Shown: positions 1 through 64,000 of the stretch, one piece after another | How the letters are laid out: the number at the start of each line of letters is the position of its first letter | Position numbering within the stretch: the stretch's first letter is position 1 | Source: an uncultured bacterium | GTDB lineage: Bacteria; Bacteroidota; Rhodothermia; Balneolales; DATFMH01 | Direction: 5' to 3' | NCBI GenBank assembly: GCA_963712305.1 | Contig: CAVQHI010000001.1 | Coordinates: 181,383 to 245,382 of the forward strand | Length of the DNA: 64,000 nt | Translations under genes and position numbers: made by a program | The notes under the pieces: model-generated | Databases searched by the model: none | Told to the model about the DNA's origin: nothing | The model's input: the letters and a program-made list of their open reading frames with translations, nothing else

Positions 1-1
1 T

Positions 2-1756
2 CTCCGCAATGTCGTATCGGATAACCTGCCCGAAGGATTCGGTGTCATTGTTCGTACTGTGGCAGGAGAACAACCTGACGATCTTGTCAAACGTGACTTG
101 AAGGATCTCCTGACAAAGTGGGAATCCATCCTCCATAAGCTTAAAACGGCGAAACCAACTGCCCTTCTCTACCGGGATCTCGACATGACAGAGAGCCTGA
201 TCAGAGACCTGTTCGCAAAAGACTACAATCGGGTACTGATCGACGATTCGGCAATGTTCAAGACGATAAAGTCATACGTTTCACGCGTTGCTCCCCATCT
301 CTTACCAAGCATTGAATTATTCAGGGGGTCCGAACACATCTTCGACTATATGAAGATATCCAGAGACGTGGATTCTATTTTCAGTCCGAGAGTTAAAATT
401 CCAAGCGGTGGTTATCTCATATTCGAGCAAACGGAAGCGATGTACGTCATTGACGTGAATTCGGGTCGATATGCCGCCAACAAGCACCAGGAGGACAACT
501 CACTGAGGACCAACCTGGAGGCTGCACGGGAAATTACCAAACAGCTCCGTTTACGTGATATCGGAGGCATCATCGTAGTCGACTTTATCGACCTTAAAGA
601 TGATGCAAACCGAAAAAAGGTCTATGATGAGCTGAAGAAAGAGTTTAAGAAAGACCGTGCCAAGACCAACGTTTTGCAAATGAGCGATTTTGGGCTGGTA
701 CAGATTACACGACAACGCATTCGTCCGAGTGTGGTCAATTCTGTTTCACGCATCTGTCCGATGTGCGGCGGTTCGGGAAGCGTTATATCTCAGAATACCA
801 TTTTGTCGGATATTGAAGCCTGGCTCATCAAATTTAAACATACTACACGTTACAGGGCTGTTGATCTCTACATCAACCCCTACCTCAAATCATTCCTGAC
901 GCGTGGATTCTTCAGTCAACGCATACGCTGGATGTTTCGTTACGGCATCAAAATTTCAATGATCGCCGACGAAACCATTTCACTGAATGATTACAAATTT
1001 ACGCTCGGCGGATCGGATGCAGATATTACGGATGCTGTACTTTCTGATAAACCGATAGAGGAAGTCATCAAAACGCCGAACCAAAGCGTTGATACGGTAG
1101 ATGCACCCAAACGACGTGATCCGTCACAACTCGAGGTCTACAGTAATAAGAAGAGCAACGGCAAAAATTCCGAGCATCGACACGATCACCATCATTCCCA
1201 TGACGATGATCATGATGATAAAAAATCGTCTCAATCCAATCGTAAGCAGGATTCACGCAAACCAACTGCCCCGAAAGAGAAAAAGGCCACTGAAAATAAA
1301 AGTTCTGATACTGCTGACAAATCATCGACAAGATCAAAAGTGACCAATCCTTACCGGCCATCCAGCGGGAAAAAGATCTCCAAATATTACAAGGGATCAA
1401 AGGATGATGATTCCGCTGTAGACGAAAAACAAGACACCGCTCAGGATACCGACAATACGGATTCGTCGGGTGACGATAAGACACCGAAAGAAGATCTGCC
1501 ACGTGCCATTGAAGTAGCCAAAGCATATAAGGAAAAGATGGAACAGAAGGCTGAAAATAGTTCGGACGAACCTGAAAAATCTGATTCCTCAGATCTGACA
1601 AAAGATCAACCTGTAAACGGCAAACAACAGGATAAGGCAGATAAAGATAATAAGTCTGAGGCACCCAAAAGGAAATACACCAGAAGATCGTCTCATTCAC
1701 GTAAATCCGATGAAGAAAAAAGCACCGAAAACGCGGAGAAGGAAACATCGGACTGA
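2..1756 (+). CDS. Ribonuclease E/G family endoribonuclease, 5' end cut by the window edge; catalytic core plus a ~230-aa low-complexity C-terminal tail
   Basis: Frame is open from nt 2 (LRNVVSDNLPEGFGVIVRTVAGE). Core motifs GGYLIFEQTEAMYVIDVNSG, DIGGIIVVDFIDL and CPMCGGSG. Tail is rich in H/D/K/S (EHRHDHHHSHDDDHDD). Confidence 0.9.
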   Translation, partial: LRNVVSDNLPEGFGVIVRTVAGEQPDDLVKRDLKDLLTKWESILHKLKTAKPTALLYRDLDMTESLIRDLFAKDYNRVLIDDSAMFKTIKSYVSRVAPHLLPSIELFRGSEHIFDYMKISRDVDSIFSPRVKIPSGGYLIFEQTEAMYVIDVNSGRYAANKHQEDNSLRTNLEAAREITKQLRLRDIGGIIVVDFIDLKDDANRKKVYDELKKEFKKDRAKTNVLQMSDFGLVQITRQRIRPSVVNSVSRICPMCGGSGSVISQNTILSDIEAWLIKFKHTTRYRAVDLYINPYLKSFLTRGFFSQRIRWMFRYGIKISMIADETISLNDYKFTLGGSDADITDAVLSDKPIEEVIKTPNQSVDTVDAPKRRDPSQLEVYSNKKSNGKNSEHRHDHHHSHDDDHDDKKSSQSNRKQDSRKPTAPKEKKATENKSSDTADKSSTRSKVTNPYRPSSGKKISKYYKGSKDDDSAVDEKQDTAQDTDNTDSSGDDKTPKEDLPRAIEVAKAYKEKMEQKAENSSDEPEKSDSSDLTKDQPVNGKQQDKADKDNKSEAPKRKYTRRSSHSRKSDEEKSTENAEKETSD

Positions 1757-1835
1757 CTCTTTCGTTGTGGGTGAACAGATGAGGACAAAAGTGATATTTC
1801 AAATAGTGAGCGATCGCCAATTCATATAAATCATT

Positions 1836-2381
1836 ATGGCATTTAATCTTGAAGCAACGACGGTGCTGGGGGTTCTGCACAATGGAACCGCTGTGATCGG
1901 TGGAGACGGTCAGGCCACCATGGATAAAACCGTCATGAAATCGACCGTTAAAAAAGTTAGAAAAATCTACGGCGGTAAAATCCTGGCTGGATTTGCAGGA
2001 TCAACAGCCGATGCATTTACTCTTTTTGAACGATTTGAAGAAAAATTGAATCAATATAATGGAAACCTTCAGCGTTCGGCCGTCGAGATGGCTAAAGATT
2101 GGCGGGGTGATCGATATCTTCGCAAGCTGGAGGCTCTGTTAGTCGTTATGAACAAAGACACGGCTCTGCTGATCTCAGGACAGGGTGATGTCATCGAACC
2201 TGATGATAATTTACTGGCCATTGGAAGCGGTGGATCCTACGCGTTAGCCGCGGCAAGGGCACTCAAAAAACATGCTTCTGATATTTCAGCACGTGATCTG
2301 GTAGAAGAGTCGCTTCACATCGCCGCCGACATTTGTATCTATACAAACCATAACCTGACGATTCTGGAAATTGATGAATAA
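1836..2381 (+). CDS. hslV: ATP-dependent protease subunit HslV
   Basis: TTVLGV...[23 protein letters not shown]...[21 protein letters not shown]...[14 protein letters not shown] is collinear with HslV. Overlaps the hslU start. Confidence 0.95.
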
Positions 2382-3810
2382 ATCTGAAGAACTGGCAAAA
2401 TCATTAACACCACGGCAGATTGTTGAAGAACTGGACCAGTTTATTATTGGCCAGAATTCTGCTAAGAAATCGGTAGCTATTGCTCTGCGTAATCGCTGGC
2501 GGCGTATGCATGCACCGGATGATATACGCGATGAGATTTTACCGAATAATATTATTCTTATTGGTCCTACAGGCGTAGGTAAAACTGAAATTGCACGCCG
2601 GTTGGCCAAACTTGCAAAGGCCCCGTTCATTAAAGTTGAAGCATCCAAGTATACCGAAGTCGGTTATGTTGGCCGTGACGTCGAATCCATGATCCGCGAT
2701 CTCACCGATATCGGCATCAATATGGTTAAAGCGGAGATGCAGGAACGAGTGATGAAGAAGGCCAGGGAGAATGTCGAAGAACGGATTCTCGATCTGCTTA
2801 TCCCTCCTGTTAAGAAACCGAGTGATTATCCCAATGAAATAAATACAACGGGTGACTCTGAGAAACAAATTGGTTTCGATGCATCACAATCACAGGTATC
2901 TGATTACGAACTCAACCAGAGGACACGGGATAAATTCAGAGAGAAACTCCGAAAAGGCGATCTGGACGACCGGACCGTTGAAATTGATGTAAGTACAAAG
3001 AAACCCACCAACATGCAGATTTTTGGTCCATCTGGCATGGAAGAGATGGGTATCAACCTGCAGGATTTCCTGGGTAATCTCTCACCCGGCAAAACCAAAA
3101 AGAAACAGGTCAAGATTAAAGAAGCCCGTGAGATCCTGATCAGTGAGGAAGCTGAGAAGCTGATTGATCATGATGCCGCTGTGAACGAAGCTCTTGAGCG
3201 TGTTCAAACCTCGGGTATTGTCTTTATCGATGAGATCGACAAAGTAGCTGCCGGCACATCGGGCGACGGACGTGGCAGCGGGCCTGATGTCAGTCGACAG
3301 GGGGTTCAGCGTGATCTCCTTCCAATCGTCGAGGGCAGTAACGTGATGACGAAACACGGAATGGTGAAAACGGACCACATCCTTTTTGTGGCATCCGGAG
3401 CTTTTCACGTTGCCAAACCGTCCGATTTGATACCGGAGCTTCAGGGTCGCTTCCCTATCCGTGTTGAGATGGACAGCCTGACCGAAAGTGACTTTTACAA
3501 GATTCTGACGATTCCTCAAAATGCATTGACCAAACAATATCAGGCAATGTTGGCATCGGAGGGTATAAAACTTGATTTTACGGACGATGCTATAGAAGAG
3601 ATAGCCAAACTCGCCGCAGAAGTTAATGCGACTATTGAAAATATTGGTGCCCGTCGGCTGCAAACCATACTCTCGAGTGTGCTCGAAGAGGTTCTGTACG
3701 TAGTGCCAGACGACATTAGCATCGGCGATCTTAAAATTGACCGGGATTATGTTCAGAAACAATTAAAAGACATTGTTCAGAACAGGGACCTCAGTCACTA
3801 TATCCTGTAG
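2371..3810 (+). CDS. hslU: ATP-dependent protease ATPase subunit HslU
   Basis: [34 protein letters not shown], Walker [42 protein letters not shown], and FIDEIDKV. Confidence 0.95.
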
Positions 3811-4016
3811 ATCAGGAAGTACGAGACGGGACAAATCCAATAAAAAGAAGCTTTGCCCGTTTTGCATGAAAACAGTATTATTCTACAGGCGGAATAATTT
3901 TACCCATAACAATTACTTTTCTGTTTGGAACTCAGGAAACTTACGAAATCATACTGTAGTTTAAGGGTATTTGTAATTTTCCATTCAGCAGTTTCACTGA
4001 ACCTCACTCAAGCTCT

Positions 4017-5906
4017 ATGTCTATAAAGAAGTTTCTCACACCTAACCTGATAGCCATCATAGCTATAGCGTTATTAGGGTTGACAGGTATGGATCCGGTT
4101 ACCGTCAATAAGAACGATGACCGTACAAATATTCAGAAGTATATTCAGGTTGAAAAAAGAATTCTGGATAATTATGTCGATCCGGTCAATGTTACCAATC
4201 TATACGAGAACAGTATCAGAAACATGGTAGCTCACCTGAATGACAGCACCATTAAAATCCAGAACACGCCGATTGATACTGCATTCACCGATGTGAAGGT
4301 TCACGACTTACGTTCATCCGTACTGGAATTCGAAAAGGCGTATGTCTTCCTGTCCAACAATTATCCTAAAGAGGATATGGACAAACTTACGGCTTATGCG
4401 ATTCGGGGTATGTTCCGAAATCTCGATCCCCATTCTATTTATATCACAGCCGAGGACAACAAGCGCGTCCGTGAGGAATTCAATGGAAAATTCCAGGGCA
4501 TCGGAATTCAGTTCGACGTTATTAATGATACAATCACAGTTATCACTCCCCTTTCAGGCGGACCAAGTGAATCGGTTGGCATAATTTCGGGTGACAAAAT
4601 TGTGAGCATCGACGATTCCAATGCTGTTGGATTTTCAAACGAGCAGGTTGTCAATCACCTGCGTGGTCCAAAGGGCTCCGTCGTCGAAGTTGGCATTGCT
4701 CGTGCACATGCAGGCCATTTACTGCATTTCAAAATTACACGTGATGACATCCCGCTTACGACCGTCGACACATACTACATGCTCGATAATAAGACGGGTT
4801 ATATCAAGATCAGCCGATTTGCTCGCACTACACACGACGAATTTGTTAAAGCAATGACGGATCTGAAAGGTCAGGGAATGACAAGGCTGATACTCGATCT
4901 GCGTAACAATCCTGGCGGTTTCCTTGATCAGGCTATCGAAACAGCTGATGAATTTTTCCCGCGTAATCTCAAGCTGCTGTCGACAAAGAGCCGACATCCA
5001 CGGTACGATCAGGAATTTAAATCCAGTTCTGAAGGATTATTTGAGCATGGGCAGCTTATGGTCCTGATCAATAAGGGTTCTGCAAGTGCCAGTGAAATTG
5101 TGACTGGTTCCATACAGGACCACGATCGCGGACTCGTTGTTGGTCAACGCTCTTTTGGAAAAGGTTTGGTTCAACAGCAGTATGAACTTGTGGATGGCAG
5201 CGCAATCCGGGTAACCATCTCACGCTACTACACTCCTTCAGGGCGACTCATTCAAAAGCCGTATAGCAAAGAAGGCCGTGAAGAGTATGCCTACGAACTG
5301 TACAAACGCAGCAACAATGCCAAGACAGACGTTGAACAATTTATTGATCACGTGCCTGATTCGCTGAAATACCAAACGGATGCAGGACGTACGGTCTATG
5401 GTGGCGGAGGTATCGTACCTGATCATATTATCCAGGAAGACACGACCACAAGCTACATTTTTGGTTTCATGCAGCGTAAACAGCTCGGTATCAAGTTCGT
5501 GCTTAGTTACATGCAGGATCATGGCAATGAAGTGAAGCAAAAATACGACAGCGACTATGATGGTTTCCGTAAAAACTTCCACTTCAGCGATCAGTCTTTG
5601 AATAAATTCCACCAACTGCTGTTGAAAAACGGACTTGTGGAAACTGACACGGTTAAATCGCCGGTCTACAGAAAAGATACATTGTATATAAAACCGAATA
5701 CCTTCAAGAAGGAATCGTGGATTTCAAGCGGCTTTATGAAAGCTGAGATGGCGCGCCAAATCTGGGGCCCCTCTTACTTCTTCCCTGTTTACAATGACAT
5801 TTTTGATAAAACACTACACAAGGCTATGACTCTCTGGCCGGAAGTGAAACATCTGGAGGCTTATGCAGCCATCCACACGCCTGACAGGAAAGAGATGGAT
5901 AATTAA
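4017..5906 (+). CDS. Carboxy-terminal processing peptidase, S41 family (Ctp/Prc-like) with PDZ domain
   Basis: PDZ-like GIGIQFDVINDTITVITPLSGGPSESVGIISGDKIVSID. S41 motifs LILDLRNNPGGFL and INKGSASASEIVTGSIQDHDRGLVVGQRSFGKGLVQ. N-terminal TM/signal. Confidence 0.88.
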   Translation: MSIKKFLTPNLIAIIAIALLGLTGMDPVTVNKNDDRTNIQKYIQVEKRILDNYVDPVNVTNLYENSIRNMVAHLNDSTIKIQNTPIDTAFTDVKVHDLRSSVLEFEKAYVFLSNNYPKEDMDKLTAYAIRGMFRNLDPHSIYITAEDNKRVREEFNGKFQGIGIQFDVINDTITVITPLSGGPSESVGIISGDKIVSIDDSNAVGFSNEQVVNHLRGPKGSVVEVGIARAHAGHLLHFKITRDDIPLTTVDTYYMLDNKTGYIKISRFARTTHDEFVKAMTDLKGQGMTRLILDLRNNPGGFLDQAIETADEFFPRNLKLLSTKSRHPRYDQEFKSSSEGLFEHGQLMVLINKGSASASEIVTGSIQDHDRGLVVGQRSFGKGLVQQQYELVDGSAIRVTISRYYTPSGRLIQKPYSKEGREEYAYELYKRSNNAKTDVEQFIDHVPDSLKYQTDAGRTVYGGGGIVPDHIIQEDTTTSYIFGFMQRKQLGIKFVLSYMQDHGNEVKQKYDSDYDGFRKNFHFSDQSLNKFHQLLLKNGLVETDTVKSPVYRKDTLYIKPNTFKKESWISSGFMKAEMARQIWGPSYFFPVYNDIFDKTLHKAMTLWPEVKHLEAYAAIHTPDRKEMDN

Positions 5907-5943
5907 TCCACAGCGTTCAGACTCAACAATCAATTTCAAAAAA

Positions 5944-5973
5944 AGCCGGGGTTATAAAGTCCCGGCTTTTTTT
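5944..5973. terminator. Rho-independent terminator, probably bidirectional, between convergent genes
   Basis: AGCCGGG-10 nt loop-CCCGGCT followed by T7 and preceded by A7. Lies between the + gene ending at 5906 and the - gene ending at 6052. Confidence 0.8.
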
Positions 5974-6051
5974 ATGCTGTACCGATTGTCGCATCACCAA
6001 CAAAAATCGGCAGCTCGGAGGAAACAAAATTTTAATAATGCCAGATCTGAT

Positions 6052-9000
6052 TTACTTCAACAGAGTCATCTTTCTGGTCTGAACAAAATCGCCGGCAGAT
6101 AACCGGTATATATATACTCCGCTTGAAAACCTGTTTGCATCAAAAGAGACCTGGTAACGGCCAACTGTCTGTTTTCGATCGATCAGAGTTGCAACGCGCT
6201 GCCCCAGGATGTTATAAATGCTGAGTTGAACATGAACTGCTTTTGAAATGGAATACTTGATATTAGTCGTTGGATTGAAGGGATTCGGATAGTTGTTGCC
6301 CAACTCAAACTTATCAGGTACTGTTTGTTGATTGTTCGATTCAATATCCGTAACCATTTTATTAAGCGTTGCCATTGTCAAACCATTCGATTCAACCGTT
6401 ATGCTAATATTTCCCCCAGACAAATCTGAAGGAGGCAGATATTGTATGACGGCGATACCTCTTGTTGCTTTAATTGACGTAGTGGTCAGACTCCCCGGTC
6501 CGTTGAGATTGAAAGTAAAGGTATGACTTTGGCTGGTGACCAAACGTCCCTCATTGTCAGTCACATAGGCCACGATATCGTAATGCGCATCTGAGGCAGC
6601 AACGATATTATCATCTTTAAAAAAGAGGTTTAATGTCGTACCGTTTGTCCCGCCCGGTATCGATTTCAGTTTAAAAGCAATGTCTTTATGAGCTGCAGTC
6701 AGTTTAGGTACCTCCGTGTTCATCAGGTGACCTACAGAAATGACCGTATCAACTGCCGCAACGGTTCCACTCCAGGTATCGTACCAATCCATAATATAGG
6801 TTCCATCACTCAGATTTGTGATTTTTACAGGAGTGCCGGATATATCGCCTGAAGCGTAGGAATACATCCATCCAAATGCTGTAGAGTCATTTTCTATCCC
6901 ATATCCATCAGTACCTGTTCCGGACACCGTAAAGGTACTACTCGGGCTGTTGGCTAAATAAAGGGAGTCGGCAAATGGTTTCAGCTTGTTATATAGGTCC
7001 AGTCTTGCTGATGTAAATACCGACTTAGTCGTAAAATCCCACCAGAAAGGCGTCGATGCCAGTCCATTCGTCAAACCCGCCCAGAAGGCGTTATGCATCT
7101 CATAGGTATAATCAGAACTGCTTGCTGAAGAGAACATTGAGGTATAACCGGCTTCGCCAAAAATTGCGGGCCTGTTACCCGCTTTTTTAAGGTTCTTCAT
7201 TTCATTTACAGCGTCATATAAGCCGTCCCGGACATTATTCCCATAAGGTCGTGGATAACCCTGAGCCTCGTAATAGTGACGATTGGGCATATCTGCATCA
7301 ATAGATCCACCCGACCATATCGTAGAGCTTCCGAACGAAGCCGTTGTGGCCCGTTTGTGAGGATCGTGATCTTTGAGATACGTATGTACCTTGTTTACCC
7401 ACGCAATAGCCTGATCCGGATGTTGCACATAACCGGTAGTTCCATGGATTTCGTTTATGATTTCCCAGATTCCTAAATTCTCGCTGTATCCCCAGCGTGC
7501 AATCATGTAGCGATATAATTTCTTTTGATATACCCAAGCCAGACTATCTCCATAAAAATTACCGGCGCTGACAATGGTACTATACGGGTTATCCTGGGTA
7601 TATCTTGCATTATTCCACGGCTGCCCCGGAAGACAGAGATAATCGTGCGCCCATATGGCAAACATCATCTTCATGTGTCTTGCATGCAGCCAACTCAATA
7701 TCTGGTCGATTCGTCCACATTTCTGCTGATCATAACGGCCCAAACCTGAACTCATAGATTCAATAAGATTAGTCCCGCCGCCATTGCCCGCGTTGTCATA
7801 CGTACTGTTCCAGTATCCGATAATGTTTACATCGTGCTGTTTTAGCTCATCCAAACCACTTTCTGTGACATTCCAGGGATAGTAAGCCGCCAGACCGTAA
7901 AACGATGTGCTATCAGTATAAGCCAGGTAATTCGGATTCTGTGGCGATATGGTCAGCCAGCCGTGTTGATCGGATTGAGCAGCAGTAAACGTTTTCTTTG
8001 CAGTCTCGCCGGCACCATCCGGGGTTGTCGCAAACACCTGATACTCCCATGATCCAACTTTATCCGGTGCAAAACGAACCTTCCAGGACTGTACATTGTC
8101 ATAATCATCATAAAACCCGTTGACCCATGTCGTATCTCCTTCAGGAGATTTAAAATAAGCATGAACATCAATCTGATCCGGATCATACGGATTATTGTAG
8201 GATGCATCCTGCAGATTCAAAACAACTTCAAATTTCTCATATTCCTGTACATTATCCGAATTAGTACTGTCTACACTAACGGTTGGTGGAACGCCGGGTA
8301 CACGCGTTCTTATACTGACTTCACCCGATGGTGCATGTTCTTCACCTATTGTATCAACCGCCGTTACCATATAGTAATAGGTCGTGTTATTCATTAAACC
8401 ACGATCGTGATATAACGCAGCAGTCGTATCGCCAATTAGCGTTAATGAATTGGCCGTAAAGCTTCCGGATGTGCTCCGGTAAATATTATAATGATCAGTG
8501 ACATCAGGTTTATCCACCGACCAGTTTAAATCGACATGACCGCTATCAACCAACGTAGCTTTCAACCCGGAAACGTTTACGGAAAAACCAGCAATTTTGA
8601 AATTATCGAACTGAATGGTACCCGACTTCGGATCGGTGGTCCCACCATCGAAATACATATAAATCCTGTTTAAAGTGTCGCCTGCAACCAGGTTAAAAGT
8701 GTATGAATGCCACTGATTATCTCCGGGCAGATTTGTCTGTATCCATCCGCCAGACGGATTATCATTATAAATAGGTTTAACGGTATAGACCGTCGCCACA
8801 CTTGATTTTATATCCATTGTGATTTTTGGAGTCCCGGTCACAACAATATTTGCAGGCGGCAAAAAGTTGAATTCGTCCCATTGAGCACTCTGGGCATCCC
8901 TGGTGTAATCAATATTCAGGACACCATTGCTCTCATTTAAATCAAATGTATGAGGAAATTCAGCCCACCATAAGGTATCCCTTTGCCCATTCCACAACGT

Positions 9001-9150
9001 ATCGAGCGTCCCGTTCTCAAAATGGTCAGTAAAGCCGGAAATGGTCTGAGCGTGAACGGAAAAAGGAATAAAGGCGGACATGATAAAGATGACTGCTAAT
9101 ATCCATTTATAGTCAACTTTATCCAAAATCGTAACTCTGTTCATAATCAT
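6052..9150 (-). CDS. Secreted multidomain glycoside hydrolase (clan GH-A, GH5-like TIM barrel), with an Ig-like DUF5060-type domain, FN3 domain and T9SS type-A C-terminal sorting domain
   Basis: Signal peptide. FN3-like LKATLVDSGHVDLNWSV...YNIYRSTSG. YEKFEVVLNL...WKVRFAPDKVGSWEYQVF. Barrel segment with IWEIINEIHG (NE acid/base-like) and FGEAGY. C-terminus NYPNPFNPTTNIKYSI...YIYRLSAGDFVQTRKMTLLK. Confidence 0.7.
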   Translation of the reverse strand: MIMNRVTILDKVDYKWILAVIFIMSAFIPFSVHAQTISGFTDHFENGTLDTLWNGQRDTLWWAEFPHTFDLNESNGVLNIDYTRDAQSAQWDEFNFLPPANIVVTGTPKITMDIKSSVATVYTVKPIYNDNPSGGWIQTNLPGDNQWHSYTFNLVAGDTLNRIYMYFDGGTTDPKSGTIQFDNFKIAGFSVNVSGLKATLVDSGHVDLNWSVDKPDVTDHYNIYRSTSGSFTANSLTLIGDTTAALYHDRGLMNNTTYYYMVTAVDTIGEEHAPSGEVSIRTRVPGVPPTVSVDSTNSDNVQEYEKFEVVLNLQDASYNNPYDPDQIDVHAYFKSPEGDTTWVNGFYDDYDNVQSWKVRFAPDKVGSWEYQVFATTPDGAGETAKKTFTAAQSDQHGWLTISPQNPNYLAYTDSTSFYGLAAYYPWNVTESGLDELKQHDVNIIGYWNSTYDNAGNGGGTNLIESMSSGLGRYDQQKCGRIDQILSWLHARHMKMMFAIWAHDYLCLPGQPWNNARYTQDNPYSTIVSAGNFYGDSLAWVYQKKLYRYMIARWGYSENLGIWEIINEIHGTTGYVQHPDQAIAWVNKVHTYLKDHDPHKRATTASFGSSTIWSGGSIDADMPNRHYYEAQGYPRPYGNNVRDGLYDAVNEMKNLKKAGNRPAIFGEAGYTSMFSSASSSDYTYEMHNAFWAGLTNGLASTPFWWDFTTKSVFTSARLDLYNKLKPFADSLYLANSPSSTFTVSGTGTDGYGIENDSTAFGWMYSYASGDISGTPVKITNLSDGTYIMDWYDTWSGTVAAVDTVISVGHLMNTEVPKLTAAHKDIAFKLKSIPGGTNGTTLNLFFKDDNIVAASDAHYDIVAYVTDNEGRLVTSQSHTFTFNLNGPGSLTTTSIKATRGIAVIQYLPPSDLSGGNISITVESNGLTMATLNKMVTDIESNNQQTVPDKFELGNNYPNPFNPTTNIKYSISKAVHVQLSIYNILGQRVATLIDRKQTVGRYQVSFDANRFSSGVYIYRLSAGDFVQTRKMTLLK

Positions 9151-9270
9151 CTCCTAAATTCGCTCCACTTTTACAGGCGAGTGCTGATAAAAAACTGTTT
9201 GATGTTTACAAGAATAAGAAAAGCCCTTTTTGTTATTTAATCAATTCAATTTAACAATTAAATGATAAAT

Positions 9271-9448
9271 AATTTAAATGACTATCCTTAATTGATATAT
9301 CTCTCATTTAACCGCAAGTACGCCAGGTTCGCGGAGTAAGACTCTCTATTTTATCGTTTATTGGTCCCAATCTATCGGGACGGTTTATATTTTCTGATCC
9401 CGGAAAAAACAATGACAACTGGAGTGATACCGGATAGTCATTATAATT
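9271..9448. repeat. MITE-like intergenic element with inverted ATGACTATCC termini (family member 1)
   Basis: AATTTAAATGACTATCC at 9271-9287 and its inverted copy GGATAGTCATTATAATTT at 9432-9449. The same terminus recurs at 22278, 40389 and 47177. Confidence 0.55.
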
Positions 9449-9729
9449 TAACCCGAATTATTCACGAAAAGAGGCATAATAAGTAGTCATAATATTGATT
9501 TTAATATGTTTATAAATTTGATAGGAATACTCAATTTTGGGTATGATGATTCATAGCTTCGAATTTTAACGGTGGGCTGCGTTGTCCCAAAAATGGCTTA
9601 TCAACGTACACAAGTACGATTCTGGCGCCATTTCCGTGACGCCTTGCCCACCACTAAATTTCTTGGTGAATAATCCGGGTTAATCAATGACATAACCATT
9701 TATTCATGGATTCACTCCCGGTCGTTATA

Positions 9730-10431
9730 TCAACCTATCAACCTTGCCAGAAAAGCAATAGCAGCCGTCTCAGCACGCAACCGGTAGTTGCCCAGAGATA
9801 CGAGCTCGGCGCCGGCGTTTGTGAGTTCCTCAACTTCCTCGTCCGCAAACCCTCCTTCCGGCCCGATCAACACCATCAGCCGGTCATCACTTAGCCAATC
9901 GGTGTTTACGTTGGGAAAACTGTCATGCTTTTCGTGTGCCAAAAGCATGTGAAACGCCCCATATTCATCAATCAGATCAGAAACCGACGGCATAAACCGG
10001 ATCTCCGGCAGCCAGGCGTGCAAAGACTGTTTCATGGCGCTCCTGGCGATCAACTCCAAACGGTCAATTCGTACCCTCTCACGTTCTGAATTCTGGCTTT
10101 GAAACAACACTATTTCCGTTGCTCCCAACTCCACAGACTTTTCTATGGCAAATTCAAGACGCTGACGATTTTTAATGAGTCCAAGAGCCAGGACTCGTTG
10201 TTTTAAAGTAACCCCATCAATCAGTTGCCGTGTTTCACTGACTTCAATGGCAACCTCTTTCTTCGAACATGAAATGATTTGACCATCGAACCATCTCCCC
10301 TTTCCATCAACGACAGTTATGGCATCTCCTTCCTTATACCGCAACACATGGATGGCATGGTGTGCTTCCTCATCCCTCAAATAAACGAGATCTCCTCTAC
10401 ATTGTTCGGGAGGAGCATAAAATAAATTCAT
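9730..10431 (-). CDS. rsmE: 16S rRNA (uracil1498-N3)-methyltransferase RsmE
   Basis: N-terminal PUA-like MNLFYAPPE...EEAHHAIHVLRYKEGD, C-terminal SPOUT motif LIGPEGGFADEEV, and typical length. Confidence 0.88.
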   Translation of the reverse strand: MNLFYAPPEQCRGDLVYLRDEEAHHAIHVLRYKEGDAITVVDGKGRWFDGQIISCSKKEVAIEVSETRQLIDGVTLKQRVLALGLIKNRQRLEFAIEKSVELGATEIVLFQSQNSERERVRIDRLELIARSAMKQSLHAWLPEIRFMPSVSDLIDEYGAFHMLLAHEKHDSFPNVNTDWLSDDRLMVLIGPEGGFADEEVEELTNAGAELVSLGNYRLRAETAAIAFLARLIG

Positions 10432-10518
10432 GGTTTTTTATAACTGACTGATAATAACACCAGGTAAAATGGATTTAAGAACACGGATTCGCGGTATAGG
10501 ATTCAGGAAGATTGGACA

Positions 10519-10725
10519 TCAATAAATATCTCCGGGTCGAAAGGCTGTCTCACCAGTTCGCAACACCTTTTCTACATACGGATAACACAACCCGCATCCA
10601 CGACCGCATATTTTATTACATACAAGCTCGTCGGTCGTTTTAATATTATGTGCCTGAGCGTATTCTTTGATCTCTTTGAACGTTTTACAGTGACAGACAC
10701 ACTTGACAACGGTCTTGTCAGTCAT
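10519..10725 (-). CDS. BFD-like [2Fe-2S]-binding domain protein
   Basis: 68 aa with cysteine pattern CVCHC...CGRGCGLC, typical of bacterioferritin-associated-ferredoxin-like domains. Confidence 0.7.
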   Translation of the reverse strand: MTDKTVVKCVCHCKTFKEIKEYAQAHNIKTTDELVCNKICGRGCGLCYPYVEKVLRTGETAFRPGDIY

Positions 10726-10734
10726 AAGTACACT

Positions 10735-11916
10735 CTATGATTTAAAATGCTTACCTAATTTAAGATCCTGTCCCTGGTAGTTGCTGTTTATTTCTTCGCC
10801 GTATATAAATTCGGGCGTTTCCGTGTTTGGTTCAAATACCATCCTAAAGAACGTCTGGCCATCCTCGATCAGAAACGGGACATCGTGAGATCGAACTTCG
10901 AGTACAGCACGCGCTCCGCCTGCTGCAACAGAACCACCAAAGCCTGAATCAAAGAAACCGGCATAATGAGTGCGTAGTTCCCCGGAGCCGGTATCGTAAG
11001 GAACCATTTCTGCAGCCAATTGTGCCGGAATTCGGCAGCGTTCTTTAGAAGAAAAGATATAAAAGGCCTCTGGTTCAAGGATAACGGCATTGCCATGATC
11101 CGCATAAATAGGTTCCCAGAAATCCACGACGTTATAATAATTGACACGGTCAAGATCGATCAGGTCACGGTTTTTACGTGCTTTATAGCCAATGATTTTA
11201 TCATTCGTCGAATTCAAACTCACACTCATGAATAGTCCGTCTTGTATCTTCAGATCCTTGTTACTAAGCGGCTTGCGCTGATCATCAAATAAGACCGGAT
11301 CCACCTGGTGAACCTTCGCAATATCCTGATCTGTCAATCGTGCTGATCCGTGTCTGATCCGCAACTGGTTTAGCCGGTGCCCGGTATGAACTCTGATTGA
11401 AAAGGTCTTGGGTACGACTTCAAGATATAGCTTACCCGAATAACCAGGTGTAATTTCTTCGAAACGATGCGAATAGTCTGTTATAACCCGTGTAAAAATA
11501 TCAAGCCGCCCGGTCGAGCTTTTGGGATTCGTCCTGGCGCTGAGCGGTTCGCGAAAATTCAGGCCTTTGCTGCCGGAACTTTGTATCAGCTCCCCATAAT
11601 CAGGAAGATGCACTTCTTCGAGCAACGGAATGATATAGGTGCAATTAGGTTCAAGAACGGCCCCATTAACGATGGAAAACGAATGCTGCGTGAGCCTCCC
11701 CAGCTTCTCTTCCACACTTTCACTTTCCGGCAGAAAGCTGCAACGTACCCTGTAAGCCGTTTCTCCAAGCCGGAGATCGATTGAATTCGGCTGAAGCTGG
11801 TTATCCTCGATGGGATAATTCTCCGGTGCGGTGATCAGGGATTCATCGATCAGCGTTCGTAATGTCTGAACAGGAAGGATGCCTGGTCTTGTGAGATTCA
11901 ATGTCTTAACCGCCAT
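10735..11916 (-). CDS. 2'-deoxycytidine 5'-triphosphate deaminase (long DCD-type, tandem dUTPase-like folds)
   Basis: LQPNSIDLRLGETAYRVRCSF and a second half with ELRTHYAGFFDSGFG. About 390 aa, as in the long DCD family. Confidence 0.75.
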   Translation of the reverse strand: MAVKTLNLTRPGILPVQTLRTLIDESLITAPENYPIEDNQLQPNSIDLRLGETAYRVRCSFLPESESVEEKLGRLTQHSFSIVNGAVLEPNCTYIIPLLEEVHLPDYGELIQSSGSKGLNFREPLSARTNPKSSTGRLDIFTRVITDYSHRFEEITPGYSGKLYLEVVPKTFSIRVHTGHRLNQLRIRHGSARLTDQDIAKVHQVDPVLFDDQRKPLSNKDLKIQDGLFMSVSLNSTNDKIIGYKARKNRDLIDLDRVNYYNVVDFWEPIYADHGNAVILEPEAFYIFSSKERCRIPAQLAAEMVPYDTGSGELRTHYAGFFDSGFGGSVAAGGARAVLEVRSHDVPFLIEDGQTFFRMVFEPNTETPEFIYGEEINSNYQGQDLKLGKHFKS

Positions 11917-12076
11917 ATCTATTTAAAGTGTGGAGTGAATAAAAGTACTTGAAGTCGAGCTCAAACTTAAAAGTTAAAATCAATTAAAGGTAATATGGGT
12001 TTTTTAAATTCTGACTCTCCAAATCAGCTACCCAAACTTTAAGTACTCTTAAGTATTTTAGGCACTCTTAAGTATT

Positions 12077-12547
12077 TCAAATGACACCCGCCAGTTCGTG
12101 AATTCGGTTCCATTCCTTTTCTGTAACCGGAGTTATGGACAAACGGAACCGTTTTAACAGCACCATATTTTTGAGGATTGGATCCTGCTTAATCTGGCCA
12201 CGTGTAACGGATTTGCCGAATTTTTTGTCAAATGTGACATCAACCAGTATCCATCTCGGATCATCTTCCGGACTCGTCGGATCAAAATAGTCGCTGTCCG
12301 GGTTGAACTGGGATTTGTCCGGATGCGGATCAGATGAGACCACCATTGTTCCCACGATTTCAGGTGGTTTTACATTCGAATGATAAAAAAGCACGCCATC
12401 CCCTTTTTTCATCTCATCACGCATGATATTCCGGGCTTCATAATTTCTCACACCATCCCACGATGTTGTCTGATTATCCGCATTCTTCAAATCATCAATG
12501 CTGAAGGCGTACGGCTCGGATTTCATCAGCCAATAATTTCGCTTCAT
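12077..12547 (-). CDS. EVE (PUA-like) domain protein
   Basis: NYWLMKSEPYAFSIDDL...SWDGVRNYEARNIMRDEMKKGDGVLFYHSN, the canonical EVE domain opening. 156 aa, stand-alone. Confidence 0.85.
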   Translation of the reverse strand: MKRNYWLMKSEPYAFSIDDLKNADNQTTSWDGVRNYEARNIMRDEMKKGDGVLFYHSNVKPPEIVGTMVVSSDPHPDKSQFNPDSDYFDPTSPEDDPRWILVDVTFDKKFGKSVTRGQIKQDPILKNMVLLKRFRLSITPVTEKEWNRIHELAGVI

Positions 12548-12766
12548 GTTACCTGTCTTTTATCAATGAATTCTGAACTGTGGGAAAGTAAGGAATTATG
12601 CAGGTTTTTCCGTGGATTGAAATCGATATCTTCACGAAAACGATGACACATCCATTTCCAAATTATCACGTCATTCTCTTGGGGATTTCCCTGGAAAATA
12701 ACGACGATAGAGAGAATGGATCGTTTTACCCGGGGCTACATTTTTTTCGAGAACATCTCTTGTACG

Positions 12767-13609
12767 TTATATTTCCAAATCTTCAACCGGACTTTTCACA
12801 TCTTTTAAAGTCCGGGAACTTACATGGGTATATATCTGCGTGGTAGAAATATGCTTATGCCCGAGCAACTCCTGGATAAACCGGGTATCGGTGCCATTAT
12901 CGAGTAAATGAGTGGCAAAGCTGTGTCGTAATGAATGCGGTGTTACTTTCTTTTTGATACCACACATTTTTCTGTGTTTTCTCATTAGAGCCTGAATGGA
13001 TGCGGCAGAATATTTACCACCGGATTGGCCTTCGAAAAGATATTCTTCAGGCCGATACTCCTTTACATATTCCCTCAGGAGAGACAAAACCTTATCCGAT
13101 AATATGGAGTAACGGTCTTTTTGTCCTTTTCCCTGATCGATACGTATTTGCATTCGGTCTGAATCAATATCTTTGATTTTAAGGTTCAAAATCTCTCCCA
13201 CTCGTAAACCGGCTGAATAGCATACGGTGAAAATAGCTTTGTGTTTGATATTGGTGAATGAATTTAGAAACCGCTGCACCTCTTCAACCGACAGGACAAT
13301 TGGAATACGACTGGGTTTTTTCATTTTGATGTTGAAATCAAAATCCACAGACTCGTTCAACACCTCTGTATATAGGAATTTAACCGAGGCCAATAACTGC
13401 TTCATCATGGAATAGCCGTAACCCAACTCTTTCCTGGCATAGTGAAAAAAATCCTCCAGAACCCGGGGAGTTACTTCATTGCATTGACGAACATTTACAT
13501 AATCCAGAAAAATAGTCAATCCATTGAGATAGGCACGCAATGTACGGTCGCTATAATTTTTCAGCGTAAGCTTATGTTCGTACTTTGATATTAATTCCGA
13601 TTTCCTCAT
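12767..13609 (-). CDS. Tyrosine site-specific recombinase, Xer/IntI-related but short (280 aa), without the IntI-specific insertion
   Basis: Catalytic signature AGLRVGEI...GKGQKDR...HSLRHSFATHLLDNGTDTRFIQELLGHKHISTTQIYTHV, with a C-terminal VKSPVEDL tail resembling the IntI V.SPLD end. Only ~60 aa separate GKGQKDR from HSLRH. Confidence 0.9.
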   Translation of the reverse strand: MRKSELISKYEHKLTLKNYSDRTLRAYLNGLTIFLDYVNVRQCNEVTPRVLEDFFHYARKELGYGYSMMKQLLASVKFLYTEVLNESVDFDFNIKMKKPSRIPIVLSVEEVQRFLNSFTNIKHKAIFTVCYSAGLRVGEILNLKIKDIDSDRMQIRIDQGKGQKDRYSILSDKVLSLLREYVKEYRPEEYLFEGQSGGKYSAASIQALMRKHRKMCGIKKKVTPHSLRHSFATHLLDNGTDTRFIQELLGHKHISTTQIYTHVSSRTLKDVKSPVEDLEI

Positions 13610-13630
13610 TTTATTTTCGTTATTGTAATA

Positions 13631-13701
13631 ATAACATGAACAAAACTTACGTACGAAGCAAGGATAACATGAATTGAGTTCGTGTTATGCTATTGTTGGG
13701 C
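13631..13701 (+). other. attI-like recombinase-proximal site (direct repeats, a 10-5-10 inverted pair, GTTATGC and GTTGGGC boxes)
   Basis: ATAACATGAA at 13631-13640 and 13664-13673. TTCGTGTTAT at 13679-13688 is its inverted partner. GTTGGGC at 13695-13701 is the exact complement of the R'' box at 15815. Confidence 0.45.
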
Positions 13702-13745
13702 GTCATTAAAGAGAACCCGAATAAACAATGAACAGAATTGAATAA

Positions 13746-15440
13746 ATGAAAGCAAACGAAACAAAAGTAGAAGACTTTTTATCTTCAAATAAGACACAAT
13801 TTGTAATTCCAGTTTACCAAAGAAATTATGATTGGTCGACAAGTCAATGCAAACAACTTTTAGACGATATTTTGGAAGTTGGAACAAGTAACAAAATGAA
13901 TGCTCACTTTATTGGTAGTGTTGTTTACGTTCACGATGATGTTTATACATCTTCACGAATCAAAGAACTGACTGTAATTGATGGACAGCAAAGATTGACC
14001 ACGCTGACTTTAATTTATTTGGCTCTTTATCGTTTGGCAATTGAAATTGGAGACAAAGGACTTGAAGCAGAAATTTCTGAAACCTATCTGACAAACAAGT
14101 TTGCACCCGAAGAAGAAAAACTAAAACTACGACCAACTGAAAATAACGACAAAGCCATAAAATACCTTTTGAGAAGTGATAAGGACGAAGAATTTAGCGA
14201 CTTCTCAAAAGTGATAGACAATTTCAATTATTTCAACAGTCGAATAAGTGAAGAAAATTTAGAGTTCGTTCTCAAAGGACTCGCAAAACTAATGTTTGTT
14301 GAAATCTCGCTTGACAGAGAAAAAGACGACCCACAAAGAATTTTTGAGAGTTTAAACTCCACAGGTCTTGAATTATCACAAGCGGACTTAATTAGAAATT
14401 ACATTTTAATGGGTCTTAATCGCAGAGACCAAAATAAAATTTATAACAACTATTGGGAAATCATAGAGAAACTTGCAAAAGATGAAACCCTTAATACAAG
14501 CAAAGTATCGGATTTTATTAGAGATTATTTGACTTTGGTAAATAATAAAATACCGAATAAAAGCAAGGTCTATTTAGAGTTTAAGGCGAAATTTCCAACA
14601 ACTGATTTACAAGAATTAGAAACTAATCTCTCGCCAATAAAATCACTTGTTAAGTTTTACAATAAACTGCTCAACCCCAAAAATGAATTTGACAAAGACA
14701 TAAGATTACAACTTGAATATATAAACCGACTTGAAGTAAATGTAGCTTATCCGTTTTTGATGAAAGTCTATGAAGATTATTCAGAAAACATAATTGACAA
14801 AGCAACATTTATCAAAGTATTGGATTTTATTCAATCTTTTGCTTGGAGACGATTTATAGTTGGCTTACCCACAAACGCTCTCAACAAAATATTTATGACA
14901 CTTTATGAAAAAGTGGATAAAGACGATTATTTGTTGTCATTACAAAAATGGTTGCTTAAAAGACCAGGTTCGCAACGTTTCCCGAAAAACAAGGAAGTTA
15001 TTGAAAGTCTTAAACTAAAAGATGTCTACAACATAAAGTCCAAAAACAGAACTTATCTACTTGAGCGACTTGAAAATTTTGATAATAACGAGCCTGTAAT
15101 AATAGAAGGGAACACAGACATAACAATTGAACACATTTTCCCCCAAAATCCTGACCCAAAATGGAAAGTTGATTTAGGAGCAGATGAATACAATTTGATT
15201 AAAGAAACCTATCTAAACACAATCGGTAATTTGACATTATCAGGCAATAACGGAAAGCTTGGTAATAAACCATTTGCGTTTAAAAGAGATTTAGAGAATG
15301 CAGGATATAAAGACAGTCGTTTATGGCTCAATAAATATTTATCAATTTCCGAAAAGTGGGATAAAGCAGAAATTGAAAGACGTTTTGACCTTCTTGCTGA
15401 ACGATTTTTGAAAATTGGCAAATGCCACAAATCGAATTAG
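13746..15440 (+). CDS. GmrSD-family type IV restriction endonuclease (N-terminal DUF262 ParB-like NTPase, C-terminal DUF1524 HNH-like nuclease)
   Basis: DUF262 motifs FVIPVYQRNYDW and IDGQQRLTTLTL. DUF1524 region has TIEHIFPQNP...GNLTLSGNNGKLGNKPF. Confidence 0.85.
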   Translation: MKANETKVEDFLSSNKTQFVIPVYQRNYDWSTSQCKQLLDDILEVGTSNKMNAHFIGSVVYVHDDVYTSSRIKELTVIDGQQRLTTLTLIYLALYRLAIEIGDKGLEAEISETYLTNKFAPEEEKLKLRPTENNDKAIKYLLRSDKDEEFSDFSKVIDNFNYFNSRISEENLEFVLKGLAKLMFVEISLDREKDDPQRIFESLNSTGLELSQADLIRNYILMGLNRRDQNKIYNNYWEIIEKLAKDETLNTSKVSDFIRDYLTLVNNKIPNKSKVYLEFKAKFPTTDLQELETNLSPIKSLVKFYNKLLNPKNEFDKDIRLQLEYINRLEVNVAYPFLMKVYEDYSENIIDKATFIKVLDFIQSFAWRRFIVGLPTNALNKIFMTLYEKVDKDDYLLSLQKWLLKRPGSQRFPKNKEVIESLKLKDVYNIKSKNRTYLLERLENFDNNEPVIIEGNTDITIEHIFPQNPDPKWKVDLGADEYNLIKETYLNTIGNLTLSGNNGKLGNKPFAFKRDLENAGYKDSRLWLNKYLSISEKWDKAEIERRFDLLAERFLKIGKCHKSN

Positions 15441-15832
15441 AAGAAAGAGATGAAAACAATGAAGTGAACATATTTGAAGCAGAAGACCCGAAATTTAAGA
15501 AATTGGAGTATGCGATTTTCTTCGACCAAAAAATTGAAGTTAATCAAGTTGCAAAATTATATGTAGAAGTTTTTAAGCAACTTTTTGAGTTGCAACCAGA
15601 AACATTTTTCACGACTGACTTGGCAGAAAAGATAATCTTAACAAAGAATCCAAAAGAAGGAAATCCGAGACAAGCAGTTCCAATAAACGACACATATTTC
15701 ATTGAAGGGAATATTGACAACATTGGAAAATTTGAGAAGATAAAACACGCATTGACAATTTTTGATTCAGAAGACGAATTGACAATAAAGTATGCCGGAA
15801 AAAGAATAACGAACGCCCAACAATGTGTATAG
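15422..15832 (+). CDS. Hypothetical 136-aa protein; either a separate gene overlapping the GmrSD gene by 19 nt or its frameshifted C-terminal extension
   Basis: ATG sits in GGCAAATGCC inside the last codons of the upstream ORF. No family recognised. The 3' end overlaps the attC-like R'' box. Confidence 0.5.
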   Translation: MPQIELEERDENNEVNIFEAEDPKFKKLEYAIFFDQKIEVNQVAKLYVEVFKQLFELQPETFFTTDLAEKIILTKNPKEGNPRQAVPINDTYFIEGNIDNIGKFEKIKHALTIFDSEDELTIKYAGKRITNAQQCV

Positions 15833-15946
15833 TGCATGCGGGTTTCATCGATTATCGAGAGTTTGTGGCTCGTAAAAAAGGTGCGGTGTAAGCTGATAGG
15901 AAATCGATTCGTAATCCCGCACTACACCATACACTAACCGTTGGGC
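15815..15946 (+). repeat. attC-like recombination site 1 (132 nt imperfect hairpin)
   Basis: GCCCAAC-AAT-GTGTAT-AGTGCATGCGGG ... CCCGCACTACACC-ATACAC-TAACC-GTTGGGC. This gives a perfect 7-bp R box, an unpaired spacer, a paired L-like box and bulged bases. The central part also pairs (ATCGATT... / ...AATCGAT). Confidence 0.7.
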
Positions 15947-15949
15947 GGC

Positions 15950-16270
15950 ATGCAAAACATCCTGCATATGGATACAGATGATTTATCAATAGAAGCTTAC
16001 GATGGAATTTTAATAGAGGCTGAGAAATTAACTCATGATTTGACTTTGCATTTTGGCCTATTATCTGGCGATTGTAGAAATGAGACTGAATACATTGATA
16101 AAGCAGAGAAACTTACCAGAGAAATAATGCAAGTGGATGATTGGGAGTTAGATGATCTGTTTTGGGGGAATCCACCGGACAAAGAAAATTTGAATTCAAC
16201 ACTTCAAAAAATTATCAGTAATATTGAGAAGATTAAGAAAATTCCGATAGAGAAACGACATTATGACTAA
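15950..16270 (+). CDS. Hypothetical acidic protein (~106 aa), first gene of a two-gene cassette
   Basis: The ORF track starts at TTG 15941, inside the attC-like R' box; ATG 15950 is the more plausible start. No family recognised. The stop overlaps the next start (ATGACTAA). Confidence 0.5.
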   Translation: MQNILHMDTDDLSIEAYDGILIEAEKLTHDLTLHFGLLSGDCRNETEYIDKAEKLTREIMQVDDWELDDLFWGNPPDKENLNSTLQKIISNIEKIKKIPIEKRHYD

Positions 16271-16766
16271 AAAAGAGATTAAGCAAAAAGAGGAGAAACT
16301 TCTTGAAATGACAGGAGCCTTTTGTGCTCAAAAATTAGATGATGATTATTTTCAGTTATGTGAAAAGTTAATTAAAAAGCTCGGGAGAAAAAGGGAAGTT
16401 CCTTTTCAGAGAGGTAAGATGGAGATTTGGGCAGCTGCTGTGGTTTATGCTATAGGGTCGATTAATTTTCTATTTGATAAGTCGTTTGAGCCATATATGA
16501 CAGCGGAACAGATTAGTGAATATTTCGGAACAAAAAACTCAACGGTATCGAATAAAGCCAGACAGATTAAAGATATGTTTGACATGTGGCATTTCAGCCC
16601 TGAATTTTCGACACAGAAAATGACAGAAGATAATCCGTTTAATAATATGGTAATGGTTGACGGATTTATTGTACCTCTGGATACTTTGCCAGCAGATTTA
16701 CAAGAGATGGTTAAGGATGCCAGGTCACGTGGAGAAGATATTGAATTTCAAACAGAACAGAGATAA
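16263..16766 (+). CDS. Hypothetical 167-aa protein with a helix-turn-helix-like segment
   Basis: MTAEQISEYFGTKNSTVSNKARQIKDMF resembles an HTH. Translationally coupled to the upstream ORF (8-nt overlap). Confidence 0.55.
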   Translation: MTKKEIKQKEEKLLEMTGAFCAQKLDDDYFQLCEKLIKKLGRKREVPFQRGKMEIWAAAVVYAIGSINFLFDKSFEPYMTAEQISEYFGTKNSTVSNKARQIKDMFDMWHFSPEFSTQKMTEDNPFNNMVMVDGFIVPLDTLPADLQEMVKDARSRGEDIEFQTEQR

Positions 16767-16773
16767 TGCCAGC

Positions 16774-16882
16774 TGCCGACACGCGGTACAGTTAATAAGG
16801 GTTTCAGTGGTTTGCGAAGCAAAGCAATCCGCTTCAACTTTTCTTGTACCTTAACAGGTAAAAAGCCCGCCATCCGTTGTGC
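16774..16882 (+). repeat. attC-like site 2 (109 nt, degenerate R'' box)
   Basis: Begins 8 nt after the stop codon. The arm ACGCGG-TACAGTTAATAAGG pairs imperfectly with CCTTAACAGGTA...CCCGCCAT. It ends in GTTGTGC at 16876-16882. R'' reads TGCCGAC, a poor match to RYYYAAC. Confidence 0.4.
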
Positions 16883-16914
16883 CTAATAAAATGAACTATT
16901 AAATATTTCCATAT

Positions 16915-17496
16915 ATGAGAAAAGTATTGTTTCTGTTTACAGCAATTTTGATTTTCAATAGTTGTAGCACTTCATCAACAACTAACAAACCAACTTTAAA
17001 TGATTATAAAATTGGAGAAAAGTGGGTTTGGAATTGGAAACGTACAGTCGATGGAGAGGTTCGTGCGGAAGGAGAAGATATACAGGAGGTGGTAGACTAT
17101 AATGGAGTTTTAGGGCTTTGGAATGGTGTTGATACCGTCCAGATTTCGACTATTTTAGACCAAAAGCAAACCAGCACACCCTTTCGTGATTGGCCCTTGT
17201 ATGTAGGGAAAAAATGGAAATATGAATCAGAATGGGAAAATAATGAAGGTACGAAAGGGAAAACCAGTCAGGACGTTGAAATCGTTTCATTTGAAGAACT
17301 AAATGTTGTAGCCGGGAAATTTCTGGCTTACAAAATAGAATACAAGGGAATTGTAACAAATTCCAGAGGTTATAAAGGAGAGATGTCTGATACGTGGTGG
17401 TATTCCCCTGAATTAAAAACATATATCAAGCATGTAAATAATGATGGCTATGGTCTTTATACAAATGAACTAACTCATTATTCGAAAGCGCGGTAG
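16915..17496 (+). CDS. Hypothetical lipoprotein (193 aa), single-gene cassette
   Basis: Signal plus lipobox-like LIFNSCSTSS. No family recognised. Confidence 0.6.
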   Translation: MRKVLFLFTAILIFNSCSTSSTTNKPTLNDYKIGEKWVWNWKRTVDGEVRAEGEDIQEVVDYNGVLGLWNGVDTVQISTILDQKQTSTPFRDWPLYVGKKWKYESEWENNEGTKGKTSQDVEIVSFEELNVVAGKFLAYKIEYKGIVTNSRGYKGEMSDTWWYSPELKTYIKHVNNDGYGLYTNELTHYSKAR

Positions 17497-17505
17497 AAAA
17501 CCTAT

Positions 17506-17635
17506 GCACAACTATATAGAAAAATAATAGCCATGGTAGAGATAAGTTCATGGGTTTGAGCCCGCTTTAACTTTCTCGTAACTATATAGAAAATTGCCAC
17601 ATAGCCGGCTACTATTCTTATACTCAACGTTGCGC
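17506..17635 (+). repeat. attC-like recombination site 3 (130 nt imperfect hairpin)
   Basis: GCACAAC-TATATAGAAAAATAATAGCC ... GGCTACTATTCTTATACTCAAC-GTTGCGC. R boxes are complementary at 6/7 positions, and the arms pair with bulges. Starts 10 nt after the stop codon. Confidence 0.65.
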
Positions 17636-17983
17636 AACTGCATCCAATTAGCTTTTTGCTTGCTGATATTTCCTCTTTGGTAATTTCACTTTTAAGTCTG
17701 GGTTTGTCATTTGCGTAATCATACAACCAGGATACTTCCATAGAGTCGTACATTTTACAAATTCTCATTTATCCTGCCACATTATTAATTTTTCGTCTTC
17801 AATTCCGTAGGTTTACATACCTCCAATAATTATAACCGCTATTATAATAAGTGGTTATACCCAACTTTTTTTGTTTCAAGACGATTACGCATAAATTTTA
17901 TTTTTGTAACATAGTTTAAAATCAAAAATTAAGTGTGACATTTACTCAGATAGAAAGTGCTAATTTGAACTAAATAGGTACAA

Positions 17984-18430
17984 ATGAAAACAAACGAAGA
18001 AATTTTTATAATATTAATAGAAGAAGGCTTCAGTAAAGGTGATGTTTCTGTTTTTGACACCTATTCTTCGCCCGCGTTTGTTGAACATCAATATGGATTC
18101 TTCCCTCCCAATGTAGAAGGCGTTAAAAAGGCAATTAATAATCTACACTACGCTTTTCCAGATTTTTCGCTGACCATAGACGACATGATAACGGGCGGCT
18201 CCAAAGTTTGGGGAAGGATGACAGGACGAGGGACTCACAAAAACAAATTTGGACCGATGTTTCCAACCGGTAAAAAATTTGAAATTGCCGTAATCGATAT
18301 TATGCGATTTGAAACCGGGAAACTAATTGAACACTGGGGTGTCCCAGATAAATTGGCTCTCATGGAACAACTTGGGATGAAAGCTCCGCCAAAACTTATT
18401 ATGAAAATTATGAGCTTGCTTAACAGGTGA
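17984..18430 (+). CDS. SnoaL-like ester cyclase family protein
   Basis: FVEHQ...NLHYAFPDFSLTIDDMITGGSKVWGRMTGRGTH...FEIAVIDIMRFETGKLIEHWGVPD is typical of predicted ester cyclases (NTF2-like fold). Confidence 0.7.
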   Translation: MKTNEEIFIILIEEGFSKGDVSVFDTYSSPAFVEHQYGFFPPNVEGVKKAINNLHYAFPDFSLTIDDMITGGSKVWGRMTGRGTHKNKFGPMFPTGKKFEIAVIDIMRFETGKLIEHWGVPDKLALMEQLGMKAPPKLIMKIMSLLNR

Positions 18431-18511
18431 GAATAAAAAGAAGAATTTTTTTTTACAACGCTTATCATAATATCTACACCTGTATTTGCCAAACTTAAAT
18501 CAAAACATACA

Positions 18512-18994
18512 ATGAGAACGAAAAATGGGTTTAAAGTATATGCAGGTGAAGCCAGGTTTGGAAAGCACTACAAGATGAAAGGTGTTACCCACAACATACT
18601 GGACATCAAAATATCCGGAAATGATACTGAAAAAGATTTAGCTGTATTTGAGCAAACCGGACTCAGTCCTAACGGTGGTCCACCTTTGCATATGCATCCA
18701 TTTCAGGATGAATGGTTCTATGTTATAGATGGTGAGTACTTGTTTCAGGTTGGTGAGGAGAAATTTCAAATGAAATCAGGTGACACGGTTTTTCTTCCGA
18801 GGAATGTTCAGCACGCTTTTATTCAATTGACAGAAAAGGGAAAGATGATAGTTTCTTATTTACCAGCAGGAAAGATGGAAGCATTTTTTCAAGTGACTGA
18901 TCAATGGACTTCACCTCCATCGAAAGAAGAAATTGAAAAAGTTTTCGATGACCACGATATGAGAGTTGTTGGGGCACCATTGAAAACAGACTAA
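18512..18994 (+). CDS. Cupin domain protein
   Basis: GGPPLHMHPFQDEWFYVIDGEYLFQVGEEKFQMKSGDTVFLPRNVQHAF (cupin motifs 1 and 2). Confidence 0.75.
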   Translation: MRTKNGFKVYAGEARFGKHYKMKGVTHNILDIKISGNDTEKDLAVFEQTGLSPNGGPPLHMHPFQDEWFYVIDGEYLFQVGEEKFQMKSGDTVFLPRNVQHAFIQLTEKGKMIVSYLPAGKMEAFFQVTDQWTSPPSKEEIEKVFDDHDMRVVGAPLKTD

Positions 18995-19019
18995 GAAATA
19001 ATATTTTTAAAATACGAAT

Positions 19020-19047
19020 TCACAACACATGGTATAGTGCATACATG
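19020..19047 (+). repeat. Orphan attC-like top-arm half-site
   Basis: TCACAAC-ACATGGTATAGTGCATACATG shares CAAC plus an 11-nt run GTATAGTGCAT with the top arm of site 1. No complementary bottom arm or GTTRRRY box follows. Confidence 0.35.
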
Positions 19048-19111
19048 TCTTAGAGGTTTTTGAATACCTTTCCGGACCAGGCCTCACAAACGAAAGCTAA
19101 AATCCAAGAGA

Positions 19112-19828
19112 ATGACAGAAAAAACAGAGAAGTTAGACAACTATTTAGATATCCATTACATACACAGAAGTAATTGGTTAAGAGCAGCTGTTCTTGGTGC
19201 TAATGATGGAATTTTATCAACAGCAAGTCTTGCCATTGGAGTCGCAGCAGCTACTCATTTAAGAGAGCCTATAATTCTCGCTACTTTGGCTGGATTAGTT
19301 GCCGGAGCTTTATCTATGGCCGCTGGAGAATATGTTTCTGTAAGTTCTCAAACAGATGTGGAAAAAGCTGACGTTGAGCGTGAAAAACAAGAACTGAATG
19401 AAATGCCCGAAATTGAATTGCATCGATTAGCAGATATCTATGAAAAAAGAGGATTGAAAAAAGAAACGGCTCTGACGGTAGCTAAAGAATTATCAGAACA
19501 CGATGTATTAGGAGCACATGTCAGAGATGAATTAGGAATTAATGAAATTAGTCAGGCTAAGCCGATACAGGCTGCCTTGGCATCTGGCGCATCATTTACT
19601 GTAGGAGGTATTTTGCCTCTAATGGTAACTCTATTTTTACCGTTAGTAAGTATGGAGTATTCTCTATATGGATTTGCCCTTTTCTTCCTGATTATTTTGG
19701 GTGCCTTAGCTGCAAAAACAGGAGGTTCAAGTATAAAGAAAGCAGTTATTAGAATAACATTTTGGGGAACGGTCGCTATGGGATTGACCGCTTTAGTTGG
19801 ATATTTCTTTAACGTGAATATTGGATAA
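19112..19828 (+). CDS. VIT1/CCC1-family iron/manganese transporter
   Basis: NWLRAAVLGANDGILSTASLAIGVAAA, a central cytoplasmic helical region, and C-terminal TM helices. Confidence 0.85.
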   Translation: MTEKTEKLDNYLDIHYIHRSNWLRAAVLGANDGILSTASLAIGVAAATHLREPIILATLAGLVAGALSMAAGEYVSVSSQTDVEKADVEREKQELNEMPEIELHRLADIYEKRGLKKETALTVAKELSEHDVLGAHVRDELGINEISQAKPIQAALASGASFTVGGILPLMVTLFLPLVSMEYSLYGFALFFLIILGALAAKTGGSSIKKAVIRITFWGTVAMGLTALVGYFFNVNIG

Positions 19829-19849
19829 TTATATCATGAAGTTAATAAA

Positions 19850-21007
19850 ATGAAACTTACCCGACTATTTAACGAGTTTTTTGACAGCGAGAAATCGGGT
19901 GGCATTTTGCTGATCTGTTGCACAGCCGTTTCGCTTTTACTTGCAAACTTTTTCCTCAAGGACAGCTATATCCAGTTGTGGCACTTTCAAATTGGCGGAC
20001 AAACATTAACACATTGGATTAATGACGGACTGATGACTGTTTTCTTTTTGCTCATCGGTCTGGAACTTGAACGGGAAATTTACATCGGAGAACTTACAAG
20101 TTTAAAGAACGCATCGCTTCCAATTTTTGCGGCGCTTGGTGGTATGCTTGTTCCGGCTGGACTTTTTTTACTGTTCAACTTCGGCACAGCAACACAAGCA
20201 GGTGCAGGTATTCCAATGGCTACGGACATCGCATTTGCAATCGGCATACTTTCTCTTCTCGGTAATCGTATTCCTGCATCACTTAAAATTTTACTAACAG
20301 CAATAGCAGTTATTGACGACTTGGGGGCAATCATTGTCATTGCAGTATTTTACACAAGTTCATTAGCCTTCACCAATTTGTTTTTAGCAATTGGCATTTT
20401 CGGACTGTTGCTAATCTTAAACCGATTGAAAGTTAACAACCTTATTCCATATCTCATTGGTGGAGTAGCAATGTGGTATTTTATGCTTCATTCAGGAGTG
20501 CATCCAACAATCACAGGAGTCTTGTTGGCATTTACAATTCCTTTTGGTGACGGAGGTGAAAAATCGCCTTCTTTCAATCTGCAACATTGGCTTCACAAAC
20601 CTGTTGCGTTTTTCATTTTACCCTTGTTTGCATTAGCTAACACTTGCATCAGCATTGACAGCGGTTGGCAGGCAGGCTTAACCCAATCAAACAGTATTGG
20701 AATTTTTGCAGGGCTTATAGTTGGCAAACCGCTTGGAATTTTTCTTTTCGGTTTCATAACTGTTTCGCTTGGACTTAGCACATTGCCAGAGGACTTGAAA
20801 TGGAAACAAATTATTGGTGTGGGACTTCTTGCCGGAATTGGTTTTACGATGTCAATCTTTATTACGCTACTTGCGTTTGACAATCCCGAACTAATCACTC
20901 AATCAAAAATTACAATCCTGATTGCCTCATTTCTTGCAGGAGCACTTGGGTATTTATGGCTTCGCATGACGCTAACAGAACAAATTACAACGACAGACAT
21001 TGAATGA
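19850..21007 (+). CDS. nhaA: Na+/H+ antiporter NhaA
   Basis: GGILLICCTAVSLLLAN, INDGLMTVFFLLIGLELEREI, AVIDDLGAIIVIA; polytopic, 385 aa. Confidence 0.9.
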   Translation: MKLTRLFNEFFDSEKSGGILLICCTAVSLLLANFFLKDSYIQLWHFQIGGQTLTHWINDGLMTVFFLLIGLELEREIYIGELTSLKNASLPIFAALGGMLVPAGLFLLFNFGTATQAGAGIPMATDIAFAIGILSLLGNRIPASLKILLTAIAVIDDLGAIIVIAVFYTSSLAFTNLFLAIGIFGLLLILNRLKVNNLIPYLIGGVAMWYFMLHSGVHPTITGVLLAFTIPFGDGGEKSPSFNLQHWLHKPVAFFILPLFALANTCISIDSGWQAGLTQSNSIGIFAGLIVGKPLGIFLFGFITVSLGLSTLPEDLKWKQIIGVGLLAGIGFTMSIFITLLAFDNPELITQSKITILIASFLAGALGYLWLRMTLTEQITTTDIE

Positions 21008-21260
21008 ATCCGGGTGTTAGGGAGGAACCGTTAATACATGAACCGTTTTAACGGTTTCTGGTGGTCCGGATATACGCCTGTATATGTAAAATCAGCATTT
21101 ATGCAGGCTGTCTTATCTCGAACTCACGTTAAAATGCTGAACCTTTCACATGCGTGATCGTTGATTATCTGGGAAACAGAGGATGAGATAGCAGCATCAC
21201 AGCGAGTCCGAAAATCGCTGTACAATCGCCCGTGCTCTTCAAAAAACCTTCTTCTCTATG

Positions 21261-22262
21261 CTATCCACGATATTTCTGAACATACCAGCGAACGGTCTCT
21301 CCCAGGTTGGTGTCAAAGTCATGCTCCTTTTCCCAGCCCAGCTCCATCTCGATCTTATTAGGGTCGATGGCATATCGCAGATCATGGCCCGGACGGTCAG
21401 TGACGAAGGTTATCAGGTTTTTGTAATCCCCGTCTGGTCCTTCACCAACGATCTTGTTCAGCTGATCGGCTATCTTGCGAACGAGCTCGATATTCATCCA
21501 CTCGTTATGTCCGCCGATATTGTACGTCTCGCCGGGACGTCCCTTATGGAATACCAGGTCCAATGCCCGGCAATGGTCCTTCACATACAGCCAGTCGCGG
21601 ATATTTTCCCCCTTCCCATACACAGGGATGGATTTACCTGCCAGCGCTGTACGGATGACCGTTGGGATGAGTTTCTCATCATGTTGATTCGGGCCAAAAT
21701 TGTTGGAACAATTGGTCGTCACAGCATTTAAACCGTAGGTATGATGATACGCCCTTACCAGGAAATCACTGCTGGCTTTCGTTGCCGAATATGGTGAGTT
21801 TGGGGCATATGGAGTATGTTCGGTAAAGTACCCCTCCTTGCCAAGTGACCCATAGACTTCGTCAGTAGAGACGTGGTGAAACCGGAATTTTTCCAGTGGC
21901 TGCTCACTATTGGTCCAGCTTTGACGGCACTCTTCCAACAGATTGAAGGTCCCGACTACATTTGAAAGTACAAATGGCTCCGGACCGGAGATAGAATTAT
22001 CGACGTGGGATTCCGCCGCAAGATGTATGATCGCATCCGGTTGAAAGCGCAGGAACACATCCCGAAGAGCTGCCCTGTCAGTAATATCAATTTTCCTGAA
22101 GGTATAATTATTGTGATCCTTCACTTTATTGAGATACGCCGGATTGGAGGCATAGGTGAGTTTGTCGATATTCAGAATTTTGTAGTCAGGATACTTCTCG
22201 ATCAGATATGTGATAAGGTTCGAACCGATAAAACCGGCTCCTCCGGTAATGACTATATTCAT
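21261..22262 (-). CDS. rfbB: dTDP-glucose 4,6-dehydratase
   Basis: MNIVITGGAGFIGSN...HLAAESHVDNS...YSATKASSDFLVRAY. Confidence 0.93.
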   Translation of the reverse strand: MNIVITGGAGFIGSNLITYLIEKYPDYKILNIDKLTYASNPAYLNKVKDHNNYTFRKIDITDRAALRDVFLRFQPDAIIHLAAESHVDNSISGPEPFVLSNVVGTFNLLEECRQSWTNSEQPLEKFRFHHVSTDEVYGSLGKEGYFTEHTPYAPNSPYSATKASSDFLVRAYHHTYGLNAVTTNCSNNFGPNQHDEKLIPTVIRTALAGKSIPVYGKGENIRDWLYVKDHCRALDLVFHKGRPGETYNIGGHNEWMNIELVRKIADQLNKIVGEGPDGDYKNLITFVTDRPGHDLRYAIDPNKIEMELGWEKEHDFDTNLGETVRWYVQKYRG

Positions 22263-22271
22263 TGCTTTTTA

Positions 22272-22435
22272 TTTTAAATGACTATCCGTAATCAATACAA
22301 TTTCGTATAAATCCTTATTGGTTCACTCAATAAAGCCACAGAAACACTCCAAAAACTTCGGGACTCCGTGTATCTCCGTGCCTCTCTGCGGCAATTTATG
22401 CATGTGGCGCAATTGCGGATACTCCTATTATTATA
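22272..22435. repeat. MITE-like element filling the rfbC-rfbB spacer (family member 2, both termini present)
   Basis: Left end ATTTTAAATGACTATCCGTAAT at 22272-22293. Right end GCGCAATTGCGGATACTCCT at 22407-22426. The interior TCTGCGGCAATTTATGCATGTGGCGCAATTGCGGATA is the reverse complement of 47181-47217. Confidence 0.6.
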
Positions 22436-22988
22436 TTTGGGATAACGGCAAATCTGATGCTTCAACATCTTTAATTTTCGGCAGTTTCTGGTCTTTGGCC
22501 GATACAATCGGATCAAACGTCTTATCCCAGGGTATGTCCAAATCAGGATCCTGCCAGTTAACCCCACGTTCACCCTCAGGAAAATAATAATCGCTGCATT
22601 TATATTGAAAAAGCGCCTCATCCGAGAGGACCTGGAATCCATGAGCAAATCCTACGGGAATATAGAGCAAATATTTGTTCTCATCCGATATTTCCACAGC
22701 CACATGTTTCCCATAAGTCCGGGAACCTTTTCGGAGATCTACGGCCACGTCAATTACTCTTCCACGGGGAACCATCACCAACTTTGCCTGCGGTTTTCTC
22801 ACCTGGTAATGCAACCCCCGTATGGTACCTTTCTGCGATTTTGAAAAATTATCCTGTACGAATGGAGGAAGCCCGTTCTCGGTAAACGACGACGAGCGGT
22901 AGGTCTCCATAAAAAAACCCCGTTCATCGCCAAATATGCGAGGTTTTATCAGAATTACTTCTGGAATATTTGTCTTTACAAATTCCAT
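22431..22988 (-). CDS. rfbC: dTDP-4-dehydrorhamnose 3,5-epimerase
   Basis: FGDERGFFMETY...GTIRGLHYQ...KLVMVPRGRVIDVAVDLR...PVGFAHGF. Confidence 0.93.
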   Translation of the reverse strand: MEFVKTNIPEVILIKPRIFGDERGFFMETYRSSSFTENGLPPFVQDNFSKSQKGTIRGLHYQVRKPQAKLVMVPRGRVIDVAVDLRKGSRTYGKHVAVEISDENKYLLYIPVGFAHGFQVLSDEALFQYKCSDYYFPEGERGVNWQDPDLDIPWDKTFDPIVSAKDQKLPKIKDVEASDLPLSQI

Positions 22989-23039
22989 ATTACTATTGGG
23001 TGATTCGGCAGTTAACAGTAGAAAATTACACAGATCCCG

Positions 23040-23930
23040 TCATTCATTTTCGATGGGATCGTCTAAGGCATCAACGAGCTTGGCCAGTCCGGCTTTCCAG
23101 TCTTCTATGATGGCCCCGTCAACCGTTTTTAGCTTTTCGATGCATAGTTTTGAAAAACGGGGACGCGGCGCAGGCGTTGGAAATGCTTCTGTTGGTATCG
23201 AGTGAACCGGAATCTGTATGTTATTTAATCTCAACGTCTCGCATGCCAGATCGTACCAGCTTAAGAATCCATCAGAGGTGATATTCCAGGTCCCGGTCTT
23301 CCCTTTTTGCATCAAGAGCCAGCTATTGGCTACCACATTTGGAGTAAAAGAAGGTGATCCGTATTGATCCCCGACAACACGCAGTTCAGGCCTTTCCTTC
23401 CCCAAACGAATCATGGTCTTTACGAAGTTGTTCCCAAATGCTCCGCACAGCCAGGATATACGCAATACGAGATGATTTCCACCGGTCTTTCGCATCGCCT
23501 CTTCCCCCTTCCATTTGGAGAGCCCGTAGACATTGATCGGATCAGCCGGCGCATCCTCGGGATAGCCATCCGGATATTTCTTCTGATCCTCAGATGTCCC
23601 TGCAAATACGTAATCTGTCGAATAGTGAACAAGTGTAATTCCACGCTTTTCGCATGATTTACTCATGTTCGCAACAGCATCGGCATTTACAGAAAAGACG
23701 ACCTCATTTTCCGACTCTGCCCGATCCACCTGGGTATATGCCGAAGCATTAATTACGAATTGCGGCTGATCCTTGTCCAGGATCGAACGAACGGCCTCAT
23801 AATCGGTAATATCGAGCGTTGCAATCGTATATGGCTTGAAAGGAATGTCGTGCTTATTAAGAAAATACGTCCACTCCGTACCTAACTGCCCGTCCGCTCC
23901 AATAAGTACAACTGTGATATCGGACATCAT
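23040..23930 (-). CDS. rfbD: dTDP-4-dehydrorhamnose reductase
   Basis: VLIGADGQLG...INASAYTQVDRAESE...HYSTDYVF...YGLSKWKGE; 4-nt overlap with the upstream gene. Confidence 0.9.
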   Translation of the reverse strand: MMSDITVVLIGADGQLGTEWTYFLNKHDIPFKPYTIATLDITDYEAVRSILDKDQPQFVINASAYTQVDRAESENEVVFSVNADAVANMSKSCEKRGITLVHYSTDYVFAGTSEDQKKYPDGYPEDAPADPINVYGLSKWKGEEAMRKTGGNHLVLRISWLCGAFGNNFVKTMIRLGKERPELRVVGDQYGSPSFTPNVVANSWLLMQKGKTGTWNITSDGFLSWYDLACETLRLNNIQIPVHSIPTEAFPTPAPRPRFSKLCIEKLKTVDGAIIEDWKAGLAKLVDALDDPIENE

Positions 23931-24643
23931 TCCGATTTATTATGCTCAGACACGTACTGGTTGGCAACACGATAGGAAGAATGCGTTCCCGCATCTGTCC
24001 ACCAGCCATCAAGTACGGAATAACGCATGGCATTCTGTCTGATGTACTCGTTATTTACATCCGTTATTTCCAGCTCTCCACGACCGGATGGCTTAAGAGT
24101 ATGGATGATATCAAATACCTTATGATCATAAAAATAGATCCCGGTTACGCAAAATTCTGATTTGGGATCATCGGGTTTTTCCTCGATTCCGATAATCTTA
24201 TCCCCTTGTAGTTCGGGAACACCATAGCGTGTAGGATCAGGAACCTGTTTGATAAGGATTTGGGCCCCGCTGCCGGGATACTGCTCAGCTGCAGGCTGAA
24301 GTGACGTCTGGAAGATATTATCCCCTAGAATGACAATCATGTCATCGTCTCCGACAAAATTTTCTGCCAGGCTGAGGGCCTGGGCAATTCCACCGGCTTC
24401 ATCCTGCACTTTGTAGGTAAACCGGCATCCGAAATCTTTACCGGAACCCAAAAGACTGACAACGTCACCCATGTGGTCGGTTCCGGTTACAATCAGTATT
24501 TCTTCTATCCCACACTCCAGCAACCGATCAATGGGATAGTAAATCATGGGCTTTTCACCAATTGGCAACAAGTGCTTATTGGTAACTTTTGTAAGCGGAT
24601 ACAGTCTGGAACCCGTACCGCCGGCAAGGATAATTCCCTTCAT
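23927..24643 (-). CDS. rfbA: Glucose-1-phosphate thymidylyltransferase (short ~240-aa form)
   Basis: MKGIILAGGTGSRLYPLTKVTNKHLLPIGEKPMIYYPI..., in an rfb context. Confidence 0.8.
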   Translation of the reverse strand: MKGIILAGGTGSRLYPLTKVTNKHLLPIGEKPMIYYPIDRLLECGIEEILIVTGTDHMGDVVSLLGSGKDFGCRFTYKVQDEAGGIAQALSLAENFVGDDDMIVILGDNIFQTSLQPAAEQYPGSGAQILIKQVPDPTRYGVPELQGDKIIGIEEKPDDPKSEFCVTGIYFYDHKVFDIIHTLKPSGRGELEITDVNNEYIRQNAMRYSVLDGWWTDAGTHSSYRVANQYVSEHNKSE

Positions 24644-24718
24644 ATACGCAACTATTTAATTCTAAGCTTTTACAGGTTGTGATATTACAGTATTTCGAAC
24701 ACCTATAAAAATAATTAT

Positions 24719-25504
24719 TCACAATGTTATCGTTGGCAAACCAGCTTTATCCCAAACAACGTTGAGAGTTCTGGCTATTGTCTTTTTTAGCTGGTTCCAA
24801 ACTGGTTCATCCTTATCCCCGGCGTATTTTTGGTTCACTTCAAGCTCAATCCCACAATAACGATCCATGCCGAATTGTTTTCTTAAATAGGTGGTAAAAC
24901 CATCGGATTTCCCCAGGTACGGATAATTTCTCCTGACGATCCACTTCCCATCATATTCATTGATCTCCTTCTTCCATAACGCAGCCATTCTGCTTTCACG
25001 TGAACTGGCGGGATCATAAAGAATACCGATATCGGCCAAACGCTCATTATCCTCAAGCACCGGGGTAAATGAATGTATGGATACGTGAAAGACAAAATTT
25101 TCGGGTGATGTCATTTCTAATGCATTCGCTATCTGCCGCTGCACATTGATTCGAAAGGGAAGATAAAAATTATTGATGATTTCACCTTTCTCTCTGCGAG
25201 ATAAATCATTAGTAAATCCGGAGAACACCTTCTTGTGCCCTATTGATCGATTTACTTCCACCAATAATCTTGTGAATGGATATACAAATACAGGCACCTG
25301 AATCTCACGTGTTACCAACATTGTGAGGTTAAGAGCACCGATATCAAACCCTCGATGAGAATTCAATATGTGATCGTAACCTTCAAAGAGAGGCTTGTAC
25401 ATCTCTGGCACATGATTGCCGGCATGTTCACAAGTAATTATCAGATGCGGTTTAGTCCGCTGATAGCTGGATTCCATTTGCGAGACAGTCGCATAATTGA
25501 CCAT
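24719..25504 (-). CDS. N-formylglutamate amidohydrolase-family protein (FGase-like amidohydrolase)
   Basis: HLIITCEHAGNHVPE...NSHRGFDIGA...SIHSFTP. The start may be the internal Met (MESSYQ), because the annotated start overlaps the upstream gene by 53 nt. Confidence 0.75.
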   Translation of the reverse strand: MVNYATVSQMESSYQRTKPHLIITCEHAGNHVPEMYKPLFEGYDHILNSHRGFDIGALNLTMLVTREIQVPVFVYPFTRLLVEVNRSIGHKKVFSGFTNDLSRREKGEIINNFYLPFRINVQRQIANALEMTSPENFVFHVSIHSFTPVLEDNERLADIGILYDPASSRESRMAALWKKEINEYDGKWIVRRNYPYLGKSDGFTTYLRKQFGMDRYCGIELEVNQKYAGDKDEPVWNQLKKTIARTLNVVWDKAGLPTITL

Positions 25505-26717
25505 AAAGCTTTTTCAAATCATTTTTTCCCGGGGTTGACGACAAACGTCTGAGAATACGCGTAGACAAGGTCCCTTCATTAAATATAACTTTCAGTGACT
25601 GGTGTAACGGTGAAACAGATTGTTCGAAGTCTTTGTAAACCTTTGTGGCAATGTGCCGCCATAAATCACCGGCAGTTACTGATTCACCTTCAATACCAAA
25701 CAATCTCAAATATGAAATATTATCAATAGCAGTTTCTTCCGCATCTTGAATAGTACTCATCAGAACAAGATACAAATCCTTTTCATCCTGATTTTTCTGA
25801 TACTCATAGGTGCTCCACTTTTCCTGTGTCAAAGCCCTGACCGTGTCGATGACAAGGCTGACAATTGCCAAATCTGCCAAAGGGCATTCTTGTATATCCA
25901 GTAATCGTATTTCAATTGCATTCCGATCAAACCTGGCAATGGCTCCCCGTGAATTCAACCACTCATCCTGCAGTGTCTTTTCCGGATCAAACGGAGTGAT
26001 GTCGCGATACATCCGCTGAAAGATCTCCTTATCATAATCATCGCGGGTAAAAACTCTTTCAGGAATCATCCAGCCGGTAATCGATGGAATCTTTATGGCA
26101 TTGTTCCGGTATACCTCCAACCGGAAGTCAGCAAGTCCGGTCTGTCCGCCATCGGCTATAGGTGAACTCGCGGCAAGGGCTGGCAAAAGAGGTAAAACAA
26201 GACGAATGGCAGCATGTAATCGCCCAAATTCGTCGTCACCGTTAAATGGGAGATTAATATGTGTACTCTGCAAATTTGCCCAGCCATGACCTTTGCAGTT
26301 GAAGATACGATCATAGGCTTCATAAATGGGATTGTATTCGTGCGGCCAGAGATGCATCTCATTCCACGGGTCCATCCACGGATGCATGGCTGTCGGCATT
26401 AATCTTGCACTAAATGCTTCAAGACGCTCATTTATTTCGTTGACATGATTCTGAAACGCCTGAGGCAGAGGTTCGAGTGACTTGGCAGGTCCCTTGGTCT
26501 TTAGTTCGACCACGTGCAGAACAAGTTCATTAGACCAGGCTATTTCGCCGCGTTCCACCTCAGAGATGTATGATCCTGCAACAGACTTTAGTAGTTCATC
26601 TGTAATCGGCTTAATATCCAGCGTCTCGCGGTCGACGATCATATATTCCAACTCTACCCCAAAAGCTTCAAATAAATGGAGTATCCGGCCTTTTTTCGCT
26701 TCCGTCTCGATGATCAA
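25452..26717 (-). CDS. GCS2-type carboxylate-amine ligase (glutamate-cysteine ligase family 2-like)
   Basis: FGVELEYMIVD..., HINLPF, IEIRLLD; about 420 aa. Confidence 0.75.
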   Translation of the reverse strand: MIIETEAKKGRILHLFEAFGVELEYMIVDRETLDIKPITDELLKSVAGSYISEVERGEIAWSNELVLHVVELKTKGPAKSLEPLPQAFQNHVNEINERLEAFSARLMPTAMHPWMDPWNEMHLWPHEYNPIYEAYDRIFNCKGHGWANLQSTHINLPFNGDDEFGRLHAAIRLVLPLLPALAASSPIADGGQTGLADFRLEVYRNNAIKIPSITGWMIPERVFTRDDYDKEIFQRMYRDITPFDPEKTLQDEWLNSRGAIARFDRNAIEIRLLDIQECPLADLAIVSLVIDTVRALTQEKWSTYEYQKNQDEKDLYLVLMSTIQDAEETAIDNISYLRLFGIEGESVTAGDLWRHIATKVYKDFEQSVSPLHQSLKVIFNEGTLSTRILRRLSSTPGKNDLKKLYGQLCDCLANGIQLSAD

Positions 26718-28174
26718 CTCCTTTCCTTTTTCTGTTCAACTCTCCTGATGAAGACTTCCATAATTCGTTTGTAAAGCCGGTCTTTTATTACAGCATCTTC
26801 AAAACCGGATTCAATACTGGGATTGTCATTTACTTCGATAACATAACACTCATCATCCACCATCTTAAGATCTACTCCATAGAGCCCATCTCCAATCAGG
26901 TTTGCCGCTTTAAGCGCGGTCTTCACCACTTTCGATGGGGCCTCCTCTACCGTCAGGGTATCCACTTTACCTGAAAATGTTTTGCCTGGTTCTGTCCGGT
27001 CGTAGATTTGCCAGTGCTTGCGTGCCATGTGGTACTTACACACGTAAAGCGGCTGCTGATCGATGATGCCCACACGCCAGTCGTACGATGTCGGCAAAAA
27101 TTCCTGGGCAATGACCAGTTCAGACTTATTCAGCAATTCATCCAGATTCTTTTCCAGTTCGGACTCGTCCACTACTTTAACAACACCTTGTGAAAATGAA
27201 CTGTCAGGCTGTTTCAGGATAATGGGGAAACCAAGATGAGTTGCCAGATTTTCCGTGTTGTCTTTATGGACAATCACGGTTTTAGGCGTTTTTACATTAT
27301 GCCGTGTGAGCAACTCTGCCAGGTAAACCTTATTCGTACATTTGAGGATAGATTCCGGATCGTCAATAACAACCAATCCTTCCATGGCAGCTCTTCGGGC
27401 AAAACGATAGGTGTGATGGTTCACATTTGTCGTCTCACGAATGAAAAGCGCGTCAAATTCTGCCAGCCTGCCATAATCATCTTTCTGAATCAATTCTGTC
27501 GAAAACCCCATCTGTTCGGCGGCCTTCATAAATCGCTGAAGCGCCTTATCATCAGATGGAGGAAATTCTTCGGATGGATTATAGAGTACAGCCAAATCAA
27601 ATCGGCTGCTCTTCTTCCTGGCGATAGTGGCGTGCCGGCGCGTGAAGTAATCCTGCGCCATATCCACTAAAAAAGGTTTGTGATCTTCGGGAATTTCATT
27701 CAATGAGATCGGACCTATATTCTGTAGTGTCCACTTCTGCGTTTTGACAAAATAGGCCCTGAGAAGAGGCGATTGAAATTGTCGATACAATTCCTGGCAC
27801 AGGTGATCGTAGCGTTTGGCAACGTTCCGGCCGAAGTATATGCTAAGAGTAAATCGGTCGGATTGGATAGGTTTGAGATTTTTCTGTATCAGTTCATCCA
27901 ATTCATCCGATACAAACCGGACCATCGTCGGCGATTTCAGGTCTTGTATGGTTACCACATTCGGCAGAGGTTTATGACCACGGGCCGCAGCCAGTAGTGA
28001 TACATAGTAGCCCAGGCTCTGATAGCGGTATGATTTATTGAGGTTGAAGACTTTTGCATTTTTAAGATTCGTGTAGGCAGAATCCGTCAAATATGCACGC
28101 GCCGATACAATAGACACGTCCGGAACGTCAAGTGGCCAGTCCTTTGGGTTATTTACGACGATCAATATTTGCAT
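26714..28174 (-). CDS. RimK-like ATP-grasp amidoligase with an extended N-terminal (RLAN-type) domain
   Basis: C-terminal ATP-grasp: FPIILKQPDSSFSQGV, IAQEFLPTSYDWRVGII, YVIEVNDNPSIE. A ~200-aa N-terminal domain precedes it. ATGA overlap with the downstream gene. Confidence 0.8.
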   Translation of the reverse strand: MQILIVVNNPKDWPLDVPDVSIVSARAYLTDSAYTNLKNAKVFNLNKSYRYQSLGYYVSLLAAARGHKPLPNVVTIQDLKSPTMVRFVSDELDELIQKNLKPIQSDRFTLSIYFGRNVAKRYDHLCQELYRQFQSPLLRAYFVKTQKWTLQNIGPISLNEIPEDHKPFLVDMAQDYFTRRHATIARKKSSRFDLAVLYNPSEEFPPSDDKALQRFMKAAEQMGFSTELIQKDDYGRLAEFDALFIRETTNVNHHTYRFARRAAMEGLVVIDDPESILKCTNKVYLAELLTRHNVKTPKTVIVHKDNTENLATHLGFPIILKQPDSSFSQGVVKVVDESELEKNLDELLNKSELVIAQEFLPTSYDWRVGIIDQQPLYVCKYHMARKHWQIYDRTEPGKTFSGKVDTLTVEEAPSKVVKTALKAANLIGDGLYGVDLKMVDDECYVIEVNDNPSIESGFEDAVIKDRLYKRIMEVFIRRVEQKKERS

Positions 28175-28180
28175 GATACA

Positions 28181-28885
28181 TTATTCCTGAGGACGAATAA
28201 TCAATAGGTTGGCATCGTAAGTAATGATTCCAAGCATGATCGCACAGGTGACACGATCGATACTGACTTCATATTGATGGCCAAATCCCAATGGATTAAA
28301 TTTAAGTGGATCCGATACGAACACCTTTCTCTCTAACTTATCGTATCCGTGAATAATCACAAAATGTCCTGATGGATCTCCACGAATATCATCAAAATCC
28401 GCATTGGGACCAAACTCGCGAGCGCTCCTGTAAAGGTAAGTCGCACTTAATCCTGTAAGTATCGGCTGGTTACGTTTCACAAACTTACGGATCAAAGCAG
28501 CATTCAGATCTTCTAATTTCACTTTGCCGCCCAACTCCAGAAACTCAATATATCCTTTCGTAGCGAGTAAAAGCTTAGGATCTTTTTTAGCTTCAAGCTG
28601 TTTATACAACCGGTCGATGATAAAAGACACATCTTTCCCGAACCAGGTCGGATCGAACACCTGTAGATTGTAAGAATAGATGGTGGCCTTATAACCGCGC
28701 CGCAACGCATGACACCCCAAAAATACCCCGAGTGTACCTCCTTCATCCAGCTTATTCACCTCGTTAATTACGGAATCAAGGGGTACGTGATCATCAAAAA
28801 AACGATAGACTGTATGAAGACAAGTAGGTCCGCATGTTGTTTCATCCGGCTGGGGTAATATTTCGACAGGTAATGTGTTTCTCAT
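28181..28885 (-). CDS. Papain-fold (C39-like) cysteine peptidase-domain protein
   Basis: Candidate catalytic Cys in QPDETTCGPTCL and His in PSGHFVIIHGYD. First gene of the amidoligase operon. Confidence 0.6.
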   Translation of the reverse strand: MRNTLPVEILPQPDETTCGPTCLHTVYRFFDDHVPLDSVINEVNKLDEGGTLGVFLGCHALRRGYKATIYSYNLQVFDPTWFGKDVSFIIDRLYKQLEAKKDPKLLLATKGYIEFLELGGKVKLEDLNAALIRKFVKRNQPILTGLSATYLYRSAREFGPNADFDDIRGDPSGHFVIIHGYDKLERKVFVSDPLKFNPLGFGHQYEVSIDRVTCAIMLGIITYDANLLIIRPQE

Positions 28886-29082
28886 CAGCGATGATATTAT
28901 TGATATGTATTAATGAAAATTACGAAGAAATAACATCTGCACCATGATCTGGGGAAAATAATACACGTATTACCTATTACCGGACAAATACTATATGGAT
29001 GATTGGATGGATGGAAGACTGAATGGCTGATTGGACAGCCGAATGCAAATGACGCCCCATCGCTCTGTTGGTCGCTATTCTC

Positions 29083-29290
29083 TATCCTACACAACGACTG
29101 TCATTCTGATGTTCTTCGACTTGTCGAGGAATGTAGAATCCCGTATGCAATGGGCAACGGTTGTGTAACCTCCCCAAACCCCTCCACATCCGTGGGAGGG
29201 GCTTACGCACCGTGTACATATTTCGAGAGTTGCGCCCTGCGAACGAGATCCGCCTGCGGTCGTTGACAATCCGTTGTGTTCGGATTTCAG
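29083..29290. repeat. Structured intergenic repeat, copy A
   Basis: Direct repeat of 29422-29632. Contains hairpins CTTCGAC-TT-GTCGAGG (29114-29129) and CCCCTCCAC...GTGGGAGGGG (29179-29201). Confidence 0.7.
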
Positions 29291-29327
29291 GCGGTGTGTC
29301 GTAATCGTGGAGGAGGGGTAATCACGC

Positions 29328-29357
29328 GTAGGGGTAATCACGGGGGATTACCCCTAC
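29328..29357. repeat. Perfect 11-bp hairpin between the two repeat copies
   Basis: GTAGGGGTAAT-CACGGGGG-ATTACCCCTAC, preceded by a tandem GGGGTAATCACG (29315-29326 and 29331-29342). Confidence 0.6.
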
Positions 29358-29421
29358 GTTTAGAATATTCCGATTATTTTTTCTCTTTTTGCGTTGATTG
29401 TGCAGGATCGTCCATATACAC

Positions 29422-29632
29422 TATTGCTACACGACCTCTGTCATTCTGATGTTCTCCGGCTTGCCGGTGAACGTAGAATCCCGTATGCATTCATGCAACG
29501 ATTGTGAGACCTCCCTATCCCCCTCCACATTCGTGGAAGGGGCTTACGTACCGTGATTCATATTTCGAGAGTTGCGCCCTGCGAACGAGATCCGCCTGCA
29601 GCGGATGACAATCCGTTGTGTTCGGGATTCCG
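29422..29632. repeat. Structured intergenic repeat, copy B
   Basis: Offset ~340 nt from copy A. The equivalent hairpin is CTCCGGC-TT-GCCGGTG (29454-29469), with two compensatory pair changes. Confidence 0.7.
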
Positions 29633-29744
29633 TGTTCACGGATGACATCCGTTGTATTTTTGGTTGCTTGTTTAAGGATGACATTATCTATATTTCGCTG
29701 TTATTACTTGATTTATGAGGTGCGTACTGACCACACATACGAAC

Positions 29745-29780
29745 AACAAAAAAGGCCGTCCTCAAATGAAGACGGCCTTT
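29745..29780 (-). terminator. Rho-independent terminator of the pdh operon
   Basis: AAAGGCCGTC-10 nt loop-GACGGCCTTT, followed by a T run on the minus strand. Lies 23 nt past the E2 stop. Confidence 0.8.
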
Positions 29781-29802
29781 CATATTCCATTTATGTCTGG
29801 TA

Positions 29803-31098
29803 TCAGAGCAGCATACCCATCGGGTCTTCAAGAAGCTTCTTGAGTGTTGACAGGAATTCTGCTGCCATGGCACCATCGACAATGCGATGATCGCTTGACA
29901 ACGTCACTTTCATCCGCTTGCCCGGGACGACTTCACCGTTTTCGACAACAGGAACATCCCGAATCGCACCTACTGCAAGGATACAGGAATTCGGTGGATT
30001 GATGATTGCTGTAAATTCTTCGATGCCGAACATCCCAAGGTTACTGACGGAGAAGGTACTTCCTTCCCATTCTTCCGGCTGCAGTTTACGATCACGGGCC
30101 TTTTGCGCCAATTCCTTCGATTCGCGAGAGATCTGGCTGAGACCTTTTTGATCGACATTCCTAATAACCGGAGTGACTAGTCCATCCTCTATGGCAACAG
30201 CCATTGCAATATGAATCAAACCGTGTTTGCGGATAACATCACCCATCCAAGAGCTGTTTACTCCAGGATGACGACGCAATGCTACGGCACAGGCTTTAAC
30301 AACAAGATCATTGAAGCTGATTTTAACATCGCTCACCTCGTTCAACCGGCTGCGAATATCGACCACATTCTTCATATCGATATCGGTAGTCTCGTAGAAA
30401 TGAGGACTGGTAAACTTACTTTCTGCAAGACGGCGGGCAATAGTCTTGCGCATTTGAGAAATGCGAACATCTTCATCACCGGCCGTTTCAACAGGCTGAG
30501 CGGAAGGTGCAGCGGCTGGCGACGGGGCTTGTTCTTCGTATTCTTCAATATCCCGTTTTACTACGCGGCCATTCGGACCTGAACCCTGAACGCTGCCAAG
30601 GTCGATCCCCTGGTCTTCGGCCATCTTTCGCGCAAGCGGTGAGGCCTTAATCCGGCCATTTGCTTCAGATCCTTCCTTAACGGCTTCTTTCTGTTGATTA
30701 TTCAAACCGCCGAATATCGGATCAAATGACTTCCCTGAGTCTTTCTTGTCTGCTTTTGATTGATTCGAACCACCGGCCTCAGCATCAGCAGGAGCTTTTT
30801 CTTTTTTAGACTCTTCTTTGGAGACGGCTTCACCTGAGACGAGTCCGCTTATATCTTCACCTTCATCTCCGATGATGGCAATCTTCTTTCCGAGAGGCAC
30901 AGAGTCACCTTCACTGGCGAGGATTTTGAGGATTGTGCCGGAATCAAAGACTTCCACATCCATCGTTGCCTTGTCGGTCTCAACTTCAGCAATGATATCT
31001 CCGGATTCGACCTTGTCTCCTTCTTTAACTTTCCATTTCGCAATGACACCTTCCTCCATGGTATCACTGAGTTTTGGCATATCAACTACTACTGCCAT
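29803..31098 (-). CDS. pdhC: Dihydrolipoamide acetyltransferase (E2 component, pyruvate dehydrogenase complex)
   Basis: Lipoyl domain MPKLSDTMEEGVIAKWKVKEGDKVESGDIIAEVETDKATMDVE, E3-binding ASPLARKMA, catalytic DHRIVDGA. Confidence 0.92.
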   Translation of the reverse strand: MAVVVDMPKLSDTMEEGVIAKWKVKEGDKVESGDIIAEVETDKATMDVEVFDSGTILKILASEGDSVPLGKKIAIIGDEGEDISGLVSGEAVSKEESKKEKAPADAEAGGSNQSKADKKDSGKSFDPIFGGLNNQQKEAVKEGSEANGRIKASPLARKMAEDQGIDLGSVQGSGPNGRVVKRDIEEYEEQAPSPAAAPSAQPVETAGDEDVRISQMRKTIARRLAESKFTSPHFYETTDIDMKNVVDIRSRLNEVSDVKISFNDLVVKACAVALRRHPGVNSSWMGDVIRKHGLIHIAMAVAIEDGLVTPVIRNVDQKGLSQISRESKELAQKARDRKLQPEEWEGSTFSVSNLGMFGIEEFTAIINPPNSCILAVGAIRDVPVVENGEVVPGKRMKVTLSSDHRIVDGAMAAEFLSTLKKLLEDPMGMLL

Positions 31099-31182
31099 AA
31101 CTGTTTAATTATGAATTTTAAATTTTCAATTTTGAATTGGATTATTTCCAGGCATTATTAAATACTCAGGAATAATTGACCA

Positions 31183-32166
31183 TCAGTTTCTATAGGTGAC
31201 GGCGTTAACAGCTTTAATTACCTGTTCAGGACTTGGGAACCACGTATCAAACAGATTCTTGGCATATGGTGCAGGTGCATCAGGTAGAGTAACACGCTGA
31301 ACCGGAGCATCCAGATAATCAAAAGCTTCGCGCTGAATCTGAAAACCAACTTCAGCAGCAACTCCACAAAACGGATGTGATTCATCAACGATGACACACC
31401 GGTTTGTCTTCTGGATAGATTTTACGACCGTCTCAATATCAAAGGGTTTGATAGTACGCGGGTCAATGATCTCAACTTCGACACCATCTTTGGCAAGTTG
31501 TTGAGCAGCCTGTGTGGCCACATGATACATCTTTCCATGTGCAATAATTGTAACATCGCTGCCCTCGCGTTTTACAGCAGCTTTTCCAATGGGAATCAGG
31601 TATTCTTCCTCGTCCGGGACTTCCTGTTTCAATCCATACATCTGCTCTGACTCGAGGAAGATGACCGGGTTATCATCGCGAATAGCAGATTTGAGTAATC
31701 CTTTGGCATCAGCAGGTTGAGAAGGATAAATCACTTTGAGTCCGGGGAACTGTGAATACAGGCTTTCGTAAGCCACGGAGTGAGTGGCACCCAACTGACC
31801 TGCCGAGGCATTGGGCCCGCGAAAAACGATAGGTAATGTAACTTGTCCGCCGCTCATGTAGCGAATCTTTGCAGCATTGTTGATAATCTGGTCCATACCT
31901 ACCACAGCAAAGTTGAAGGTCATGAACTCAACAATTGGACGTAAACCATTCATTGCAGCACCAACACCAATACCGGCAAAACCCATTTCTGAAATGGGAG
32001 TATCGATCGTTCTTTGTCCGCCAAACTCATCTAAAAGGCCTTGGGTGACCTTATAGGCGCCGTTGTACTCGGCCACCTCCTCACCCATAATAAAAACGCG
32101 GTCATCGCGACTCATCTCTTCGCGAATTGCCGCCCGGAGTGCTTCCCGGAATTGTAATTCAGCCAT
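31183..32166 (-). CDS. pdhB: Pyruvate dehydrogenase E1 beta subunit
   Basis: REALRAAIREEMSRDDRVFIMGEEVAEYNGAYKVTQGLLDEFG...DTPISEMGFAGIGVGAA. Confidence 0.92.
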   Translation of the reverse strand: MAELQFREALRAAIREEMSRDDRVFIMGEEVAEYNGAYKVTQGLLDEFGGQRTIDTPISEMGFAGIGVGAAMNGLRPIVEFMTFNFAVVGMDQIINNAAKIRYMSGGQVTLPIVFRGPNASAGQLGATHSVAYESLYSQFPGLKVIYPSQPADAKGLLKSAIRDDNPVIFLESEQMYGLKQEVPDEEEYLIPIGKAAVKREGSDVTIIAHGKMYHVATQAAQQLAKDGVEVEIIDPRTIKPFDIETVVKSIQKTNRCVIVDESHPFCGVAAEVGFQIQREAFDYLDAPVQRVTLPDAPAPYAKNLFDTWFPSPEQVIKAVNAVTYRN

Positions 32167-32229
32167 ATTTTCAATCTCCTTTTTCTATAATCTCACAAAG
32201 TTTAAAATTAACCGGCAATTTTAAATACA

Positions 32230-33309
32230 TCATCGGATGAACTTATAATCCAAATCTTCTGCATAAACGTGGTTGTAAAGTTCCTCCTGATCCGGTTCAT
32301 CACTTTCATCAGCAAAGTCGATAGCTTCGAGTACTTCCTTTTCCACTTTGTCAGTGATCTCCTGGATCTCTTTTTTGCTGGCTACGTGATGTGAGGTCAT
32401 GTAATCTTTCAATCTTTCAATTGGATCGATGTCATGAAATTCTGCCAGCTCCTCTTTGGTACGATAGGTTGCCGGATCACTCATTGAGTGACCTCGATAG
32501 CGATAGGTACGTACTTCCAACAGATACGGTTCAGAATTTTCACGTACGTAATCCGAAACTTCCCTGAACTTTTCAACCATCGTGAAAAGATCCATGCCGT
32601 TAACCTTATCGCTCTTCATATCATAAGCACGAGCCCGTTTATAAATTTCGGTTGCTGTATGGCGATTTACAGCAGTACCCATGGAATAGCCATTGTTTTC
32701 GACAACATAAATGACCGGTAATTTCCAGAGGTTGGCGAGATTCATAGATTCATGAAATGAACCCTGATCAACGGCACCATCACCAAAGAAAGTAACGGCG
32801 ATACGATTGTTGTTTTGATACTTGTTTGCAAAGGCAATTCCCGTCCCGAGCGGGATGTGAGCTCCCACGATGGCATGACCACCCCAGAAATGTTCTTTTG
32901 TATTAAAGAAGTGCATCGATCCGCCCTTGCCGCTGCTGCAGCCTGTAGCCTTACCAAATAATTCGGCCATTCCGGCTTTGGCAGAAATGCCGCGAACCAA
33001 CCCGAAACCGTGATCACGGTATGCTGTAATGATATCGTCGTCGTCATTTAAAACTTGTACAGCAGCAGTAGAAATTGCTTCCTGTCCCATATAAAGGTGC
33101 AAGAATCCGCCAAATTTTCCCTTCTGGTACATCTGGGCAGAACGCTCCTCGAATCGACGTTGTAAAAACATCTGTTCGTACATATCAAGGAGTTGTTGCT
33201 TTGATAGGCCTAAATCTTTGTGTGTCTTATCGGTAGCCTCCGGTAGTTCAGTAGCTTTATATACTACGCCTGACGGAGTAAAACCACCAATTTGTTTTAC
33301 TTCAGCCAT
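32230..33309 (-). CDS. pdhA: Pyruvate dehydrogenase E1 alpha subunit (TPP-binding)
   Basis: FLHLYMGQEAISTAA...YRDHG...GKGGSMH...FFGDGAVDQGSFHESMNLA...YRYRGHSMSDP. Confidence 0.92.
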   Translation of the reverse strand: MAEVKQIGGFTPSGVVYKATELPEATDKTHKDLGLSKQQLLDMYEQMFLQRRFEERSAQMYQKGKFGGFLHLYMGQEAISTAAVQVLNDDDDIITAYRDHGFGLVRGISAKAGMAELFGKATGCSSGKGGSMHFFNTKEHFWGGHAIVGAHIPLGTGIAFANKYQNNNRIAVTFFGDGAVDQGSFHESMNLANLWKLPVIYVVENNGYSMGTAVNRHTATEIYKRARAYDMKSDKVNGMDLFTMVEKFREVSDYVRENSEPYLLEVRTYRYRGHSMSDPATYRTKEELAEFHDIDPIERLKDYMTSHHVASKKEIQEITDKVEKEVLEAIDFADESDEPDQEELYNHVYAEDLDYKFIR

Positions 33310-33465
33310 ATATTACTCCAATTGTCTTAAAAGAAAATCCTATTGGATTTTCGCCTTTATTGTTAACCCTTTTATTAAAAATCATCGTAAAATTCTGGTG
33401 CCAAAAACCTGTTACCGGCAACCGTGGAATATACCCAAAAATCAGGGAATGATGAAGTCACTGAA

Positions 33466-36135
33466 TCATGCAACCGTTTCGGTGATAAGTTCAGGCAGTT
33501 GTTTAAGGACAGAATCCAGTTTCTCAGGATTTCGTCCCCCGGCTGTCGCAAGATTCGGCTGACCACCGCCGCCTCCACCTAACTGACGGGCAATCCTGCT
33601 AATCAGGTTGCCAGCCTTTATGGATTTCTCCCGGATCAGATCTTCAGTCACTGTTCCCACCAGGTATACTTTTCCGGCTTCATAATCCCGGGATGCAAGT
33701 ACCGTAATCGTACCTTCTGTAGATTTGTTAAGGGCCTCGTATCCAAGCTGTTTCAGCAGATCTACACTTCCATTTTCAATCTCGCCACTAACGAGCTTTA
33801 TCCCGTTCTCAATCTCGGCAGGATGTTTAATCAAACGGTCCAATTCAGCCAACCCAACCTGAAACCGAAGTCGTTCCAGTTCTTTCTCAGCCGACTTCTT
33901 TTCCTCAATCAGCCTGTTGATATCCTTGACCAGATGCTCGGATGAACCAACCGTCTGGCTGATATCATTGACGATATTCTTTTCGTGTCGCAAAATATGA
34001 TCTACAGCGTGACCGGTTACTGCCTCAATCCGGCGAACCCCGGAAGCTACAGCTGTTTCGGTAACAAAGCGGAAATAACCGATCTCCCCTGTGGCGTCGA
34101 CGTGTGTACCACCACACAATTCGATGGAATATTCAGGATCAAATGTGATCACTCTGACTTTATCTCCGTACTTCTCACCAAAAAGCATCATGGCCCCGCG
34201 GCCTCGAGCCTGGTCGATGGGCACCTCACGTTCTTCAGTCCTTGGGATATTTTCCTGGATCTTCAGATTTACTATTTGTTCAACTTCATTCAGTTCCTGA
34301 TCGGACACGCCTTTGTAGTGAGAAAAATCGAAACGTAAGCGTTCAGGTGTAACTAATGATCCTTTCTGTCCAACATGATCACCCAATACCTGACGCAAAG
34401 CAGCATGAACCAAATGCGTTGCCGAGTGATGTTTCCGTAATTCGTATCTTCGTTCCCTGTCAACAACAGCGCGCCAGTCGCCTTCGGGATTTTCAGGGAG
34501 ATGATCGACGTAATGGATAATATGCCCCTGCGTTTTTTGAACATCCAGCACTTTAAGATGTTCCTCACCATTGGATATCATGCCGTGATCAGCAATCTGG
34601 CCACCACTTTCGGCATAGAACGGGGTTCTATCCAGCATGAGCATATTCTGCTTCTTTTCTCTTTTGATCGCCATGATATTGACATCGGCAACCAAATGGT
34701 CATATCCGACAAAACCCGAATCATGGCCTTCATTAAGATGAGTCCACTGCCCGCCTTTACTCATATCGACAGTGAACTTGCCGGCGGCACGGGCCCGCTT
34801 GCGTTGCTCTTCCATCCGCTTTTCAAATCCTTTCTCATCCACATCAACGCCATTTTCATTGGCCATTAAGCGGGTAAGGTCGATAGGGAAACCATAGGTA
34901 TCATGCAGCCGGAACGCATCTTCACCCGACAAAGTCTTCTTACCTTCGATCATGGATTCGAAAAGCTGAATACCTTGTCCCAGCGTACGGAGGAAGTTGT
35001 GCTCTTCAGCTTCTATCACATTCTCAACATACTCGCGCTGTGCCTCAAGGACAGGGAAAACATCCGCAAATTGCTCGGCAAGGGTGCCAACCAGCTTGCA
35101 CATAAACGGCTCTTTAAGATTCAAACGATCCCAGCCATAACGAATGGCCCGGCGAAGAATACGACGAATGACATAACCGCGACCATCATTACCCGGTGAA
35201 GCACCGTCGGCAATAGAAAAGCTGACGGCCCTTATATGATCAGCGATGACCCGCATGGCCACGTCAGTCTTGATGTCAGCGCCATAACGGATTCCTGAAA
35301 GTTTCTCGATATGCGTCAACAGCGGTTTGAACACATCGGTATCATAATTCGATGTCTTTCCCTGGAGAACAGCTACCATTCGTTCGAAGCCCATTCCCGT
35401 ATCCACGTGCTTGGCCGGCAACGAGTTTAGTTTACCACCATTTTGACGGTTGTACTGTATAAAGACCAGGTTCCAAATCTCCATGACTCTCGGATCGTTT
35501 TTATTTACGAGGTCACGTCCATCTTTTTTCTTGCGTTCTTCATCAGGACGCAAATCAATATGAACCTCTGAACACGGTCCGCATGGGCCGGTTTCGCCCA
35601 TCTCCCAAAAGTTATCCTTCTTGCCAAAATTCAGGATATGGTCTTTACTGATACCGGTCTCAGAAGCCCACAAATTAAAAGCTTCCCCGTCGGCATCAAG
35701 ATTATCGTCGTCATCGCCGCCGAAAACAGTAGCATAGAGGCGATCCGGCTCAAGTCCCCAGATATCAACGAGCAATTCCCATCCCCAGGAGATGGCTTCC
35801 TTTTTAAAATAATCGCCGAACGACCAGTTACCCAACATTTCAAACAGGGTATGATGATAGGTGTCAAGGCCGACCTCCTCAAGGTCATTATGTTTACCAC
35901 TTACACGAATACATCGTTGCGTATCTGCGGCACGGCTCCAAACCTTACCTTCATGCTTGTACCCGGCCTGTTCGCCAAGAAAAATAGGTTTAAACTGATT
36001 CATCCCTGCGTTGGTAAAAAGCAGGGTTTGATCCCCGACGGGAACCACCGGGGCACTGTCCACAATCAAGTGGCTCTTACTTTTGAAAAAATCCAGAAAC
36101 TGCTGTCTGATCTGATCCGAAGTTGGATGAGACAT
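33466..36135 (-). CDS. alaS: Alanine--tRNA ligase
   Basis: IRQQFLDFFKSKSHLIVDSAPVVP...LLFTNAGMNQFKP, editing domain HSATHLVHAAL, C-terminal DHHA1 GGGGGQPNLATAGG. Confidence 0.97.
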   Translation of the reverse strand: MSHPTSDQIRQQFLDFFKSKSHLIVDSAPVVPVGDQTLLFTNAGMNQFKPIFLGEQAGYKHEGKVWSRAADTQRCIRVSGKHNDLEEVGLDTYHHTLFEMLGNWSFGDYFKKEAISWGWELLVDIWGLEPDRLYATVFGGDDDDNLDADGEAFNLWASETGISKDHILNFGKKDNFWEMGETGPCGPCSEVHIDLRPDEERKKKDGRDLVNKNDPRVMEIWNLVFIQYNRQNGGKLNSLPAKHVDTGMGFERMVAVLQGKTSNYDTDVFKPLLTHIEKLSGIRYGADIKTDVAMRVIADHIRAVSFSIADGASPGNDGRGYVIRRILRRAIRYGWDRLNLKEPFMCKLVGTLAEQFADVFPVLEAQREYVENVIEAEEHNFLRTLGQGIQLFESMIEGKKTLSGEDAFRLHDTYGFPIDLTRLMANENGVDVDEKGFEKRMEEQRKRARAAGKFTVDMSKGGQWTHLNEGHDSGFVGYDHLVADVNIMAIKREKKQNMLMLDRTPFYAESGGQIADHGMISNGEEHLKVLDVQKTQGHIIHYVDHLPENPEGDWRAVVDRERRYELRKHHSATHLVHAALRQVLGDHVGQKGSLVTPERLRFDFSHYKGVSDQELNEVEQIVNLKIQENIPRTEEREVPIDQARGRGAMMLFGEKYGDKVRVITFDPEYSIELCGGTHVDATGEIGYFRFVTETAVASGVRRIEAVTGHAVDHILRHEKNIVNDISQTVGSSEHLVKDINRLIEEKKSAEKELERLRFQVGLAELDRLIKHPAEIENGIKLVSGEIENGSVDLLKQLGYEALNKSTEGTITVLASRDYEAGKVYLVGTVTEDLIREKSIKAGNLISRIARQLGGGGGGQPNLATAGGRNPEKLDSVLKQLPELITETVA

Positions 36136-36508
36136 GAATTTGTAGTTACTTGTTCAAGAGATCCTTAGAATTCGAGTGGGGGAAGATAATAAATTAGCAA
36201 CTTAATTCCCTTGCTCCATCATAGCATTAGTAAAAATAAGACGTTCAGAACATCGCATCCGGATCAAACCCGGCGTTACCGGACATTCCGTCTCATTCCA
36301 CATTTGACTAAACGTCAATTCTCTGCCGGTATTATTTTCAATTTGTATTGTAAATCCCCCGATTAACGACACTTCGTGAATAAGCCCGGCTGCTGAACTC
36401 TCACCAATTTCTATATTTGAATCTGCGAATTATGTAATTCCGGTTTATCAGCAATATCTAATCTGCTATCTTAAGTTAAAGAGTTAGCGTACAACCTGAT
36501 CCTGATAA

Positions 36509-37693
36509 ATGACTGTACAAACCAACAACCGGCAAACTATTGATGAAATCCGAGAGCTTTTCCCATATTTGAAACAAGGGACCTGTTATCTCAACCATGC
36601 CGCAATCAGCCCGCTTTCAACCCGGGTCACAAGTGCCATCAAAAAACGACTGGATATTCGTTCTGCAGGCAGCATCGAAGCCTATCCGCATGACAAACCC
36701 ATCATTGAGGACTGCAAGAGTCAGATAACCCGGCTTATTAATGCAGAGTCAGCCGACCGCATTGCATTTGTACCGAACACATCGTCCGGATTAAACATTA
36801 TTGCTAACGGACTCGAATGGTCGGCCGGAGATCAGATTTTAATCGGTGACGTAGAATTTCCCACCAATGTGTATCCGTTCCTCAATCTTAAGCGGCACGG
36901 AGTAAACGTCACGTTTATTCCCAATAAGGATGGGGCCATAACTGCTGAAATGATTGAGAAGGCAACAACTCCTAAAACCAGGCTCATTACCATCAGTGCC
37001 GTGCAATTTTTAAGCGGGTATCGGGCAGATTTGAAGCGGATTGGCGAATGGTGCAGGAAAAATGACATCTGGTTTGTCATCGATGGAATTCAAGCGGTTG
37101 GTGCGATGGAAATGGACGTAGTATCCTGTCATGTAGATGCTCTGTGCGCTGGTTCTCACAAATGGCAAATGGGACCGCAGGGCCTTGGCTTCCTCTACGT
37201 TAATCAAAGAATGCAGGATGCTATTCATCCGCCGAATGCCGGATGGCTCTCTGTTGACGCGCCCTGGGAATTGCTCGACTATAACCTGGAATTCGTTCCT
37301 ACAGCTATGAGATACGAACTGGGTACAATGAATGCCAATGGAATTATCGGGTATCGAAGTTCTCTAAAACTGATCAATGAATTTGGAATAAAAAACGTCC
37401 AGAAGAGAATTCTGGATTTGACAGACCGAATTTTAAACGAATTTACCCACTGGGAAGAAATTAAGATTCTCACCTCTTTCGAAACACAACGAAGGGCCGG
37501 GATCGTGTTGCTTGACCTGCCCGAAAAAGTTGATCCGGACAGTCTTATTAGTAGCCTTGAGGACGAGAAAATTATTGTTGCAGTCAGAAATGGGATGCTT
37601 CGGCTTTCCCCCCACTTTTATAATACAGAACAGGAGATTGATCATAGTGTTTCAATCATTAGTAAAGTCCTGAGAAATAAGGGAGTCAAATAA
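36509..37693 (+). CDS. Class V aminotransferase (cysteine desulfurase/selenocysteine lyase-like)
   Basis: YLNHAAISP..., PLP lysine context SHKWQMGPQGLGFLYV, C-terminal LRLSPHFYNT. Confidence 0.8.
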   Translation: MTVQTNNRQTIDEIRELFPYLKQGTCYLNHAAISPLSTRVTSAIKKRLDIRSAGSIEAYPHDKPIIEDCKSQITRLINAESADRIAFVPNTSSGLNIIANGLEWSAGDQILIGDVEFPTNVYPFLNLKRHGVNVTFIPNKDGAITAEMIEKATTPKTRLITISAVQFLSGYRADLKRIGEWCRKNDIWFVIDGIQAVGAMEMDVVSCHVDALCAGSHKWQMGPQGLGFLYVNQRMQDAIHPPNAGWLSVDAPWELLDYNLEFVPTAMRYELGTMNANGIIGYRSSLKLINEFGIKNVQKRILDLTDRILNEFTHWEEIKILTSFETQRRAGIVLLDLPEKVDPDSLISSLEDEKIIVAVRNGMLRLSPHFYNTEQEIDHSVSIISKVLRNKGVK

Positions 37694-37701
37694 TTACGAC
37701 A

Positions 37702-38619
37702 ATGAGGCCGTATACGGAGTTTAAAGAATTTGTCATCGAAACCGCCAACAACTATTTCAATGATGATATCCCCCTTCATAGTGCGGCATTGGCTTTTTAT
37801 ACCATTTTTTCACTGGCACCCCTTCTTGTTATCATAGTTGCAATATCTGGCTTCATTTTCAGTGAAGATTTAACGCAGCACCAGCTGCAAGCCTATCTGC
37901 AGACCATGGTGGGAGCGGATACGACAACTACTTTAATGAATGTTCTGACCAACGCTACGCACCACAAGACAGGCGTCGCAACAGTTATCAGTGCCTTGGT
38001 CCTGTTCTTCGGTGCAACGACGGTTTTCACCCAGCTTAAAAACACTTTAAATCGCATCTGGAATGTCGTGCCGAGGCCGGGACAAACGATACGATCCATC
38101 GTCTTAAACAGGCTTTTAGCCCTTGTCACAGTGCTCCTGTTGTCTCTTCTGATGATCCTGTCTCTCATCCTTGAAGGCGTTATGTCATTCGTTAAGCCGG
38201 TTGTTTCTACGGCTATACCATTGGGTATTCATTTCTGGGATGATATGAATACCGCATTTACTGTTCTGATTACTGCATTTCTATTTGGAGCCATCCTCAA
38301 ACTTCTTCCGGATGTAAAGGTTCCCTGGTGGATAGCAATGGTTGGTGCAATAATTACAACAATACTGTTCCTGATCGGCAAGTATCTGATCGGCATATAC
38401 CTGTCGATGGGACAGCTCGATACTACATACGGAGCTGCCGGCAGTTTGATCGTGTTTCTGGTGTGGGTATACTACAATGCTCTAATCGTCTATCTTGGTG
38501 CAGAAATCACTCATTCCATAATGCACCGCAAAGAGGAAAAGATTCTGACATCCAGCCATGTGATGTTGAGACGGTATCCCGATGAAGAACCAGATGTGGA
38601 CCCCGATGCGTTGAGTTGA
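37702..38619 (+). CDS. YihY/BrkB-family membrane protein
   Basis: HSAALAFYTIFSLAPLLVI...YGAAGSLIVFLVWVYYNALIVYLGAE; polytopic. Confidence 0.85.
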   Translation: MRPYTEFKEFVIETANNYFNDDIPLHSAALAFYTIFSLAPLLVIIVAISGFIFSEDLTQHQLQAYLQTMVGADTTTTLMNVLTNATHHKTGVATVISALVLFFGATTVFTQLKNTLNRIWNVVPRPGQTIRSIVLNRLLALVTVLLLSLLMILSLILEGVMSFVKPVVSTAIPLGIHFWDDMNTAFTVLITAFLFGAILKLLPDVKVPWWIAMVGAIITTILFLIGKYLIGIYLSMGQLDTTYGAAGSLIVFLVWVYYNALIVYLGAEITHSIMHRKEEKILTSSHVMLRRYPDEEPDVDPDALS

Positions 38620-38938
38620 CAAATATTCTTATCAGGAGTAATAAAAACAGCCTGCTTCTTTTCAAAAGTTAGAGAAATACGGGGAAAACAAGGTCATTGC
38701 CTGGCAGGTACAAGCAGAGCAAGGTGTCCTATTGTAAAACCACCATGAGATAATTTTACAATTTTTATCACCAAAGAGAATCCTAAAGGAAGTAAGTTTT
38801 AATGCAAAATATGATGGAAAAAGCTTCGTTAAAGCAAATGAAGAAAAAATTTCAATACAAAATAAAATTCACATAATAGTTTTGATATAAAGTCGTTACA
38901 ACAACATCAAACATATACCCTCATAAATCCTCCACAAA

Positions 38939-38969
38939 GGGTACGACTTGAACGTCGTGCCCTTTTTTT
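38939..38969 (+). terminator. Rho-independent terminator with no annotated gene directly upstream
   Basis: GGGTACGAC-TTGAAC-GTCGTGCCC (one G:T pair) followed by T7. Confidence 0.65.
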
Positions 38970-39267
38970 ATTTGTATGAAGCCGTAACGGGTAAATTCAA
39001 ACGTCCTGAATAGAAAAAGCGAAAGAATTTAGAGCACTCTCATGCTGTGATAGCTTCTACAATAAAAAGGGCAGGTGTACCCATAGTGTAAAGTTATGGG
39101 CAATAAGTCAAGCCATTTTACGAAATGATAAATTGCAGCGACTATCTCCTGATACATTATCGGCAGGTATAGCGTTTAAAGCTTGCTTCGCCGTTTTATT
39201 GAAGCAATTAAAATACCCCTCAGTATCATTTGCATTTTATCCTTTCCGTATATAGAACTCACGCCAA

Positions 39268-40209
39268 TTAGTAAACTTCCAGGAATACCCGGTCGGTCGG
39301 TTTCACATCCCTTTTGAGTTCGTCGCGGGTTAAGGTAGCAGGATCTTTATCCATAATGGATTCGGAAACCGTTACATAACCGGGGATATTGAACTTTAGA
39401 AGTTGCTTGTAGATTCCGGTTTCCATGCCCTTGAGACCACAAACATAGATCAGGGTATTTTCACGCTGCAGCAACGAACGCAACCATTCTGAATCTTCAA
39501 TCTGATGCTGAACATAGCTCTTGGTACCATCAGCACGCCTTGCCTCTCTGGAGACACTTCTCAGATAATGGAAATTGGAAGTTTTCTGCGACAGAGGATC
39601 GAAAAGTTCATGGTAGAGAAAATCGGTGCGGTATGGGCTTCCGAAGACCAGGGCAATTTCAGATGACACCCCCTGGCCTAACAGATCCAAAACCATTCCC
39701 CTGAATGGTGCGATACCGGTTCCGGTTGCAAAAAATACGTAATTGTAATCTCCGGGATTTACAGGCAACAGAAAACGCTTTCCACTCGGACCCGTCATTT
39801 TTACAATATCCCCTACCTGAAGATCACACAGGTAATTAGAACATACGCCAAGAAAGAGCTTGTGTGTTTCCCAATGCTCATCAATTACTCGTTTTACAAT
39901 AGTTGAAACCAGTTTTCCGTCTCCATTTTCCCCTTTTGAGGGAGAACTGGTCGAATAAAGGCGTAATTTTTGCGGCTTACCATTTTCCTGGAATCCCGGT
40001 GGCACGATTCCAAAACTCTGCCCTGCAATAATATTATCTTCGAGCGGCGTTCCGGAGATATCAAACGTCATGTGTCTGACAAAATTCGGACTTGCTTCCG
40101 AAGTGCCTATCCTTGTTTCAATAAGCGGGACATCTACCGGATCATTTGGCTTAATAATGTTGATTTTAACTTCTGGTAATACGGGTTCACCGTAAACGGT
40201 ATCGATCAT
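39268..40209 (-). CDS. Ferredoxin--NADP+ reductase (plant-type FNR fold)
   Basis: FAD-binding RLYSTSS, NAD(P)-binding FFATGTGIAPFRGM, C-terminal IYVCGLKGM...VFLEVY. Confidence 0.78.
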   Translation of the reverse strand: MIDTVYGEPVLPEVKINIIKPNDPVDVPLIETRIGTSEASPNFVRHMTFDISGTPLEDNIIAGQSFGIVPPGFQENGKPQKLRLYSTSSPSKGENGDGKLVSTIVKRVIDEHWETHKLFLGVCSNYLCDLQVGDIVKMTGPSGKRFLLPVNPGDYNYVFFATGTGIAPFRGMVLDLLGQGVSSEIALVFGSPYRTDFLYHELFDPLSQKTSNFHYLRSVSREARRADGTKSYVQHQIEDSEWLRSLLQRENTLIYVCGLKGMETGIYKQLLKFNIPGYVTVSESIMDKDPATLTRDELKRDVKPTDRVFLEVY

Positions 40210-40388
40210 ATAAAACCTCCTGGGACAAATTCAGCTGTTTTTAAATACTTGAAAGTTCAACATAAGAATTGACATTATCTTGTCATTATTGGCACAAAAA
40301 CCACCTTCCTGCCATATCAGAGTGTATAAATACGATTTATTGTGGAAAAGTACAGCCCCGATTTCCCTAAAATGGTAAAAAAATTATT

Positions 40389-40630
40389 ATGACTATCCGC
40401 AATTTCGACGTATACATATATTGCCACAGAGGCAAGGTTAAAGGTTTAACGTATACCTTCCCTGATTTTTCCGGCTCTGTGAATTCTCTGTGTCCCCTCT
40501 GCGGTTAATACAAGCGCCGGAACAAACCACACAGGTACGGAAAAGGGAAAAGGTTAACGTATGCCTTCCCTGATATTTCCGCCTCTGTGAATTCTCTGCG
40601 CCCCCTCTCTGCGGTTAATGCAAGCGAATG
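40389..40630. repeat. Composite intergenic repeat: ATGACTATCC head plus two tandem ~108-nt units (family member 3)
   Basis: Head ATGACTATCCGCAATTTCGAC...ATTGCCACAGAGG. Units start at GGTTTAACGTATACC (40443) and GGTTAACGTATGCC (40551), and each contains CTCTGTGAATTCTCTG...CTCTGCGGTTAAT. Near-identical architecture to 47176-47462. Confidence 0.7.
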
Positions 40631-40782
40631 ATACTCAAGAAGCCTCGTTCCCCTGTCCCGGTTTGGCTTGTGCACTATCATTGAGAGACAGAATAAAACG
40701 GGTACCCGAAAATCATCTATAAAAAAAGGATGCCGTCGAGACAACAGCACCCTTTTGAAAATCGAGTATTATTACAGTTCTA

Positions 40783-42342
40783 TCACTTAACATTATCGGT
40801 TTTAGTGATAAAGGCCGCCACATTATCATGCAATCTCTTGAGAGACGGCAGATGCAAATACACCATGTGACCTGACTCGTAATATTCAGATTCGATATTC
40901 TTTTGAAGATCAGCCGGTATGTCCATGTGATCCAATGTATAATCAGTAGCAAAGAATGGTGTTCCAAGATCAAAATAACCGCTGTTGACCATCACTTTAA
41001 GATTTGGATTATACTTCATCGCCTGGGCCATATCTACAGCAACATTGGGTGATCCGGGCCATGCCTGACCATTTGTTGAGTTGCGGTGTTTCCATTCCCA
41101 ATCCCTGTTTGCCCCTCCATAACTCGGCCGGTAGTGCATATTCTTTCCAAACTTAAGTTCATTATGAACATACTGATTGAACAGAGAGACATATGCAGAG
41201 CTTATTGATGCACTGTGCGGATCATACTCGCGTGTCTGGCTCAGCGGGTCCATAGTGGGCCCTGAGTAGCGTGAATCGAGTCGACCGGTTGTCATGCTTG
41301 AATCAGCAAGCAACTCTTTTTCAAACTCACCAGCCGTCACCCGCAAATTGGCCTTATTAATGTACGACTCCGTTAAACCCGTATACATATGAAGCTTGCC
41401 AATGATCTCCGATCGTTTTGATTCATCAAGATTATTTCCCTGAGCAAGTGCTTCTGCATAGTCAGTCAGAGCGAAGTGTTCAACCTCCTTCAGCAACGGT
41501 TGCAAGTTCTCCGGTTGATTTGGCAGCTTGTGATGGTACCATGCTGTAGCTGTCATACTTGGCAGAAAAAGTTCATATGGAAGATCATTTCCGGCGTTAT
41601 AACTTGCCGTATGAAAATCTATAATTGAAGAAAGAAGGATCACACCATTCAAATCAATTGACTCACGCATCCCCAGTACTTTTGAAAGCAGCGCCGCCCG
41701 GGTCGTTCCGTAACTTTCACCAAAGATATATTTCGGAGAATTCCATCGATTAAAATCTGACAAATAATTTCTGATGAAATGAGCGAACGATTGTGCATCG
41801 GCATCTACGCCGAAAAAGTCATCGGGCTTTCCTGCTCCGCCTTTGTCTTTGCCGATGATTCGGCTGAATCCGGTGCCGACCGCATCAACAAACACCTCGT
41901 CAGTGACATCGAGCAAGCTGTTATCATTATTCAGAAGCTTATAAGGTGCTGCAGGAGTATGGGTGTGATCGTTCGTCTCAACCCGCTTTGGTCCAAATGC
42001 TCCCATGTGCAGCCATACAGTAGACGAACCTGGCCCGCCATTCCAGAAAAAAGTAACCGGCCTGTCTGTTGGGTTATCAGTACCTTTTTTAGTGTAGGCG
42101 ACATAAAACATGGATGCCGTCGGTTTCCCGTTGTCATCTTTCAAAATTATCGTACCTGTTGTTGCCGTGTATTCTATACGTTTCCCCTGTATGGTTACCG
42201 ATCCGGCGGTAACCGATTGTTGTTCTTTGGGTGGTGTAACGTGTTTCGTTGAATCTGCTGCAATACCTGAGGCATATGTTTGCTGGCCCAAACACAGTAA
42301 TCCAGCCAATATTAATTTTGTCAGATGTTTTTTTGTGATCAT
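40783..42342 (-). CDS. Serine carboxypeptidase, S10 family, secreted
   Basis: FFWNGGPGSSTVWLHMGAFGP, nucleophile motif FGESYGTTRAA, signal peptide. Confidence 0.85.
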   Translation of the reverse strand: MITKKHLTKLILAGLLCLGQQTYASGIAADSTKHVTPPKEQQSVTAGSVTIQGKRIEYTATTGTIILKDDNGKPTASMFYVAYTKKGTDNPTDRPVTFFWNGGPGSSTVWLHMGAFGPKRVETNDHTHTPAAPYKLLNNDNSLLDVTDEVFVDAVGTGFSRIIGKDKGGAGKPDDFFGVDADAQSFAHFIRNYLSDFNRWNSPKYIFGESYGTTRAALLSKVLGMRESIDLNGVILLSSIIDFHTASYNAGNDLPYELFLPSMTATAWYHHKLPNQPENLQPLLKEVEHFALTDYAEALAQGNNLDESKRSEIIGKLHMYTGLTESYINKANLRVTAGEFEKELLADSSMTTGRLDSRYSGPTMDPLSQTREYDPHSASISSAYVSLFNQYVHNELKFGKNMHYRPSYGGANRDWEWKHRNSTNGQAWPGSPNVAVDMAQAMKYNPNLKVMVNSGYFDLGTPFFATDYTLDHMDIPADLQKNIESEYYESGHMVYLHLPSLKRLHDNVAAFITKTDNVK

Positions 42343-42816
42343 AGCTTTAGATAGTTATTTGAAAATTCGGCCAATCAATTTAAATGATTTACATCCTGAT
42401 TAATGTAGCACTGTCAACGCAATCAAACCAATCGAAATACACCGGCAACTGACTTGTATGCCTTACTTAAGAATCACAAATATTTTTCAATTTTTTATTT
42501 GCGCTGTAGCAGAATAAAGAAATTCTATGAACGATGAACATAACTGTTTTGTTAATGATCGAAACTTTTTAATAAATGGCTTTTTACACAATCACATGTA
42601 TGTCACACATTTTTAATTGATAAAACACAAACAAAATATTCGAGACAGAAGAAGATAATTCAGGATAATTATTTTTTATTAAAGGTCATTTGTTAAATAA
42701 TAAAAAATCAATATCGTATATATGAATTCATGTTCATAGGCAAAGTTCAGATCGACACTTCTACTTTATCTCCCTTCTATCTAGGATACCTTTCGTTCAA
42801 CTAACCCTAATGAAAA

Positions 42817-43557
42817 ATGAGACAGCAATTCTTAAACATGGGTTTTAAGCTATTGCAGCAGTTTGAGCGCCTGATCGCCCGCTACTCGCCGCATGGAAAC
42901 GCCACCTTCATCGATGCTGCCAAATTTCCCTGGACAAAAAAACTGGAAGACAACTGGATGGATATTCGCACCGAGCTTGATGAGGTCTTAAAATACCGTG
43001 ACAACATCCCAAACTTTCAGGATATCTCTGAAGATCAAAAAATATTAACTACTGACAATAAGTGGAAAACATTCTTTTTATACGGTTACGGTTTTCAGTC
43101 TGATCAGAATGTCACGATGTGTCCAAAGACGTCAAAGCTTCTCCATCAGATCCCTGGAATGAAAACGGCTATGTTCTCCATTCTCGACGGAGGCAAACAC
43201 ATTCCGCCGCATCGCGGGCCTTTCAAAGGCGTTTTGCGTTATCACATGGGACTTATTGTTCCGGAGCCCGATAAATGCAAGATCCGGGTTGGGACCGATT
43301 ATGCCCACTGGCATGAAGGTAAAAGCATGATCTTCGACGATACTCATAATCATGAGGTATGGAATGACAGTGACAAACAGCGAGTCGTCCTCTTCGTCGA
43401 TTTCATACGGCCCCTGCCCTTCCCCCTTTCAGCTCTTAATAATTTCCTGATCTACCTGATCAGCATTTCGCCATTTGTCCAGGATGGCAAGAAAAATCAG
43501 TCCAAGTGGGATGCCAAACTGGAGGAAGCTATCAACAAAGTTGCTACCGTCGCCTGA
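42817..43557 (+). CDS. Aspartyl/asparaginyl beta-hydroxylase family dioxygenase (LpxO-like)
   Basis: HIPPHRGPFKGVLRYHMGLIVP...WHEGKSMIFDDTHNHEVWNDSDKQRVVLFVDF. Confidence 0.8.
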   Translation: MRQQFLNMGFKLLQQFERLIARYSPHGNATFIDAAKFPWTKKLEDNWMDIRTELDEVLKYRDNIPNFQDISEDQKILTTDNKWKTFFLYGYGFQSDQNVTMCPKTSKLLHQIPGMKTAMFSILDGGKHIPPHRGPFKGVLRYHMGLIVPEPDKCKIRVGTDYAHWHEGKSMIFDDTHNHEVWNDSDKQRVVLFVDFIRPLPFPLSALNNFLIYLISISPFVQDGKKNQSKWDAKLEEAINKVATVA

Positions 43558-43671
43558 TCTCATTTCAAGAAATAACTCGAATGAAAAAGGGGTAATCGAT
43601 ATGGTTACCCCTTTTCATGTTTCTACGAAATCATCGTTCTGTTTTTCGGGGAAAATCAGTGCCGGCTTCGA

Positions 43672-44847
43672 CTAATAATCAATTATTATCCCTTTAAACA
43701 AAATACTATTCATTCTTGTTGAGACACTTTTATTCTTCAGATCATATAAAATGAGCATGGGTGAAATGCGAAAAGTACCGGCGGGATGATTAACTAAGGT
43801 ATATAAAGTCATATTGTCATCTGAAACAGATGCGGAAATAATCCTGTTTGATCGGGGTATCCTCAACAATTTTGATCTTTCAAATTCGTGTGAAATACCG
43901 TTCGCTAAATTCGTAATCTCAAATTTCTCATTATGCACTTTATATTGAATGCAATACGCTTCTTTATTTATCGAAAAAGAATTTTCGATAGGTCCGAGAT
44001 CCGCCGAAATATGTTTTATATCCCCATCTATGTACTCATAATATTCTGAAGCAAACTGCACGTGTATAGAATCCAGGAAAAAACCGATGTGCCTGTCATC
44101 GATACGAATAAAATGAACCTGTCCTGGTGTGGGGTTTGAGGAAACATTTTCGATTCTTTTTATCAGTTCCAATGTTCGATTTTTTGTATCAAAGACATAA
44201 CATTTTGTTCCCACAACCAGATTGTCATATCCGCCATATATACTTTTAACCCTTCTCATTTCATTGGTCAAAAGTAAAATGTGAGTTACATCTAACCGTG
44301 TGGCGTGAAACCCAGCCTGATTTAGTTTAACAGGTATTATTGTTTCATTGCTCTTCAGATTGACGACTTTAAAGTGACCAGTCATACTTTCGGGATTCGT
44401 GCCACTCAAAAAAATGGTACTGTCGTTGAGGATCTCTACCGGTTGACCATTCGAATAAAAGGAAGCCAATATTTTTTCCTTGCTGACCGAATATACACGC
44501 ACATCAGGCCCTGCTTCGTGTCTCATTGCCATCAGATTAGTTTCAGAAAGCACGACCAGATCACCACGCTTTTTTACGTTAGCAAGAAGACTATCACCCC
44601 GAACAAGAGCAGCTACTTTTTGGCGATCGTTATCATAGATTAATACACTATCCGTTCCTTCGAACACAAATCCCGACCGGATGATCCCAAAATGATATCC
44701 TTGCTGCACCTTGCTTGTTATAAGCTCCTGTATTTGTTCGGGCTGAACCTGCTGTGAAAAAGCGGATATACTAATGCCGACCATTCCCAGAAAGAAAAAG
44801 ATGCCAGCTATTTTCTCGCTCTTGATGTGAAACAATAAATATTTCAT
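43672..44847 (-). CDS. Hypothetical exported protein (391 aa), translationally coupled to the GH16 gene
   Basis: N-terminal hydrophobic segment. No family recognised. The start overlaps the stop of the upstream GH16 gene by 4 nt. Confidence 0.5.
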   Translation of the reverse strand: MKYLLFHIKSEKIAGIFFFLGMVGISISAFSQQVQPEQIQELITSKVQQGYHFGIIRSGFVFEGTDSVLIYDNDRQKVAALVRGDSLLANVKKRGDLVVLSETNLMAMRHEAGPDVRVYSVSKEKILASFYSNGQPVEILNDSTIFLSGTNPESMTGHFKVVNLKSNETIIPVKLNQAGFHATRLDVTHILLLTNEMRRVKSIYGGYDNLVVGTKCYVFDTKNRTLELIKRIENVSSNPTPGQVHFIRIDDRHIGFFLDSIHVQFASEYYEYIDGDIKHISADLGPIENSFSINKEAYCIQYKVHNEKFEITNLANGISHEFERSKLLRIPRSNRIISASVSDDNMTLYTLVNHPAGTFRISPMLILYDLKNKSVSTRMNSILFKGIIIDY

Positions 44848-45677
44848 TGTTCCTGATAAACGCGTACGTAATCAACCAGCATTTTCTGGGGGAATGTACT
44901 TGTTGAATCGGGATAGCCTGGCCAGTCTCCACCAACCGCAACATTCAGGATGATGTAGAATCGCTGATCAAATGGCCATGGATCGGGTGCCAAGCTGTCT
45001 TTTGTGACATCGTAGTACTGTTTCCCATCAAAAAACCACTTGATTTGATCCGGTGTCCACTCAATAGAATACAAGTGATAATCATCATGCAGGATACCAC
45101 TCGTCAAGGTGTATTTTCCGCCTTTTGAATGATGTTCCTTCGCCCCGAAATGACTCGTGCCGTAAACCGTAGCCGGATCTTTACCGATCATTTCCATGAT
45201 ATCAATCTCACCGCTGTGCGGCCATCCGCCGTATTTGCTATCGGTAGGCATCATCCAGAAAGCCGGCCATATCCCCTGTCCTTCTGGCACTTTGATACGG
45301 GCTTCGACCCTTCCGTAAGTCCAGTCACCCTTAAGCGCCGTTTTCATACGTGCCGAGGTGTAATCCTGTTTTTGATATTTTTCTTTTCTTGCGGTGATAA
45401 TGAGATTACCGTTTTCTATATCGGCATTTTCAGTTCTTCCTGTGTAGAACTCCAGTTCATGATTACCCCAGCCATTACCTCCTGTTCCAATAGCAAAAGA
45501 CCATTTTAACGTGTCGATCTGAGCCTTGTTGAATTCGTCCGACCAAACCTCCTTGTACTGCCCTGTGTTCGCCTGTGACGCCTGGTGTTCTTCCTTCTTT
45601 CCAGAGCATGCCGTGAATCCCCAAAGAATTAATAATCCGGCAATTGTTTTTATTGCGGATCCTCCAATACGAATCAT
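44844..45677 (-). CDS. Glycoside hydrolase family 16 (beta-glucanase/laminarinase-like), lipoprotein
   Basis: GNGWGNHELEFYT, catalytic EIDIMEMIG, lipobox GFTACSG. Confidence 0.88.
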   Translation of the reverse strand: MIRIGGSAIKTIAGLLILWGFTACSGKKEEHQASQANTGQYKEVWSDEFNKAQIDTLKWSFAIGTGGNGWGNHELEFYTGRTENADIENGNLIITARKEKYQKQDYTSARMKTALKGDWTYGRVEARIKVPEGQGIWPAFWMMPTDSKYGGWPHSGEIDIMEMIGKDPATVYGTSHFGAKEHHSKGGKYTLTSGILHDDYHLYSIEWTPDQIKWFFDGKQYYDVTKDSLAPDPWPFDQRFYIILNVAVGGDWPGYPDSTSTFPQKMLVDYVRVYQEQ

Positions 45678-45752
45678 ATTATCACTCCAATAAATTATAA
45701 ATCGACCAATTTCATCAAATTTGACAAAAGTAAAAATAACACAACAGAAAAA

Positions 45753-47039
45753 TCACTTCTGATTTGCTAAAAGAATCTCCGAGCCGGCAAGCATAACGGC
45801 ACCCGGTCCGTGCATATCATCTGACGGTCTTTTACGATCCTGATAAAACTCAAGTGTGGTCCCAATACCAGTTCCCTGGCAGGTTCCGTTTACAACTCCA
45901 TTGGGCGTTATGTTTTGGCAAATCCCTTCAAACGCTTTGCGAGCTACCTTCAAGTTTGAGGCATCAATCCATCCCCTGTTAACGGCACGAGCTATGCTGT
46001 ATGCAAACATAGCGGTACAGGAAGTTTCTTCCCAGAGTTCCGGATGGTCCAATATCTGACGCCACATGCCATCGCTGGCTTGCAGTTTTTCAATGCCCGC
46101 GATGTGCTTGCGAAGAATGTCGAGCAATTTTGCACGGTAGGGATCACTGTTGGGCAACGCAGACAAAACTTCAATCGTTGCTACCATGGCCCAACCATTT
46201 GCCCGTCCCCATTTGTAAGGAGAACGTTCGTGCTTGTTCACAAAATATCCATGATACCACACCCCATCGGTATCCTGCAGGCGTTTGGCCATGTTGACTA
46301 TCTGATGTGCTGCGTCATCGATATATTTTTTGTCGCCGGTATATTCATACCAGCGAACCAGAAACGGACAGCTCATATAAAGGTCATCGGCCCAGATGGT
46401 CCCGCCCATCCGTTTAGGACGCCAGAGCGTACTGTCGGGCAACCGGGCTTGTTTCTGACTGATGTACACAGCTATTGTGTCCGCCATCGCCTGTTCCCCT
46501 GGTGTCAATTTTGAGTTTGTGTGCAGCATACCTTCGAGCATCTGCGCTCCCATGGCACCGCAAAAATCCAGGCGATCCAGGATCATAAATTCCCCGAGAC
46601 TGGTTTGATGCAAAAAATCCTCCAGTTCCTTGTTGTCGTCAAGCTTCATTCGCAGTCCTTCCAGCCATGAGTAATAGTTACCGCAAATCTGGTTATGTCT
46701 CAACACAAATCCGGTGATGGATGTATCCCCCGTAACCTCGGCTTCATGCAACATACCATAGAGGGCCACACCCCATGGATAATTCCAGGCAATACCTCGT
46801 GGCCCGGTAGCATCCTTAGCTTCCTGCAATGTTTGAACATTGGGATAATCGCCATCCATCAATGGCCCGATGTGGTGATATGCAACCCGTTTAACAACGG
46901 CACGAATTGAAGCATCCGTTTTTCCAGAAAGATCGATATCAGTATTACCGTTTCCGTTTTTTTTATTATTTCCACATCCCAGAAACAACACTAAGAAGAG
47001 CATAAAGGCACAACCACGCAAAACGTTGCTTCGATTCAT
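45753..47039 (-). CDS. Glycoside hydrolase family 88/105 (unsaturated glucuronyl/rhamnogalacturonyl hydrolase-like)
   Basis: WNYPWGVALYGM, WADDLYMSCPFL, GRANGWAMVA, WRQILD. Alpha/alpha-toroid family hallmarks recalled from YteR/UGL relatives. Confidence 0.75.
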   Translation of the reverse strand: MNRSNVLRGCAFMLFLVLFLGCGNNKKNGNGNTDIDLSGKTDASIRAVVKRVAYHHIGPLMDGDYPNVQTLQEAKDATGPRGIAWNYPWGVALYGMLHEAEVTGDTSITGFVLRHNQICGNYYSWLEGLRMKLDDNKELEDFLHQTSLGEFMILDRLDFCGAMGAQMLEGMLHTNSKLTPGEQAMADTIAVYISQKQARLPDSTLWRPKRMGGTIWADDLYMSCPFLVRWYEYTGDKKYIDDAAHQIVNMAKRLQDTDGVWYHGYFVNKHERSPYKWGRANGWAMVATIEVLSALPNSDPYRAKLLDILRKHIAGIEKLQASDGMWRQILDHPELWEETSCTAMFAYSIARAVNRGWIDASNLKVARKAFEGICQNITPNGVVNGTCQGTGIGTTLEFYQDRKRPSDDMHGPGAVMLAGSEILLANQK

Positions 47040-47175
47040 CTGGTTACCCTCATATAATATGAATGTTTAAAATCGACCTGCTACAGGATGCACTATAAGC
47101 TCACTATCCCTTGCTCAAAGAAGTACGTCAAAAATCCTCTGGTGTGCAAACCGTGGTATTCCCAAATAAAAAAAT

Positions 47176-47462
47176 ATAACTATCTGCAATTGCGACACAT
47201 GCATAAATTGCCACAGATAGGCACGGAAAAAGGGTAATGTATACCCTCCCTGATACACCCGGCTCTGTGAATTCCCTGCGCCCTCTCTGCGGTTAATGCA
47301 AGCGCCGGAAGAACAACCTCAGAGATATGGAAAAGGGAATATGGAAAAAGGTTAACGTATACCCTCCCTGATACACCCGGCTCTGTGAATTCCCTGCGCC
47401 CTCTGCGGTTAATGCAAGCGCCGGAAGAACAACCTCAGAGAGGCACGGGAATACACGGAGGA
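47176..47462. repeat. Composite intergenic repeat: head plus two tandem ~118-nt units (family member 4)
   Basis: Head TAACTATCTGCAATTGCGACACATGCATAAATTGCCACAGATAGG. Units start at 47232 and 47350 and end in CTCTGCGGTTAATGCAAGCGCCGGAAGAACAACCTCAGAGA. Confidence 0.7.
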
Positions 47463-47466
47463 AAAA

Positions 47467-48690
47467 TTATTCAGATACGGTCACTTGGATGGGCGACTGC
47501 AAGCCCCGTGAAAACTGATCGACATAAGTCTTCCATGCATCATAATCCTTAAACTGGCCGCTCTTGTCCCAGGTAAAACCAGCCCAGTATGATGCCGTAT
47601 TGTCGTTCGGCACCTTGGCAAGCACCAATGCGTTCTTCTGGTCTTCAGTCGTTTTCACAAAATTTTTAGGATTGACAACGATCGAACAGTCCAGTTTGCC
47701 TTCTTTTAACGGCTGCTCCGTTGTCATCCAACCTTGGTTTGCATTATTATCTTTTTGAGTCAGGCGAGACTTTTCAATTCCAATGCCTGTCACCAGGTTT
47801 CCCGATATCTCCGGTTTGTAAAAACATTGGTAGTGATCCATATTCTGTCCGGCGTCAAGGGAAATTCGTTTCACTTCTTTGACCTTATTGCCGTTCACAT
47901 CAAAAGCTTCATACGTTAGTTGGAACATGACACGTATCGGGCCATTGGCCAAAACGCGGGAATCCACAAAGTTCTTCGATACCCAGAGCTTGCCATCAGC
48001 CCAAAGTCCGTTGCCGCCGTCACCACGACTGTCGCCTGCAGAGTACAAATCGGCTCCCTCTCCGGTATCGGTATGATAATGGTCCATCATATACCAGTCG
48101 TTGATCACCAGTTTGGATACATTCTTACACCACACATCGATGGCACTGCTGGTCAGCGGCTCCTCCTTCCAGGTTTCCAGGGCCTTTCCGTAGGTACGGT
48201 GTGCAATCCGGTCATTTTCCCACGCAAAATCATCGAACCGTTCGCGGACGAAGCGTCCATATGCTTTGAACTGGCTCCGTTTATACATATGCTTTTTACC
48301 GACATAAACCGTGAATTGTCTTGTTTGATTCGGAGCAAAGTCTGCCTGGAAAATCACCTCATTAGGGTGATAATCTCCATCGGTATCGACAGCCTGGCAC
48401 AGAAGCTCCCGGCCGGCAGCATCTTTCACATGAATCGTATTCAGATCAACATCACCCAGCGGCCTCAATTGATCAGCCGACAGCTCAATAGTTTGGTTCA
48501 ATCGTCCAAACGACAATTTATTGACAGCCGTAATTGTGAGTTGTTGGGCAGCGGCATAACAAAATACCGGCAGCATCAACAGTATTAACGATAATAGTGA
48601 GTTTCGTGTCTTATTCATGGATCGTATCTGTTTGTATGAATCATTTGTGCATGAACTGGCAGACTTCAAAAAATGTGCTACCGGTAACAT
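47467..48690 (-). CDS. DUF4861-like exported protein (family common in pectin/uronate utilisation loci)
   Basis: RFDDFAWENDRIAHRTYG motif and a signal peptide. Neighbours are GH88/105 and GH16. Confidence 0.6.
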   Translation of the reverse strand: MLPVAHFLKSASSCTNDSYKQIRSMNKTRNSLLSLILLMLPVFCYAAAQQLTITAVNKLSFGRLNQTIELSADQLRPLGDVDLNTIHVKDAAGRELLCQAVDTDGDYHPNEVIFQADFAPNQTRQFTVYVGKKHMYKRSQFKAYGRFVRERFDDFAWENDRIAHRTYGKALETWKEEPLTSSAIDVWCKNVSKLVINDWYMMDHYHTDTGEGADLYSAGDSRGDGGNGLWADGKLWVSKNFVDSRVLANGPIRVMFQLTYEAFDVNGNKVKEVKRISLDAGQNMDHYQCFYKPEISGNLVTGIGIEKSRLTQKDNNANQGWMTTEQPLKEGKLDCSIVVNPKNFVKTTEDQKNALVLAKVPNDNTASYWAGFTWDKSGQFKDYDAWKTYVDQFSRGLQSPIQVTVSE

Positions 48691-48869
48691 TTGTTTACCT
48701 TATATTTCATTTCGTTAGCTAAAAATTGAATGTGCAGGAAACGCTTTCAATTACTCCCGAAAAAGTTACATCTATACGTATCCCGGTTGTTTTAATGAAT
48801 AGAATATGGGAATGAAAGTCAATGAGATATTGAAAAATGTGCACGTATTCTCCTTCACCCAGTCACGGT

Positions 48870-49307
48870 TCATCCCTTAAAACCAATCTTCTTATGGGTA
48901 CCGTCGCAAAATGGCTTATTCGATGAATGTCCGCACCGGCAAAGTGCCGTAACCTTGTCTCTGTTCTCGGTTCTGCCATCAGGATGTTTGATTGTAACTT
49001 TCCCCTGGACCAATAACGGACCATTTTTTGTCGCCTCAATCACTATTACTTGCTTCGTTTCCTCTTCAGATTTCCCGTCTTGTTTGTCATAAAACCAGGA
49101 CAGAGCACCCGACGGACATTTATCGACTTGTGCCTTTATTTGCTCTGTTGTGGCACCGTCTATTGTAATCCAGGGACGCTTTGAGGGATCAAAAACCTGA
49201 GGCAATCCCCTGAAGCAGTTTTCACTGTGAATACAGGTTCCCGGTTTCCATACAACCGTAATTTCACCGTTTGAATATTTCTTCTCGATATTTTTTAAAT
49301 CGGCCAT
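48870..49307 (-). CDS. Iron-sulfur protein: divergent 4Fe-4S mono-cluster domain fused to a CDGSH domain
   Basis: N-terminal C...C..C...CPSGAL. C-terminal CRCGHSSNKPFCDGTHKK (CDGSH signature). Confidence 0.75.
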   Translation of the reverse strand: MADLKNIEKKYSNGEITVVWKPGTCIHSENCFRGLPQVFDPSKRPWITIDGATTEQIKAQVDKCPSGALSWFYDKQDGKSEEETKQVIVIEATKNGPLLVQGKVTIKHPDGRTENRDKVTALCRCGHSSNKPFCDGTHKKIGFKG

Positions 49308-49386
49308 CTTAAATCGTCTGTATTTTGGGGTTCATTGCAATGGAAGAAGATACTAAAGGATTCTCAAGCTTATAACCGGTTCTGCT

Positions 49387-49680
49387 TTAATCTTGTAAGA
49401 CATCCTGCCACTCTTTATGCCGTTGTATCTGGACTTTAGCAAAGGGACATAATGGAATTACTTTCAGTCCCTCATCCCGAGCGTATTCAACTCCAGCCTG
49501 AACCAATTGCCTGCCGGCTCCAGTACCACTTAAACTATCATTTACTCCAATGTGATCGATGATTATGGTTTTTGTTCCCGCTTTGGAGTAAGTCATTTCT
49601 GCTTCTTTCTTTCCGTCGACCACGATATAAAAAATTCCGTGGCTTTCGGTTTCATTGTGCTTGATATCAAACTGATGCAT
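49387..49680 (-). CDS. Small GNAT-family N-acetyltransferase (YjdJ-like)
   Basis: 97 aa. GTGAGRQLVQAGVEYARDEGLKVIPLCPF matches the short GNAT_2-type proteins. Confidence 0.7.
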   Translation of the reverse strand: MHQFDIKHNETESHGIFYIVVDGKKEAEMTYSKAGTKTIIIDHIGVNDSLSGTGAGRQLVQAGVEYARDEGLKVIPLCPFAKVQIQRHKEWQDVLQD

Positions 49681-49942
49681 GCTGCTTCCTTTTCCAGCTA
49701 TTAATTTTAATCATATAGACATCCGGTTTCATTATTAGTGAACCCCTGAATTTGTATATGTACCTGGGAACGTGATAAGATTTTGCAACCCCTCTTACGA
49801 ACCAAGCGTTCCCCCTCTCTTTTCTATGCATACTGATACCTCCAACTTTAATAATTAGAAGATTCTAATATTTTTCATGAGCTGATTCTGACTTTTCTCT
49901 CGCATTCCCAGTAACAGCATAAAAAAACACGGGAGACTAATC

Positions 49943-52900
49943 ATGAGAAGAGTTTACAATTTTACGATATCTATTCTATCACTATCTATTGTGTGTGTGT
50001 TGCTAATGGTTAACGCCGCTTTAGCCCAACAGAATATCACGTGGACCGGCGCGGCAAATGGCAACGACTGGGAAACCCCCGGGAACTGGTCCCCAAACAC
50101 CGTACCCGGAGCTTCGGATACGGTTTACATTCCTTACCAGGTGGGCACCAACATTGTGTATACCGTTAATATCAACAGTAACGTCACTGTTGCAAAGTTA
50201 GAAGTTGGGGCTAAAGATCTTTATATAAACTCAGGCTCGCTTACCTTCACGAAATCAACGACGTTTGACTCAACGACCTATGTACATATCGGAACTCCCG
50301 GAAGTAACGCCAATCTAATTATCCCGAAAAACAGTATTTGCTCCTACAAGGGAAATACCATTTCGATTGTTGGGGCCAGCGAACTGATTAATAATGGGGT
50401 GCTGAAGATTGAGTCCGACTTAGCCTATACCACTACGATTACTAACGGTAATGGGTTACTTATAAACAACGGGGAACTGTGGAATGGTACTGCCGGTAAA
50501 ACGCCGGGTATTCAGATTACAAATGACTCGCTTGTCAATAATGGACTGATCCATAACGCCTATGGAATGTTGACTATCAGATCGAATACGTATTTCAAAG
50601 GCGGATCAGTCATCACCGACGATAGTACATCGATCAGCCTTGCTTACGGGAGATTTCATGTTAAGGATACTCTTCGTCTTGGCGAGGTAAAAACCGGCAA
50701 TATTGTTTTATATAGTGGGACCTTATCAACGGATTCAATCAATGTATTGGCTCCTGATGTCTCAGCCAATAACCTGCATTCCCTGACAATGAACAACGGG
50801 AAGATTACAGGATCCGGGAAATGGATAAATGACATCAATCTTATTTCCGGAGGAACGGGATACGGTGCCTGTTGCAATACCATCGGCAACGTAATTAATC
50901 AGGACTCCATAACTCAGGCACCTGGCTACAGTTTATACTTAACGGGCGGAGATACCCTTTGGAACAAGGGAGTTATCGATTTTCAATCTGATCAAGGCAT
51001 CACCAATAACAGTGGTCCTAATCGTGGAGTGATTGTAAATGACAGCCTCATCCAGAAATCGGCAGGAACAAATACGAGCGGTATCTCACCGAGGTTAATC
51101 AATAATGGCACCTTATGGGCAAAAAGCGGCAAACTGGCTTTAAATGATACGTTGTATGAGCACGATGGACGCTGGCTGGCAGATGCTAATGCTGAATTAA
51201 AGCTGAACAACTCCAACCAGATAATGTATTTATCAGGTACCATAACCGGTCAGTCCCAAGGGACTATTTCCTTATATAACCAGATATATGCGGACACGCT
51301 CCAAAATGTCATCCTGGATATTGGTGGCAATGGGGCTACCATGTGGACTGGCTCCATTGAAGGGCCGGGAGAATTGACGAACAAAGGGGTATTTGCCATA
51401 CGTGCCGGTGTAAGTATCGGGATTAAAACGCATTTCACCAATGCGGGCATTATGACGATTGCGAATGCAGGACAATCTATGGCAATTGACCAGTATGGGG
51501 ATGGATATATATCTAATTCCGGCACGCTGCATCTCAGAGACCGGGCCGATATCAGAGGTCCATCCAAACTGTTCGGAAAGGCAATGGTTGTGAATACCGG
51601 TACGATCGTTAAAGACGGGGATGCGGGAACAGCAACCATAGGTGGACTCATTGATAACAGCGGGATGATCAAAGTATCCCGGGGTAAACTTAATATTGGC
51701 AACAACTGGGAACGTAATGCCACCATTTCGGTTGCCGACACGGCTGAATTGGATCTGGGTGCAACGATGCGAGTGCATGGGTCTGTTGGCGGGTCGATCC
51801 TGGGGAAAATGAGTTCTAACACTACCTTTTCTGCGGATACGCTGCAAACCTCTACCCTGCAGTTTACCGGGAAGGGAGTCCAGGGTTACGGCACTACTAA
51901 TTTTACGGGTCCCGGCAGATGGATCAACGCCGGTGTTGTACATGGCACAGGCAGCTATCTTAATTTCAATCAGTCACTCACTAACACCGGGACGCTCTAC
52001 CTGCAAGGTTATACCAATATTGCAACAGGAGATACCCTGTACAATGACGGGCATATCATTCTGGTGATGGACAACTACGGGCGGCTCAGTCAAAACGGTT
52101 CGGGTACGCCCTTGCCGGTTATTCTCAACCGTGGTGTCATTCAAGGTGATGGTCAGGCAGGTTCACATTCCATCTCTGTTCCCATAATCAACCAGGATAC
52201 GGTTCGCATAGATGCCGGACTATTTTTCCTGACAACCAGCTTTGACAACCAGGCCAGTGGCGTTATTTCGGGTATCAACGGTGTGATTGACGAGAACAAC
52301 AACCGTCCCTATATCAGCAACGAAGGCGGTATTTATCCATTTGGTCCCTATTCACGTCTTACCATCCAGGGGCCGCTCGATCTGAGTTCACCAACCTCTT
52401 ATATCAAAATTGATATCGGTGGAGATCAATTAAACGGAAGACTTCGCATAACCAATACTTTGACGAGCGGTCAGGGTATAATGAAAGTTCGTGCCACTGG
52501 GTCCTATCTCCCTCAAGATTACTCTGTATATAACGTACTATCTGCTCCGCAAGGACTTCCGACGACTCTACCTTCTGTTAATAGTAACATTCAATATGTT
52601 CACTTTACTGAAGCAGCCGTGCAGGATACTTTATTGCAACTCACCGCTCACCGTGATCTTGCCTCCATTGGCAAAATCTCACGGGATACGGTGAATGCCG
52701 GTTTAGTGGCTCCACTAACCATCAAAGGAAGTGGATTCTCAAACCAAAGTCACTTTTGGCTAAGTGAACACTTACCATCCAAACCCGATTCAATTATCAC
52801 TGAAGACCTGACGACAGATTCATTGTTCGCAGATCATGTTAATGTTAGCATGGATCTCAGGGAACCATGGTGGATGGGAAGAGGATACATTCATACACAA

Positions 52901-55246
52901 AATCCCGGCCAGCCTGCTGACAGTACATCAATTTTTATTATTCCTGTACTCAGTGTTCATTTTAAACGATTTGTGGGACACCAGGGAGTTGGAATAATTA
53001 ATGGAGATCCGTACAACGGGAGAAGCTGGACAACAACCCATTTTTATGGATTTTCAAGCTATCCGGTACAACAATTTATAGTTGGAGAGTTTATCAAGCC
53101 ACATTTCTCCTTTGTACAATCGGCTATATCCAGCCAGTATCATGGGGGAGGAACCGAAGTTTGGGATAGCTACTCTTCACCTCATCATGATCATACACTT
53201 TTGGTTTCAGGTGTATATCCGGGACTGTATACCAACTTTTATTCTAGTACTACAATATCAACAAGGCATATATTGTTTACGCCATCCGGATTGGCTAATC
53301 TATCGCAAGCCCTGGCTGATACATCGATGTTTCCATATTCGGCGTATGCCGCATCACACTACATATTTTGGGTGATTCCAGATGGCCAATATCAATTGGT
53401 AATGCAAAGATGTATCAGGGATAGCGCTAATGCCCCTCTTTCTAAATTCCTAAGTACGCTTGCACCAAGTGATTCACTATTGAATGCTACCATAGATGAT
53501 GTTTTGTCTTCGGGGCTCACAATAAGATTCTCACAGCCAGACCTATATCTCAAACAGATTCTTATTAATCTGGTCACATTGATGCATTCTACAGCCGATG
53601 CTCAATCTGTCTATGAACAATCCCTATCAAGATTCACTGCCATGTGGGCGTACCAGATTAATTTGTTAATCTACCATTCAGTAAAAGAACATCTGGGGGC
53701 AGACAATCAACCTTCCGACAGCAGTGCGCATCAAGCTATAAACATTGCTGCCCAGGATTTATACAACAATGTAAAAAAAGGCGGGAATCGGAATATTAGT
53801 AATAGCCTTCCGTCAAATAATTCGAGTGATTGGTTTCAGTTTCCGTATCCTCCATCACAACCGACCGAACCACCACCCCCAGACAATACAAATAATAATT
53901 ACCCGCATGTCGAACCTGGAGGATTCGCCCCGAAACCTGGTCCGGATATTTGCGTCTCAAATTGCAGTAATACCCCGGGAAACGAAAATAAAGACAGCTT
54001 TGGCAATCCTATCGGCCCCAATGGAACAACTGTGATCCCGGATACGTGCAATCCGTCCGATCTCACCCTGAAAGGTCAGATTGCTTGTGTCAAACTCGTA
54101 CCACTCGTTGCACCTTTTGACCCGAATGATAAATCCGCGTTGTCATCAGAACCTGCTCAGGTTGATTCAAGCAACGGGATCATCCATGCCAGACATTACT
54201 ACATACCGATGGCCCATGCCCAGGACAGCCTGCGGTACTCTATACACTTTGAGAACCTGGCAGCAGCAACTGCTTCTGCACATATTGTAACAATCACCGA
54301 TACGCTGGATTCCCATATCGACCCGACCTCCTTCCACCTGATGAATGCGAGTCACGACAGTGTATTAACCGTTCAGCGAGCAGGCCATATCGTCACCTTT
54401 ACGTTCAACGGTATCGATCTGCCGCCTGACACGGCCGCACCGAGCGGTGAAGGGTTTGTCTCGTATGCCGTTAAGCCAAAAACGGGGCTCACAAACGGCA
54501 CCACGATCAAGAACCAGGCTTCGATCGTCTTCGATTCGAACCCGGCTATTCTGACGCCGACAACGGTTCACGTCATCACCAAAACGGCTGATGCCACTCT
54601 TGCATTGCAGTCGATGACGGACTCCCTGGTAGTCGGCAAGAGAGATACGTTATCTATTTCGGTCACCAACAATGGTCCGGATCCCGCCGATTCGGTCCAT
54701 GTTCTGATGCTGGTCCCGGGAAGCATATCCATACAAAGTGTGATGGGCGACAGTTCGTGGACGCAAAAGCATGACAGCCTGATGATTCGGATGGGTTCGG
54801 TTGCAGCCGCGAAAACGGTGACAGCAAAACTTGCAATTGTATCTCACGTAACCGGCAGCACGTCATTTGCGGCCCAGGTTTACACCAGTTCAGCCGATGC
54901 GGATATATTTAACGATCAGGCATTATTAACAGAAAAATCGATCCAGGGGACGCCTATCGATGCTTCAAATGTGAATCTGCCAACTCATTATACATTGAGC
55001 CAAAACTATCCGAATCCATTTAATCCGACAACAACGATTCGATTTGCCCTGCCCAAATCAGGAAAGGTCAGACTCGAGATTTACAACATTCTCGGTCAAA
55101 AGGTGGCTACACTGGTTGATGAACGGATGAAGGCCGGCTGGTACAATGTTCAGTGGGACGCGCACCAGGTGGCCAGCGGACTTTACTTGTACCGTATTAC
55201 ATCCGGACATTTTGTCAAGACGAAGAAGATGCTGCTTATTAAATGA
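49943..55246 (+). CDS. Giant (1767 aa) T9SS-secreted surface protein: signal peptide, long G/N/T-rich beta-helix-like repeat region, unassigned core, DPNDK...FEN adhesin-type module, DUF11-like repeat, type-A CTD
   Basis: Signal MRRVYNFTISILSLSIVCVLLMVNAALAQ. Recurring LINNG/NNGxL/NxGT units over ~850 aa. FDPNDKS...YSIHFENLAAATASAHIVTITDTLD. TNNGPDPADSVHVLMLVP. C-terminus NYPNPFNPTTTIRFAL...YLYRITSGHFVKTKKMLLIK. Confidence 0.8.
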   Translation: MRRVYNFTISILSLSIVCVLLMVNAALAQQNITWTGAANGNDWETPGNWSPNTVPGASDTVYIPYQVGTNIVYTVNINSNVTVAKLEVGAKDLYINSGSLTFTKSTTFDSTTYVHIGTPGSNANLIIPKNSICSYKGNTISIVGASELINNGVLKIESDLAYTTTITNGNGLLINNGELWNGTAGKTPGIQITNDSLVNNGLIHNAYGMLTIRSNTYFKGGSVITDDSTSISLAYGRFHVKDTLRLGEVKTGNIVLYSGTLSTDSINVLAPDVSANNLHSLTMNNGKITGSGKWINDINLISGGTGYGACCNTIGNVINQDSITQAPGYSLYLTGGDTLWNKGVIDFQSDQGITNNSGPNRGVIVNDSLIQKSAGTNTSGISPRLINNGTLWAKSGKLALNDTLYEHDGRWLADANAELKLNNSNQIMYLSGTITGQSQGTISLYNQIYADTLQNVILDIGGNGATMWTGSIEGPGELTNKGVFAIRAGVSIGIKTHFTNAGIMTIANAGQSMAIDQYGDGYISNSGTLHLRDRADIRGPSKLFGKAMVVNTGTIVKDGDAGTATIGGLIDNSGMIKVSRGKLNIGNNWERNATISVADTAELDLGATMRVHGSVGGSILGKMSSNTTFSADTLQTSTLQFTGKGVQGYGTTNFTGPGRWINAGVVHGTGSYLNFNQSLTNTGTLYLQGYTNIATGDTLYNDGHIILVMDNYGRLSQNGSGTPLPVILNRGVIQGDGQAGSHSISVPIINQDTVRIDAGLFFLTTSFDNQASGVISGINGVIDENNNRPYISNEGGIYPFGPYSRLTIQGPLDLSSPTSYIKIDIGGDQLNGRLRITNTLTSGQGIMKVRATGSYLPQDYSVYNVLSAPQGLPTTLPSVNSNIQYVHFTEAAVQDTLLQLTAHRDLASIGKISRDTVNAGLVAPLTIKGSGFSNQSHFWLSEHLPSKPDSIITEDLTTDSLFADHVNVSMDLREPWWMGRGYIHTQNPGQPADSTSIFIIPVLSVHFKRFVGHQGVGIINGDPYNGRSWTTTHFYGFSSYPVQQFIVGEFIKPHFSFVQSAISSQYHGGGTEVWDSYSSPHHDHTLLVSGVYPGLYTNFYSSTTISTRHILFTPSGLANLSQALADTSMFPYSAYAASHYIFWVIPDGQYQLVMQRCIRDSANAPLSKFLSTLAPSDSLLNATIDDVLSSGLTIRFSQPDLYLKQILINLVTLMHSTADAQSVYEQSLSRFTAMWAYQINLLIYHSVKEHLGADNQPSDSSAHQAINIAAQDLYNNVKKGGNRNISNSLPSNNSSDWFQFPYPPSQPTEPPPPDNTNNNYPHVEPGGFAPKPGPDICVSNCSNTPGNENKDSFGNPIGPNGTTVIPDTCNPSDLTLKGQIACVKLVPLVAPFDPNDKSALSSEPAQVDSSNGIIHARHYYIPMAHAQDSLRYSIHFENLAAATASAHIVTITDTLDSHIDPTSFHLMNASHDSVLTVQRAGHIVTFTFNGIDLPPDTAAPSGEGFVSYAVKPKTGLTNGTTIKNQASIVFDSNPAILTPTTVHVITKTADATLALQSMTDSLVVGKRDTLSISVTNNGPDPADSVHVLMLVPGSISIQSVMGDSSWTQKHDSLMIRMGSVAAAKTVTAKLAIVSHVTGSTSFAAQVYTSSADADIFNDQALLTEKSIQGTPIDASNVNLPTHYTLSQNYPNPFNPTTTIRFALPKSGKVRLEIYNILGQKVATLVDERMKAGWYNVQWDAHQVASGLYLYRITSGHFVKTKKMLLIK

Positions 55247-55296
55247 CGGCGTACCAATGGCGAATCCCGTGTTAAATGATCGCCATTTCGAGAAAA

Positions 55297-55329
55297 AGCC
55301 ATGCCGGCGAACGGCATGGCTTTCTTTAT
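55297..55329. terminator. Rho-independent terminator between convergent genes
   Basis: GCCATGCCG-GCGAA-CGGCATGGC followed by TTTCTTTAT and preceded by A5. Confidence 0.8.
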
Positions 55330-55402
55330 ACAAATTCTGAGATGCAATCTCACCCGACTGCCAAGCATAATCAGCGAAATCCGATAATCCCTTAATCCAC
55401 GA

Positions 55403-55891
55403 TCATGCGAACGATTGATTCATCTCCTTGACCCTGCAACTCGGCAAATGAATGTAACGTGTCATTTCCGCCTGTATTTCGATATTCTCTGCCTTCTCAC
55501 TAAGATCCTTCACAGCCCCTGAAATGCCGGTGTGATTGATGTATTGAACCTTAAGTTCATGATTGTCGATTTCTGTATATCGAATATCCGGCAGAAGCGT
55601 GCTATAGTTTAAATCTGAATAGACTGCATCAATGTAGTTAATACATTCGCTTTTCATGAGTGCAAGGACCTTCTCATATGCGTAGATGATCCCCTCATTC
55701 TCGCCATAATTATCTTCATAATCGATAGTGACTCTACGGCCAAGCTTATACGAAAAATCCTCAAGATCCTGCGAAAGCACATAGGCATGTACGGTAAGAT
55801 CAAACTCACTTAACCCCTTAGACTTTGAAGCCACGACCGTAAAAAAGGTTCCGACTTTCGGGATATAGTTGCTGAGGTAACATCTGACCAT
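55403..55891 (-). CDS. Hypothetical protein (162 aa)
   Basis: Intact ORF with no competing frame. No family recognised. Confidence 0.45.
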   Translation of the reverse strand: MVRCYLSNYIPKVGTFFTVVASKSKGLSEFDLTVHAYVLSQDLEDFSYKLGRRVTIDYEDNYGENEGIIYAYEKVLALMKSECINYIDAVYSDLNYSTLLPDIRYTEIDNHELKVQYINHTGISGAVKDLSEKAENIEIQAEMTRYIHLPSCRVKEMNQSFA

Positions 55892-56118
55892 GGCAATCTC
55901 CTGTTTAATTATAAGAGATAGTAAATCATCTAATGATAATAATTACCTGTTGCCTGTAGGTTAAGTTATTGTTAAGAAATTAAGTCTCTTTTCCTCCCTT
56001 GAGGGAGGATTAAGGTGGGTGTTCCCCCAGCGTTTCATTTTGCAACAATCAATTCTATCACTTACGCTGCGTTCCCCTCTATGGTCCCCCGAAAGCTTTC
56101 GGTAACATAATTCCGGGA

Positions 56119-56856
56119 TTAATTCAACTTCACTTGACTATTATTATACGAGGGCAGCAGCTTATAAATCACATTCATGATCTGCTGATTTGATACGCGA
56201 TCGGCATCCTCGAAAATTTTTCGGATGCGGCCGGTTGTATCAACGATCGCCAGCGCATCATTGTGTACGATATCGTAATCGGGTTTTGCTTCATCAGCCA
56301 GTTTGTTGCTCACTACCGGGTCTGGTACGTATGTTCCTTCCTTCTTCTCCTTTTCAATCTCCTGATCTTCACTGGTTTCACTTACCTTTTGATAATCGAT
56401 GAAGTATGATCCGGTGACGATGTGGCGAATCTCTTTGGGATCACCCGTTAGATATTGCCAGTTCGTGTTTTGAGGGTTCCATCCATACTGTTGCTGAAAT
56501 GTTTTCATCTGATCTGGTCCCGTGCTATCCGGATCCACATTAAAGGCTACCAATTGCACCTTATTTTCCATTTTCGCTTCCCTAAGTAATTGCTCAAGGC
56601 TCACGAAGTTGTGGGCGATCAACGGACAATATCCCTGGCAATACGGGAACAAAAATGTTACTACTCTGACTTTTCCCTTAAACGATTCCGACGAAACCTT
56701 CTCTCCCAACTGATTGGTAAGAGTATAATCAGGGACTTTCCCCAAAACCTGTAGTGTATCTTTCGTTTGCGTATCAGAATGAAGGAACCATCCTGCTGCA
56801 AATCCCCCCGCACCAATGAGTATCAGTATGGATAAATAAAGACTAACCCGCCGCAT
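56119..56856 (-). CDS. SCO1/SenC-family thioredoxin-fold copper chaperone
   Basis: N-terminal TM helix. VVTFLFPYCQGYCPLI (CxxxC in the SCO position), later H in DIVHNDALAIVD. Confidence 0.7.
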   Translation of the reverse strand: MRRVSLYLSILILIGAGGFAAGWFLHSDTQTKDTLQVLGKVPDYTLTNQLGEKVSSESFKGKVRVVTFLFPYCQGYCPLIAHNFVSLEQLLREAKMENKVQLVAFNVDPDSTGPDQMKTFQQQYGWNPQNTNWQYLTGDPKEIRHIVTGSYFIDYQKVSETSEDQEIEKEKKEGTYVPDPVVSNKLADEAKPDYDIVHNDALAIVDTTGRIRKIFEDADRVSNQQIMNVIYKLLPSYNNSQVKLN

Positions 56857-56963
56857 ATATGATTTTAATATAGACCTGATTCATAAAATAGTGATAGGTA
56901 TATAATCCTCAGATAAGCAAAAAATTGTACAAGAATCGGAAATGAAAAGTAATTAACAGGATT

Positions 56964-57027
56964 TTCTGTGTCTTCTGTGTTTCCGTGGCAAAAAAGAACT
57001 GCCACAGAGTCACGGAAGCACACGGAA
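56964..57027. repeat. Long imperfect hairpin related to the CCACAGAG/CACGGAA repeat family; possible terminator of the upstream minus-strand gene
   Basis: TTCTGTGTCTTCTGTGTTTCCGTGGC-loop-GCCACAGAGTCACGGAAGCACACGGAA, 42 nt beyond the stop at 57069. Confidence 0.5.
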
Positions 57028-57068
57028 ATCTAAATACTTTTTATCCGCGAAAATCCGCGGCTGTGAGC

Positions 57069-58076
57069 TCATTTCTGTACTGGCTGGTGCTGTATCAGGT
57101 TATTTATCAAATTGGTCATGTAGCCAATAGACTTATTTTCTTTCAAATAATACTGACCTGTTCGGGTCGTATCCCAATGTACCTGCCTGCTGCCATCAAC
57201 CGAAGTAATATGTCCTGGTACCTTTTTGTAGTAGGGCGAAACGCCTTTGATCGCAACCAGTACTGCCGTCTCATCCCAGCTCGATCGCCCGTTTTTATCT
57301 TCTTCCGCTTTGGGAATGCTAATGCTGAAAACATCTTTGACCGGATCGTTTTTTATCTGATCATTATGAATGAGCGGTATCCCGGTTTTAATCTTGACCC
57401 CAATTTCAAAGCCGCTGAAAATGATTTCCGTAGGCCAGTTCTCAAACACATAGTTCGAGGATGGGATGTCGTTATAGACATTGAATTCCTCTCCGGAGGG
57501 AAACTTGCCAGCCATGCTAACCAGGCATTTCACCTTTCGTGCTACCAACTGACTTCCGGTCATTGATGAATAGGTATCAGGACCGGATTCCAGCAAATTT
57601 GCCAGGTTGGTGAAAAATCCGGTCGATACAATGGTAACACTGTGATCAGGTTGTTTGCTTAATACCTTGCGATAGACATCAACAGGATCGGGAACCTGGT
57701 CGTTTGAAGTTATCTTGTGAGGATATTTTTCGACGATAGCATCAGTCCACCCCTGCCAGTCTTTTAGTTCCACGCTTGGTCCTTTGGGCACGCCGATTGG
57801 AATATTGGGCCGGCCAAAATAGGTATTCAGAACATCGATTACTTCTGCAATCTTCGGATACCTGTTGGATGCGACTGTTGCGAGTATTTTAGCTTCACCG
57901 CTATCTGCATAAGCATGAAGAATGGTAATAGCCCCCACATCGTCATAATCCGGACCGATATCAGAATCGAAAATTATGTTCACCGGTTTTCGGGTACGCT
58001 GCGCGATTGAAATAAGCGGGGTCAACAATAAACAGAGTGATAAAATGTACTTCAAATAGCTACCTTTCATTTCCAA
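57069..58076 (-). CDS. Nucleoside hydrolase (IUNH-fold) family protein, exported
   Basis: Signal peptide, then VNIIFDSDIGPDYDDVGAITILH (the DxDxxxDD Ca-binding motif). Confidence 0.7.
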   Translation of the reverse strand: MEMKGSYLKYILSLCLLLTPLISIAQRTRKPVNIIFDSDIGPDYDDVGAITILHAYADSGEAKILATVASNRYPKIAEVIDVLNTYFGRPNIPIGVPKGPSVELKDWQGWTDAIVEKYPHKITSNDQVPDPVDVYRKVLSKQPDHSVTIVSTGFFTNLANLLESGPDTYSSMTGSQLVARKVKCLVSMAGKFPSGEEFNVYNDIPSSNYVFENWPTEIIFSGFEIGVKIKTGIPLIHNDQIKNDPVKDVFSISIPKAEEDKNGRSSWDETAVLVAIKGVSPYYKKVPGHITSVDGSRQVHWDTTRTGQYYLKENKSIGYMTNLINNLIQHQPVQK

Positions 58077-58123
58077 ACCTTTAATTTAATTCATTGAACA
58101 GCAATAACGTATCCCCACATCCA

Positions 58124-59194
58124 TTACCTGAATATAATGCATACGGGCGTACCACAATGAAAAGCCTCACCTTTATCACCGGTTGGCAGTCCGGTATCAG
58201 GTTCCAATTTGAATGGAACAATAGTATCCGAATTTTGATTGGAGACCACCAGCCAGCTGCCGGTTGGATCAATAGCAAAATCTCTAGGTTCTTTCCCACC
58301 GCATGGGAACCATTGTACAAATGTTAAATGACCATCCTGTTCATCGACAGTAAAAACTGAGATACTATCGTGAAGCCGGTTGGAAACGTACAGTGCTTTG
58401 TTGGTTGGATGAAGCTTTACAGCTGCTCCAGAGGGTTGTCCGGTGTAATCAGATGGCAAGGTTGGATCATCACTTTTGATCGTCATAAAGCCGATCGAAT
58501 CATCCCGTTTCATGGTCAACAGGTGAGAATTGAGCTCACAGAACACATAATTGACCGGCAGTGTGGGATGGCAAACCATGTGACGCGGACCGTAACCGGG
58601 CTTAACTTCCACAGCTTTGGATTTGTTCATTTCTTTATCAGACAGTGCATGAAGCCAAATGGTATCGCTGCCGAGGTCACATATATAAAGCCATCTTCCA
58701 TCTGGACTTACTACTGCCTGATGAGCGTGAGCTGCCTCTTGCCGTTGCTTATTGGGTCCTGTTCCTTCGTAAGAAACAACCTGGGAAGCCGGACTCATGG
58801 TTTTTCCATCAAACTCAAAAACTGAAAGTTTACCATCTTTATAAGAAGCGGCGAATATCCTATCTCCTACCTGGTCGCATGTTATATGACATGTTGTAAC
58901 TCCCTTCGCGCTCACAGAAGAAAGCAAATTCAGATGACCTGTGGCATCGATGGATAAGACCTGGACCTCTCCCACCAAATCCGGCCAGTCAATGGCAGCG
59001 AACAGGAAACGGCCATCCGGACTTTTTGCCAAATAGGAAGCGTTTATGACATCAGTGCAGATATCCTTTTGCTGTATCCGGCCTGAGTCCAGATCGATAG
59101 TACACGTGACGATTCCTTTACCGTTAGCCTGTGGAGTAAAATCGACCTTCTGTGTGTAGGTTCCGATAAAAAAAGTTTGCTCTTGATCAGTCAT
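58124..59194 (-). CDS. Lactonase, 7-bladed beta-propeller (6-phosphogluconolactonase-like)
   Basis: FFIGTYT opening and repeated blade motifs (SPDGRFLFAA, SPDGRWLYICDLGSD, HPTNKALYVSN, DPTGSWLVVSNQNSD). Confidence 0.78.
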   Translation of the reverse strand: MTDQEQTFFIGTYTQKVDFTPQANGKGIVTCTIDLDSGRIQQKDICTDVINASYLAKSPDGRFLFAAIDWPDLVGEVQVLSIDATGHLNLLSSVSAKGVTTCHITCDQVGDRIFAASYKDGKLSVFEFDGKTMSPASQVVSYEGTGPNKQRQEAAHAHQAVVSPDGRWLYICDLGSDTIWLHALSDKEMNKSKAVEVKPGYGPRHMVCHPTLPVNYVFCELNSHLLTMKRDDSIGFMTIKSDDPTLPSDYTGQPSGAAVKLHPTNKALYVSNRLHDSISVFTVDEQDGHLTFVQWFPCGGKEPRDFAIDPTGSWLVVSNQNSDTIVPFKLEPDTGLPTGDKGEAFHCGTPVCIIFR

Positions 59195-59249
59195 GATTAT
59201 TTAGCCTCCGAACAAAACAACTATCGATAATCCATTCATTGATAAAAGG

Positions 59250-60323
59250 TTACAGAGATCTTAGTAATCCTTTCATATACCCCATTGCATAAGCCATTCC
59301 TGCATACCAGGGTGCCTCACACGACATCTGGGGCGTGTGGTCGGGAATCAACACACCATCAAAGTTATGCTTCTTGAGGATCCTTAGAATCCGCAGCATA
59401 TCGATGTCCCCGTCATCAACAAAAGCTTCTTTATAATAAGGCACTTTGTCTTTTACATTCCTGAAATGGATGTAACCAATTTTGTTTTTTGAAGCGAGAT
59501 ATTCCACGGTTTCATACAAATCCCCTTCCGCCATCTCGGCAACGCTTCCCAGGCATAATTCCGCCGAGTGCCACGGTCCCTCACCAGAATCGATCATTTC
59601 GATATAGTGATCAGGATGATAAGCCAGCCTCGGTTGCTTGCGGACCATCTCAAGGGGCGGATCGTCCGGATGTGCAGCCAGTCGCACGTTTGCTTCTTTG
59701 GCTACGGGGACTATTTCTGAAACGAAATTTCTATATCGTCGCCACAGTTCTGCACGGGATATGGTTTCAAGCACACCTTCCGGAGCATTTCGGTCATAGG
59801 TCATATTCCACACCATCCCGAGAGGAATGGGAGTATCCAGTTCTTCGGACGGACCATCTAATCCAACAGATACGGCCTGCCCGCGAGCGAATGGTCCTGT
59901 GATTCTTCCCGACACCCCGGCAAGAGAGAAGTAGTATCCAAGGATTGGAATTCCAGCCTGGCCCATATTACGAATCAATTGTTTGACGTTCTCCATGTGC
60001 TCGGCCCGTTTGGGTCCATCCAGAAGGACATCATACCAGAAAGCGGGACTGATGTTTTCAAGTGCTTCCAGCTTCAGATCATACGACTCCATCTCATTTT
60101 TGAGATGCGACAGATACTCGAACGACCAGACCTCTTTTTCTTTCGCTAATCCCCATCCGGTTTCTGTATTGCCGATCGGCTGATCAACATTCCCGGTACT
60201 CTCCTCTTTATTCTTATAATCGGTGAGATGAGCCACGATGTGTGTCGCACCTGTCTGGCGGGCGAATTTATAGTGCTCCTTATTGAGCATCTGGTGATAT
60301 AAGACTAACCCTAATTTTATCAT
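59250..60323 (-). CDS. uxuA: Mannonate dehydratase (UxuA family, xylose-isomerase-like TIM barrel)
   Basis: LAAHPDDPP, IGYIHFRNV, DDGDIDM and LIPDHTP are arranged as in UxuA. Confidence 0.72.
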   Translation of the reverse strand: MIKLGLVLYHQMLNKEHYKFARQTGATHIVAHLTDYKNKEESTGNVDQPIGNTETGWGLAKEKEVWSFEYLSHLKNEMESYDLKLEALENISPAFWYDVLLDGPKRAEHMENVKQLIRNMGQAGIPILGYYFSLAGVSGRITGPFARGQAVSVGLDGPSEELDTPIPLGMVWNMTYDRNAPEGVLETISRAELWRRYRNFVSEIVPVAKEANVRLAAHPDDPPLEMVRKQPRLAYHPDHYIEMIDSGEGPWHSAELCLGSVAEMAEGDLYETVEYLASKNKIGYIHFRNVKDKVPYYKEAFVDDGDIDMLRILRILKKHNFDGVLIPDHTPQMSCEAPWYAGMAYAMGYMKGLLRSL

Positions 60324-60433
60324 ATAATTTAATCCTCATTACATAATGTGACTAACCGGGAGTCAAAAACAGATGGATTTCTGCTTTTCTCCCCCTTTAA
60401 CTGATCCGGCAATTTATTTGCTATCAGCGGGAA

Positions 60434-61204
60434 TTATTCGTCACGTTTGCTGCCGGCAACCATGAGTCCTAATCCGCCATCAATGCGAATAGATTGGCCT
60501 GTAATGAAATCAGCCTTTTCGCCGGCCACGTAATAAATCAATTCAGCGATCTCTTCCGGTTGTGCTATTCGTTTGGTCAGGTGCATGTCGTTGCACTCCT
60601 GTATCACAGCTTCGGGATCCGGAGATTCTTTTGCAGCATTTCTAAGCATTGGCGTATCGACGCTGCCCGGACAGATGGCAACAGAGCGAATGACAGGACT
60701 ATAATCCACAGCAATACTGCGTACAAGTCCCAACAAAGCGCTTTTAGACGTTGTATAAGCGGCGACATTGTTCTGGCTCAAATGTGACTGTACACTTGCC
60801 ACATCGACAACCACTCCCCTGCCATTTTTCTGCATCGATGGGATACACTCCCGGGCACATATAAAATGACTCTTCAGGTTGATCATCATAACCTTATCCC
60901 AAAGCTCATCCGATGTCTGGGTAACCGTTCCGTACGGATTTATCCCGGCGTTGTTAACAAGAACGTCAACCTCGCCAAAACGACCTATGGCCTGGTTAAT
61001 GACATTTTTCACCTCATCCGTTTTGGAAACGTCGCAGGTAAAAAACAGGCATCCATCCCCTAATTCGGATTGTAATCGTTGACCATTTTCTTCATCAACA
61101 TCCATAAAGACGACATTGTATCCGTTTTTATGGAATGTCTGAACGGTGGCGGCCCCGATTCCCTTTGCGCCGCCGGTAATAATGACGTGTTTTTTTTCTT
61201 TCAT
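60434..61204 (-). CDS. Short-chain dehydrogenase/reductase (SDR)
   Basis: ITGGAKGIGAAT, NNAGI, and catalytic S...YTTSK. Confidence 0.88.
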   Translation of the reverse strand: MKEKKHVIITGGAKGIGAATVQTFHKNGYNVVFMDVDEENGQRLQSELGDGCLFFTCDVSKTDEVKNVINQAIGRFGEVDVLVNNAGINPYGTVTQTSDELWDKVMMINLKSHFICARECIPSMQKNGRGVVVDVASVQSHLSQNNVAAYTTSKSALLGLVRSIAVDYSPVIRSVAICPGSVDTPMLRNAAKESPDPEAVIQECNDMHLTKRIAQPEEIAELIYYVAGEKADFITGQSIRIDGGLGLMVAGSKRDE

Positions 61205-61562
61205 GGCTTATTTATTTCAGATTTAAAGTCATTTATGCGTTACTGCAGGTAAGCAAACCAGATACAGTAAACGCCTCCTCCTCATATATAAATAACTGGT
61301 TTATGTTCGACTAAAACCAGCTTATCGACCGTTATAAATTAAAGAAGTTCGTGAACCTCTAACATTAACATGCAATGTAATGAGAATCACAATACTCCTA
61401 TTTTTAAAAGTATGATATGATGGTTTTCATTTACAAAATCTTAAATCAAGATATTGGCGAGTATAAAGTTACGGCGTTCTTTATTGAAATATAACGATAC
61501 TGAAAAAGTAAAGAGTGCGAAAACTGAAGCTATTACCTTTTTAGAAATCGTGGGGCACGATT

Positions 61563-62297
61563 ATGAAAAAAACAATCATATCTTTTCTGGGTGTTTCACT
61601 CCTGCTTTTAGCGGGATGTTCACCATCCGTACTTATCAAGAAGTCATCGAATCCACAAAATGTGGTCCTTTCATCCTTTAAATTTCATATCGAGCATTTT
61701 AACTGGAATGACTTAAACACCGGCAACTACGCCAGTTTATTAGTGAGTGTGAGTCCCCGTTCCATGTTTAACGCGAATTTAAAGCAAGTCTATCCGCGCT
61801 ACAATAAGCAACAGAATAAGCTGATCAAGGCGGAAGTGGACTCAACCTACACCATCATCAAAAATAATCTCACTAAGCTGAACTATAATCTATTGCCTGC
61901 AAATACCCTGAAAGGGGATGCGGAATATGATCCATACGGCTATCCGATGGAAACAAAGCAGAATAAAGCTTTCAAAAAGGCGAAGCTGGCATTAGAGGTA
62001 AATGTCTATGTCGATCAGGATTTCACCGATCACTTTTATGCTTATCCGGGAATGTTTCAGGTCAGGTACACACCTCGCATCACAATGAACATGAAAATGG
62101 TAGACTCGAGTGGGAAAACGGTTTGGTCGCAGCAAACGGTGACGCTTGCCAATTCACCGGTAACGATTGATAACCAACGGATTGGCGGTTATGTAGAACT
62201 AACGGTCAGAGGGAAGCCGGAACTGGCTGATATTATCAATGAGGCCATGGATAGCATGTTGAAAAAAACACAACCGGAAACGCCGTCTGTAGGATGA
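61563..62297 (+). CDS. Hypothetical lipoprotein (244 aa)
   Basis: Lipobox LLLLAGCSPS. No family recognised. Followed by a strong terminator. Confidence 0.6.
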   Translation: MKKTIISFLGVSLLLLAGCSPSVLIKKSSNPQNVVLSSFKFHIEHFNWNDLNTGNYASLLVSVSPRSMFNANLKQVYPRYNKQQNKLIKAEVDSTYTIIKNNLTKLNYNLLPANTLKGDAEYDPYGYPMETKQNKAFKKAKLALEVNVYVDQDFTDHFYAYPGMFQVRYTPRITMNMKMVDSSGKTVWSQQTVTLANSPVTIDNQRIGGYVELTVRGKPELADIINEAMDSMLKKTQPETPSVG

Positions 62298-62403
62298 TAT
62301 TCCTAAAATCAATATTCATTTTATCAGGATATCAAAAACATTTAAAGCTGTTCCCTTCCGTGACTGAATTCTATTTTTAGTCGGCGGATTACCCCATAAA
62401 ACG

Positions 62404-62438
62404 AAAAGCCGGTTTCCTTTTGGAAACCGGCTTTTTTT
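62404..62438. terminator. Rho-independent, probably bidirectional terminator
   Basis: AGCCGGTTTCC-TTTT-GGAAACCGGCT followed by T7 and preceded by A4. Lies between convergent ORFs. Confidence 0.85.
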
Positions 62439-62454
62439 GTGGGAGGTACTGAAG

Positions 62455-62769
62455 TCACAAGCCGCGCAAAAGATCCTGGATATCGATATCACGAAAATTA
62501 AGGTTTTGAATTTTTTTCAATGATCCATCAGGAAGATTTGACAGATCGAGTTGAATCTGACTGTTGTCTACCAATGCCTGGAGATGGTCCCGTTCCGCCG
62601 ATCTAGCAGCCGCAAGGGAATCATCTTTGGTGACCGTGGTGCTGTCTTCTCCCATCGGATTCTTTGTCGCTTGTCCGTACCCCGGGTGGACGGCATATAC
62701 CAGTACAACAGACAAGATGATCATTGCCCGAATCAAAAAATCCGGTATTTTTGGAAAACCAATCTTCAC
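62455..62769 (-). pseudogene. Secretin-like N-terminal remnant (104 aa ORF ending just after the N0/STN-type motif)
   Basis: Signal/TM, then LNFRDIDIQDLLRGL, the motif that opens secretin N0 domains (PilQ/GspD). The ORF stops immediately and runs into the terminator. Confidence 0.4.
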
Positions 62770-62880
62770 GAAAATCCTTGTTTATGCGCCCGTTTGTAGC
62801 CGTCTGACGGCTAATAGATTATGATCCTTAGATTGCCGAATACAGTGCTTAGCCTTGATTTCCTGTGTATTCATAAGAAT

Positions 62881-63024
62881 GTCATTGCGAGGAACGAAGT
62901 GGAACGAGTGACGTGGCAATCCCGTCAATTTTAGCAACTCGTCTAAAAGAAACTTGATACGAGTGTTTCCACTTTACTGACGGGATTGCCGCGTCGTTTG
63001 CTTCGCTGCACTCCTCGCAATGAC
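62881..63024. repeat. 144-nt inverted-repeat element (47-nt arms) in the ATPase-secretin spacer
   Basis: The left arm GTCATTGCGAGGAACGAAGTGGAACGAGTGACGTGGCAATCCCGTCA pairs with the right arm TGACGGGATTGCCGCGTCGTTTGCTTCGCTGCACTCCTCGCAATGAC. The outer 13 and inner 14 nt are perfectly complementary, and the middle is diverged. Confidence 0.75.
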
Positions 63025-63093
63025 ATCCCTTTTTGACCATTATTCTGCTGCAGCCTATTCATTGTTCACTGCTAACTGATTACTGTTTACTGT

Positions 63094-64000
63094 TCACTGT
63101 GTCGTTTCCCGTATCACTTCCTCCACCGTCGTTACTCCTTCGTTTATTTTCTGAATCCCTGATTGCCTGAGCGTGACCATCCCATCAGCCAGGGCCTGCT
63201 TTTTGAGTTCATGCGCGCCGGATTGTTTTATCACCAGCTCAGAGAGCGCATCACTCACCGGCATTAATTCGATCAGAGCCACGCGTCCTTTGAAGTCTGT
63301 GCCGTTACAATGTTCACAACCGGAGCCATAATAAAATACCTGCTGCCCCTGCAGACCTAATTCAGTAACCACTTCTTGTTCCGGGACATATTCGGTTTTA
63401 CATTTCGGACAAATCCGACGCACCAGGCGCTGGGCCATGACCAGGCGGACCGAGGAAGCCACCAGAAAAGGCTCAATGCCCATGTCTATTAATCGTGTGA
63501 TGGCCGATGGGGCATCGTTGGTGTGCAGGGTAGAAAAGACCAAGTGTCCGGTCAGGGCTGAGCGGATGGCTATTTCGGCTGTTTCCTTATCGCGGACCTC
63601 ACTAACCATGATAATATTAGGATCCTGGCGAAGTATTGCTCTTAGAGCTGTGGAAAAAGTAAGTCCAATATCACTACGAACCTGGGTCTGGTTAATGCCT
63701 GGAAGGTTATACTCAATGGGATCTTCAATGGTGGTGATGTTGACCTCCGGAGTATTCAGCTCGCTTAGGGCCGCATACAAGGTGGTTGTCTTCCCGCTGC
63801 CGGTTGGACCGGTGACCAGGATCATGCCATAGGGATTGGAGATGGCTTTGCGGAAGTGATTAAGGTTCGCCTCTTCAAACCCAAGCTGTCGCAGTTCCAG
63901 TCGTTGTTCGCTCTTGTCCAGAATACGCAGGACGATCTTTTCCCTGAATTCTGTGGGGAGTGTGGAGACCCGCAGATCCACCGTTTTGTTATCCTTTTCT
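63094..64000 (-). CDS. Type II secretion / type IV pilus assembly ATPase (GspE/PilB family), N-terminus beyond the window
   Basis: DLRVSTLPT...EKIVLRIL, Walker [16 protein letters not shown], Asp/His boxes, and the C-terminal tetracysteine CPKC...CEHC. The frame stays open to the window edge. Confidence 0.92.

Follow-up and report, generated by a model that had tools for sequence, protein, structure and literature searches.

The window, a stretch of 64,000 nucleotides from an uncultured bacterium of the Balneolales, carries a recombinase gene, an adjoining attI-like region and a succession of gene units separated by palindromic sites. The recombinase gene (12767–13609, minus strand) encodes a putative cassette integrase of 280 aa with Pfam Phage_integrase and SAM_4 domains. 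The attI-like region occupies 13610–13697, and its crossover triplet GTT (13695–13697) begins a GTTGGGC box (13695–13701) situated 86 nt from the recombinase start codon. Past this box, all ORFs of real size lie on the plus strand. Cassette 1 (13696–15940, plus strand) consists of a GmrSD-type restriction enzyme gene (13746–15440) and a 136-aa ORF (15422–15832), with Pfam GmrSD_N/C and PADLOC Orf5/HEC-06 matches. Cassette 2 (15941–16876, plus strand) carries a small ORF (about 15950–16270) and a gene for a DUF6398 protein (16263–16766), and cassette 3 (16877–17629, plus strand) a 193-aa putative lipoprotein gene (16915–17496). The original prediction had read the gene, the box, the 86-nt distance and the uniform ORF orientation in the same way. 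Its description of the region as AT-rich agrees with a GC content of 32–38%, compared with about 44% in the flanks, and Pfam likewise revealed accessory cargo (GmrSD, DUF6398, SnoaL and cupin proteins).

Three hairpins had been proposed to end these units; sites 1 and 3 belong to one strongly supported attC-like family, while site 2 is decayed and without a fold. Site 1 (15809–15952, minus strand, modelled on the bottom strand) is bounded by R'' GCCCAAC (15815–15821) and R' GTTGGGC (15940–15946). As predicted, positions 15815–15946 form a long, imperfectly paired hairpin made up of an R stem, an unpaired spacer of 3 versus 5 nt and an L stem of 6 bp. DNA folding of the bottom strand gave −24.9 kcal/mol (z = −3.65), and the family covariance models score the site at 87.2 and 84.1 bits. 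Its inner box matches the start of cassette 1, being complementary to the 9 nt that follow the attI G. Site 3 (17500–17639, minus strand) is the last intact site, with R'' GCACAAC at 17506–17512 and R' GTTGCGC at 17629–17635. Free-energy folding of 17506–17635 is weak (z = −0.8); the site is a clear family member by covariance (46.5 bits with model R1 and 67.3 bits with R2, E about 1e-15).

The site 2 region (16765–16882) differs. No hairpin was recovered at 16774–16882 (z = +0.25 and +0.94), the R'' box is mutated so that no RYYYAAC box is present, and the covariance model gave no match there even with filters off. A sequence-only profile gave a weak half-site match at 16779–16813 (E = 6.5). 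Its R' end, GTTGTGC at 16876–16882, nevertheless marks a true cassette boundary, as seen from its complementarity to the inner box (R'') of site 3: the start of cassette 3, TTGTGC, pairs with GCACAAC at 17506–17512. Site 2 thus lies where one cassette really ends, but has itself decayed. Past site 3, an AT-rich plus-strand stretch (17630–19060) contains genes for a SnoaL-like protein (17984–18430) and a cupin (18512–18994; both Pfam) and a relic half-site (19018–19060). The latter resembles the 5′ half of site 1; the sequence-only profile matched it weakly (E = 7.9), and the covariance model gave no match. This stretch probably represents decayed cassettes. Since the SnoaL and cupin genes (17984–18994) lie past the last intact site, they are only putative cassette genes. 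The array had been predicted to extend to 19047; with two intact sites in the window, it can be followed with confidence only as far as site 3.

We examined the site family with purpose-built covariance models, of which R1 gave 73 matches and R2 gave 94, representing 89 sites. All 89 lay on the array side and in a single orientation. Opposite flanks totalling about 300 kb, the remainder of the window and 43 further loci whose recombinases are more distant gave no model match. The sites are between 57 and about 207 nt long. The layout is that of attC: an imperfect palindrome R''-L''...L'-R' with AAC/GTT core, an unpaired central spacer, here asymmetric (5–6 nt versus 3 nt), and a variable terminal loop. 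The L stem is paired at 93.8%, with changes on both sides at 13 of 15 pairs, these pair counts coming from a model-fitted alignment biased towards the modelled structure. The covariation score was 0.42, against 0.16 for shuffles and at most 0.10 for slid controls. The predicted attC architecture with bulged bases held for the layout and for site 1, which has one bulge; bulges were absent from most sites of the family. Of 73 sites, 42 showed no extrahelical base within the modelled stem of 15 bp, and a single extra base was present in about 11. The model built on these sites did not detect class 1 attC sites.

The two strands of these sites are not equivalent. Bottom-strand G·T wobbles are kept at three positions (in 54, 67 and 53 of the 73 sites); the corresponding top-strand pairs are A·C mismatches. 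The bottom strand was the stabler one in 58 of 73 sites (p = 4e-8). Conservation of the wobbles on the bottom strand only points to a folded single strand.

Each site is also matched to the unit that it ends, its inner box being complementary to the first 9–10 nt of its own cassette. When R'' was compared with the start of its own cassette, at least 6 of the 7 variable bases matched in 39 of 68 sites; the same level was reached by only 2 of 68 comparisons with the adjacent downstream box and by 1.4% of random pairs. Such complementarity is the signature of circularisable cassettes.

Comparison of the locus in related genomes, suggested as a check in the original prediction, revealed that cassette content differs between genomes with both flanks in common. 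Loci L029 and L030 are 93% identical in one flank and 92% in the other, with arrays of 5.1 and 3.3 kb, respectively, and four other loci have a 10 kb flank in common up to the junction only. Between contigs 99.98–100% identical, a 1120-bp cassette was present or absent exactly at GTT. Similarly, the window and locus L082 (99.76% identical) carry a different cassette upstream of 15940, and homology of cassette 2 to L082 starts at the left boundary of this cassette.

The opposite side of the junction is constant. In about 35 Balneolaceae loci, the recombinase gene and some 86 nt upstream are kept exactly up to GTT, followed by complete divergence. Conservation stops at GTT likewise in 26 metagenome contigs with the same attI, 19 of which have a distinct first cassette. 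Most compared loci come from metagenome-assembled genomes. The attI-like region contains a motif of about 10 bp in three copies, ATAACATGAA at 13631–13640 and 13664–13673 and an inverted copy at 13679–13688, whose variable core changes in step in all three copies from lineage to lineage. Recombinase, conserved attI-like region and array were linked in every Balneolaceae locus examined. As in integrons, an attI thus lies beside the integrase gene and cassettes join at a conserved GTT. Array ORFs are mainly co-oriented, pointing away from the recombinase (108 versus 17), and GC content is 34.8% in arrays and 40.2% in flanks. The genes carried are varied, with several defence systems among them (pAgo, restriction-modification systems, PycC and GmrSD).

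The recombinase itself passed the NCBIfam model XerA_Arch (NF040815) with 230.7 bits (cutoff 220). With the integron-integrase model TIGR02249 it reached 199.4, below the cutoff of 265, in a match split in two pieces. The IntI-specific insertion, which had been suspected to be missing, is indeed absent: at this place in the alignment the protein falls 43 aa short of VchIntIA and IntI1, and two further IntI agree. Catalytic residues R136, K161, H225, R228, H251 and Y260 show no variation among 33 relatives, and the closest structural relative by sequence is XerA (5hxy). The C-terminal SP(L/I)D/E tail is common to the recombinase and IntI, and in a rough neighbour-joining tree, whose references were four gammaproteobacterial IntI and two Xer outgroups only, the recombinase clade is sister to canonical IntI. 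Some metagenome-assembled genomes carry two copies. A housekeeping role as Xer/XerA dimer resolvase, which involves a single conserved duplex dif in a stable context, does not fit this gene, which always has a hypervariable array beside it and occupies different chromosomal contexts in different genera. In the related Bacteroidales locus L053, the recombinase gene precedes at least 12 cassette sites and has the same orientation as they do, with an attI-like GTT 40 nt past its stop codon. The L053 enzyme again has no insertion and carries an N-terminal extension of ~260 aa.

We interpret the locus as a chromosomal integron-type cassette platform, with a probability of roughly 85% for this reading together with its proposed mechanism. 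Of the two readings offered by the original prediction, array linkage, one-sided sites, variable cassettes and absence of the insertion support the one in which a Xer-like recombinase clade acts on attC-type folded sites. According to the proposed scheme, the short tyrosine recombinase, transcribed divergently, would bind the attI-like region that precedes its gene and catalyse recombination within the GTT triplet between this region and attC-like sites folded as imperfect hairpins from the single bottom strand, with presumed resolution by replication. Cassettes would be excised as circles, restoring a perfect R stem of 10–13 bp, and their re-insertion at attI would build co-oriented arrays, mainly of accessory and defence genes, whose content varies among close relatives. 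Instead of through the IntI additional domain and extrahelical bases, the choice of strand and orientation may be made through the three conserved bottom-strand G·T wobbles together with the asymmetric spacer. It is also reasonably likely, with less confidence than for the platform itself, that these loci form a separate integron lineage, widespread among Balneolaceae and extending into Bacteroidales, whose minimal Xer-like integrase lacks the IntI additional domain and whose folded attC sites lack extrahelical bases, either as an ancestral survivor or as an independent route to the same mechanism.

The other reading of the original prediction was a CALIN beside an unrelated integrase (e.g. 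of Xer or island type). Movement of the cassettes would then fall to a canonical IntI whose gene lies elsewhere. An enzyme that passes the XerA model and fails the integron-integrase model is what one would expect under this explanation. However, the recombinase lies next to the array in every locus, the conservation of their junction stops at GTT, the binding-type motifs by the crossover change in step with the recombinase lineage, and recombinases of other lineages, only 40–45% identical, again adjoin arrays of the same site family. Moreover, no IntI-insertion-like sequence was found in about 1.3 Mb of fetched loci. We therefore hold a CALIN to be very improbable. By IntegronFinder criteria the locus would be a CALIN if the published attC model recognises its sites, and nothing otherwise; in biological terms, its array is linked to a recombinase, unlike a CALIN, defined as a cluster of at least two attC without a nearby integron integrase.

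Duplex site-specific recombination at GTT core sites, of a Xer/pdif-like kind, with a hairpin potential that is incidental or serves as a terminator, is scarcely more credible. Free variation of stem sequence with pairing kept is at odds with it, and so are the one-strand G·T wobbles and the stabler bottom strand, neither of which is meaningful for duplex DNA; as the wobbles are on the strand opposite the cassette mRNA, they also argue against a terminator. In addition, the left halves of the sites are unlike the left half of attI. What can be said for it is the Xer/XerA-like enzyme, the inverted motif pair in attI, which resembles a double-stranded core site, and the capacity of canonical IntI for double-stranded reactions (PMC4792948). 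The least probable explanation is that the recombinase integrated a conventional genomic island on a single occasion and that the palindromes are generic REP or terminator repeats. Low GC, accessory cargo and the differing chromosomal contexts of the recombinase in different genera would fit an island, but this is already contradicted by repeats confined to arrays in one orientation, by the complementarity of every repeat to the start of its own unit, by single gains and losses of units at GTT and by replacement of arrays between conserved flanks.

The preferred platform reading finds its closest counterpart in sedentary chromosomal integrons, such as the Vibrio cholerae superintegron with VchIntIA and VCR attC. 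Common features are a divergent integrase, an adjacent attI and GTT crossover; co-oriented cassettes ending in imperfect palindromes with AAC...GTT boxes, unpaired spacer and variable loop; within-lineage resemblance of sites, with fixed position in a clade and variable cassettes; and anti-phage defence cargo. In contrast, the window integrase lacks the ~43-aa additional domain (I2 helix region), and the present family has no extrahelical bases in most sites, an R stem of 10–13 bp and conserved G·T wobbles. According to work cited in PMC9668308 and PMC4889954, the IntI additional domain is necessary for attC recombination; its absence here counts against the platform reading. By its NF040815 match, SP(L/I)D/E tail and position as IntI sister, the window protein resembles the 'Integron-like' simple tyrosine recombinases (Smyshlyaev et al. 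2021, PMC8138268), a classification based on proteins only, and the XerA-type proteins, for which the NCBI name is 'site-specific tyrosine recombinase/integron integrase'. As far as the literature was searchable, we found neither cassette arrays or attC-type sites tied to insertion-less 'Integron-like' members nor a published description of such an insertion-less cassette system.

The inverted integrons of Spirochaetes, with integrase and cassettes co-oriented, find a parallel in L053; the window, in contrast, has the classical divergent layout, and the L053 enzyme differs in the missing insertion and in its N-terminal extension. Integration of the CTX phage by XerCD via a folded single-stranded attP offers a precedent: there, a folded strand is the substrate of a Xer-type enzyme that has no IntI domain. 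This case involves a single phage site and dif, no cassette array and housekeeping recombinases of the host. The pdif modules of Acinetobacter plasmids are likewise discrete gene modules bounded by Xer-type recombinase sites; pdif sites are 28-bp duplexes in alternating orientation and are not known to show hairpin covariation or to have a dedicated attI or adjacent recombinase.

Since current integron-finding tools require the IntI domain, by which all known integron integrases are defined, this locus is not reportable as a complete integron, and some attC clusters now listed as integrase-less may have an overlooked integrase. The diverse anti-phage systems in the arrays (pAgo, restriction-modification, Pycsar-like and GmrSD) make them a source of candidate defence genes, and the smaller enzyme and simpler sites could serve structure-specific recombination tools. 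If our reading is true, integron-type systems would extend into phyla in which complete integrons are reported to be rare, Balneolota/Bacteroidota being the host group here (PMC9024848). A natural cassette system without the IntI domain would then mean that this domain is not required for integron-type cassette capture, and would be a simple system to set beside others when asking how folded single-stranded DNA became the substrate of a Xer-like enzyme.

The minus-strand recombinase ORF lies at 12767-13609 (280 aa) as originally predicted, and a GTTGGGC box is found 86 nt upstream of its start codon, with the GTT at 13695-13697. To the right of this GTT, all ORFs of real size are on the plus strand and carry the accessory cargo previously described: a GmrSD-type restriction enzyme with an overlapping 136-aa ORF, a small ORF and a DUF6398 protein, a 193-aa putative lipoprotein and, on the array side, a SnoaL-like protein and a cupin. 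The region is also AT-rich, GC being 32–38% over 13–20 kb versus ~44% elsewhere in the window. VIT and NhaA genes (19112-21007) could be array genes or core-genome genes.

Three attC-like hairpins had been claimed to end the cassettes. We folded each as single-stranded DNA and scored it against shuffled sequence (z). At site 1 (15815-15946) the DNA folds into a long, imperfect hairpin (bottom strand –24.9 kcal/mol, z = –3.65) showing the expected R stem and 6-bp L stem, with AAT left unpaired against TAACC. Site 3 (17506-17635) stands, its R boxes closing the structure, and is weakly stable (z = –0.8). Site 2 (16774-16882) was rejected as a hairpin: it folded no better than shuffles (z = +0.25 and +0.94), lacks the RYYYAAC box and was not matched by the covariance model. 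In a covariance scan of the whole 64-kb window, with filters off, site 1 (84 bits) and site 3 (67 bits) were the sole matches. A sequence-only profile gave weak half-site matches at 16779-16813 (E = 6.5) and 19018-19060 (E = 7.9), each insignificant alone; both are inside the array, in the correct orientation and directly past stop codons. The start of cassette 1, the GmrSD unit (GTTGGGCGT), is complementary to ACGCCCAAC at site 1, and that of cassette 3, the lipoprotein unit (GTTGTGC, 16876), to GCACAAC at site 3. Since the start of cassette 3 pairs with the inner box of site 3, site 2 is a real cassette boundary, and the site there is a decayed one.

The window array carries two intact sites, and its right end is undefined. 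No R'' box complementary to TTGCGC, at the end of cassette 4, was found, nor was a cognate inner box GCGCAAC downstream of the last intact site in the window. A perfect palindrome, GTTGCGCAAC (17629-17638), includes the outer box of this last site, site 3. An 88-aa minus-strand ORF beyond that box runs into the site (region 17502-17768) and may be a truncated gene fragment.

Relatives were collected by scanning one genome per species, and the loci were oriented like the window. This gave ~36 loci with recombinases 68–99% identical, nearly all from Balneolaceae (Gracilimonas, Balneola and Fodinibius); an exact-sequence look-up of the recombinase itself matched no contig. The region from the start codon to the GTT is conserved in every locus and the sequence directly past the GTT is unrelated between loci. 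Nucleotide homology to the window spans only the interval from the stop codon (12767) to ~13705, even for locus L035 (94% identical). The attI pattern was present on 26 contigs of JGI metagenomes, with a distinct first cassette in 19. The attI-like region (13610-13697 in the window) contains a ~10-bp motif in three copies, two direct and one inverted, whose variable core (ACAT, AAGT or TGAT) shifts in step over all three between lineages. These copies behave as expected of putative recombinase-binding sites.

We considered recombinase plus attI as a minimal mobile unit bounded by a second site and rejected it, no conserved motif being present past the stop codon. In locus L013 the recombinase and an array of at least 9.7 kb are situated between dCTP-deaminase-like and EVE-domain genes, while in the window they are placed after the EVE gene (compare 9730-13609); the platform has thus shifted its place by one gene from lineage to lineage. 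Two arrays, L015 (reverse-complement 13661-13804) and L021 (20010-20114), include a second, partial attI copy together with ~55 nt from the start of the recombinase gene, which may be a tandem-platform remnant or an attI rearrangement. Four MAG contigs (L002, L006, L034 and L036) labelled Virgibacillus, Salinimicrobium or Saprospiraceae carry recombinases 80–86% identical to the Balneolaceae one; either these contigs were mis-binned or the platform was transferred horizontally.

The relative loci carry strong array-side hairpins that follow one architecture, with the top-strand consensus aacTnn-[NNNYAAC]-AAT-[GKNTATAGNNNAT...]-variable-[...ANNNNCATANMC]-nAACC-[GTTRNNN]-nCAATT and a length of 57 to about 207 nt, most commonly ~130 nt. 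Array and control sides could not be told apart by a plain box-plus-energy scan (60 versus 63 matches), and a stricter structural scan gave only threefold array enrichment; both were superseded by covariance models. Since MAFFT misaligned several sites of mixed length, it was dropped, and the first model was bootstrapped from 13 bottom-strand sites of the ~130-nt size class. Its 73 matches in the window and 36 loci were confined to the upstream side of the recombinase and to a single strand. A second model, for which these matches served as input, gave 94 matches (89 sites) at E <= 0.01, none of them on the opposite side of the recombinase. Covariance search found no match in 43 loci with more distant recombinases, and the family model did not detect the attC sites of a class 1 integron.

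Pairing in the L stem reaches 93.8% over the alignment of 73 sites, with two-sided changes at 13 of 15 pairs. The covariation score was 0.42, versus 0.16 for shuffles and at most 0.10 for slid partners; as the alignment is model-fitted, pair counts lean towards the model, but the margin is large. Bottom-strand G·T wobbles are conserved at three positions (54, 67 and 53 of 73 sites), where the top strand has A·C mismatches, and folding stability favours the bottom strand in 58 of 73 sites (Wilcoxon p = 4e-8). This is the strand opposite to that of the cassette transcript. The sites have a consistent asymmetry in the unpaired spacer, 5–6 nt versus 3 nt, and an extrahelical base is absent from the modelled stem in 42 of the 73 sites.

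The first bases of an integron cassette come from its own attC, so that R'', the inner box, is complementary to the beginning of that cassette and not to the adjacent downstream box. Here R'' agrees with the preceding junction at six or more of its seven variable bases in 39 of 68 sites, often with a match of 9–10 nt, versus the adjacent box in only 2 of 68 (random pairs, 1.4%). Comparison of relatives also revealed the cassette variability anticipated for such an array, with different contents between shared flanks. Five loci (L011, L014, L019, L020 and L009) have ~10 kb of flank in common up to the junction and then diverge. Between loci L029 and L030 identity is 93% through the recombinase and 92% on the far side of the array; the arrays themselves, of 5.1 and 3.3 kb, are unrelated, and homology returns just past the last site. 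In four marine metagenome contigs (L087-L090), whose recombinase (P0123) is 45% identical to that of the window, the recombinase is identical and the flanks 99.98–100% identical, and the difference is one 1120-bp cassette (a PDDEXK_4-like ORF plus a family attC) that some contigs have and others lack, precisely at the attI GTT. This cassette precedes a GmrSD cassette and has the same 12 nt, GTTGTAGCCAAT, at both insertion ends. Finally, contig L082 matches the window at 99.76% identity from 15928 on, but its positions 1-743 hold a high-GC, adenylate kinase-like cassette with a different attC in place of the GmrSD cassette (13696-15940), the break falling between ACC and GTTGGGCGGC.

Array ORFs are directed away from the recombinase (108 versus 17), and arrays have 34.8% GC versus 40.2% for the flanks. 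Their cargo is diverse (104 ORFs, 89 Pfam families), with many small enzymes and defence hits that include a SIR2-pAgo, type II and type III restriction-modification systems, a PycC-like cyclase, PD-Lambda-5 and AbiL-like/PtuA-like ATPases. We also observed an ORF-less mini-cassette of ~130 nt, composed of a conserved loop GAATTCGCTYCGCTCTTC with covarying stems and then a second hairpin (GTGCCGGGCTAAGTTCAG...). Its 13 occurrences are only within arrays, on one strand, often as the first unit at attI and at most three per array; they are found in L011 (locus coordinates 7611-7628, 8854-8871 and 9889-9906), L013, L020, L003, L010, L014 and L022, and none in the window. It matched no Rfam family, nor did any Rfam family match in the window or five arrays. 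Possible identities of the mini-cassette are promoter, terminator, small RNA and empty attC.

The top NCBIfam match of the recombinase was a XerA-type model (230.7 bits, cutoff 220) named 'site-specific tyrosine recombinase/integron integrase', while the integron integrase model TIGR02249 scored 199.4 bits, below its cutoff of 265, in two pieces. Aligned to VchIntIA (2a3v), residues 14-182 correspond to 13-181 and 205-276 to 247-318. A multiple alignment included four integron integrases: VchIntIA, its sequence checked against the 2a3v entry, IntI1 and two more with that annotation. These four have 32 + 11 additional residues between the GKGxK and HxLRH motifs; the recombinase and all its relatives lack them, in agreement with the missing insertion noted earlier. 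The IntI-like C-terminal tail was likewise recovered, SP(L/I)D/E being common to the recombinase and IntI and not found in XerD. Catalytic R136, K161, H225, R228, H251 and Y260 are invariant among 33 family members. The AlphaFold structure, predicted from a shallow alignment, had pLDDT <50 at residues 195-272, in the catalytic half, and was set aside. The insertion is missing from all the nearest clusters in a library of 1.8 billion proteins, and N-terminal extensions occur in many of them. A rough neighbour-joining tree places the insertion-less clade (75% bootstrap) as sister group of the four canonical IntI (100%), and both together split from XerA and XerD (98%). As sampling of this tree is thin, limited to these four IntI, XerA and XerD, ancestral absence and loss of the insertion are both possible.

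A Bacteroidales MAG (L053, 9215-19480) carries a recombinase 40% identical and fused to a ~260-aa N-terminal extension. An attI-like sequence, ACTATTGTT followed by GTGCACAATT, lies 40 nt past its stop codon, with at least 12 same-family sites downstream, a layout resembling the inverted, co-oriented one of spirochaete integrons. Homologues 32–40% identical occur in Acidobacteria and Proteobacteria MAGs (L060-L063, L070, L079 and L080), in several copies per genome and sometimes as two or three recombinase genes side by side. Since these loci carry no sites of the window family, they are probably a different element.

Three other readings of the locus were weighed. A cluster of attC sites beside an unrelated integrase (CALIN), as the original prediction also envisaged, fails because recombinase, attI and array are linked at every locus compared. 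Modules acting as double-stranded DNA do not account for the strand-specific wobbles or the free covariation of the stems; a one-strand asymmetry is meaningless for a duplex. A genomic island is contradicted by gain and loss of single cassettes.

IntI is defined by its additional domain, and detection relies on the same domain (PMC4889954, PMC9668308, PMC9024848); complete integrons are reported as rare in Bacteroidetes (PMC9024848). A literature search, largely of journals outside subscription, found no description of such a short-integrase cassette system. Judged by comparative sequence data, the locus appears to work like a sedentary chromosomal integron, and we infer recombination activity, a single-stranded substrate and the exact cleavage position within the GTT. 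It has every structural feature of such an integron that was tested except two, the additional domain of the integrase and the extrahelical bases. These two interact in canonical integrons (MacDonald et al. 2006, as cited in PMC8138268), which makes it coherent that both are absent here.

Follow-up and report, generated by a model that had tools for sequence, protein, structure and literature searches.

A probable integron-type cassette platform whose recombinase lacks the IntI-specific domain in a Balneolaceae-like genome

The whole stretch of DNA analysed, referred to here as the window, is 64 kb long. Between positions 12767 and 17635 it carries a tyrosine recombinase gene, an adjoining attI region with GTT at its end, and an array of three cassettes in one orientation, from which the recombinase gene is divergently transcribed. 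The features of the locus are listed below.

12767–13609, minus strand: tyrosine recombinase, putative integron integrase, 280 aa (open reading frame list; Pfam PF00589 and PF13495)
13610–13701, plus strand: attI region, conserved in 15 Balneolaceae loci
13631–13640 and 13664–13673: attI motif ATAACATGAA
13679–13688: inverted copy of the attI motif, TTCGTGTTAT
13695–13701, plus strand: box at the end of attI, GTTGGGC
13696–15940, plus strand: cassette 1, 2245 nt, beginning TTGGGC
13746–15440: GmrSD-type defence gene of cassette 1 (Pfam GmrSD_N and GmrSD_C)
15422–15832: 136-aa ORF of cassette 1
15815–15946, plus strand: attC1, 132 nt, from R'' GCCCAAC (15815–15821) to R' GTTGGGC (15940–15946)
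15941–16876, plus strand: cassette 2, beginning TTGGGC
15941/15950–16270: ORF of approximately 106–109 aa, cassette 2
16263–16766: DUF6398 protein, cassette 2
16774–16882, plus strand: attC2 remnant, from a degenerate R'' TGCCGAC (16774–16780) to an intact R' GTTGTGC (16876–16882)
16877–17629, plus strand: cassette 3, beginning TTGTGC
16915–17496: predicted lipoprotein of 193 aa, cassette 3
17506–17635, plus strand: attC3, 130 nt, from R'' GCACAAC (17506–17512) to R' GTTGCGC (17629–17635)
19020–19044, plus strand: half attC, R''-spacer-L'' only (TCACAAC ACAT GGTATAGTGCATAC), 3' of a cupin gene

The recombinase matches Pfam PF00589 at 5.7e-44, and its best NCBIfam match is NF040815 (recomb_XerA_Arch), with a score of 230.7 against a cutoff of 220. 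Against the integron integrase model TIGR02249 the score is 199, below the cutoff of 265 and divided over two stretches, yet as high as the scores against the XerC/D models, although the domain is absent. Aligned to IntI1, the protein conserves the catalytic set R136, K161, H225, R228, H251 and Y260 and has a 44-column gap opposite the additional domain. In an alignment to VchIntIA, residues 182–246 of the latter are skipped, and in the AF2 model the next helix after H172-185 is H202-215. A preliminary description of this DNA had assumed a classical integron, which does not hold for the integrase: by alignment and predicted structure it is a recombinase of Xer-like size without the 44-residue IntI-specific additional (I2) domain around patch III. 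XerA structures and VchIntIA tied as the closest folds, and a C-terminal S-P-[LV]-[DE] motif is common to the protein, IntI1 and VchIntIA. Length, domain layout and catalytic residues are likewise shared with archaeal XerA and bacterial XerC and XerD, whereas the context here is a cassette array and not dif. The NCBI name for NF040815 is 'tyrosine recombinase/integron integrase'. There is no second tyrosine recombinase in the 64 kb.

The repeats of attI can be read as an 11-7-11 palindrome and are followed by TATT and then by the crossover box. Integrase and attI together make up a 940-bp unit (12767–13701) that is conserved in 15 Balneolaceae genomes (L001–L015), in which homology reaches from the intI stop codon to exactly the GTT, with TGTT as the last conserved bases and variable sequence beyond. 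Distant relatives have an analogous layout of palindrome, 4–6 nt and GTT. Changes in the attI repeats follow the recombinase lineage, and L011 has a second attI accompanied by a further, degraded recombinase copy. Two relatives carry an ssb gene between integrase and attI.

On the far side of the GTT the cassettes turn over. Four different first cassettes are found behind the same attI (in the window, L015, L082 and L084), the sole difference between L005 and L014 is a single cassette placed between conserved attI and conserved downstream chromosome, and genomes with a common left flank hold unrelated cassettes; the GTT-bounded unit is therefore the exchangeable unit. The association of recombinase and array occurs in both gene orientations and across orders, homologues with arrays being present in Cytophagales, Flavobacteriales and Bacteroidales; in all, many Bacteroidota genomes show this arrangement. 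In the window, cassette 1 has a GC content of 0.33 versus 0.44 in the flanks, low GC content being a property of the cassettes in the locus. PADLOC identified its GmrSD gene as Orf5 at 2e-144, and also as HEC-06 and mREase_IV, while a Pfam search gave no family match for the lipoprotein of cassette 3.

All seven 7-mer boxes reported in the preliminary description are present, none displaced by more than 1 nt. Each is found one to six times on each strand of the window, approximately the chance frequency, so the signal lies in their positions and not in rarity. The 5' ends of cassettes 1 and 3 had been described as complements of their own R'' boxes, and both are exact; the start of cassette 2 has three mismatches to its own R'', where AAC has become GAC. 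The footprint of a circular cassette, in which R'' complements G plus the first six bases of the same cassette, is found in two of the three cassettes. From the window alone, the case for cassette-wise over junction-wise matching is weak, with a single base as its basis. Cassette 1 is uninformative in this respect, having GTTGGGC at both ends. In cassette 3 one base separates the two matches, an A-T pair versus a G.T wobble on the bottom strand (-13.7 vs -11.9 kcal/mol). The crossover, earlier placed between G and TT, can be placed only somewhere within G-T-T because these three bases never vary.

The related arrays settle the argument, with a pattern far above chance. A hairpin scan, described as unbiased, gave R'' boxes that were perfect complements of the upstream junction in 26/33 cases and of their own downstream box in 1/33. 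Between consecutive attCs defined by a covariance model, matches were perfect cassette-wise in 25/44 and junction-wise in 3/44, against a background of 4.6%, and perfect chains of R'' with the upstream junction run to 6 steps in L007 and 12/13 in L070. For 20 attCs outside the window, R-box pairing rises from 72.9% in the array form to 98.6% in the reconstituted circular form, with 78/80 variable cells paired after reconstitution and three to four Watson-Crick pair types at each variable R-box position. When the partners were slid by 1–3 columns as a control, R-box pairing dropped to 29–53%. The L helix of the same 20 sites is 97% paired, with compensatory changes in 12 of 13 pairs. The earlier reading of the boxes as a product of circular-cassette recombination is thereby supported, the pattern holding across some 25 related arrays.

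Model R1, a family-specific covariance model built from other genomes only and free of window sequences, detects 80 attCs adjoining homologous recombinases, whose strand agrees with the local array orientation in every case. AAC and GTT are invariant in 79–80 of the 80 sites, while the variable four bases do not always conform to RYYY/RRRY (e.g. GCACAAC, GTTGCGC). The sites have an inverse core R'', a core R' and an L''/L' stem with an unpaired spacer, and there is an asymmetric internal loop. In integrons, extrahelical bases of the folded bottom strand determine strand choice. Here there is no conserved extrahelical bulge in the 13-bp L helix of either the 20 or the 80 sites, and bulges exist in individual sites such as attC1. 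Instead, one L-box pair is G.U (a bottom-strand G.T wobble) in 79/80 sites. G8 and the T preceding GTT are also invariant; the invariant G and T could serve as sequence contacts instead of as a wobble pair.

Within the 64 kb, model R1 matches attC1 and attC3 and nothing else. Both matches are full length and on the bottom strand, attC1 with 62.4 bits (E 1.2e-12) and attC3 with 34.6 bits (E 4.2e-6). The bottom-strand fold of attC1 reaches -24.9 kcal/mol (z -3.7), and attC3 folds 1.8 kcal/mol better in its reconstituted form than in its array form. In attC2, which has no R1 match at E<=10, the R box stays open when the sequence is folded (z +0.8), so that the preliminary description of its R'' as fossilised was a fair one. 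It nevertheless keeps the GCCAGC prefix common to attCs of the family, and cassette 3, whose R'' is perfect, confirms the junction at 16876. We regard attC1 and attC3 as functional-looking hairpins and attC2 as decayed. An Rfam search of the window and four loci gave no matches; Rfam does not include the IntegronFinder attC model.

Another account of the locus would take the hairpins for terminators or REP-like repeats, the recombinase for a housekeeping Xer that resolves dimers beside dif, and the 7-mers for coincidence. The near-chance frequency of the 7-mers agrees with it, as do the folds of attC2 and attC3, which are not significantly better than those of shuffled sequence, and a recombinase that is single-copy and 68–83% conserved across Balneolaceae. 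Nonetheless, the complement chains far above background, a pairing signal that collapses in the sliding controls, R1 matches that lie beside the recombinase only and the swapping of cassettes at a fixed GTT effectively refute this account, to which we give almost no credence. Nor does the locus resemble a terminus dif, as GC skew is negative on both sides with no switch, the flanks differ among genomes, and a variable array follows the site. Cassettes of the pdif/Xer-module type known from Acinetobacter, with 28-bp XerC-6-XerD sites in alternating orientation, are ruled out as well, since the array boundaries are hairpin sites of 60–200 nt, all in one orientation.

We consider it very probable that positions 12767–17635 constitute a chromosomal integron-type platform, in which the adjacent 280-aa I2-less recombinase would be the catalyst of cassette recombination and a folded bottom strand its substrate. 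Each cassette would have been inserted as a circle, whose attC closes when R'' (xxxxAAC) pairs with G plus the first six bases of the same cassette (TTxxxx), and circles would be excised and inserted by a crossover inside the invariant GTT. After such an insertion the 5' end of a cassette is expected to complement its own R'', and the adjacent downstream box to belong to the next cassette. As in classical integrons, the attC would recombine in the form of its folded bottom strand. That strand would, however, be recognisable not from bulged extrahelical bases read by an I2 helix but from near-invariant G.T wobbles, to which A.C mismatches correspond on the top strand.

Alternatively, both strands could be exchanged in a double-stranded reaction of Xer or lambda type, with the inverted repeats of attC serving as spaced binding sites and no strand folded. 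The Xer architecture, with the XerA model above cutoff, would fit such a reaction, as would the lack of I2, to which the capacity for single-strand recombination is ascribed (PMC7790495); junction patterns alone cannot tell single- from double-strand exchange. However, R''/R' and L''/L', which lie 60–200 nt apart, co-vary as Watson-Crick pairs (97–99% paired), as is expected of a hairpin and not of two independent duplex binding sites. The mirrored G opposite T is a strand-specific break of palindromic symmetry, folding favours the bottom strand over the top one, and the ssb gene of the two relatives points the same way. Double-strand exchange is for these reasons an unlikely explanation.

The role proposed for the recombinase runs against the field's rule that the I2 domain defines IntI and is needed for cassette capture; in the same view, it was with I2 that single-stranded recombination first became possible (PMC7790495, PMC9668308). 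PMC7790495 cites Messier and Roy 2001 for the finding that IntI1 loses its activity when the domain is deleted. Neighbouring recombinases of this kind were dismissed as not IntI by Cury et al., and detection tools discard recombinases without I2 (PMC4889954). In keeping with that rule, the array could be a CALIN-like cluster served in trans by an I2-containing IntI encoded elsewhere, while the adjacent Xer-like recombinase would, for example, resolve or move the platform. The attI palindrome resembles an ordinary duplex core site, with the cassette junction 4–6 bp outside it, which would suit that arrangement. The search for IntI covered the 64-kb window and a set of 20-kb loci, none of which contained an IntI-like gene. 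Yet recombinase and attI form one conserved unit in which homology stops at the cassette junction in 15 genomes, the repeats follow the recombinase lineage, the association persists in both gene orientations and across orders, and even the degraded recombinase copy of L011 accompanies its own attI. We judge service in trans to be quite improbable. Standard tools would probably label the locus a CALIN, a set of attC-like sites with no protein matching intI_Cterm. Unlike a CALIN, the array is not orphaned, because it is coupled, both physically and in its evolution, to a recombinase and a conserved attI.

The platform has much in common with sedentary chromosomal integrons, such as the Vibrio cholerae superintegron (IntIA and VCR attCs) and the Treponema type with a co-oriented intI. 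In both, a tyrosine recombinase adjoins attI, and co-oriented, mostly promoterless cassettes each end in an imperfect hairpin (R''-spacer-L''...L'-spacer-R') with invariant AAC and GTT, a crossover in GTT and an R'' that matches the 5' end of its own cassette. The attCs are about 130 nt long and homogeneous within a lineage, a fixed chromosomal platform bears variable cassettes with defence genes among the cargo, and divergent and co-directional layouts both occur. In contrast, the integrase here has neither the IntI additional domain nor the I2 helix, the attC L box has near-invariant G.T wobbles in place of conserved bulged bases and does not repeat the R box in inverted form, and a short distance before the crossover attI has an 11-7-11 palindrome. 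We found no earlier description in the literature of an integron variant with an I2-less integrase.

CTX-phi and the single-stranded IMEX that use XerCD at dif likewise depend on an I2-less Xer-type recombinase, and hairpin recombination is what we propose here. In those elements a folded single-stranded hairpin mimics the core site and one strand is exchanged; replication resolves the product, and tandem insertions are left at one site. They are the best precedent for I2 not being chemically required in hairpin recombination. Unlike the present locus, with its dedicated recombinase and attI, small ORF cassettes and no terminus signature, they are phages or islands that hijack the housekeeping XerCD and the terminus dif. 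A single-strand scenario of the CTX-phi/IMEX type is discussed in PMC7790495.

It is about an even question whether the locus represents a widespread Bacteroidota integron lineage (Balneolales, Cytophagales, Flavobacteriales, Bacteroidales) in which I2 was never present or was lost and cassettes are captured by way of folded bottom-strand attCs, with G.T wobbles marking the strand. If so, I2 would be no prerequisite for integron-type single-strand recombination. The lineage would then either be the pre-I2 intermediate between Xer and IntI that has long been sought, or have solved the same problem independently. A natural I2-less integrase coupled to an array that turns over would allow the contribution of I2, and an alternative coding of strand choice, to be tested. 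For Bacteroidota/Balneolales, to which the host belongs, IntegronFinder 2.0 reported in essence one complete integron, that of Salinibacter (PMC9024848). Many Bacteroidota "CALIN" clusters would become complete integrons in a phylum thought almost integron-free, and the known reservoir of mobile cassettes, here including a GmrSD defence gene, would grow. The match of R'' to the cassette's own start is by itself textbook integron behaviour, and its use lies in certifying that a working cassette system is present at this locus.

The cassettes may once have extended further. The half attC at 19020–19044, which was read directly from the sequence and has no covariance-model match, is similar to the 5' arm of attC1 and to that of the L014 attC. 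We tentatively suggest that it may be what is left of additional cassettes, now decayed, containing a SnoaL gene (17984–18430) and the cupin gene (18512–18994). GC content is still 0.39 up to approximately 19.8 kb.

The tyrosine recombinase of the window, a protein of 280 aa (12767-13609, minus strand), is divergent from five co-oriented ORFs that lie within three cassettes. In the stretch from the recombinase start codon to the first box, ATAACATGAA occurs twice in direct and once in inverted orientation. In cassette 1 there is a GmrSD-type restriction/defence gene (type IV restriction-like; PADLOC Orf5, 2e-144), in cassette 2 a small ORF and a DUF6398 protein, and in cassette 3 a predicted lipoprotein. 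The GmrSD cargo fits the recent view that chromosomal integrons store anti-phage genes. Within 13746-15832 the GmrSD gene is followed by an overlapping 136-aa ORF, the stop codon of which is inside attC1. The GC content of the cassette region is 0.33-0.37 as compared with 0.44 in the flanks, and no GC-skew switch was seen at the locus. A dif/terminus reading was rejected on the basis of GC skew and the lack of synteny.

The seven boxes quoted in the preliminary description are all present in the window and were read in the sequence as follows, attC1 to attC3 being the sites that end cassettes 1 to 3, and R'' and R' their outer boxes (xxxxAAC and GTTxxxx):

13695-13701, GTTGGGC: box at the attI end, first junction
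15815-15821, GCCCAAC: R'' of cassette 1
15940-15946, GTTGGGC: box ending attC1
16774-16780, TGCCGAC: R'' of cassette 2
16876-16882, GTTGTGC: box ending attC2
17506-17512, GCACAAC: R'' of cassette 3
17629-17635, GTTGCGC: last R' box, ending attC3

It had been proposed from these boxes that the 5' end of each cassette complements its own R'', as circular-cassette recombination would leave it, with cassette 2 as the exception. The starts of cassettes 1 and 3 do complement their own R'' exactly, and the 5' end of cassette 2 is not complementary to its R''. By themselves, however, the window matches are thin support for such cassette-wise pairing (R'' with the upstream junction) over junction-wise pairing (R'' with the adjoining downstream box). 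Cassette 1 has an identical box at both ends, so that the two coincide there; in cassette 3 a single base separates them, amounting on the bottom strand to no more than the exchange of an A-T pair for a G.T wobble (-13.7 versus -11.9 kcal/mol); and each 7-mer is about as common in the window as chance would make it. Because of this last result, 7-mer frequency, which had been suggested as a means of refutation, is uninformative, and position is what counts. The position of the crossover cannot be narrowed further than G-T-T. The upstream partner keeps the base 5' of the G (a T at attI, a C at all attCs), and the bases 3' of GTT move with the downstream cassette.

Related loci allowed the two pairings to be told apart. 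Starting at the attI junction, a perfect complement is found at the foot of the downstream hairpin, whose far end gives the next box, and this chain can be followed for six steps in L007 and five in L004, both Balneolaceae loci. An early hairpin heuristic with a low threshold gave many false positives outside arrays, so only scores of at least 13-14 were retained, followed by a covariance model. When hairpins were scanned blind to the four variable bases, 26 of 33 strong hairpins matched the upstream junction perfectly and 1 of 33 matched its own downstream box, the exceptions being traced to missed attCs or to hairpins outside arrays. Consecutive pairs of attCs defined by the covariance model were perfect cassette-wise in 25/44 cases and junction-wise in 3/44, with a background of 4.6%. 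In addition, the bottom strands of 20 attCs, all from outside the window, were aligned. Pairing in the R helix was 72.9% in the array form and rose to 98.6% when the upstream junction of the same cassette was substituted for R'. Each variable position of the reconstituted helix showed 3-4 Watson-Crick pair types; sliding the partners by 1-3 columns as a control lowered pairing to 29-53%. The chains, the scan, the reconstitution and the pair counts support the circular-cassette interpretation: for the family the support is decisive, and the window is consistent with it. That the hairpins are terminators, or the matches due to chance, is excluded by the scan, the pair counts and the covariance-model matches. 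The cassette-wise pattern itself is textbook integron behaviour; the system certified by it is a new form of integron, with an integrase that lacks the IntI-specific additional domain (I2).

The covariance model, built from sites of other genomes only, was run on the 64 kb with filters off and gave exactly two significant matches, both full length and both at sites placed there in the preliminary description:

15815-15946, bottom strand: attC1, 62.4 bits, E 1e-12
17506-17635, bottom strand: attC3, 34.6 bits, E 4e-6

For attC2 no covariance-model match was obtained in the 64 kb, nor was it rescued by folding or by reconstitution, so calling it fossilised is fair. The R' junction of attC2 is nevertheless confirmed by cassette 3, whose R'' complements it perfectly, and excision of cassettes 2 and 3 may now be possible only for the two together. 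A strict search for RYYYAAC/GTTRRRY pairs recovered attC1 only, missing attC3 because its boxes deviate from that consensus. Rfam at gathering thresholds returned only tRNAs, and no other family, in the window and four related loci. The last R' box is within a perfect palindrome, GTTGCGCAAC (17629-17638), and attC3 is overlapped by an 88-aa minus-strand ORF without a family match (17502-17768). Further downstream, the SnoaL and cupin genes (17984-18994) have a GC content of 0.39 and may belong to decayed cassettes beyond attC3. A half attC without a matching 3' arm (R''-spacer-L'': TCACAAC ACAT GGTATAGTGCATAC) is located 3' of the cupin gene at 19020-19044.

The family attC has the classical layout of a 7-bp R box, an asymmetric internal loop and an L stem, with a modal length of 129-134 nt that is kept from Balneolales to Chryseolinea. 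Over 80 sites, pairing in the L helix reaches 97.4%, with compensatory change in 12 of 13 pairs. In the L box one pair is G.U in 79/80 sites and another is either G.U or A.U; an invariant G after AAC lies opposite an invariant T before GTT. All these positions become A.C mismatches on the top strand. The Watson-Crick covariation over long distances and the fixed, asymmetric placing of G and T speak against purely duplex recombination, and we infer that attC is used as a folded single strand. No conserved bulged bases were seen in the family attCs. These features fit a folded, strand-specific substrate in which wobbles, and not extrahelical bases, would encode the polarity. In VchIntIA extrahelical bases are read by the I2 helix, and wobble-coded polarity would be coherent with an integrase missing that helix. 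The centre of the attC is not free-form: AGTnnnGTGCT-type motifs and TTCGAAATC recur (alignments A3/A4, columns ~30-100; e.g. L007 258-389), which hints at candidate extra binding sites.

Several copies per array of a mini-cassette of ~125 nt, without an ORF and starting with TTGAAG (TTATAG in L004), are found among the ORF cassettes of Balneolaceae loci:

L003, reverse complement, 10932-11057, 11967-12092 and 13210-13335: mini-cassette copies
L007, 10933-11057, 13058-13182 and 20583-20707: mini-cassette copies
L004, 11919-12044: mini-cassette copy

The attC stem of the mini-cassette runs directly into the R box without an unpaired spacer, and no Rfam match was obtained for it. It could be a promoter, a small RNA or a selfish attC-only cassette. 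Analogous 133-nt TTGCAA repeats are present in locus L060.

Recombinase orthologues across Balneolaceae are of the same length and 68-83% identical. Fifteen orthologue loci were compared with the window, and in all 15 nucleotide similarity is confined to 12767 to ~13698-13708, beginning at the stop codon of the recombinase gene and ending at the GTT of the first box. When the loci are aligned, the attI repeats co-vary between lineages and all similarity ends after TGTT. The attI 20-mer of the window is also found in two metagenome contigs and in L015, and the window, L015 and the two contigs have four different sequences 3' of GTT. A third metagenome match to the 20-mer (L083) was an unrelated chance match. 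L005 and L014 agree in their left flank, in the intI-attI unit and in the chromosome downstream, and differ in nothing but the single cassette enclosed, and three groups of genomes have a common left flank with unrelated cassettes. From these comparisons the platform is fixed and cassettes turn over exactly at the GTT boxes. At the scale of the loci compared, action in trans of a canonical IntI on arrays of this type is the less likely alternative, hard to square with an intI-attI unit that is co-conserved and co-varying.

The intI-attI unit of L015 is 94% identical in nucleotides to that of the window, with both flanks unrelated to anything in the 64 kb; the platform may move between genomes, or the bin may be chimeric. 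The array of L011 contains a degraded second recombinase copy (reverse complement 14611-15177; fragments of residues 45-169) and a second attI (GTTGGCA at 15171) that is matched by the R'' of the next attC (TGCCAAC), and looks like a tandem or decayed platform. In L001, from the cultured Gracilimonas amylolytica, the sole attC (reverse complement 12572-12702) has an R'' (TGCCAAC) that is perfect cassette-wise against attI (GTTGGCA) and an R' in which GTT is mutated to GCT; it is another fossilised terminal site.

Alignment of the integrase with IntI1 leaves a 44-column gap exactly at the additional domain, with the catalytic residues and the C-terminal S-P motif kept. In the comparison with VchIntIA, nothing in the protein matches residues 182-246 of that structure. 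The extra helix is absent from an AlphaFold model, and among solved folds VchIntIA and XerA tie as nearest to that model. The integron-integrase model TIGR02249 matched in two pieces below its cutoff, and XerA_Arch matched above cutoff; by model scores and fold matches the protein is about equally far from IntI and XerA. An exact-protein database lookup returned no record. Passages of PMC9668308 and PMC7790495 (citing Messier and Roy 2001) hold the additional domain to be defining and necessary, and for Bacteroidetes the IntegronFinder 2.0 paper reports in essence a single complete integron (PMC9024848). In open-access papers and bioRxiv no description was found of integrons from Balneolaceae or Bacteroidota that have an I2-less integrase, and a prior description elsewhere is possible. 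The 280-aa protein presumably catalyses the cassette recombination.

Homologues at 43-50% identity also have arrays that follow the same chain rule (12/13 steps in L070, 3/4 in L055 and 3/3 in L072). Array carriers include Chryseolinea, Arundinibacter, Runella, Algoriphagus, Belliella, Polaribacter, Paludibacter and a Bacteroidia MAG. In most of them the recombinase is 450-560 aa and bears a conserved extension at its N terminus, without a Pfam match and starting, for example, with MIKATKIIHKEEQRIKVDFPYN (L070, L055, L030, L056, L018, L025, L027, L051, L071, L072 and others), and the array is 3' of the recombinase gene on the same strand, a layout opposite to that of the window. In distant carriers, too, attI is a palindrome with GTT 4-6 bp beyond it. 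In two Cytophagales relatives the integrase gene and attI are separated by a gene for a single-strand DNA-binding protein (PF00436, E 5e-31):

L055, 10856-11203: single-strand DNA-binding protein gene, PF00436
L018, ~10830-11190: single-strand DNA-binding protein gene, PF00436

This placement is suggestive, as it fits a system thought to use folded single strands.

Follow-up and report, generated by a model that had tools for sequence, protein, structure and literature searches.

What is made, or modified, when two ATP-dependent ligases are encoded together with two hydrolases? The question arose from four adjacent minus-strand open reading frames (28885..24719) in a 64,000-nt stretch of DNA (the window) from a Balneolales bacterium, encoding in order a predicted cysteine peptidase, a RimK-like ATP-grasp ligase, a GCS2 ligase and an FGase-like amidohydrolase. 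The initial annotation considered the product and role of the set uncharacterised, and we likewise found no published experimental characterisation of the system in the literature searched. We compared the locus with 80 related ones, which span at least ten bacterial phyla; subsets of 78, 74 and 67 were evaluable for individual gene positions, and 66 loci were fully evaluable.

Architecture of the operon

The four genes form a real, tightly coupled operon (Table 1). As initially annotated, a 6-nt gap separated the peptidase and ATP-grasp genes, and the ATP-grasp and GCS2 genes overlapped by 4 nt; the letters of this overlap, given as ATGA, required minor correction to TTGA, with TTG as the start codon. 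The first in-frame ATG of gene 3 (Met26) was rejected as a start because it lies 3' of the invariant residues G20, E22 and E24. The TTGA overlap implies translational coupling of the two ligase genes, and the same 4-nt NTGA overlap was present in 28 homologous loci (22 ATGA, five GTGA and one TTGA). The third junction was also an overlap, as annotated: GCS2 and FGase shared 53 nt, or 26 nt if FGase starts at Met10. A terminator-like hairpin following the upstream PDH E2 gene is likely the 5' boundary of the transcription unit. No evident signal peptide was found in the sequence of any of the four proteins, nor did any match the PADLOC anti-phage defence models.

Table 1. Positions of the operon's genes, domains, junctions and upstream hairpin within the window.
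Feature	Position	Strand	Details
Gene 1, predicted C39/DUF3335-like cysteine peptidase	28181..28885	-	234 aa
Gene 2, predicted RLAN + RimK-type ATP-grasp ligase, whole	26714..28174	-	486 aa
Gene 2, N-terminal part, RLAN domain, residues 1 to ~190	27605..28174	-	PF14401
Gene 2, C-terminal part, ATP-grasp, residues ~191-486	26714..27604	-	PF08443
Gene 3, predicted GCS2-family carboxylate-amine ligase	25452..26717	-	421 aa, TTG start
Gene 4, predicted FGase-family amidohydrolase	24719..25504	-	261 aa; 252 aa if Met10 (25477) is the start
Spacer of 6 nt, peptidase stop to ATP-grasp start	28175..28180	-	TAA, tgtatc, then ATG
TTGA start/stop overlap of 4 nt, ATP-grasp/GCS2	26714..26717	-	read from sequence
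Intrinsic-terminator-like hairpin 3' of the upstream PDH E2 gene	29750..29781	-	strong; 14-bp stem, then T run

Four predicted enzymes

Pfam, residue and fold comparisons agreed in identifying the gene 1 product, predicted to be cytoplasmic, as a papain-fold (clan CA), C39-like peptidase. It matched Peptidase_C39_2 (PF13529, 8.9e-10, 39.7 bits against a threshold of 24) and PF03412 (3.3e-5). Gln12, Cys18, His174 and Asp192 made up the putative catalytic set, and the motifs noted initially, ETTCGPTC and GHFVIIHGYD, were both present and contain Cys18 and His174, respectively. At least 97% of 45 homologues from related loci retained Q12, C18 and H174, and D192 was invariant too in 35 database homologues. 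The best PDB folds for the AF2 model (pLDDT 81) were 3erv (C39-like), the peptidase domains of PCAT1 and ComA, PeiR, phytochelatin synthase Alr0975 and CtaG; Foldseek probability was 1.0 for 3erv, PCAT1 and ComA, and CtaG was a weak match (E about 1e-2). A bacteriocin-processing peptidase of the PCAT type, expected to be fused or adjacent to an ABC exporter and to have a gene for a double-glycine leader peptide as substrate, was rejected, as the protein stands alone at its 234 aa and neither an ABC transporter nor a conserved small ORF accompanied it in the 80 loci.

Gene 2 is predicted to encode an RLAN-containing RimK-like ATP-grasp ligase, both domains scoring above their gathering thresholds (PF14401, 5.2e-48, residues 25-170, 163 bits against 25; PF08443, 9.9e-14, 51.8 bits against 21). 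The RLAN part carried the invariant motif YQSxGYYVSLLAxARGHxPxP and matched only 754 clusters (50% identity) among 1.84 billion representatives. Foldseek matched its AF2 model (pLDDT 84.6) best to ATP-grasp enzymes, namely LysX/ArgX, RimK, synapsin and ITPK1 (probability 1.0, TMq about 0.5); an hhalign profile comparison with the ATP-grasp half of the same protein gave nothing significant (E=0.25). In that half K321, D435, E447, N449 and the motif D365-W366-R367 were invariant, and identity of the ligase across phyla was 55-65%. RimK has in common with the ligase the ATP-grasp catalytic core and the equivalents of its first-site arginine R189 (here R367) and incoming-glutamate arginine R64 (R246), both invariant, but lacks the 190-residue RLAN domain. 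The RimK belt arginines R96/R98/R102, associated with poly-Glu or the S6 acidic tail, correspond to K278/T280/Y284 and are not kept as Arg, which argues against tracking of a long chain or acidic tail. Orthology to RimK (S6--L-glutamate ligase) was rejected (NF007764, 31.2 bits against 331; TIGR00768, 5e-23, 81.8 bits against a cut-off of 143.4), and RimK's usual partners (RimA, RimB and a retropepsin-like protease) were absent near the operon. The initial annotation would have given way had the protein been an S6 glutamyl ligase orthologue with those partners; on both counts it stands.

The gene 3 product is a predicted carboxylate-amine ligase of the GCS2 family (YbdK-like, glutamine-synthetase superfamily; PF04107, 4.7e-29, 102.1 bits against a gathering score of 21), with E22, E24, H68, E71, H112 and R257 among the residues invariant in 60 homologues. 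A search of PDB sequences at E<=0.01 returned no match. All NCBIfam YbdK and gshA models scored far under their cut-offs, and the YbdK and cyanobacterial-type GshA equivalogs were rejected (best PRK13515, 58.1 against 371; TIGR02050, 56.6 against 176.4). Gene 4 is predicted to encode an amidohydrolase of the FGase family (PF05013, 7.4e-17, 62.7 bits against a threshold of 28.9), which matched PDB 2odf (Atu2144, a hypothetical protein) at 3.7e-15 and had C25-E26-H27, H50, D54, R79, N85, R86, H140, H144, E220 and E222 invariant in 33 homologues. Identity as HutG, the N-formylglutamate amidohydrolase of histidine utilisation, was rejected, with no NCBIfam match at E<=0.01 and no hut genes in the neighbourhood. 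Comparisons with Pfam, NCBIfam, PDB and Foldseek thus upheld all four fold and family calls made initially, and homologue alignments showed catalytic-looking residues retained in all four proteins.

Conservation across phyla and variant loci

Of 78 evaluable loci, 68 had the peptidase gene immediately 5' of the ATP-grasp gene; GCS2 came immediately 3' of the ATP-grasp gene in 69 of 74, and FGase next after GCS2 in 41 of 67, with three more farther downstream. All four genes were found in 43 of the 66 fully evaluable loci and a three-gene core in 57, so the co-occurrence on which the initial annotation depended was borne out. The same gene order and strand recurred across at least ten phyla, which exceeds chance, and co-evolution was evident among the four families (Mantel r 0.80-0.90; the observed value was reached in 0 of 999 permutations). 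FGase was the least constant member: about a third of loci lacked it or had something else in its place, and its role may be accessory. No further gene family was conserved beside the operon in the 80 loci, including any transporter, carrier protein, glycosyltransferase or export gene, and no small ORF or precursor gene was conserved either, which speaks against both a RiPP precursor and a tag gene next to the operon. We read the four genes as probably forming a self-contained cytoplasmic module, inherited and transferred as a block. Distribution of the operon was patchy and resembled that of horizontally transferred genes.

On the 3' side of the operon, 75 nt beyond FGase, a co-directional rfbA-like gene begins, and no terminator is predicted in the interval; the rhamnose genes there comprised NTP_transferase, RmlD, dTDP_sugar_isom and a dehydratase. 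The initial annotation had placed the operon upstream of, and co-oriented with, dTDP-rhamnose genes, and this is true of the window, but only two of the 80 loci (L001 and L002, the closest relatives at 88-89% identity) share it; rfb genes were not adjacent in any of the remaining loci, other Balneolaceae included. As it is confined to the two closest relatives, the adjacency is lineage-specific and gives no functional hint. A role for the operon in decorating a cell-surface polysaccharide that contains rhamnose is very improbable: the arrangement of the rfbA-like gene here and in L001 and L002 would suit such a role, but the rarity of that arrangement, the lack of a conserved glycosyltransferase or export gene and the apparent absence of signal peptides largely refute it.

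In variant loci a RimI-like GNAT stood in place of GCS2 and FGase was absent. A two-gene form (GNAT-DUF3335 plus RLAN-ATP-grasp) occurred on chromid p1 of Azospirillum brasilense Sp7 and in Desulforhopalus singaporensis, in both of which the GNAT was fused to the peptidase; in P0301 it was fused to the RLAN-ATP-grasp protein instead. In common with the operon, these variants have an RLAN-ligase (48-52% identity) and a C39-like peptidase domain homologous to gene 1 (hhalign of the peptidase against the DUF3335 domain of the Azospirillum fusion, E=1.3e-5), and the pair of peptidase and RLAN-ligase was the most constant part across GCS2 and GNAT forms. The closest match of the variant GNAT was RimI, which acetylates protein N-termini, at 85.2 bits where the cut-off is 86.4. 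The NAGGN synthetase Ngg (TIGR03103, cut-off 569) was rejected, the P0301 fusion giving no match and the Azospirillum GNAT domain alone 34.4 bits. Replacement of GCS2 by GNAT suggests a recurring theme in which N-acylation comes first and ATP-grasp ligation second.

Possible products and comparison with known systems

We tentatively propose, with a probability of about 0.4, that the operon's product is a short acidic gamma-glutamyl peptide, made by two ligases in the style of glutathione synthesis and trimmed or turned over by the two hydrolases. We infer its substrates (by analogy), order of steps and direction of the peptidase as follows. Using ATP, the GCS2 ligase would form an amide between a carboxylate (most likely the glutamate gamma-carboxylate) and the amino group of a free amino acid or amine. 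The RLAN-RimK ligase would then activate the alpha-carboxylate of this product as an acyl phosphate and attach acidic amino acids (Glu or Asp), either a single residue or a few. The C39/DUF3335-type peptidase and FGase-type amidohydrolase would hydrolyse these bonds, the peptidase possibly transferring instead, and this would set the length or level of the product or recycle it. GshA and GshB follow the same two-ligase logic in glutathione synthesis, and the scheme also resembles the joining of an N-acyl-amino acid and Glu by RIMKLA/B in NAAG synthesis. In its favour, the GCS2 and FGase enzymes characterised so far use free amino acids or N-acyl-glutamate as substrates. The operon anatomy, conservation as a block, NTGA overlaps, co-evolution, catalytic-looking residues and lack of a conserved small ORF or other gene family are consistent with this proposal, as are the acylation-then-ligation theme of the GNAT variants, retention of the R189 and R64 equivalents with loss of the belt arginines, and papain-fold neighbours that include phytochelatin synthase and CtaG (gamma-glutamyl peptides or transacylation). 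Absence or replacement of FGase in so many loci was counted against it.

The main rival, which we consider somewhat less likely, is that the operon reversibly modifies, after translation, a protein whose gene lies elsewhere in the genome: the RLAN-RimK ligase would extend a protein C-terminus with Glu or other residues, GCS2 would make a second (iso)peptide bond, and the cysteine peptidase and FGase would strip the modification. RimK acts on the S6 C-terminus and LysX/ArgX on LysW, PafA (related to GCS2) ligates in pupylation, and Dop and the TTLL-opposing deglutamylases are analogues for removal. That these closest characterised ATP-grasp relatives target protein C-termini, that C39-type peptidases usually cleave peptides or proteins, and that the variant GNAT is RimI-like all favour this rival and were counted against a small peptide; the very high cross-phylum conservation of the ligase would fit a conserved macromolecular substrate as well. 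Moreover R367, the equivalent of the arginine that binds the substrate's C-terminal carboxylate, is invariant, and the extra, highly conserved RLAN domain could serve protein docking. Against modification of a protein stand the lack of a candidate substrate gene conserved beside the operon, the loss of the acidic-tail belt and the patchy, transfer-like spread, which would require a substrate in every recipient genome; moreover, no characterised member of the GCS2 or FGase families is known to be protein-directed. More broadly, it is conceivable, if a long shot, that the operon represents a reversible protein or peptide tagging system, like pupylation or RimK/TTLL-type glutamylation, widespread outside Actinobacteria. 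In such a system one or more conserved cellular proteins would receive a short acidic (iso)peptide tag from the glutamine-synthetase-superfamily and RLAN-ATP-grasp ligases, the cysteine peptidase and the FGase-like amidase would take the tag off again, and RLAN, as a degenerate ATP-grasp half, would dock the target.

A variant of the small-peptide proposal also seems improbable, though precedented: the peptidase would work synthetically, transferring an acyl group held on Cys18 to an amine, so that an oligomer or conjugate results in place of a simple di- or tripeptide, and FGase would take off an N-acyl or gamma-glutamyl protecting group, following the gamma-glutamyl protecting-group logic of butirosin. 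Phytochelatin synthase, BtrH and CtaG are papain-fold enzymes that act in the synthetic direction, and the first and last are among the structural neighbours of the peptidase. The constancy of the peptidase and RLAN-ligase pair across variants points the same way, as does the published pairing of an ATP-grasp enzyme with a transacylating papain-like enzyme (PMC7183216). However, hydrolytic C39 peptidases rank highest among the structural matches, no carrier protein (PCP) or other thiotemplate component is conserved, and nothing in the sequence separates transferase from hydrolase. The closthioamide and butirosin pairs (CtaD/CtaG and BtrJ/BtrH) share with the operon an ATP-grasp ligase and a C39/BtrH-like papain-fold enzyme; unlike them, the operon is without a conserved carrier protein or PLP decarboxylase and has GCS2 and FGase as partners. 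A closthioamide-type thiotemplated pathway was rejected, since neither a PCP nor a PLP decarboxylase family was conserved in the 80 loci.

The locus appears to be a typical representative of a gene neighbourhood that comparative genomics had already predicted, with RLAN-ATP-grasp, GCS2, papain-like peptidase and FGase genes co-operonic here as across distant genomes. Iyer, Abhiman, Burroughs and Aravind in 2009 (Mol Biosyst 5:1636) reportedly predicted the neighbourhood of RLAN-RimK-like ATP-grasp, GCS2 and papain-like peptidase, and theirs is said to be the source of Pfam RLAN. The locus appears to have the same domain families and operonic association, and a 2023 review cites that paper for related GNAT-DUF3335 fusions. 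To return to the proposed gamma-glutamyl peptide, glutathione biosynthesis likewise uses two successive ATP-dependent carboxylate-amine ligases, one of the GCL/GS superfamily and one ATP-grasp, and the operon's proteins have a weak NCBIfam likeness to gshA/gshB models, all far under cut-offs (PRK12458, 53.8 against 408; TIGR02048, 29.4 against 249). Unlike glutathione biosynthesis, the operon carries an additional RLAN domain together with two dedicated hydrolases.

Organization of the operon and its proteins

The operon comprises four consecutive ORFs encoding a C39/DUF3335-like cysteine peptidase, an ATP-grasp ligase, a carboxylate-amine ligase of the GCS2 family and an N-formylglutamate-amidohydrolase-like protein (FGase). 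The initial annotation had described these as four coupled minus-strand genes, and Pfam matches bore out all four of its family calls; the long N-terminal domain it had seen ahead of the RimK-type ATP-grasp domain of the ligase was identified as RLAN. Gene spacing was also largely as described, with 6 nt between peptidase and ligase, and 53 nt shared by GCS2 and FGase (26 nt with the Met10 start of FGase). Of the reported ATGA overlap between ligase and GCS2, the 4-nt length stood, but the sequence was TTGA with a TTG start, which is the credible one because invariant residues G20, E22 and E24 precede the first ATG.

Features of the window and of related loci from other genomes
Feature	Sequence	Position	Strand	Details
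Operon, four consecutive ORFs	window	24719-28885	minus	234, 486, 421 and 261 aa
Peptidase (gene 1)	window		minus	Pfam Peptidase_C39_2 8.9e-10, Peptidase_C39 3.3e-5
Ligase (gene 2)	window		minus	Pfam RLAN 5.2e-48 (residues 25-170), RimK ATP-grasp domain 9.9e-14 (residues 281-456)
GCS2 (gene 3)	window		minus	Pfam GCS2 4.7e-29
FGase (gene 4)	window		minus	Pfam FGase 7.4e-17
RLAN domain of gene 2	window	27605-28174	minus
Intergenic region 5' of operon	window	28886-29802
~200-nt element, first copy	window	29087-29288
~200-nt element, second copy	window	29427-29630
Terminator-like strong hairpin	window	29781..29750		3' of the upstream PDH E2 gene
Low-GC stretch	window	~12700-18500		0.33-0.39 vs ~0.45
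Tyrosine integrase	window	12767..13609	minus
GmrSD type IV restriction endonuclease	window	13746..15440	plus
DUF6398 protein	window	16263..16766	plus
RLAN-ligase and GNAT-DUF3335 fusion	L072	8001-10598		Desulforhopalus singaporensis
RLAN-ligase and GNAT-DUF3335 fusion	L082	4763-7470		Azospirillum brasilense Sp7 chromid p1
Stand-alone RLAN-RimK	L081	5908-7497		Pseudomonas aeruginosa plasmid pZYPA1927
GCS2-FGase insert	L020	10894-14783		Fibrobacterota
GCS2-FGase insert	L021	11205-16424		Fibrobacterota
GCS2-FGase insert	L024	10826-16172		Fibrobacterota
GCS2-FGase insert	L026	10929-16362		Fibrobacterota
Amidase-signature enzyme after GCS2	L022	10814-12253		Chitinispirillaceae; PF01425, 1.4e-156
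MscK-like mechanosensitive channel after GCS2	L008	10715-14236		Tectomicrobia; 1173 aa

From their conserved residues, all four proteins look catalytically competent. Those of the peptidase were Q12, C18, H174 and D192, with C18 and H174 falling within the motifs previously quoted (ETTCGPTC and GHFVIIHGYD), and a signal peptide was not evident. Its AF2 model (pLDDT 81) best matched C39-like peptidases (3erv, PCAT1, ComA) and, more remotely, pseudomurein endoisopeptidase PeiR, phytochelatin synthase Alr0975 and transacylase CtaG. GCS2 conserved E22, E24, H68, E71, H112 and several arginines, was remote from the YbdK and gshA equivalogs by model scores, and had no match in a sequence search of the PDB. 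FGase conserved C25-E26-H27, H50, D54, R79, N85, R86, H140, H144, E220 and E222; its kin include the uncharacterised Atu2144 (PDB 2odf, 3.7e-15), and its neighbourhood lacked hut context.

The ligase conserved K321, D435, E447, N449 and D365-W366-R367, and its PDB relatives were distant (E ~1e-7). Orthology with the S6 glutamyl ligase RimK, which the initial annotation had raised as an outcome that would overturn its reading, was rejected, as the protein scored 31.2 bits against a cut-off of 331 for NF007764 and 81.8 against 143.4 for TIGR00768. In Escherichia coli RimK, R189 forms the C-terminal-carboxylate site, R64 the incoming-glutamate site and R96/R98/R102 the poly-Glu belt (PMC10375531). 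Transferred through a HMMER alignment, R189 and R64 corresponded to invariant R367 and R246 of the ligase, and the belt to K278/T280/Y284, which suggests that the ligase works like RimK on an acidic incoming amino acid but does not track processively along a long acidic chain.

The model of the RLAN domain (pLDDT 84.6) best matched ATP-grasp enzymes (LysX/ArgX, RimK, synapsin and ITPK1; probability 1.0, TMq ~0.5), so RLAN may represent the N-terminal half of an ATP-grasp in degenerate form, as a duplicated half-module. An internal duplication of the ligase's own ATP-grasp half was unsupported at the sequence level (hhalign E=0.25), and ATP-grasp ancestry is suggested by the fold search only. 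The family is compact, since 1.84 billion representatives yielded 754 clusters at 50% identity, and its invariant motif, YQSxGYYVSLLAxARGHxPxP, implies a specific binding role.

Distribution and variant architectures

A pattern scan with one genome per species yielded 113 relatives, and 80 loci were retained. The ligases closest to that of the window (88-89% identity) were encoded by two Balneolales metagenome-assembled genomes (L001 and L002). Loci spanned Balneolota, Bacteroidota (Rufibacter, Sabulibacter, Nibribacter), Ignavibacteriota (Melioribacter), Fibrobacterota, Planctomycetota, Acidobacteriota, Myxococcota, Gammaproteobacteria, Spirochaetota, Hydrogenedentota and other groups. By tblastn, 68 of 78 evaluable loci had the peptidase directly 5' of the ligase and 69 of 74 had GCS2 directly 3' of it. 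FGase came next after GCS2 in 41 of 67, which is a minimum, since one or more divergent copies (L038) escaped detection; in three more loci, all Fibrobacterota, FGase was ~5.5 kb farther on along the same strand. Of 66 loci, 43 had all four genes and 57 had the core three, which is the co-occurrence in other genomes expected from the first reading, and an NTGA overlap of ligase and GCS2 recurred in 28 loci. Pairwise identity matrices of the four families were strongly correlated (Mantel r 0.80-0.90; 0 of 999 permutations as high), so the genes have travelled together. Conservation was unusually high, with 50-65% protein identity across phyla, and metagenomes contained thousands of clusters at 90% identity. 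Cultured hosts of the four-gene form included Rufibacter, Rhodohalobacter and Desulfuromonas; Melioribacter relatives carrying the block were metagenome-assembled genomes only.

Clustering of all flanking ORFs from the 80 loci revealed no fifth conserved family. Lineage-specific neighbours (ClpB, IlvA, a LytTR regulator, a holin-like protein, an MscK-like channel, an amidase) had no common theme. Searches for conserved small ORFs (25-110 aa, within 1.5 kb of the operon, all loci) gave only low-complexity or lineage-specific shadow ORFs, and a RiPP precursor or adjoining tag gene was therefore rejected.

Two loci, L072 and L082, had neither GCS2 nor FGase and paired the RLAN-ligase with a GNAT-DUF3335 fusion, whose C39-like DUF3335 domain is a homologue of the peptidase in the window (hhalign E=1.3e-5); Azospirillum is a cultured host of this variant. 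Across these variants, peptidase and RLAN-ligase therefore form the constant pair, whereas GCS2 and GNAT are interchangeable as the second enzyme, which forms amides or acylates. GNAT was also fused straight to RLAN-ATP-grasp, as in the 646-aa P0301 (P0288 and P0327 are further proteins of the variant architectures); such fusions were tested as the NAGGN synthetase Ngg, which they are not. The variant GNATs were nearest RimI (85.2 bits against a cut-off of 86.4).

Other arrangements were seen in individual lineages. The Fibrobacterota inserts carried, on the same strand, three pseudopilin-like genes (N_methyl motif) and one or two ~530-aa proteins without a Pfam match, and ClpB adjoined divergently in nine Fibrobacterota loci. 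The Chitinispirillaceae locus lacked both C39 peptidase and FGase. On pZYPA1927, the 529-aa RLAN-RimK (44% identity) stood without the three partners, near ggt, a Glu/Asp ABC transporter and pagP; a guess that PA1345 is the stand-alone P. aeruginosa homologue led to nothing useful.

Genomic surroundings in the window

The intergenic region 5' of the operon, whose counterpart was much shorter in L001 and L002, held two direct copies of a ~200-nt element (85-92% identical, ~341 nt apart). No further copy occurred within the window, no exact match was found in the 80 loci, and an Rfam scan gave no matches to the element or to the window as a whole. As minus-strand RNA, one copy folded at -78.3 kcal/mol (z=-3.1). 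The element may represent a MITE-like insertion that was duplicated, or a structured RNA in the operon leader that has escaped annotation. Elsewhere, the low-GC stretch with its integrase, GmrSD and DUF6398 genes probably represents an integrated defence island of small size.

Proposed function and relation to known systems

The best-supported reading, to which we assign a probability of about 0.4, is a glutathione-like two-ligase pathway. GCS2 would form an N-(gamma-glutamyl)-type dipeptide, the RLAN-RimK ligase would add one or a few acidic residues to its alpha-carboxylate, and the cysteine peptidase and FGase-type amidohydrolase would trim, recycle or deprotect the product. Characterised members of the GCS2 and FGase families act on free amino acids, which favours this pathway, as do the lack of a conserved precursor, carrier or export gene, the absence of the RimK belt from the ligase, and the ability of an N-acylating GNAT to replace GCS2. 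In its main rival, somewhat unlikely in our estimate, the enzymes would reversibly modify a protein whose gene lies elsewhere; the striking sequence conservation and the protein-directed nature of the nearest relatives (RimK, LysX/ArgX, RimI, C39 peptidases) favour this reading.

Rather improbable is a third possibility, that the peptidase works as a transpeptidase; phytochelatin synthase offers a precedent, as does closthioamide synthesis, which uses an ATP-grasp/papain-like enzyme pair (PMC7183216). Decoration of a rhamnose polysaccharide is essentially excluded. The co-oriented rfbA-like gene does follow FGase as first noted, 75 nt 3' and with no predicted terminator between them, but such adjacency was found elsewhere in L001 and L002 only; the association is thus a recent, lineage-specific juxtaposition, and a functional tie to the dTDP-rhamnose genes was rejected.

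If the product were identified, four large protein families now annotated in 'hypothetical or generic' terms would gain a function in a single step, and what came to light would be a small peptide that is both new and widespread (a thiol, osmolyte or cofactor tail) or else a novel protein modification in bacteria. The operon is widespread and highly conserved, and its cultured hosts make experiments tractable.

None of the four proteins had a PADLOC match, which leaves the operon unconnected to known defence systems. Iyer, Abhiman, Burroughs and Aravind reportedly described an amidoligase neighbourhood in 2009, in work said to be the source of the Pfam RLAN family. The operon has the domain combination reported for that neighbourhood, in keeping with its initial assignment to a predicted amidoligase-type system with an uncharacterised product, and full-text literature searches turned up no experiments on it. 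As the neighbourhood had already been predicted and no experimental work was found, the locus is a typical member of it and not a new kind, and would be no surprise to a specialist.

Follow-up and report, generated by a model that had tools for sequence, protein, structure and literature searches.

A two-unit palindromic element between pdhC and an amidoligase operon, best described as a newly described repeat family of a Balneolales clade

In the window (i.e. the whole 64-kb stretch of DNA that was analysed), pdhC (29803-31098, minus strand) is separated by a 917-nt spacer (28886-29802) from the gene of a C39-like peptidase (28181-28885, minus strand), which is the first gene of an operon with RLAN/RimK ATP-grasp, GCS2 and FGase genes. 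The ATP-grasp/GCS2/FGase operon genes and pdhC are all on the minus strand, and 'left' and 'right' of the units described below are given as read on that strand. Two features of the spacer lie outside the element that it contains. The intrinsic terminator of pdhC (29750-29781, minus strand) marks the upstream limit of the element, is kept in the related locus L022 and has a homologous hairpin in L002 and L017. The region proximal to the C39-peptidase operon, on its upstream side (28886-28948, minus strand), is kept in all relatives, and its BLAST homology to L002, L017 and L018 stops at 28948-28963. An independent metagenome contig (L001) has a spacer identical to that of the window, excluding the possibility that the element is an assembly artefact. 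No coding signal was detected over the element when its translations were compared with Pfam, and protein-level searches with the ORFs called across it returned the queries themselves only, except for one 84-aa ORF that matched protein P0135. Elsewhere in the window, T9SS sorting domains are encoded, which is consistent with the Bacteroidota-Chlorobiota (FCB) group.

A preliminary description of this DNA had reported two direct copies of a structured element, and these were confirmed at 29087-29290 and 29427-29632 with an offset of 340-342 nt. Between the copies (i.e. units A and B), 26 substitutions and 3 indels were counted in 203 columns, corresponding to ~86% identity (BLAST E 3e-61). Unit B (29427-29632, minus strand) is a full ~205-nt pseudo-palindromic unit in direct repeat with unit A and was detected by nhmmer with an E value of 1e-57. 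Unit A extends over 29070-29290 (minus strand) when a conserved flank of ~17 nt beyond its inverted-repeat end is included; this flank (29070-29086; plus strand, GGTCGCTATTCTCTATC) is common to unit B, L023 and L025 in the alignments. The end-proximal hairpin reads TTCTTCGAC-TT-GTCGAGGAA in unit A (29112-29131) and TTCTCCGGC-TT-GCCGGTGAA in unit B (29452-29471), and is the one for which covariation had been claimed. Both double compensatory changes proved exact, with T29116>C29456 accompanied by A29127>G29467 and A29119>G29459 by T29124>C29464, while a fifth change in the same hairpin (G29128>T) converts a U.G pair to U.U. The other stems named at that time are also present, i.e. CCCCTCCAC/GTGGGAGGGG at 29179-29201 and GTTGCGC/GCGAAC. 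Three features had gone unmentioned: the terminal inverted repeats with a two-fold pseudo-symmetry in each unit, a 36-nt-period array of extra end copies (29603-29684) and the reach of the conserved unit to about 29070.

A unit of ~205 nt consists of a ~110-nt half and its inverted duplicate, and the whole forms a large imperfect palindrome. The family HMM matched the units' own reverse strand with E values of 3e-10 for the window and 2e-10 for L023, and also with 4.5e-4. When the right half alone was modelled (covariance model R1, 115 positions), a score of 137.6 bits was obtained on unit B at 29432-29546, and the left halves of L022 (45.3 bits, E 2e-9), L023 (39.4 bits) and L025 (37.6 bits) were detected on the opposite strand, the E values of these opposite-strand matches ranging from 2e-9 to 2e-7. 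Each half contains an end motif (ACAAnGnAT-TGTCATCC), a GC-rich hairpin of 9-15 bp, the conserved block GTAGRATCYCG and a second hairpin of small size. The axis of symmetry, where one half joins the other, is a central hairpin that is likewise conserved (29179-29201 in unit A and 29519-29542 in unit B). The unit ends are inverted repeats of ~20 nt with a TGTCATCC core, which were found in every unit of the window, L018, L022, L023 and L025; in L018 the end repeat reads CCCCAAATACAAAGATATGTCATCCTG. In unit B, the left terminal inverted repeat (29603-29625; minus strand, ACACAACGGATTGTCATCC) is complementary to the right one (29427-29446; plus strand, CTACACGACCTCTGTCATTC), and the equivalents in unit A lie at 29261-29283 and 29087-29106, respectively. 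Three copies of the end repeat form the array at 29603-29684, with the GGATGACA core at 29603, 29640 and 29676 and a 36-nt period (TRF: period 36, 2.2 copies); of these copies, the middle one folds as a hairpin with a T-run after it on the plus strand. TGTCATYCTG-N15-45-TAGRATCCCGTATG can serve as a signature of the units. Other occurrences of TGTCATCC in the window were rejected as copies, there being no HMM or covariance-model report at any of them; the one inspected (at 18216) sits within a 148-aa ORF. As the unit is itself symmetric, both unit orientations align, and an inverted placement of the L018 and L022 units relative to the genes was rejected, the syntenic orientation fitting at least as well.

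The units are joined by a linker (29291-29426, no strand assigned) that contains a hairpin, GTGATTACCCC-type repeats at 29314-29355 and an A/T-rich stretch. A perfect stem of 11 bp had been reported for this hairpin; the stem is indeed perfect but is 13 bp long (29327-29358). The tandem repeat said to precede it is present as two AGGGGTAATCACG copies, at 29314 and 29330. Two ~205-nt units and the linker constitute a non-coding composite of ~550-600 nt in total, in which the linker carries a strong hairpin and a 16-17-nt minisatellite.

This composite occurs at a second locus. A phmmer search with the 84-aa ORF (29090-29341, minus strand) against 1.84 billion representatives returned one match, P0135 (E 2.4e-5), which is located in L023/L024 at a site unrelated to pdhC, with a SPOR-domain gene on one side and convergent UPF0014/ABC transporter genes on the other. 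The entire architecture is repeated in L023 at 10124-10615, where a full unit with about 85% identity to unit B is followed by a linker and by a shortened second unit that has both ends, indicating that the apparent tandem duplication is the design of the element and not a local accident. The L023 linker (10341-10488) is about 80% identical to that of the window and has the same GGGGTA hairpin together with 3.9 copies of a 16-nt GTGATTACCC repeat; the linker thus belongs to the dispersed composite. In L025, the orthologue of L023, the first unit is present, the linker is deleted and the second unit is truncated. Modular variation among copies was seen as long and short hairpin forms, truncated units and differing copy numbers of the minisatellite.

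The two genomic sites known are pdhC/C39 and SPOR/UPF0014, and it is plausible that L023 and the window belong to one genome. Searches of the 64-kb window and about 110 kb of relatives (nhmmer --max; covariance model with filters off) gave no further copies, and a unit HMM run over ~171 kb and later loci gave none beyond these two sites. Comparisons with viral contigs yielded no match or chance 17-mer matches only, and distant BLAST against plasmids yielded no match. Two short queries were run against contigs. The 20-mer GAGAGTTGCGCCCTGCGAAC had one match among genome contigs, in a gene of an Acidobacteriota MAG, which was judged to be due to chance. The 25-mer GAGAGTTGCGCNNNGCGAACGAGAT matched the 'RELRxANEI' coding motif of IS3 OrfA in 7 metagenome contigs; these matches had no flanking similarity and no Pfam support, and an IS3 origin was rejected as a coincidence. 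Both scans say little on abundance, as the query blocks are not conserved across the family.

Orthologous pdhC loci of relatives were fetched through the flanking proteins. L002 and L017 have flanking genes that are 77% identical to those of the window and lack the element, their spacers of 127 nt and ~80 nt, respectively, holding only the terminator hairpin and the conserved ~63 nt that adjoin the C39 gene. The element is likewise absent upstream of the same operon in L003. In L018/L019 (GCA_035266485.1), the flanking genes share 93% identity with those of L017, but the spacer is a 468-nt array of two units, spaced at a 236-nt period and 95-97% identical to each other. The ancestral spacer, including the terminator, has been replaced by this array rather than interrupted by it. 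The L018 units share only blocks with those of the window (i.e. the TGTCATCC ends, GTAGRATCCCG, ATCGTTGC and ACGAGATCC), and the family HMM reported the two units with E values of 1e-41 and 1e-26. In L022, the closest lineage with flanks that are 85% identical, a unit follows directly after the conserved terminator. The contigs of L022 and L020 end inside a unit.

These distributions bear on a possible link of the element to the amidoligase operon. A cis-regulatory leader (i.e. a tandem riboswitch or attenuator read on the minus strand) of the C39-peptidase/ATP-grasp/GCS2 operon would account for an element placed upstream of, and on the same strand as, the operon, and for a tandem arrangement as is found in some riboswitches. 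The operon, however, occurs without the element in L002, L017 and L003, in L023/L025 the composite is found again, flanked by convergent genes that are unrelated, and the operon-proximal 63 nt that are conserved in all relatives, and that are likely to bear the promoter, lie downstream of the element. Rfam gave no match either, with no hit at gathering score anywhere in the window and nothing relevant in the spacer at E values up to 10 or in four related loci at E values up to 0.1. The distribution of the element contradicts such a leader, which is effectively excluded; the element is not tied to the neighbouring operon, nor is it a regulator of it.

Homologues share the folding potential of the element. 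For four full units, consensus folding exceeded that of column shuffles to a similar degree on either strand (z -4.8 and -5.6). Single-sequence folding gave modest z values of -2.2 to -3.2, and preservation of structure between the two window copies alone was weak (P 0.005-0.27, according to strand and reference copy). The covariation on which the preliminary description had relied did not reach significance: double changes occurred in 2/39 pairs, and 113/500 shuffles of the four units attained the observed value. The alifold covariation term was about 0, with low power given only 4-5 sequences, and most stems are invariant in sequence with no covariation.

Three hairpins change sequence across lineages with the pairing kept. 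The right hairpin reads UUCCUCGAC/GUCGAAGAA in unit A and UUCACCGGC/GCCGGAGAA in unit B, with a U.G intermediate in L023 (UUCUUCGGC/GCCGGAGAA) and an A.C intermediate in L025 (UUCUUCGAC/GCCGAAGAA). The left hairpin reads TTATCCGC/GCGGATAA in L022, TTGTCCGC/GCGGACAA in L023, TTTCCCGG/CCGGGATAA in L025 and CGATCCCGG/CCCGGGATCG in L018, and takes a short form (ATCCGC/GCGGAT) in the window units and in unit 2 of L023. One C-G to U-A double change was found in the central hairpin, in L022. Intermediates with G.U or A.C mismatches were found on both strands. As both strands fold equally and wobble intermediates occur on both, there is no pointer to an RNA of one strand. Templated correction in quasi-palindromes can maintain pairing, and this process or a requirement for single-stranded DNA explains the kept pairing equally well. 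The claim of selection on structure was thus upheld in part, folding potential and pairing being conserved while covariation was non-significant and strand preference absent.

Comparison of the orthologous L023 and L025 copies showed that conservation is unevenly distributed. The coding flanks are 78-82% identical, as compared to 87-90% for the region from the central hairpin to the right end (i.e. the right half-unit, 108 nt) and 88-91% for the left-end region, whilst identity over all columns falls to 35-40% in the linker and second unit. A neutral relic should not outlast the flanking genes, and a functional reading, either as an RNA or as DNA recognised by a protein, therefore stays alive. 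These data also bear on whether the paired copies arose by local tandem duplication of ordinary spacer that is now decaying, the paired changes being chance or templated quasi-palindrome mutations. Such a history would fit the presence of just two copies in the window and the weak two-copy structure tests (P 0.005-0.27), but homologous units occur at another locus and in other lineages, with the two-unit architecture conserved there, and conservation of the orthologous copies exceeds that of the coding flanks. We consider this history very improbable; as had been argued earlier, the element is not merely a decaying duplication, given the conserved folding, the kept pairing and the conservation of part of the unit above that of the flanking genes.

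The main alternative, which we regard as doubtful, is that the units are paralogous genes for a structured small RNA of ~200-220 nt, possibly domesticated from a palindromic repeat. On the plus strand, such an RNA would start at CTACAC, just after the conserved GGTC..TAT.C.CTAT stretch, and would end with the long GC-rich hairpin and then the T-rich end repeat; the C-rich stretch CCUCCCC..CCCCUCCAC would be exposed and could pair with G-rich ribosome-binding regions. This proposal draws on the conservation of the right half-unit and left end above the flanking genes in orthologous copies, on consensus folding well above shuffles and on the double or stepwise compensatory changes in three hairpins. 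Unit B is followed by a hairpin and T-run on the plus strand; in L018, L022, L023 and L025, the long hairpin leads into T-rich end repeats; and the stretch of ~20 nt ahead of the unit (plus strand) is conserved at both loci. Against these points, neither folding nor wobble pairs show a strand preference, covariation is non-significant with most stems invariant, and a 200-nt two-fold palindrome with inverted-repeat ends typifies repeat DNA and not RNA genes. No convincing -35/-10 promoter was found ahead of unit A, the T-run is about 5 nt off the stem, the C-rich stretch is missing from the L018 units and Rfam gave no match. PrrF1 and PrrF2 of Pseudomonas are tandem paralogous small-RNA genes. 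The element resembles them in having tandem intergenic copies (~86% identical in the element) with a hairpin after each on one strand, and differs from them in its palindromic symmetry, inverted-repeat ends and absence of strand bias.

Conservation of the blocks could alternatively reflect an array of host DNA sites, in which the TGTCATCC ends with their 36-nt phasing, the GTGATTACCCC minisatellite and the palindromes would be bound, as double-stranded DNA, by a nucleoid-associated, recombination or regulatory protein. In favour of such sites, block sequences are conserved and not pairing alone, the end motifs repeat in phase, the linker has iteron-like 16-nt repeats and both strands behave alike. 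Double-stranded recognition, however, does not need stems that change sequence yet stay paired. No candidate for the binding protein was identified either, with none encoded adjoining either locus, and L002 and L017 do without the element at the pdhC site. A site array is accordingly rated as improbable.

The explanation that we favour, as probable by a modest degree, is that the element is a MITE- or REP-doublet-like palindromic repeat belonging to a low-copy family of a Balneolales clade. It would be a non-autonomous mobile or recombinogenic DNA, for which an enzyme encoded elsewhere may recognise the end motif and hairpin and place the element in 'safe' intergenic sites. Pairing in the hairpins might then be kept by enzyme recognition, or by templated quasi-palindrome correction without selection on an RNA. 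If there is read-through from the upstream gene, the RNA of the unit is predicted to fold into a long branched hairpin and could act as a 3' stabiliser or terminator. A mobile repeat is favoured by the two-fold symmetry, the terminal inverted repeats, the dispersal, the presence/absence differences, the modular variation (typical of repeats of this kind), the lack of folding asymmetry and the absence of Rfam matches and coding signal. It is weakened by the occurrence at two sites only, by the absence of a visible target duplication and of a transposase in the window, and further by the replacement of the L018 spacer and by a half-unit conserved beyond what is expected of a neutral relic. In particular, inspection of the outer boundaries of the element in the window, in L018 and in L023, where the copies are old and 78-86% identical, showed no direct repeat, and a scan of 45 large ORFs of the window returned no DDE or Y1 transposase.

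Identity with an ordinary MITE, which the preliminary description had set against a structural role, was borne out by the terminal inverted repeats, the dispersal and the presence/absence polymorphism but not by the number of sites (two) or by target duplications, none of which were seen. MITEs are defined by terminal inverted repeats, target duplications, the lack of a transposase gene and multiple copies (PMC3184786). Terminal inverted repeats round a short core, and a small size without a transposase or real gene, are found here. Similarly to Correia, ERIC/IRU, pneumococcal BOX and BrickBuilt, the element is small, non-coding and intergenic, has terminal inverted repeats and can be folded as a whole unit into a large imperfect hairpin; presence/absence between related strains and spurious ORFs called across the repeat are further shared traits. 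BOX has a modular build, and BrickBuilt of Porphyromonas gingivalis is a MITE with an internal minisatellite (PMC3184786, PMC4596501). The element is like BOX in having modules in varying internal numbers, and like BrickBuilt in having a minisatellite between leader and tail parts, both being from the Bacteroidota-Chlorobiota (FCB) group. In contrast to these families, it is without a visible target-site duplication or a known matching insertion sequence, is a composite of two full palindromic units with parts conserved above the coding level, and is documented at two sites as compared to 19 to hundreds of copies (PMC3184786, PMC4596501).

REPs are GC-rich palindromes of 20-40 nt with an unpaired GTAG tag 5' of the hairpin, and their dimers (i.e. 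REPINs or BIMEs) are mobilised by RAYT tyrosine transposases (PMC3733652). They occur in tens to hundreds of copies. REP doublets and the element both have two short GC-rich inverted hairpins with a structured spacer that form one large stem-loop, with a conserved GTAG adjoining each hairpin. Clusters that reiterate dimers and flanking DNA, positions downstream of genes and differences between relatives in the copy number at a site are also common to both. The GTAG of the element is, however, 3' of the hairpin (hairpin-N-GTAG) and partly paired, a mirror of the REP GTAG-hairpin arrangement, and for this reason the element was not filed as a REP. Its partner spacing is ~125 nt as compared to 1-100 nt for REPs (PMC3733652), its unit is far larger than a REP doublet (205 nt, with extra inverted-repeat ends of ~20 nt) and, unlike in REP systems, no RAYT gene was seen in the window. 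A survey of REPs did not report GTAG repeats in bacteria of the Bacteroidetes group (PMC3733652). Another known dispersed repeat, made of a hairpin plus T-run, has a similar bias to gene 3' ends including convergent pairs (cf. the L023 locus), but there is no sequence relation to it, the T-run of the element does not directly adjoin the stem, and its unit is palindromic and of much greater size.

A mobile palindromic repeat may also have acquired a role. We judge it unlikely that the repeat has been domesticated, with the ~110-nt right half-unit and end motif under purifying selection stronger than that on the neighbouring protein-coding genes, either as a conserved ~200-nt structured RNA or as the substrate of a DNA enzyme of Balneolales that recognises hairpins and is as yet undescribed. 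If so, the two-unit composite would be a functional module and not junk; should the conserved half-unit turn out to be an RNA or the substrate of an enzyme, the known repertoire would be extended to a modest but real degree.

For Proteobacteria and Firmicutes, small palindromic repeats have been documented well. To our knowledge, they have hardly been described in Balneolota or Rhodothermota, and the element is best described as a newly described palindromic repeat family of a Balneolales clade. Its uncommon features are a 205-nt two-fold palindrome in each unit, a minisatellite linker that joins two units and parts that are conserved above the coding level. The family also has practical consequences: the element might be misread as an amidoligase-operon riboswitch, it yields spurious 'hypothetical proteins' in public records and it breaks short-read assemblies, two contigs ending within it.

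The terminator hairpin of pdhC was retained in the window and at the orthologous pdhC/C39-peptidase loci L002, L017 and L022 but was lost in L018, as read from a comparison of L018 2971-3030 with L017 8348-8410. As the repeat array of L018 begins ~40 nt past the pdhC stop codon and the terminator is gone, pdhC transcripts in this lineage must, judging from the sequence, run into the repeat element. In the JGI contig L022 (2718-3997), pdhC was called as two ORFs of 246 and 147 aa, a split due to a frameshift or else to an error in sequencing.

The left hairpin of the repeat unit was found in a long and a short form, which differ by two symmetric ~10-nt deletions located between short direct repeats (i.e. 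ATCC...ATCC and GGAT...GGAT). These forms were compared using window positions 29593-29610, L022 4127-4170 and the second unit of L025. At the second site of the composite, between SPOR-domain and UPF0014 genes, the orthologous second units carry the short left hairpin in L023 and the long one in L025, indicating that the change between forms occurs in place.

Gene callers had placed a 'hypothetical protein' across the repeat element in two loci, namely VKA08_05555 (144 aa; L018 3031-3465, minus strand; GCA_035266485.1) and P0135 (132 aa; L023 10001-10399). A homologue search with these ORFs returned nothing except the two ORFs themselves, and both are almost certainly spurious calls over the repeat. 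The longest invariant block of the unit (29225-29249 and 29567-29591) matched, at 22/22 specified bases, IS3-family OrfA coding DNA in seven metagenome contigs (L009-L015), in a stretch encoding the conserved 'RELRxANEI' leucine-zipper motif. Similarity between these contigs and the unit ended at the matched block and protein-level support was absent; for these reasons, kinship of the block with IS3 OrfA was rejected and the match judged a coincidence. Two short-read metagenome contigs terminate inside a unit (L020 at 3094 and L022 at 4230), which suggests that the repeat breaks assemblies.

In the region 21261-28885, the operon encoding a C39-like peptidase, an RLAN/RimK ATP-grasp protein, GCS2 and FGase is followed by dTDP-rhamnose genes (rmlA/D/C/B-like); this gene order was conserved in every Balneolales relative fetched (L002, L005, L017 and L018). 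Unit A is separated from the conserved region next to the operon by ~120 nt (28949-29069) for which the relatives lack a counterpart. This stretch carries a tandem repeat of 16 nt (28995-29026) along with repeats rich in CATCC. Elsewhere in the window, a cluster at 10735-16766 has the appearance of a small islet, either mobile or serving defence, starting with a DCD-like dCTP deaminase (10735-11916), continuing with an EVE-domain protein (12077-12547), a tyrosine recombinase (12767-13609) and a GmrSD restriction endonuclease (13746-15440), and ending with a DUF6398 gene (16263-16766).
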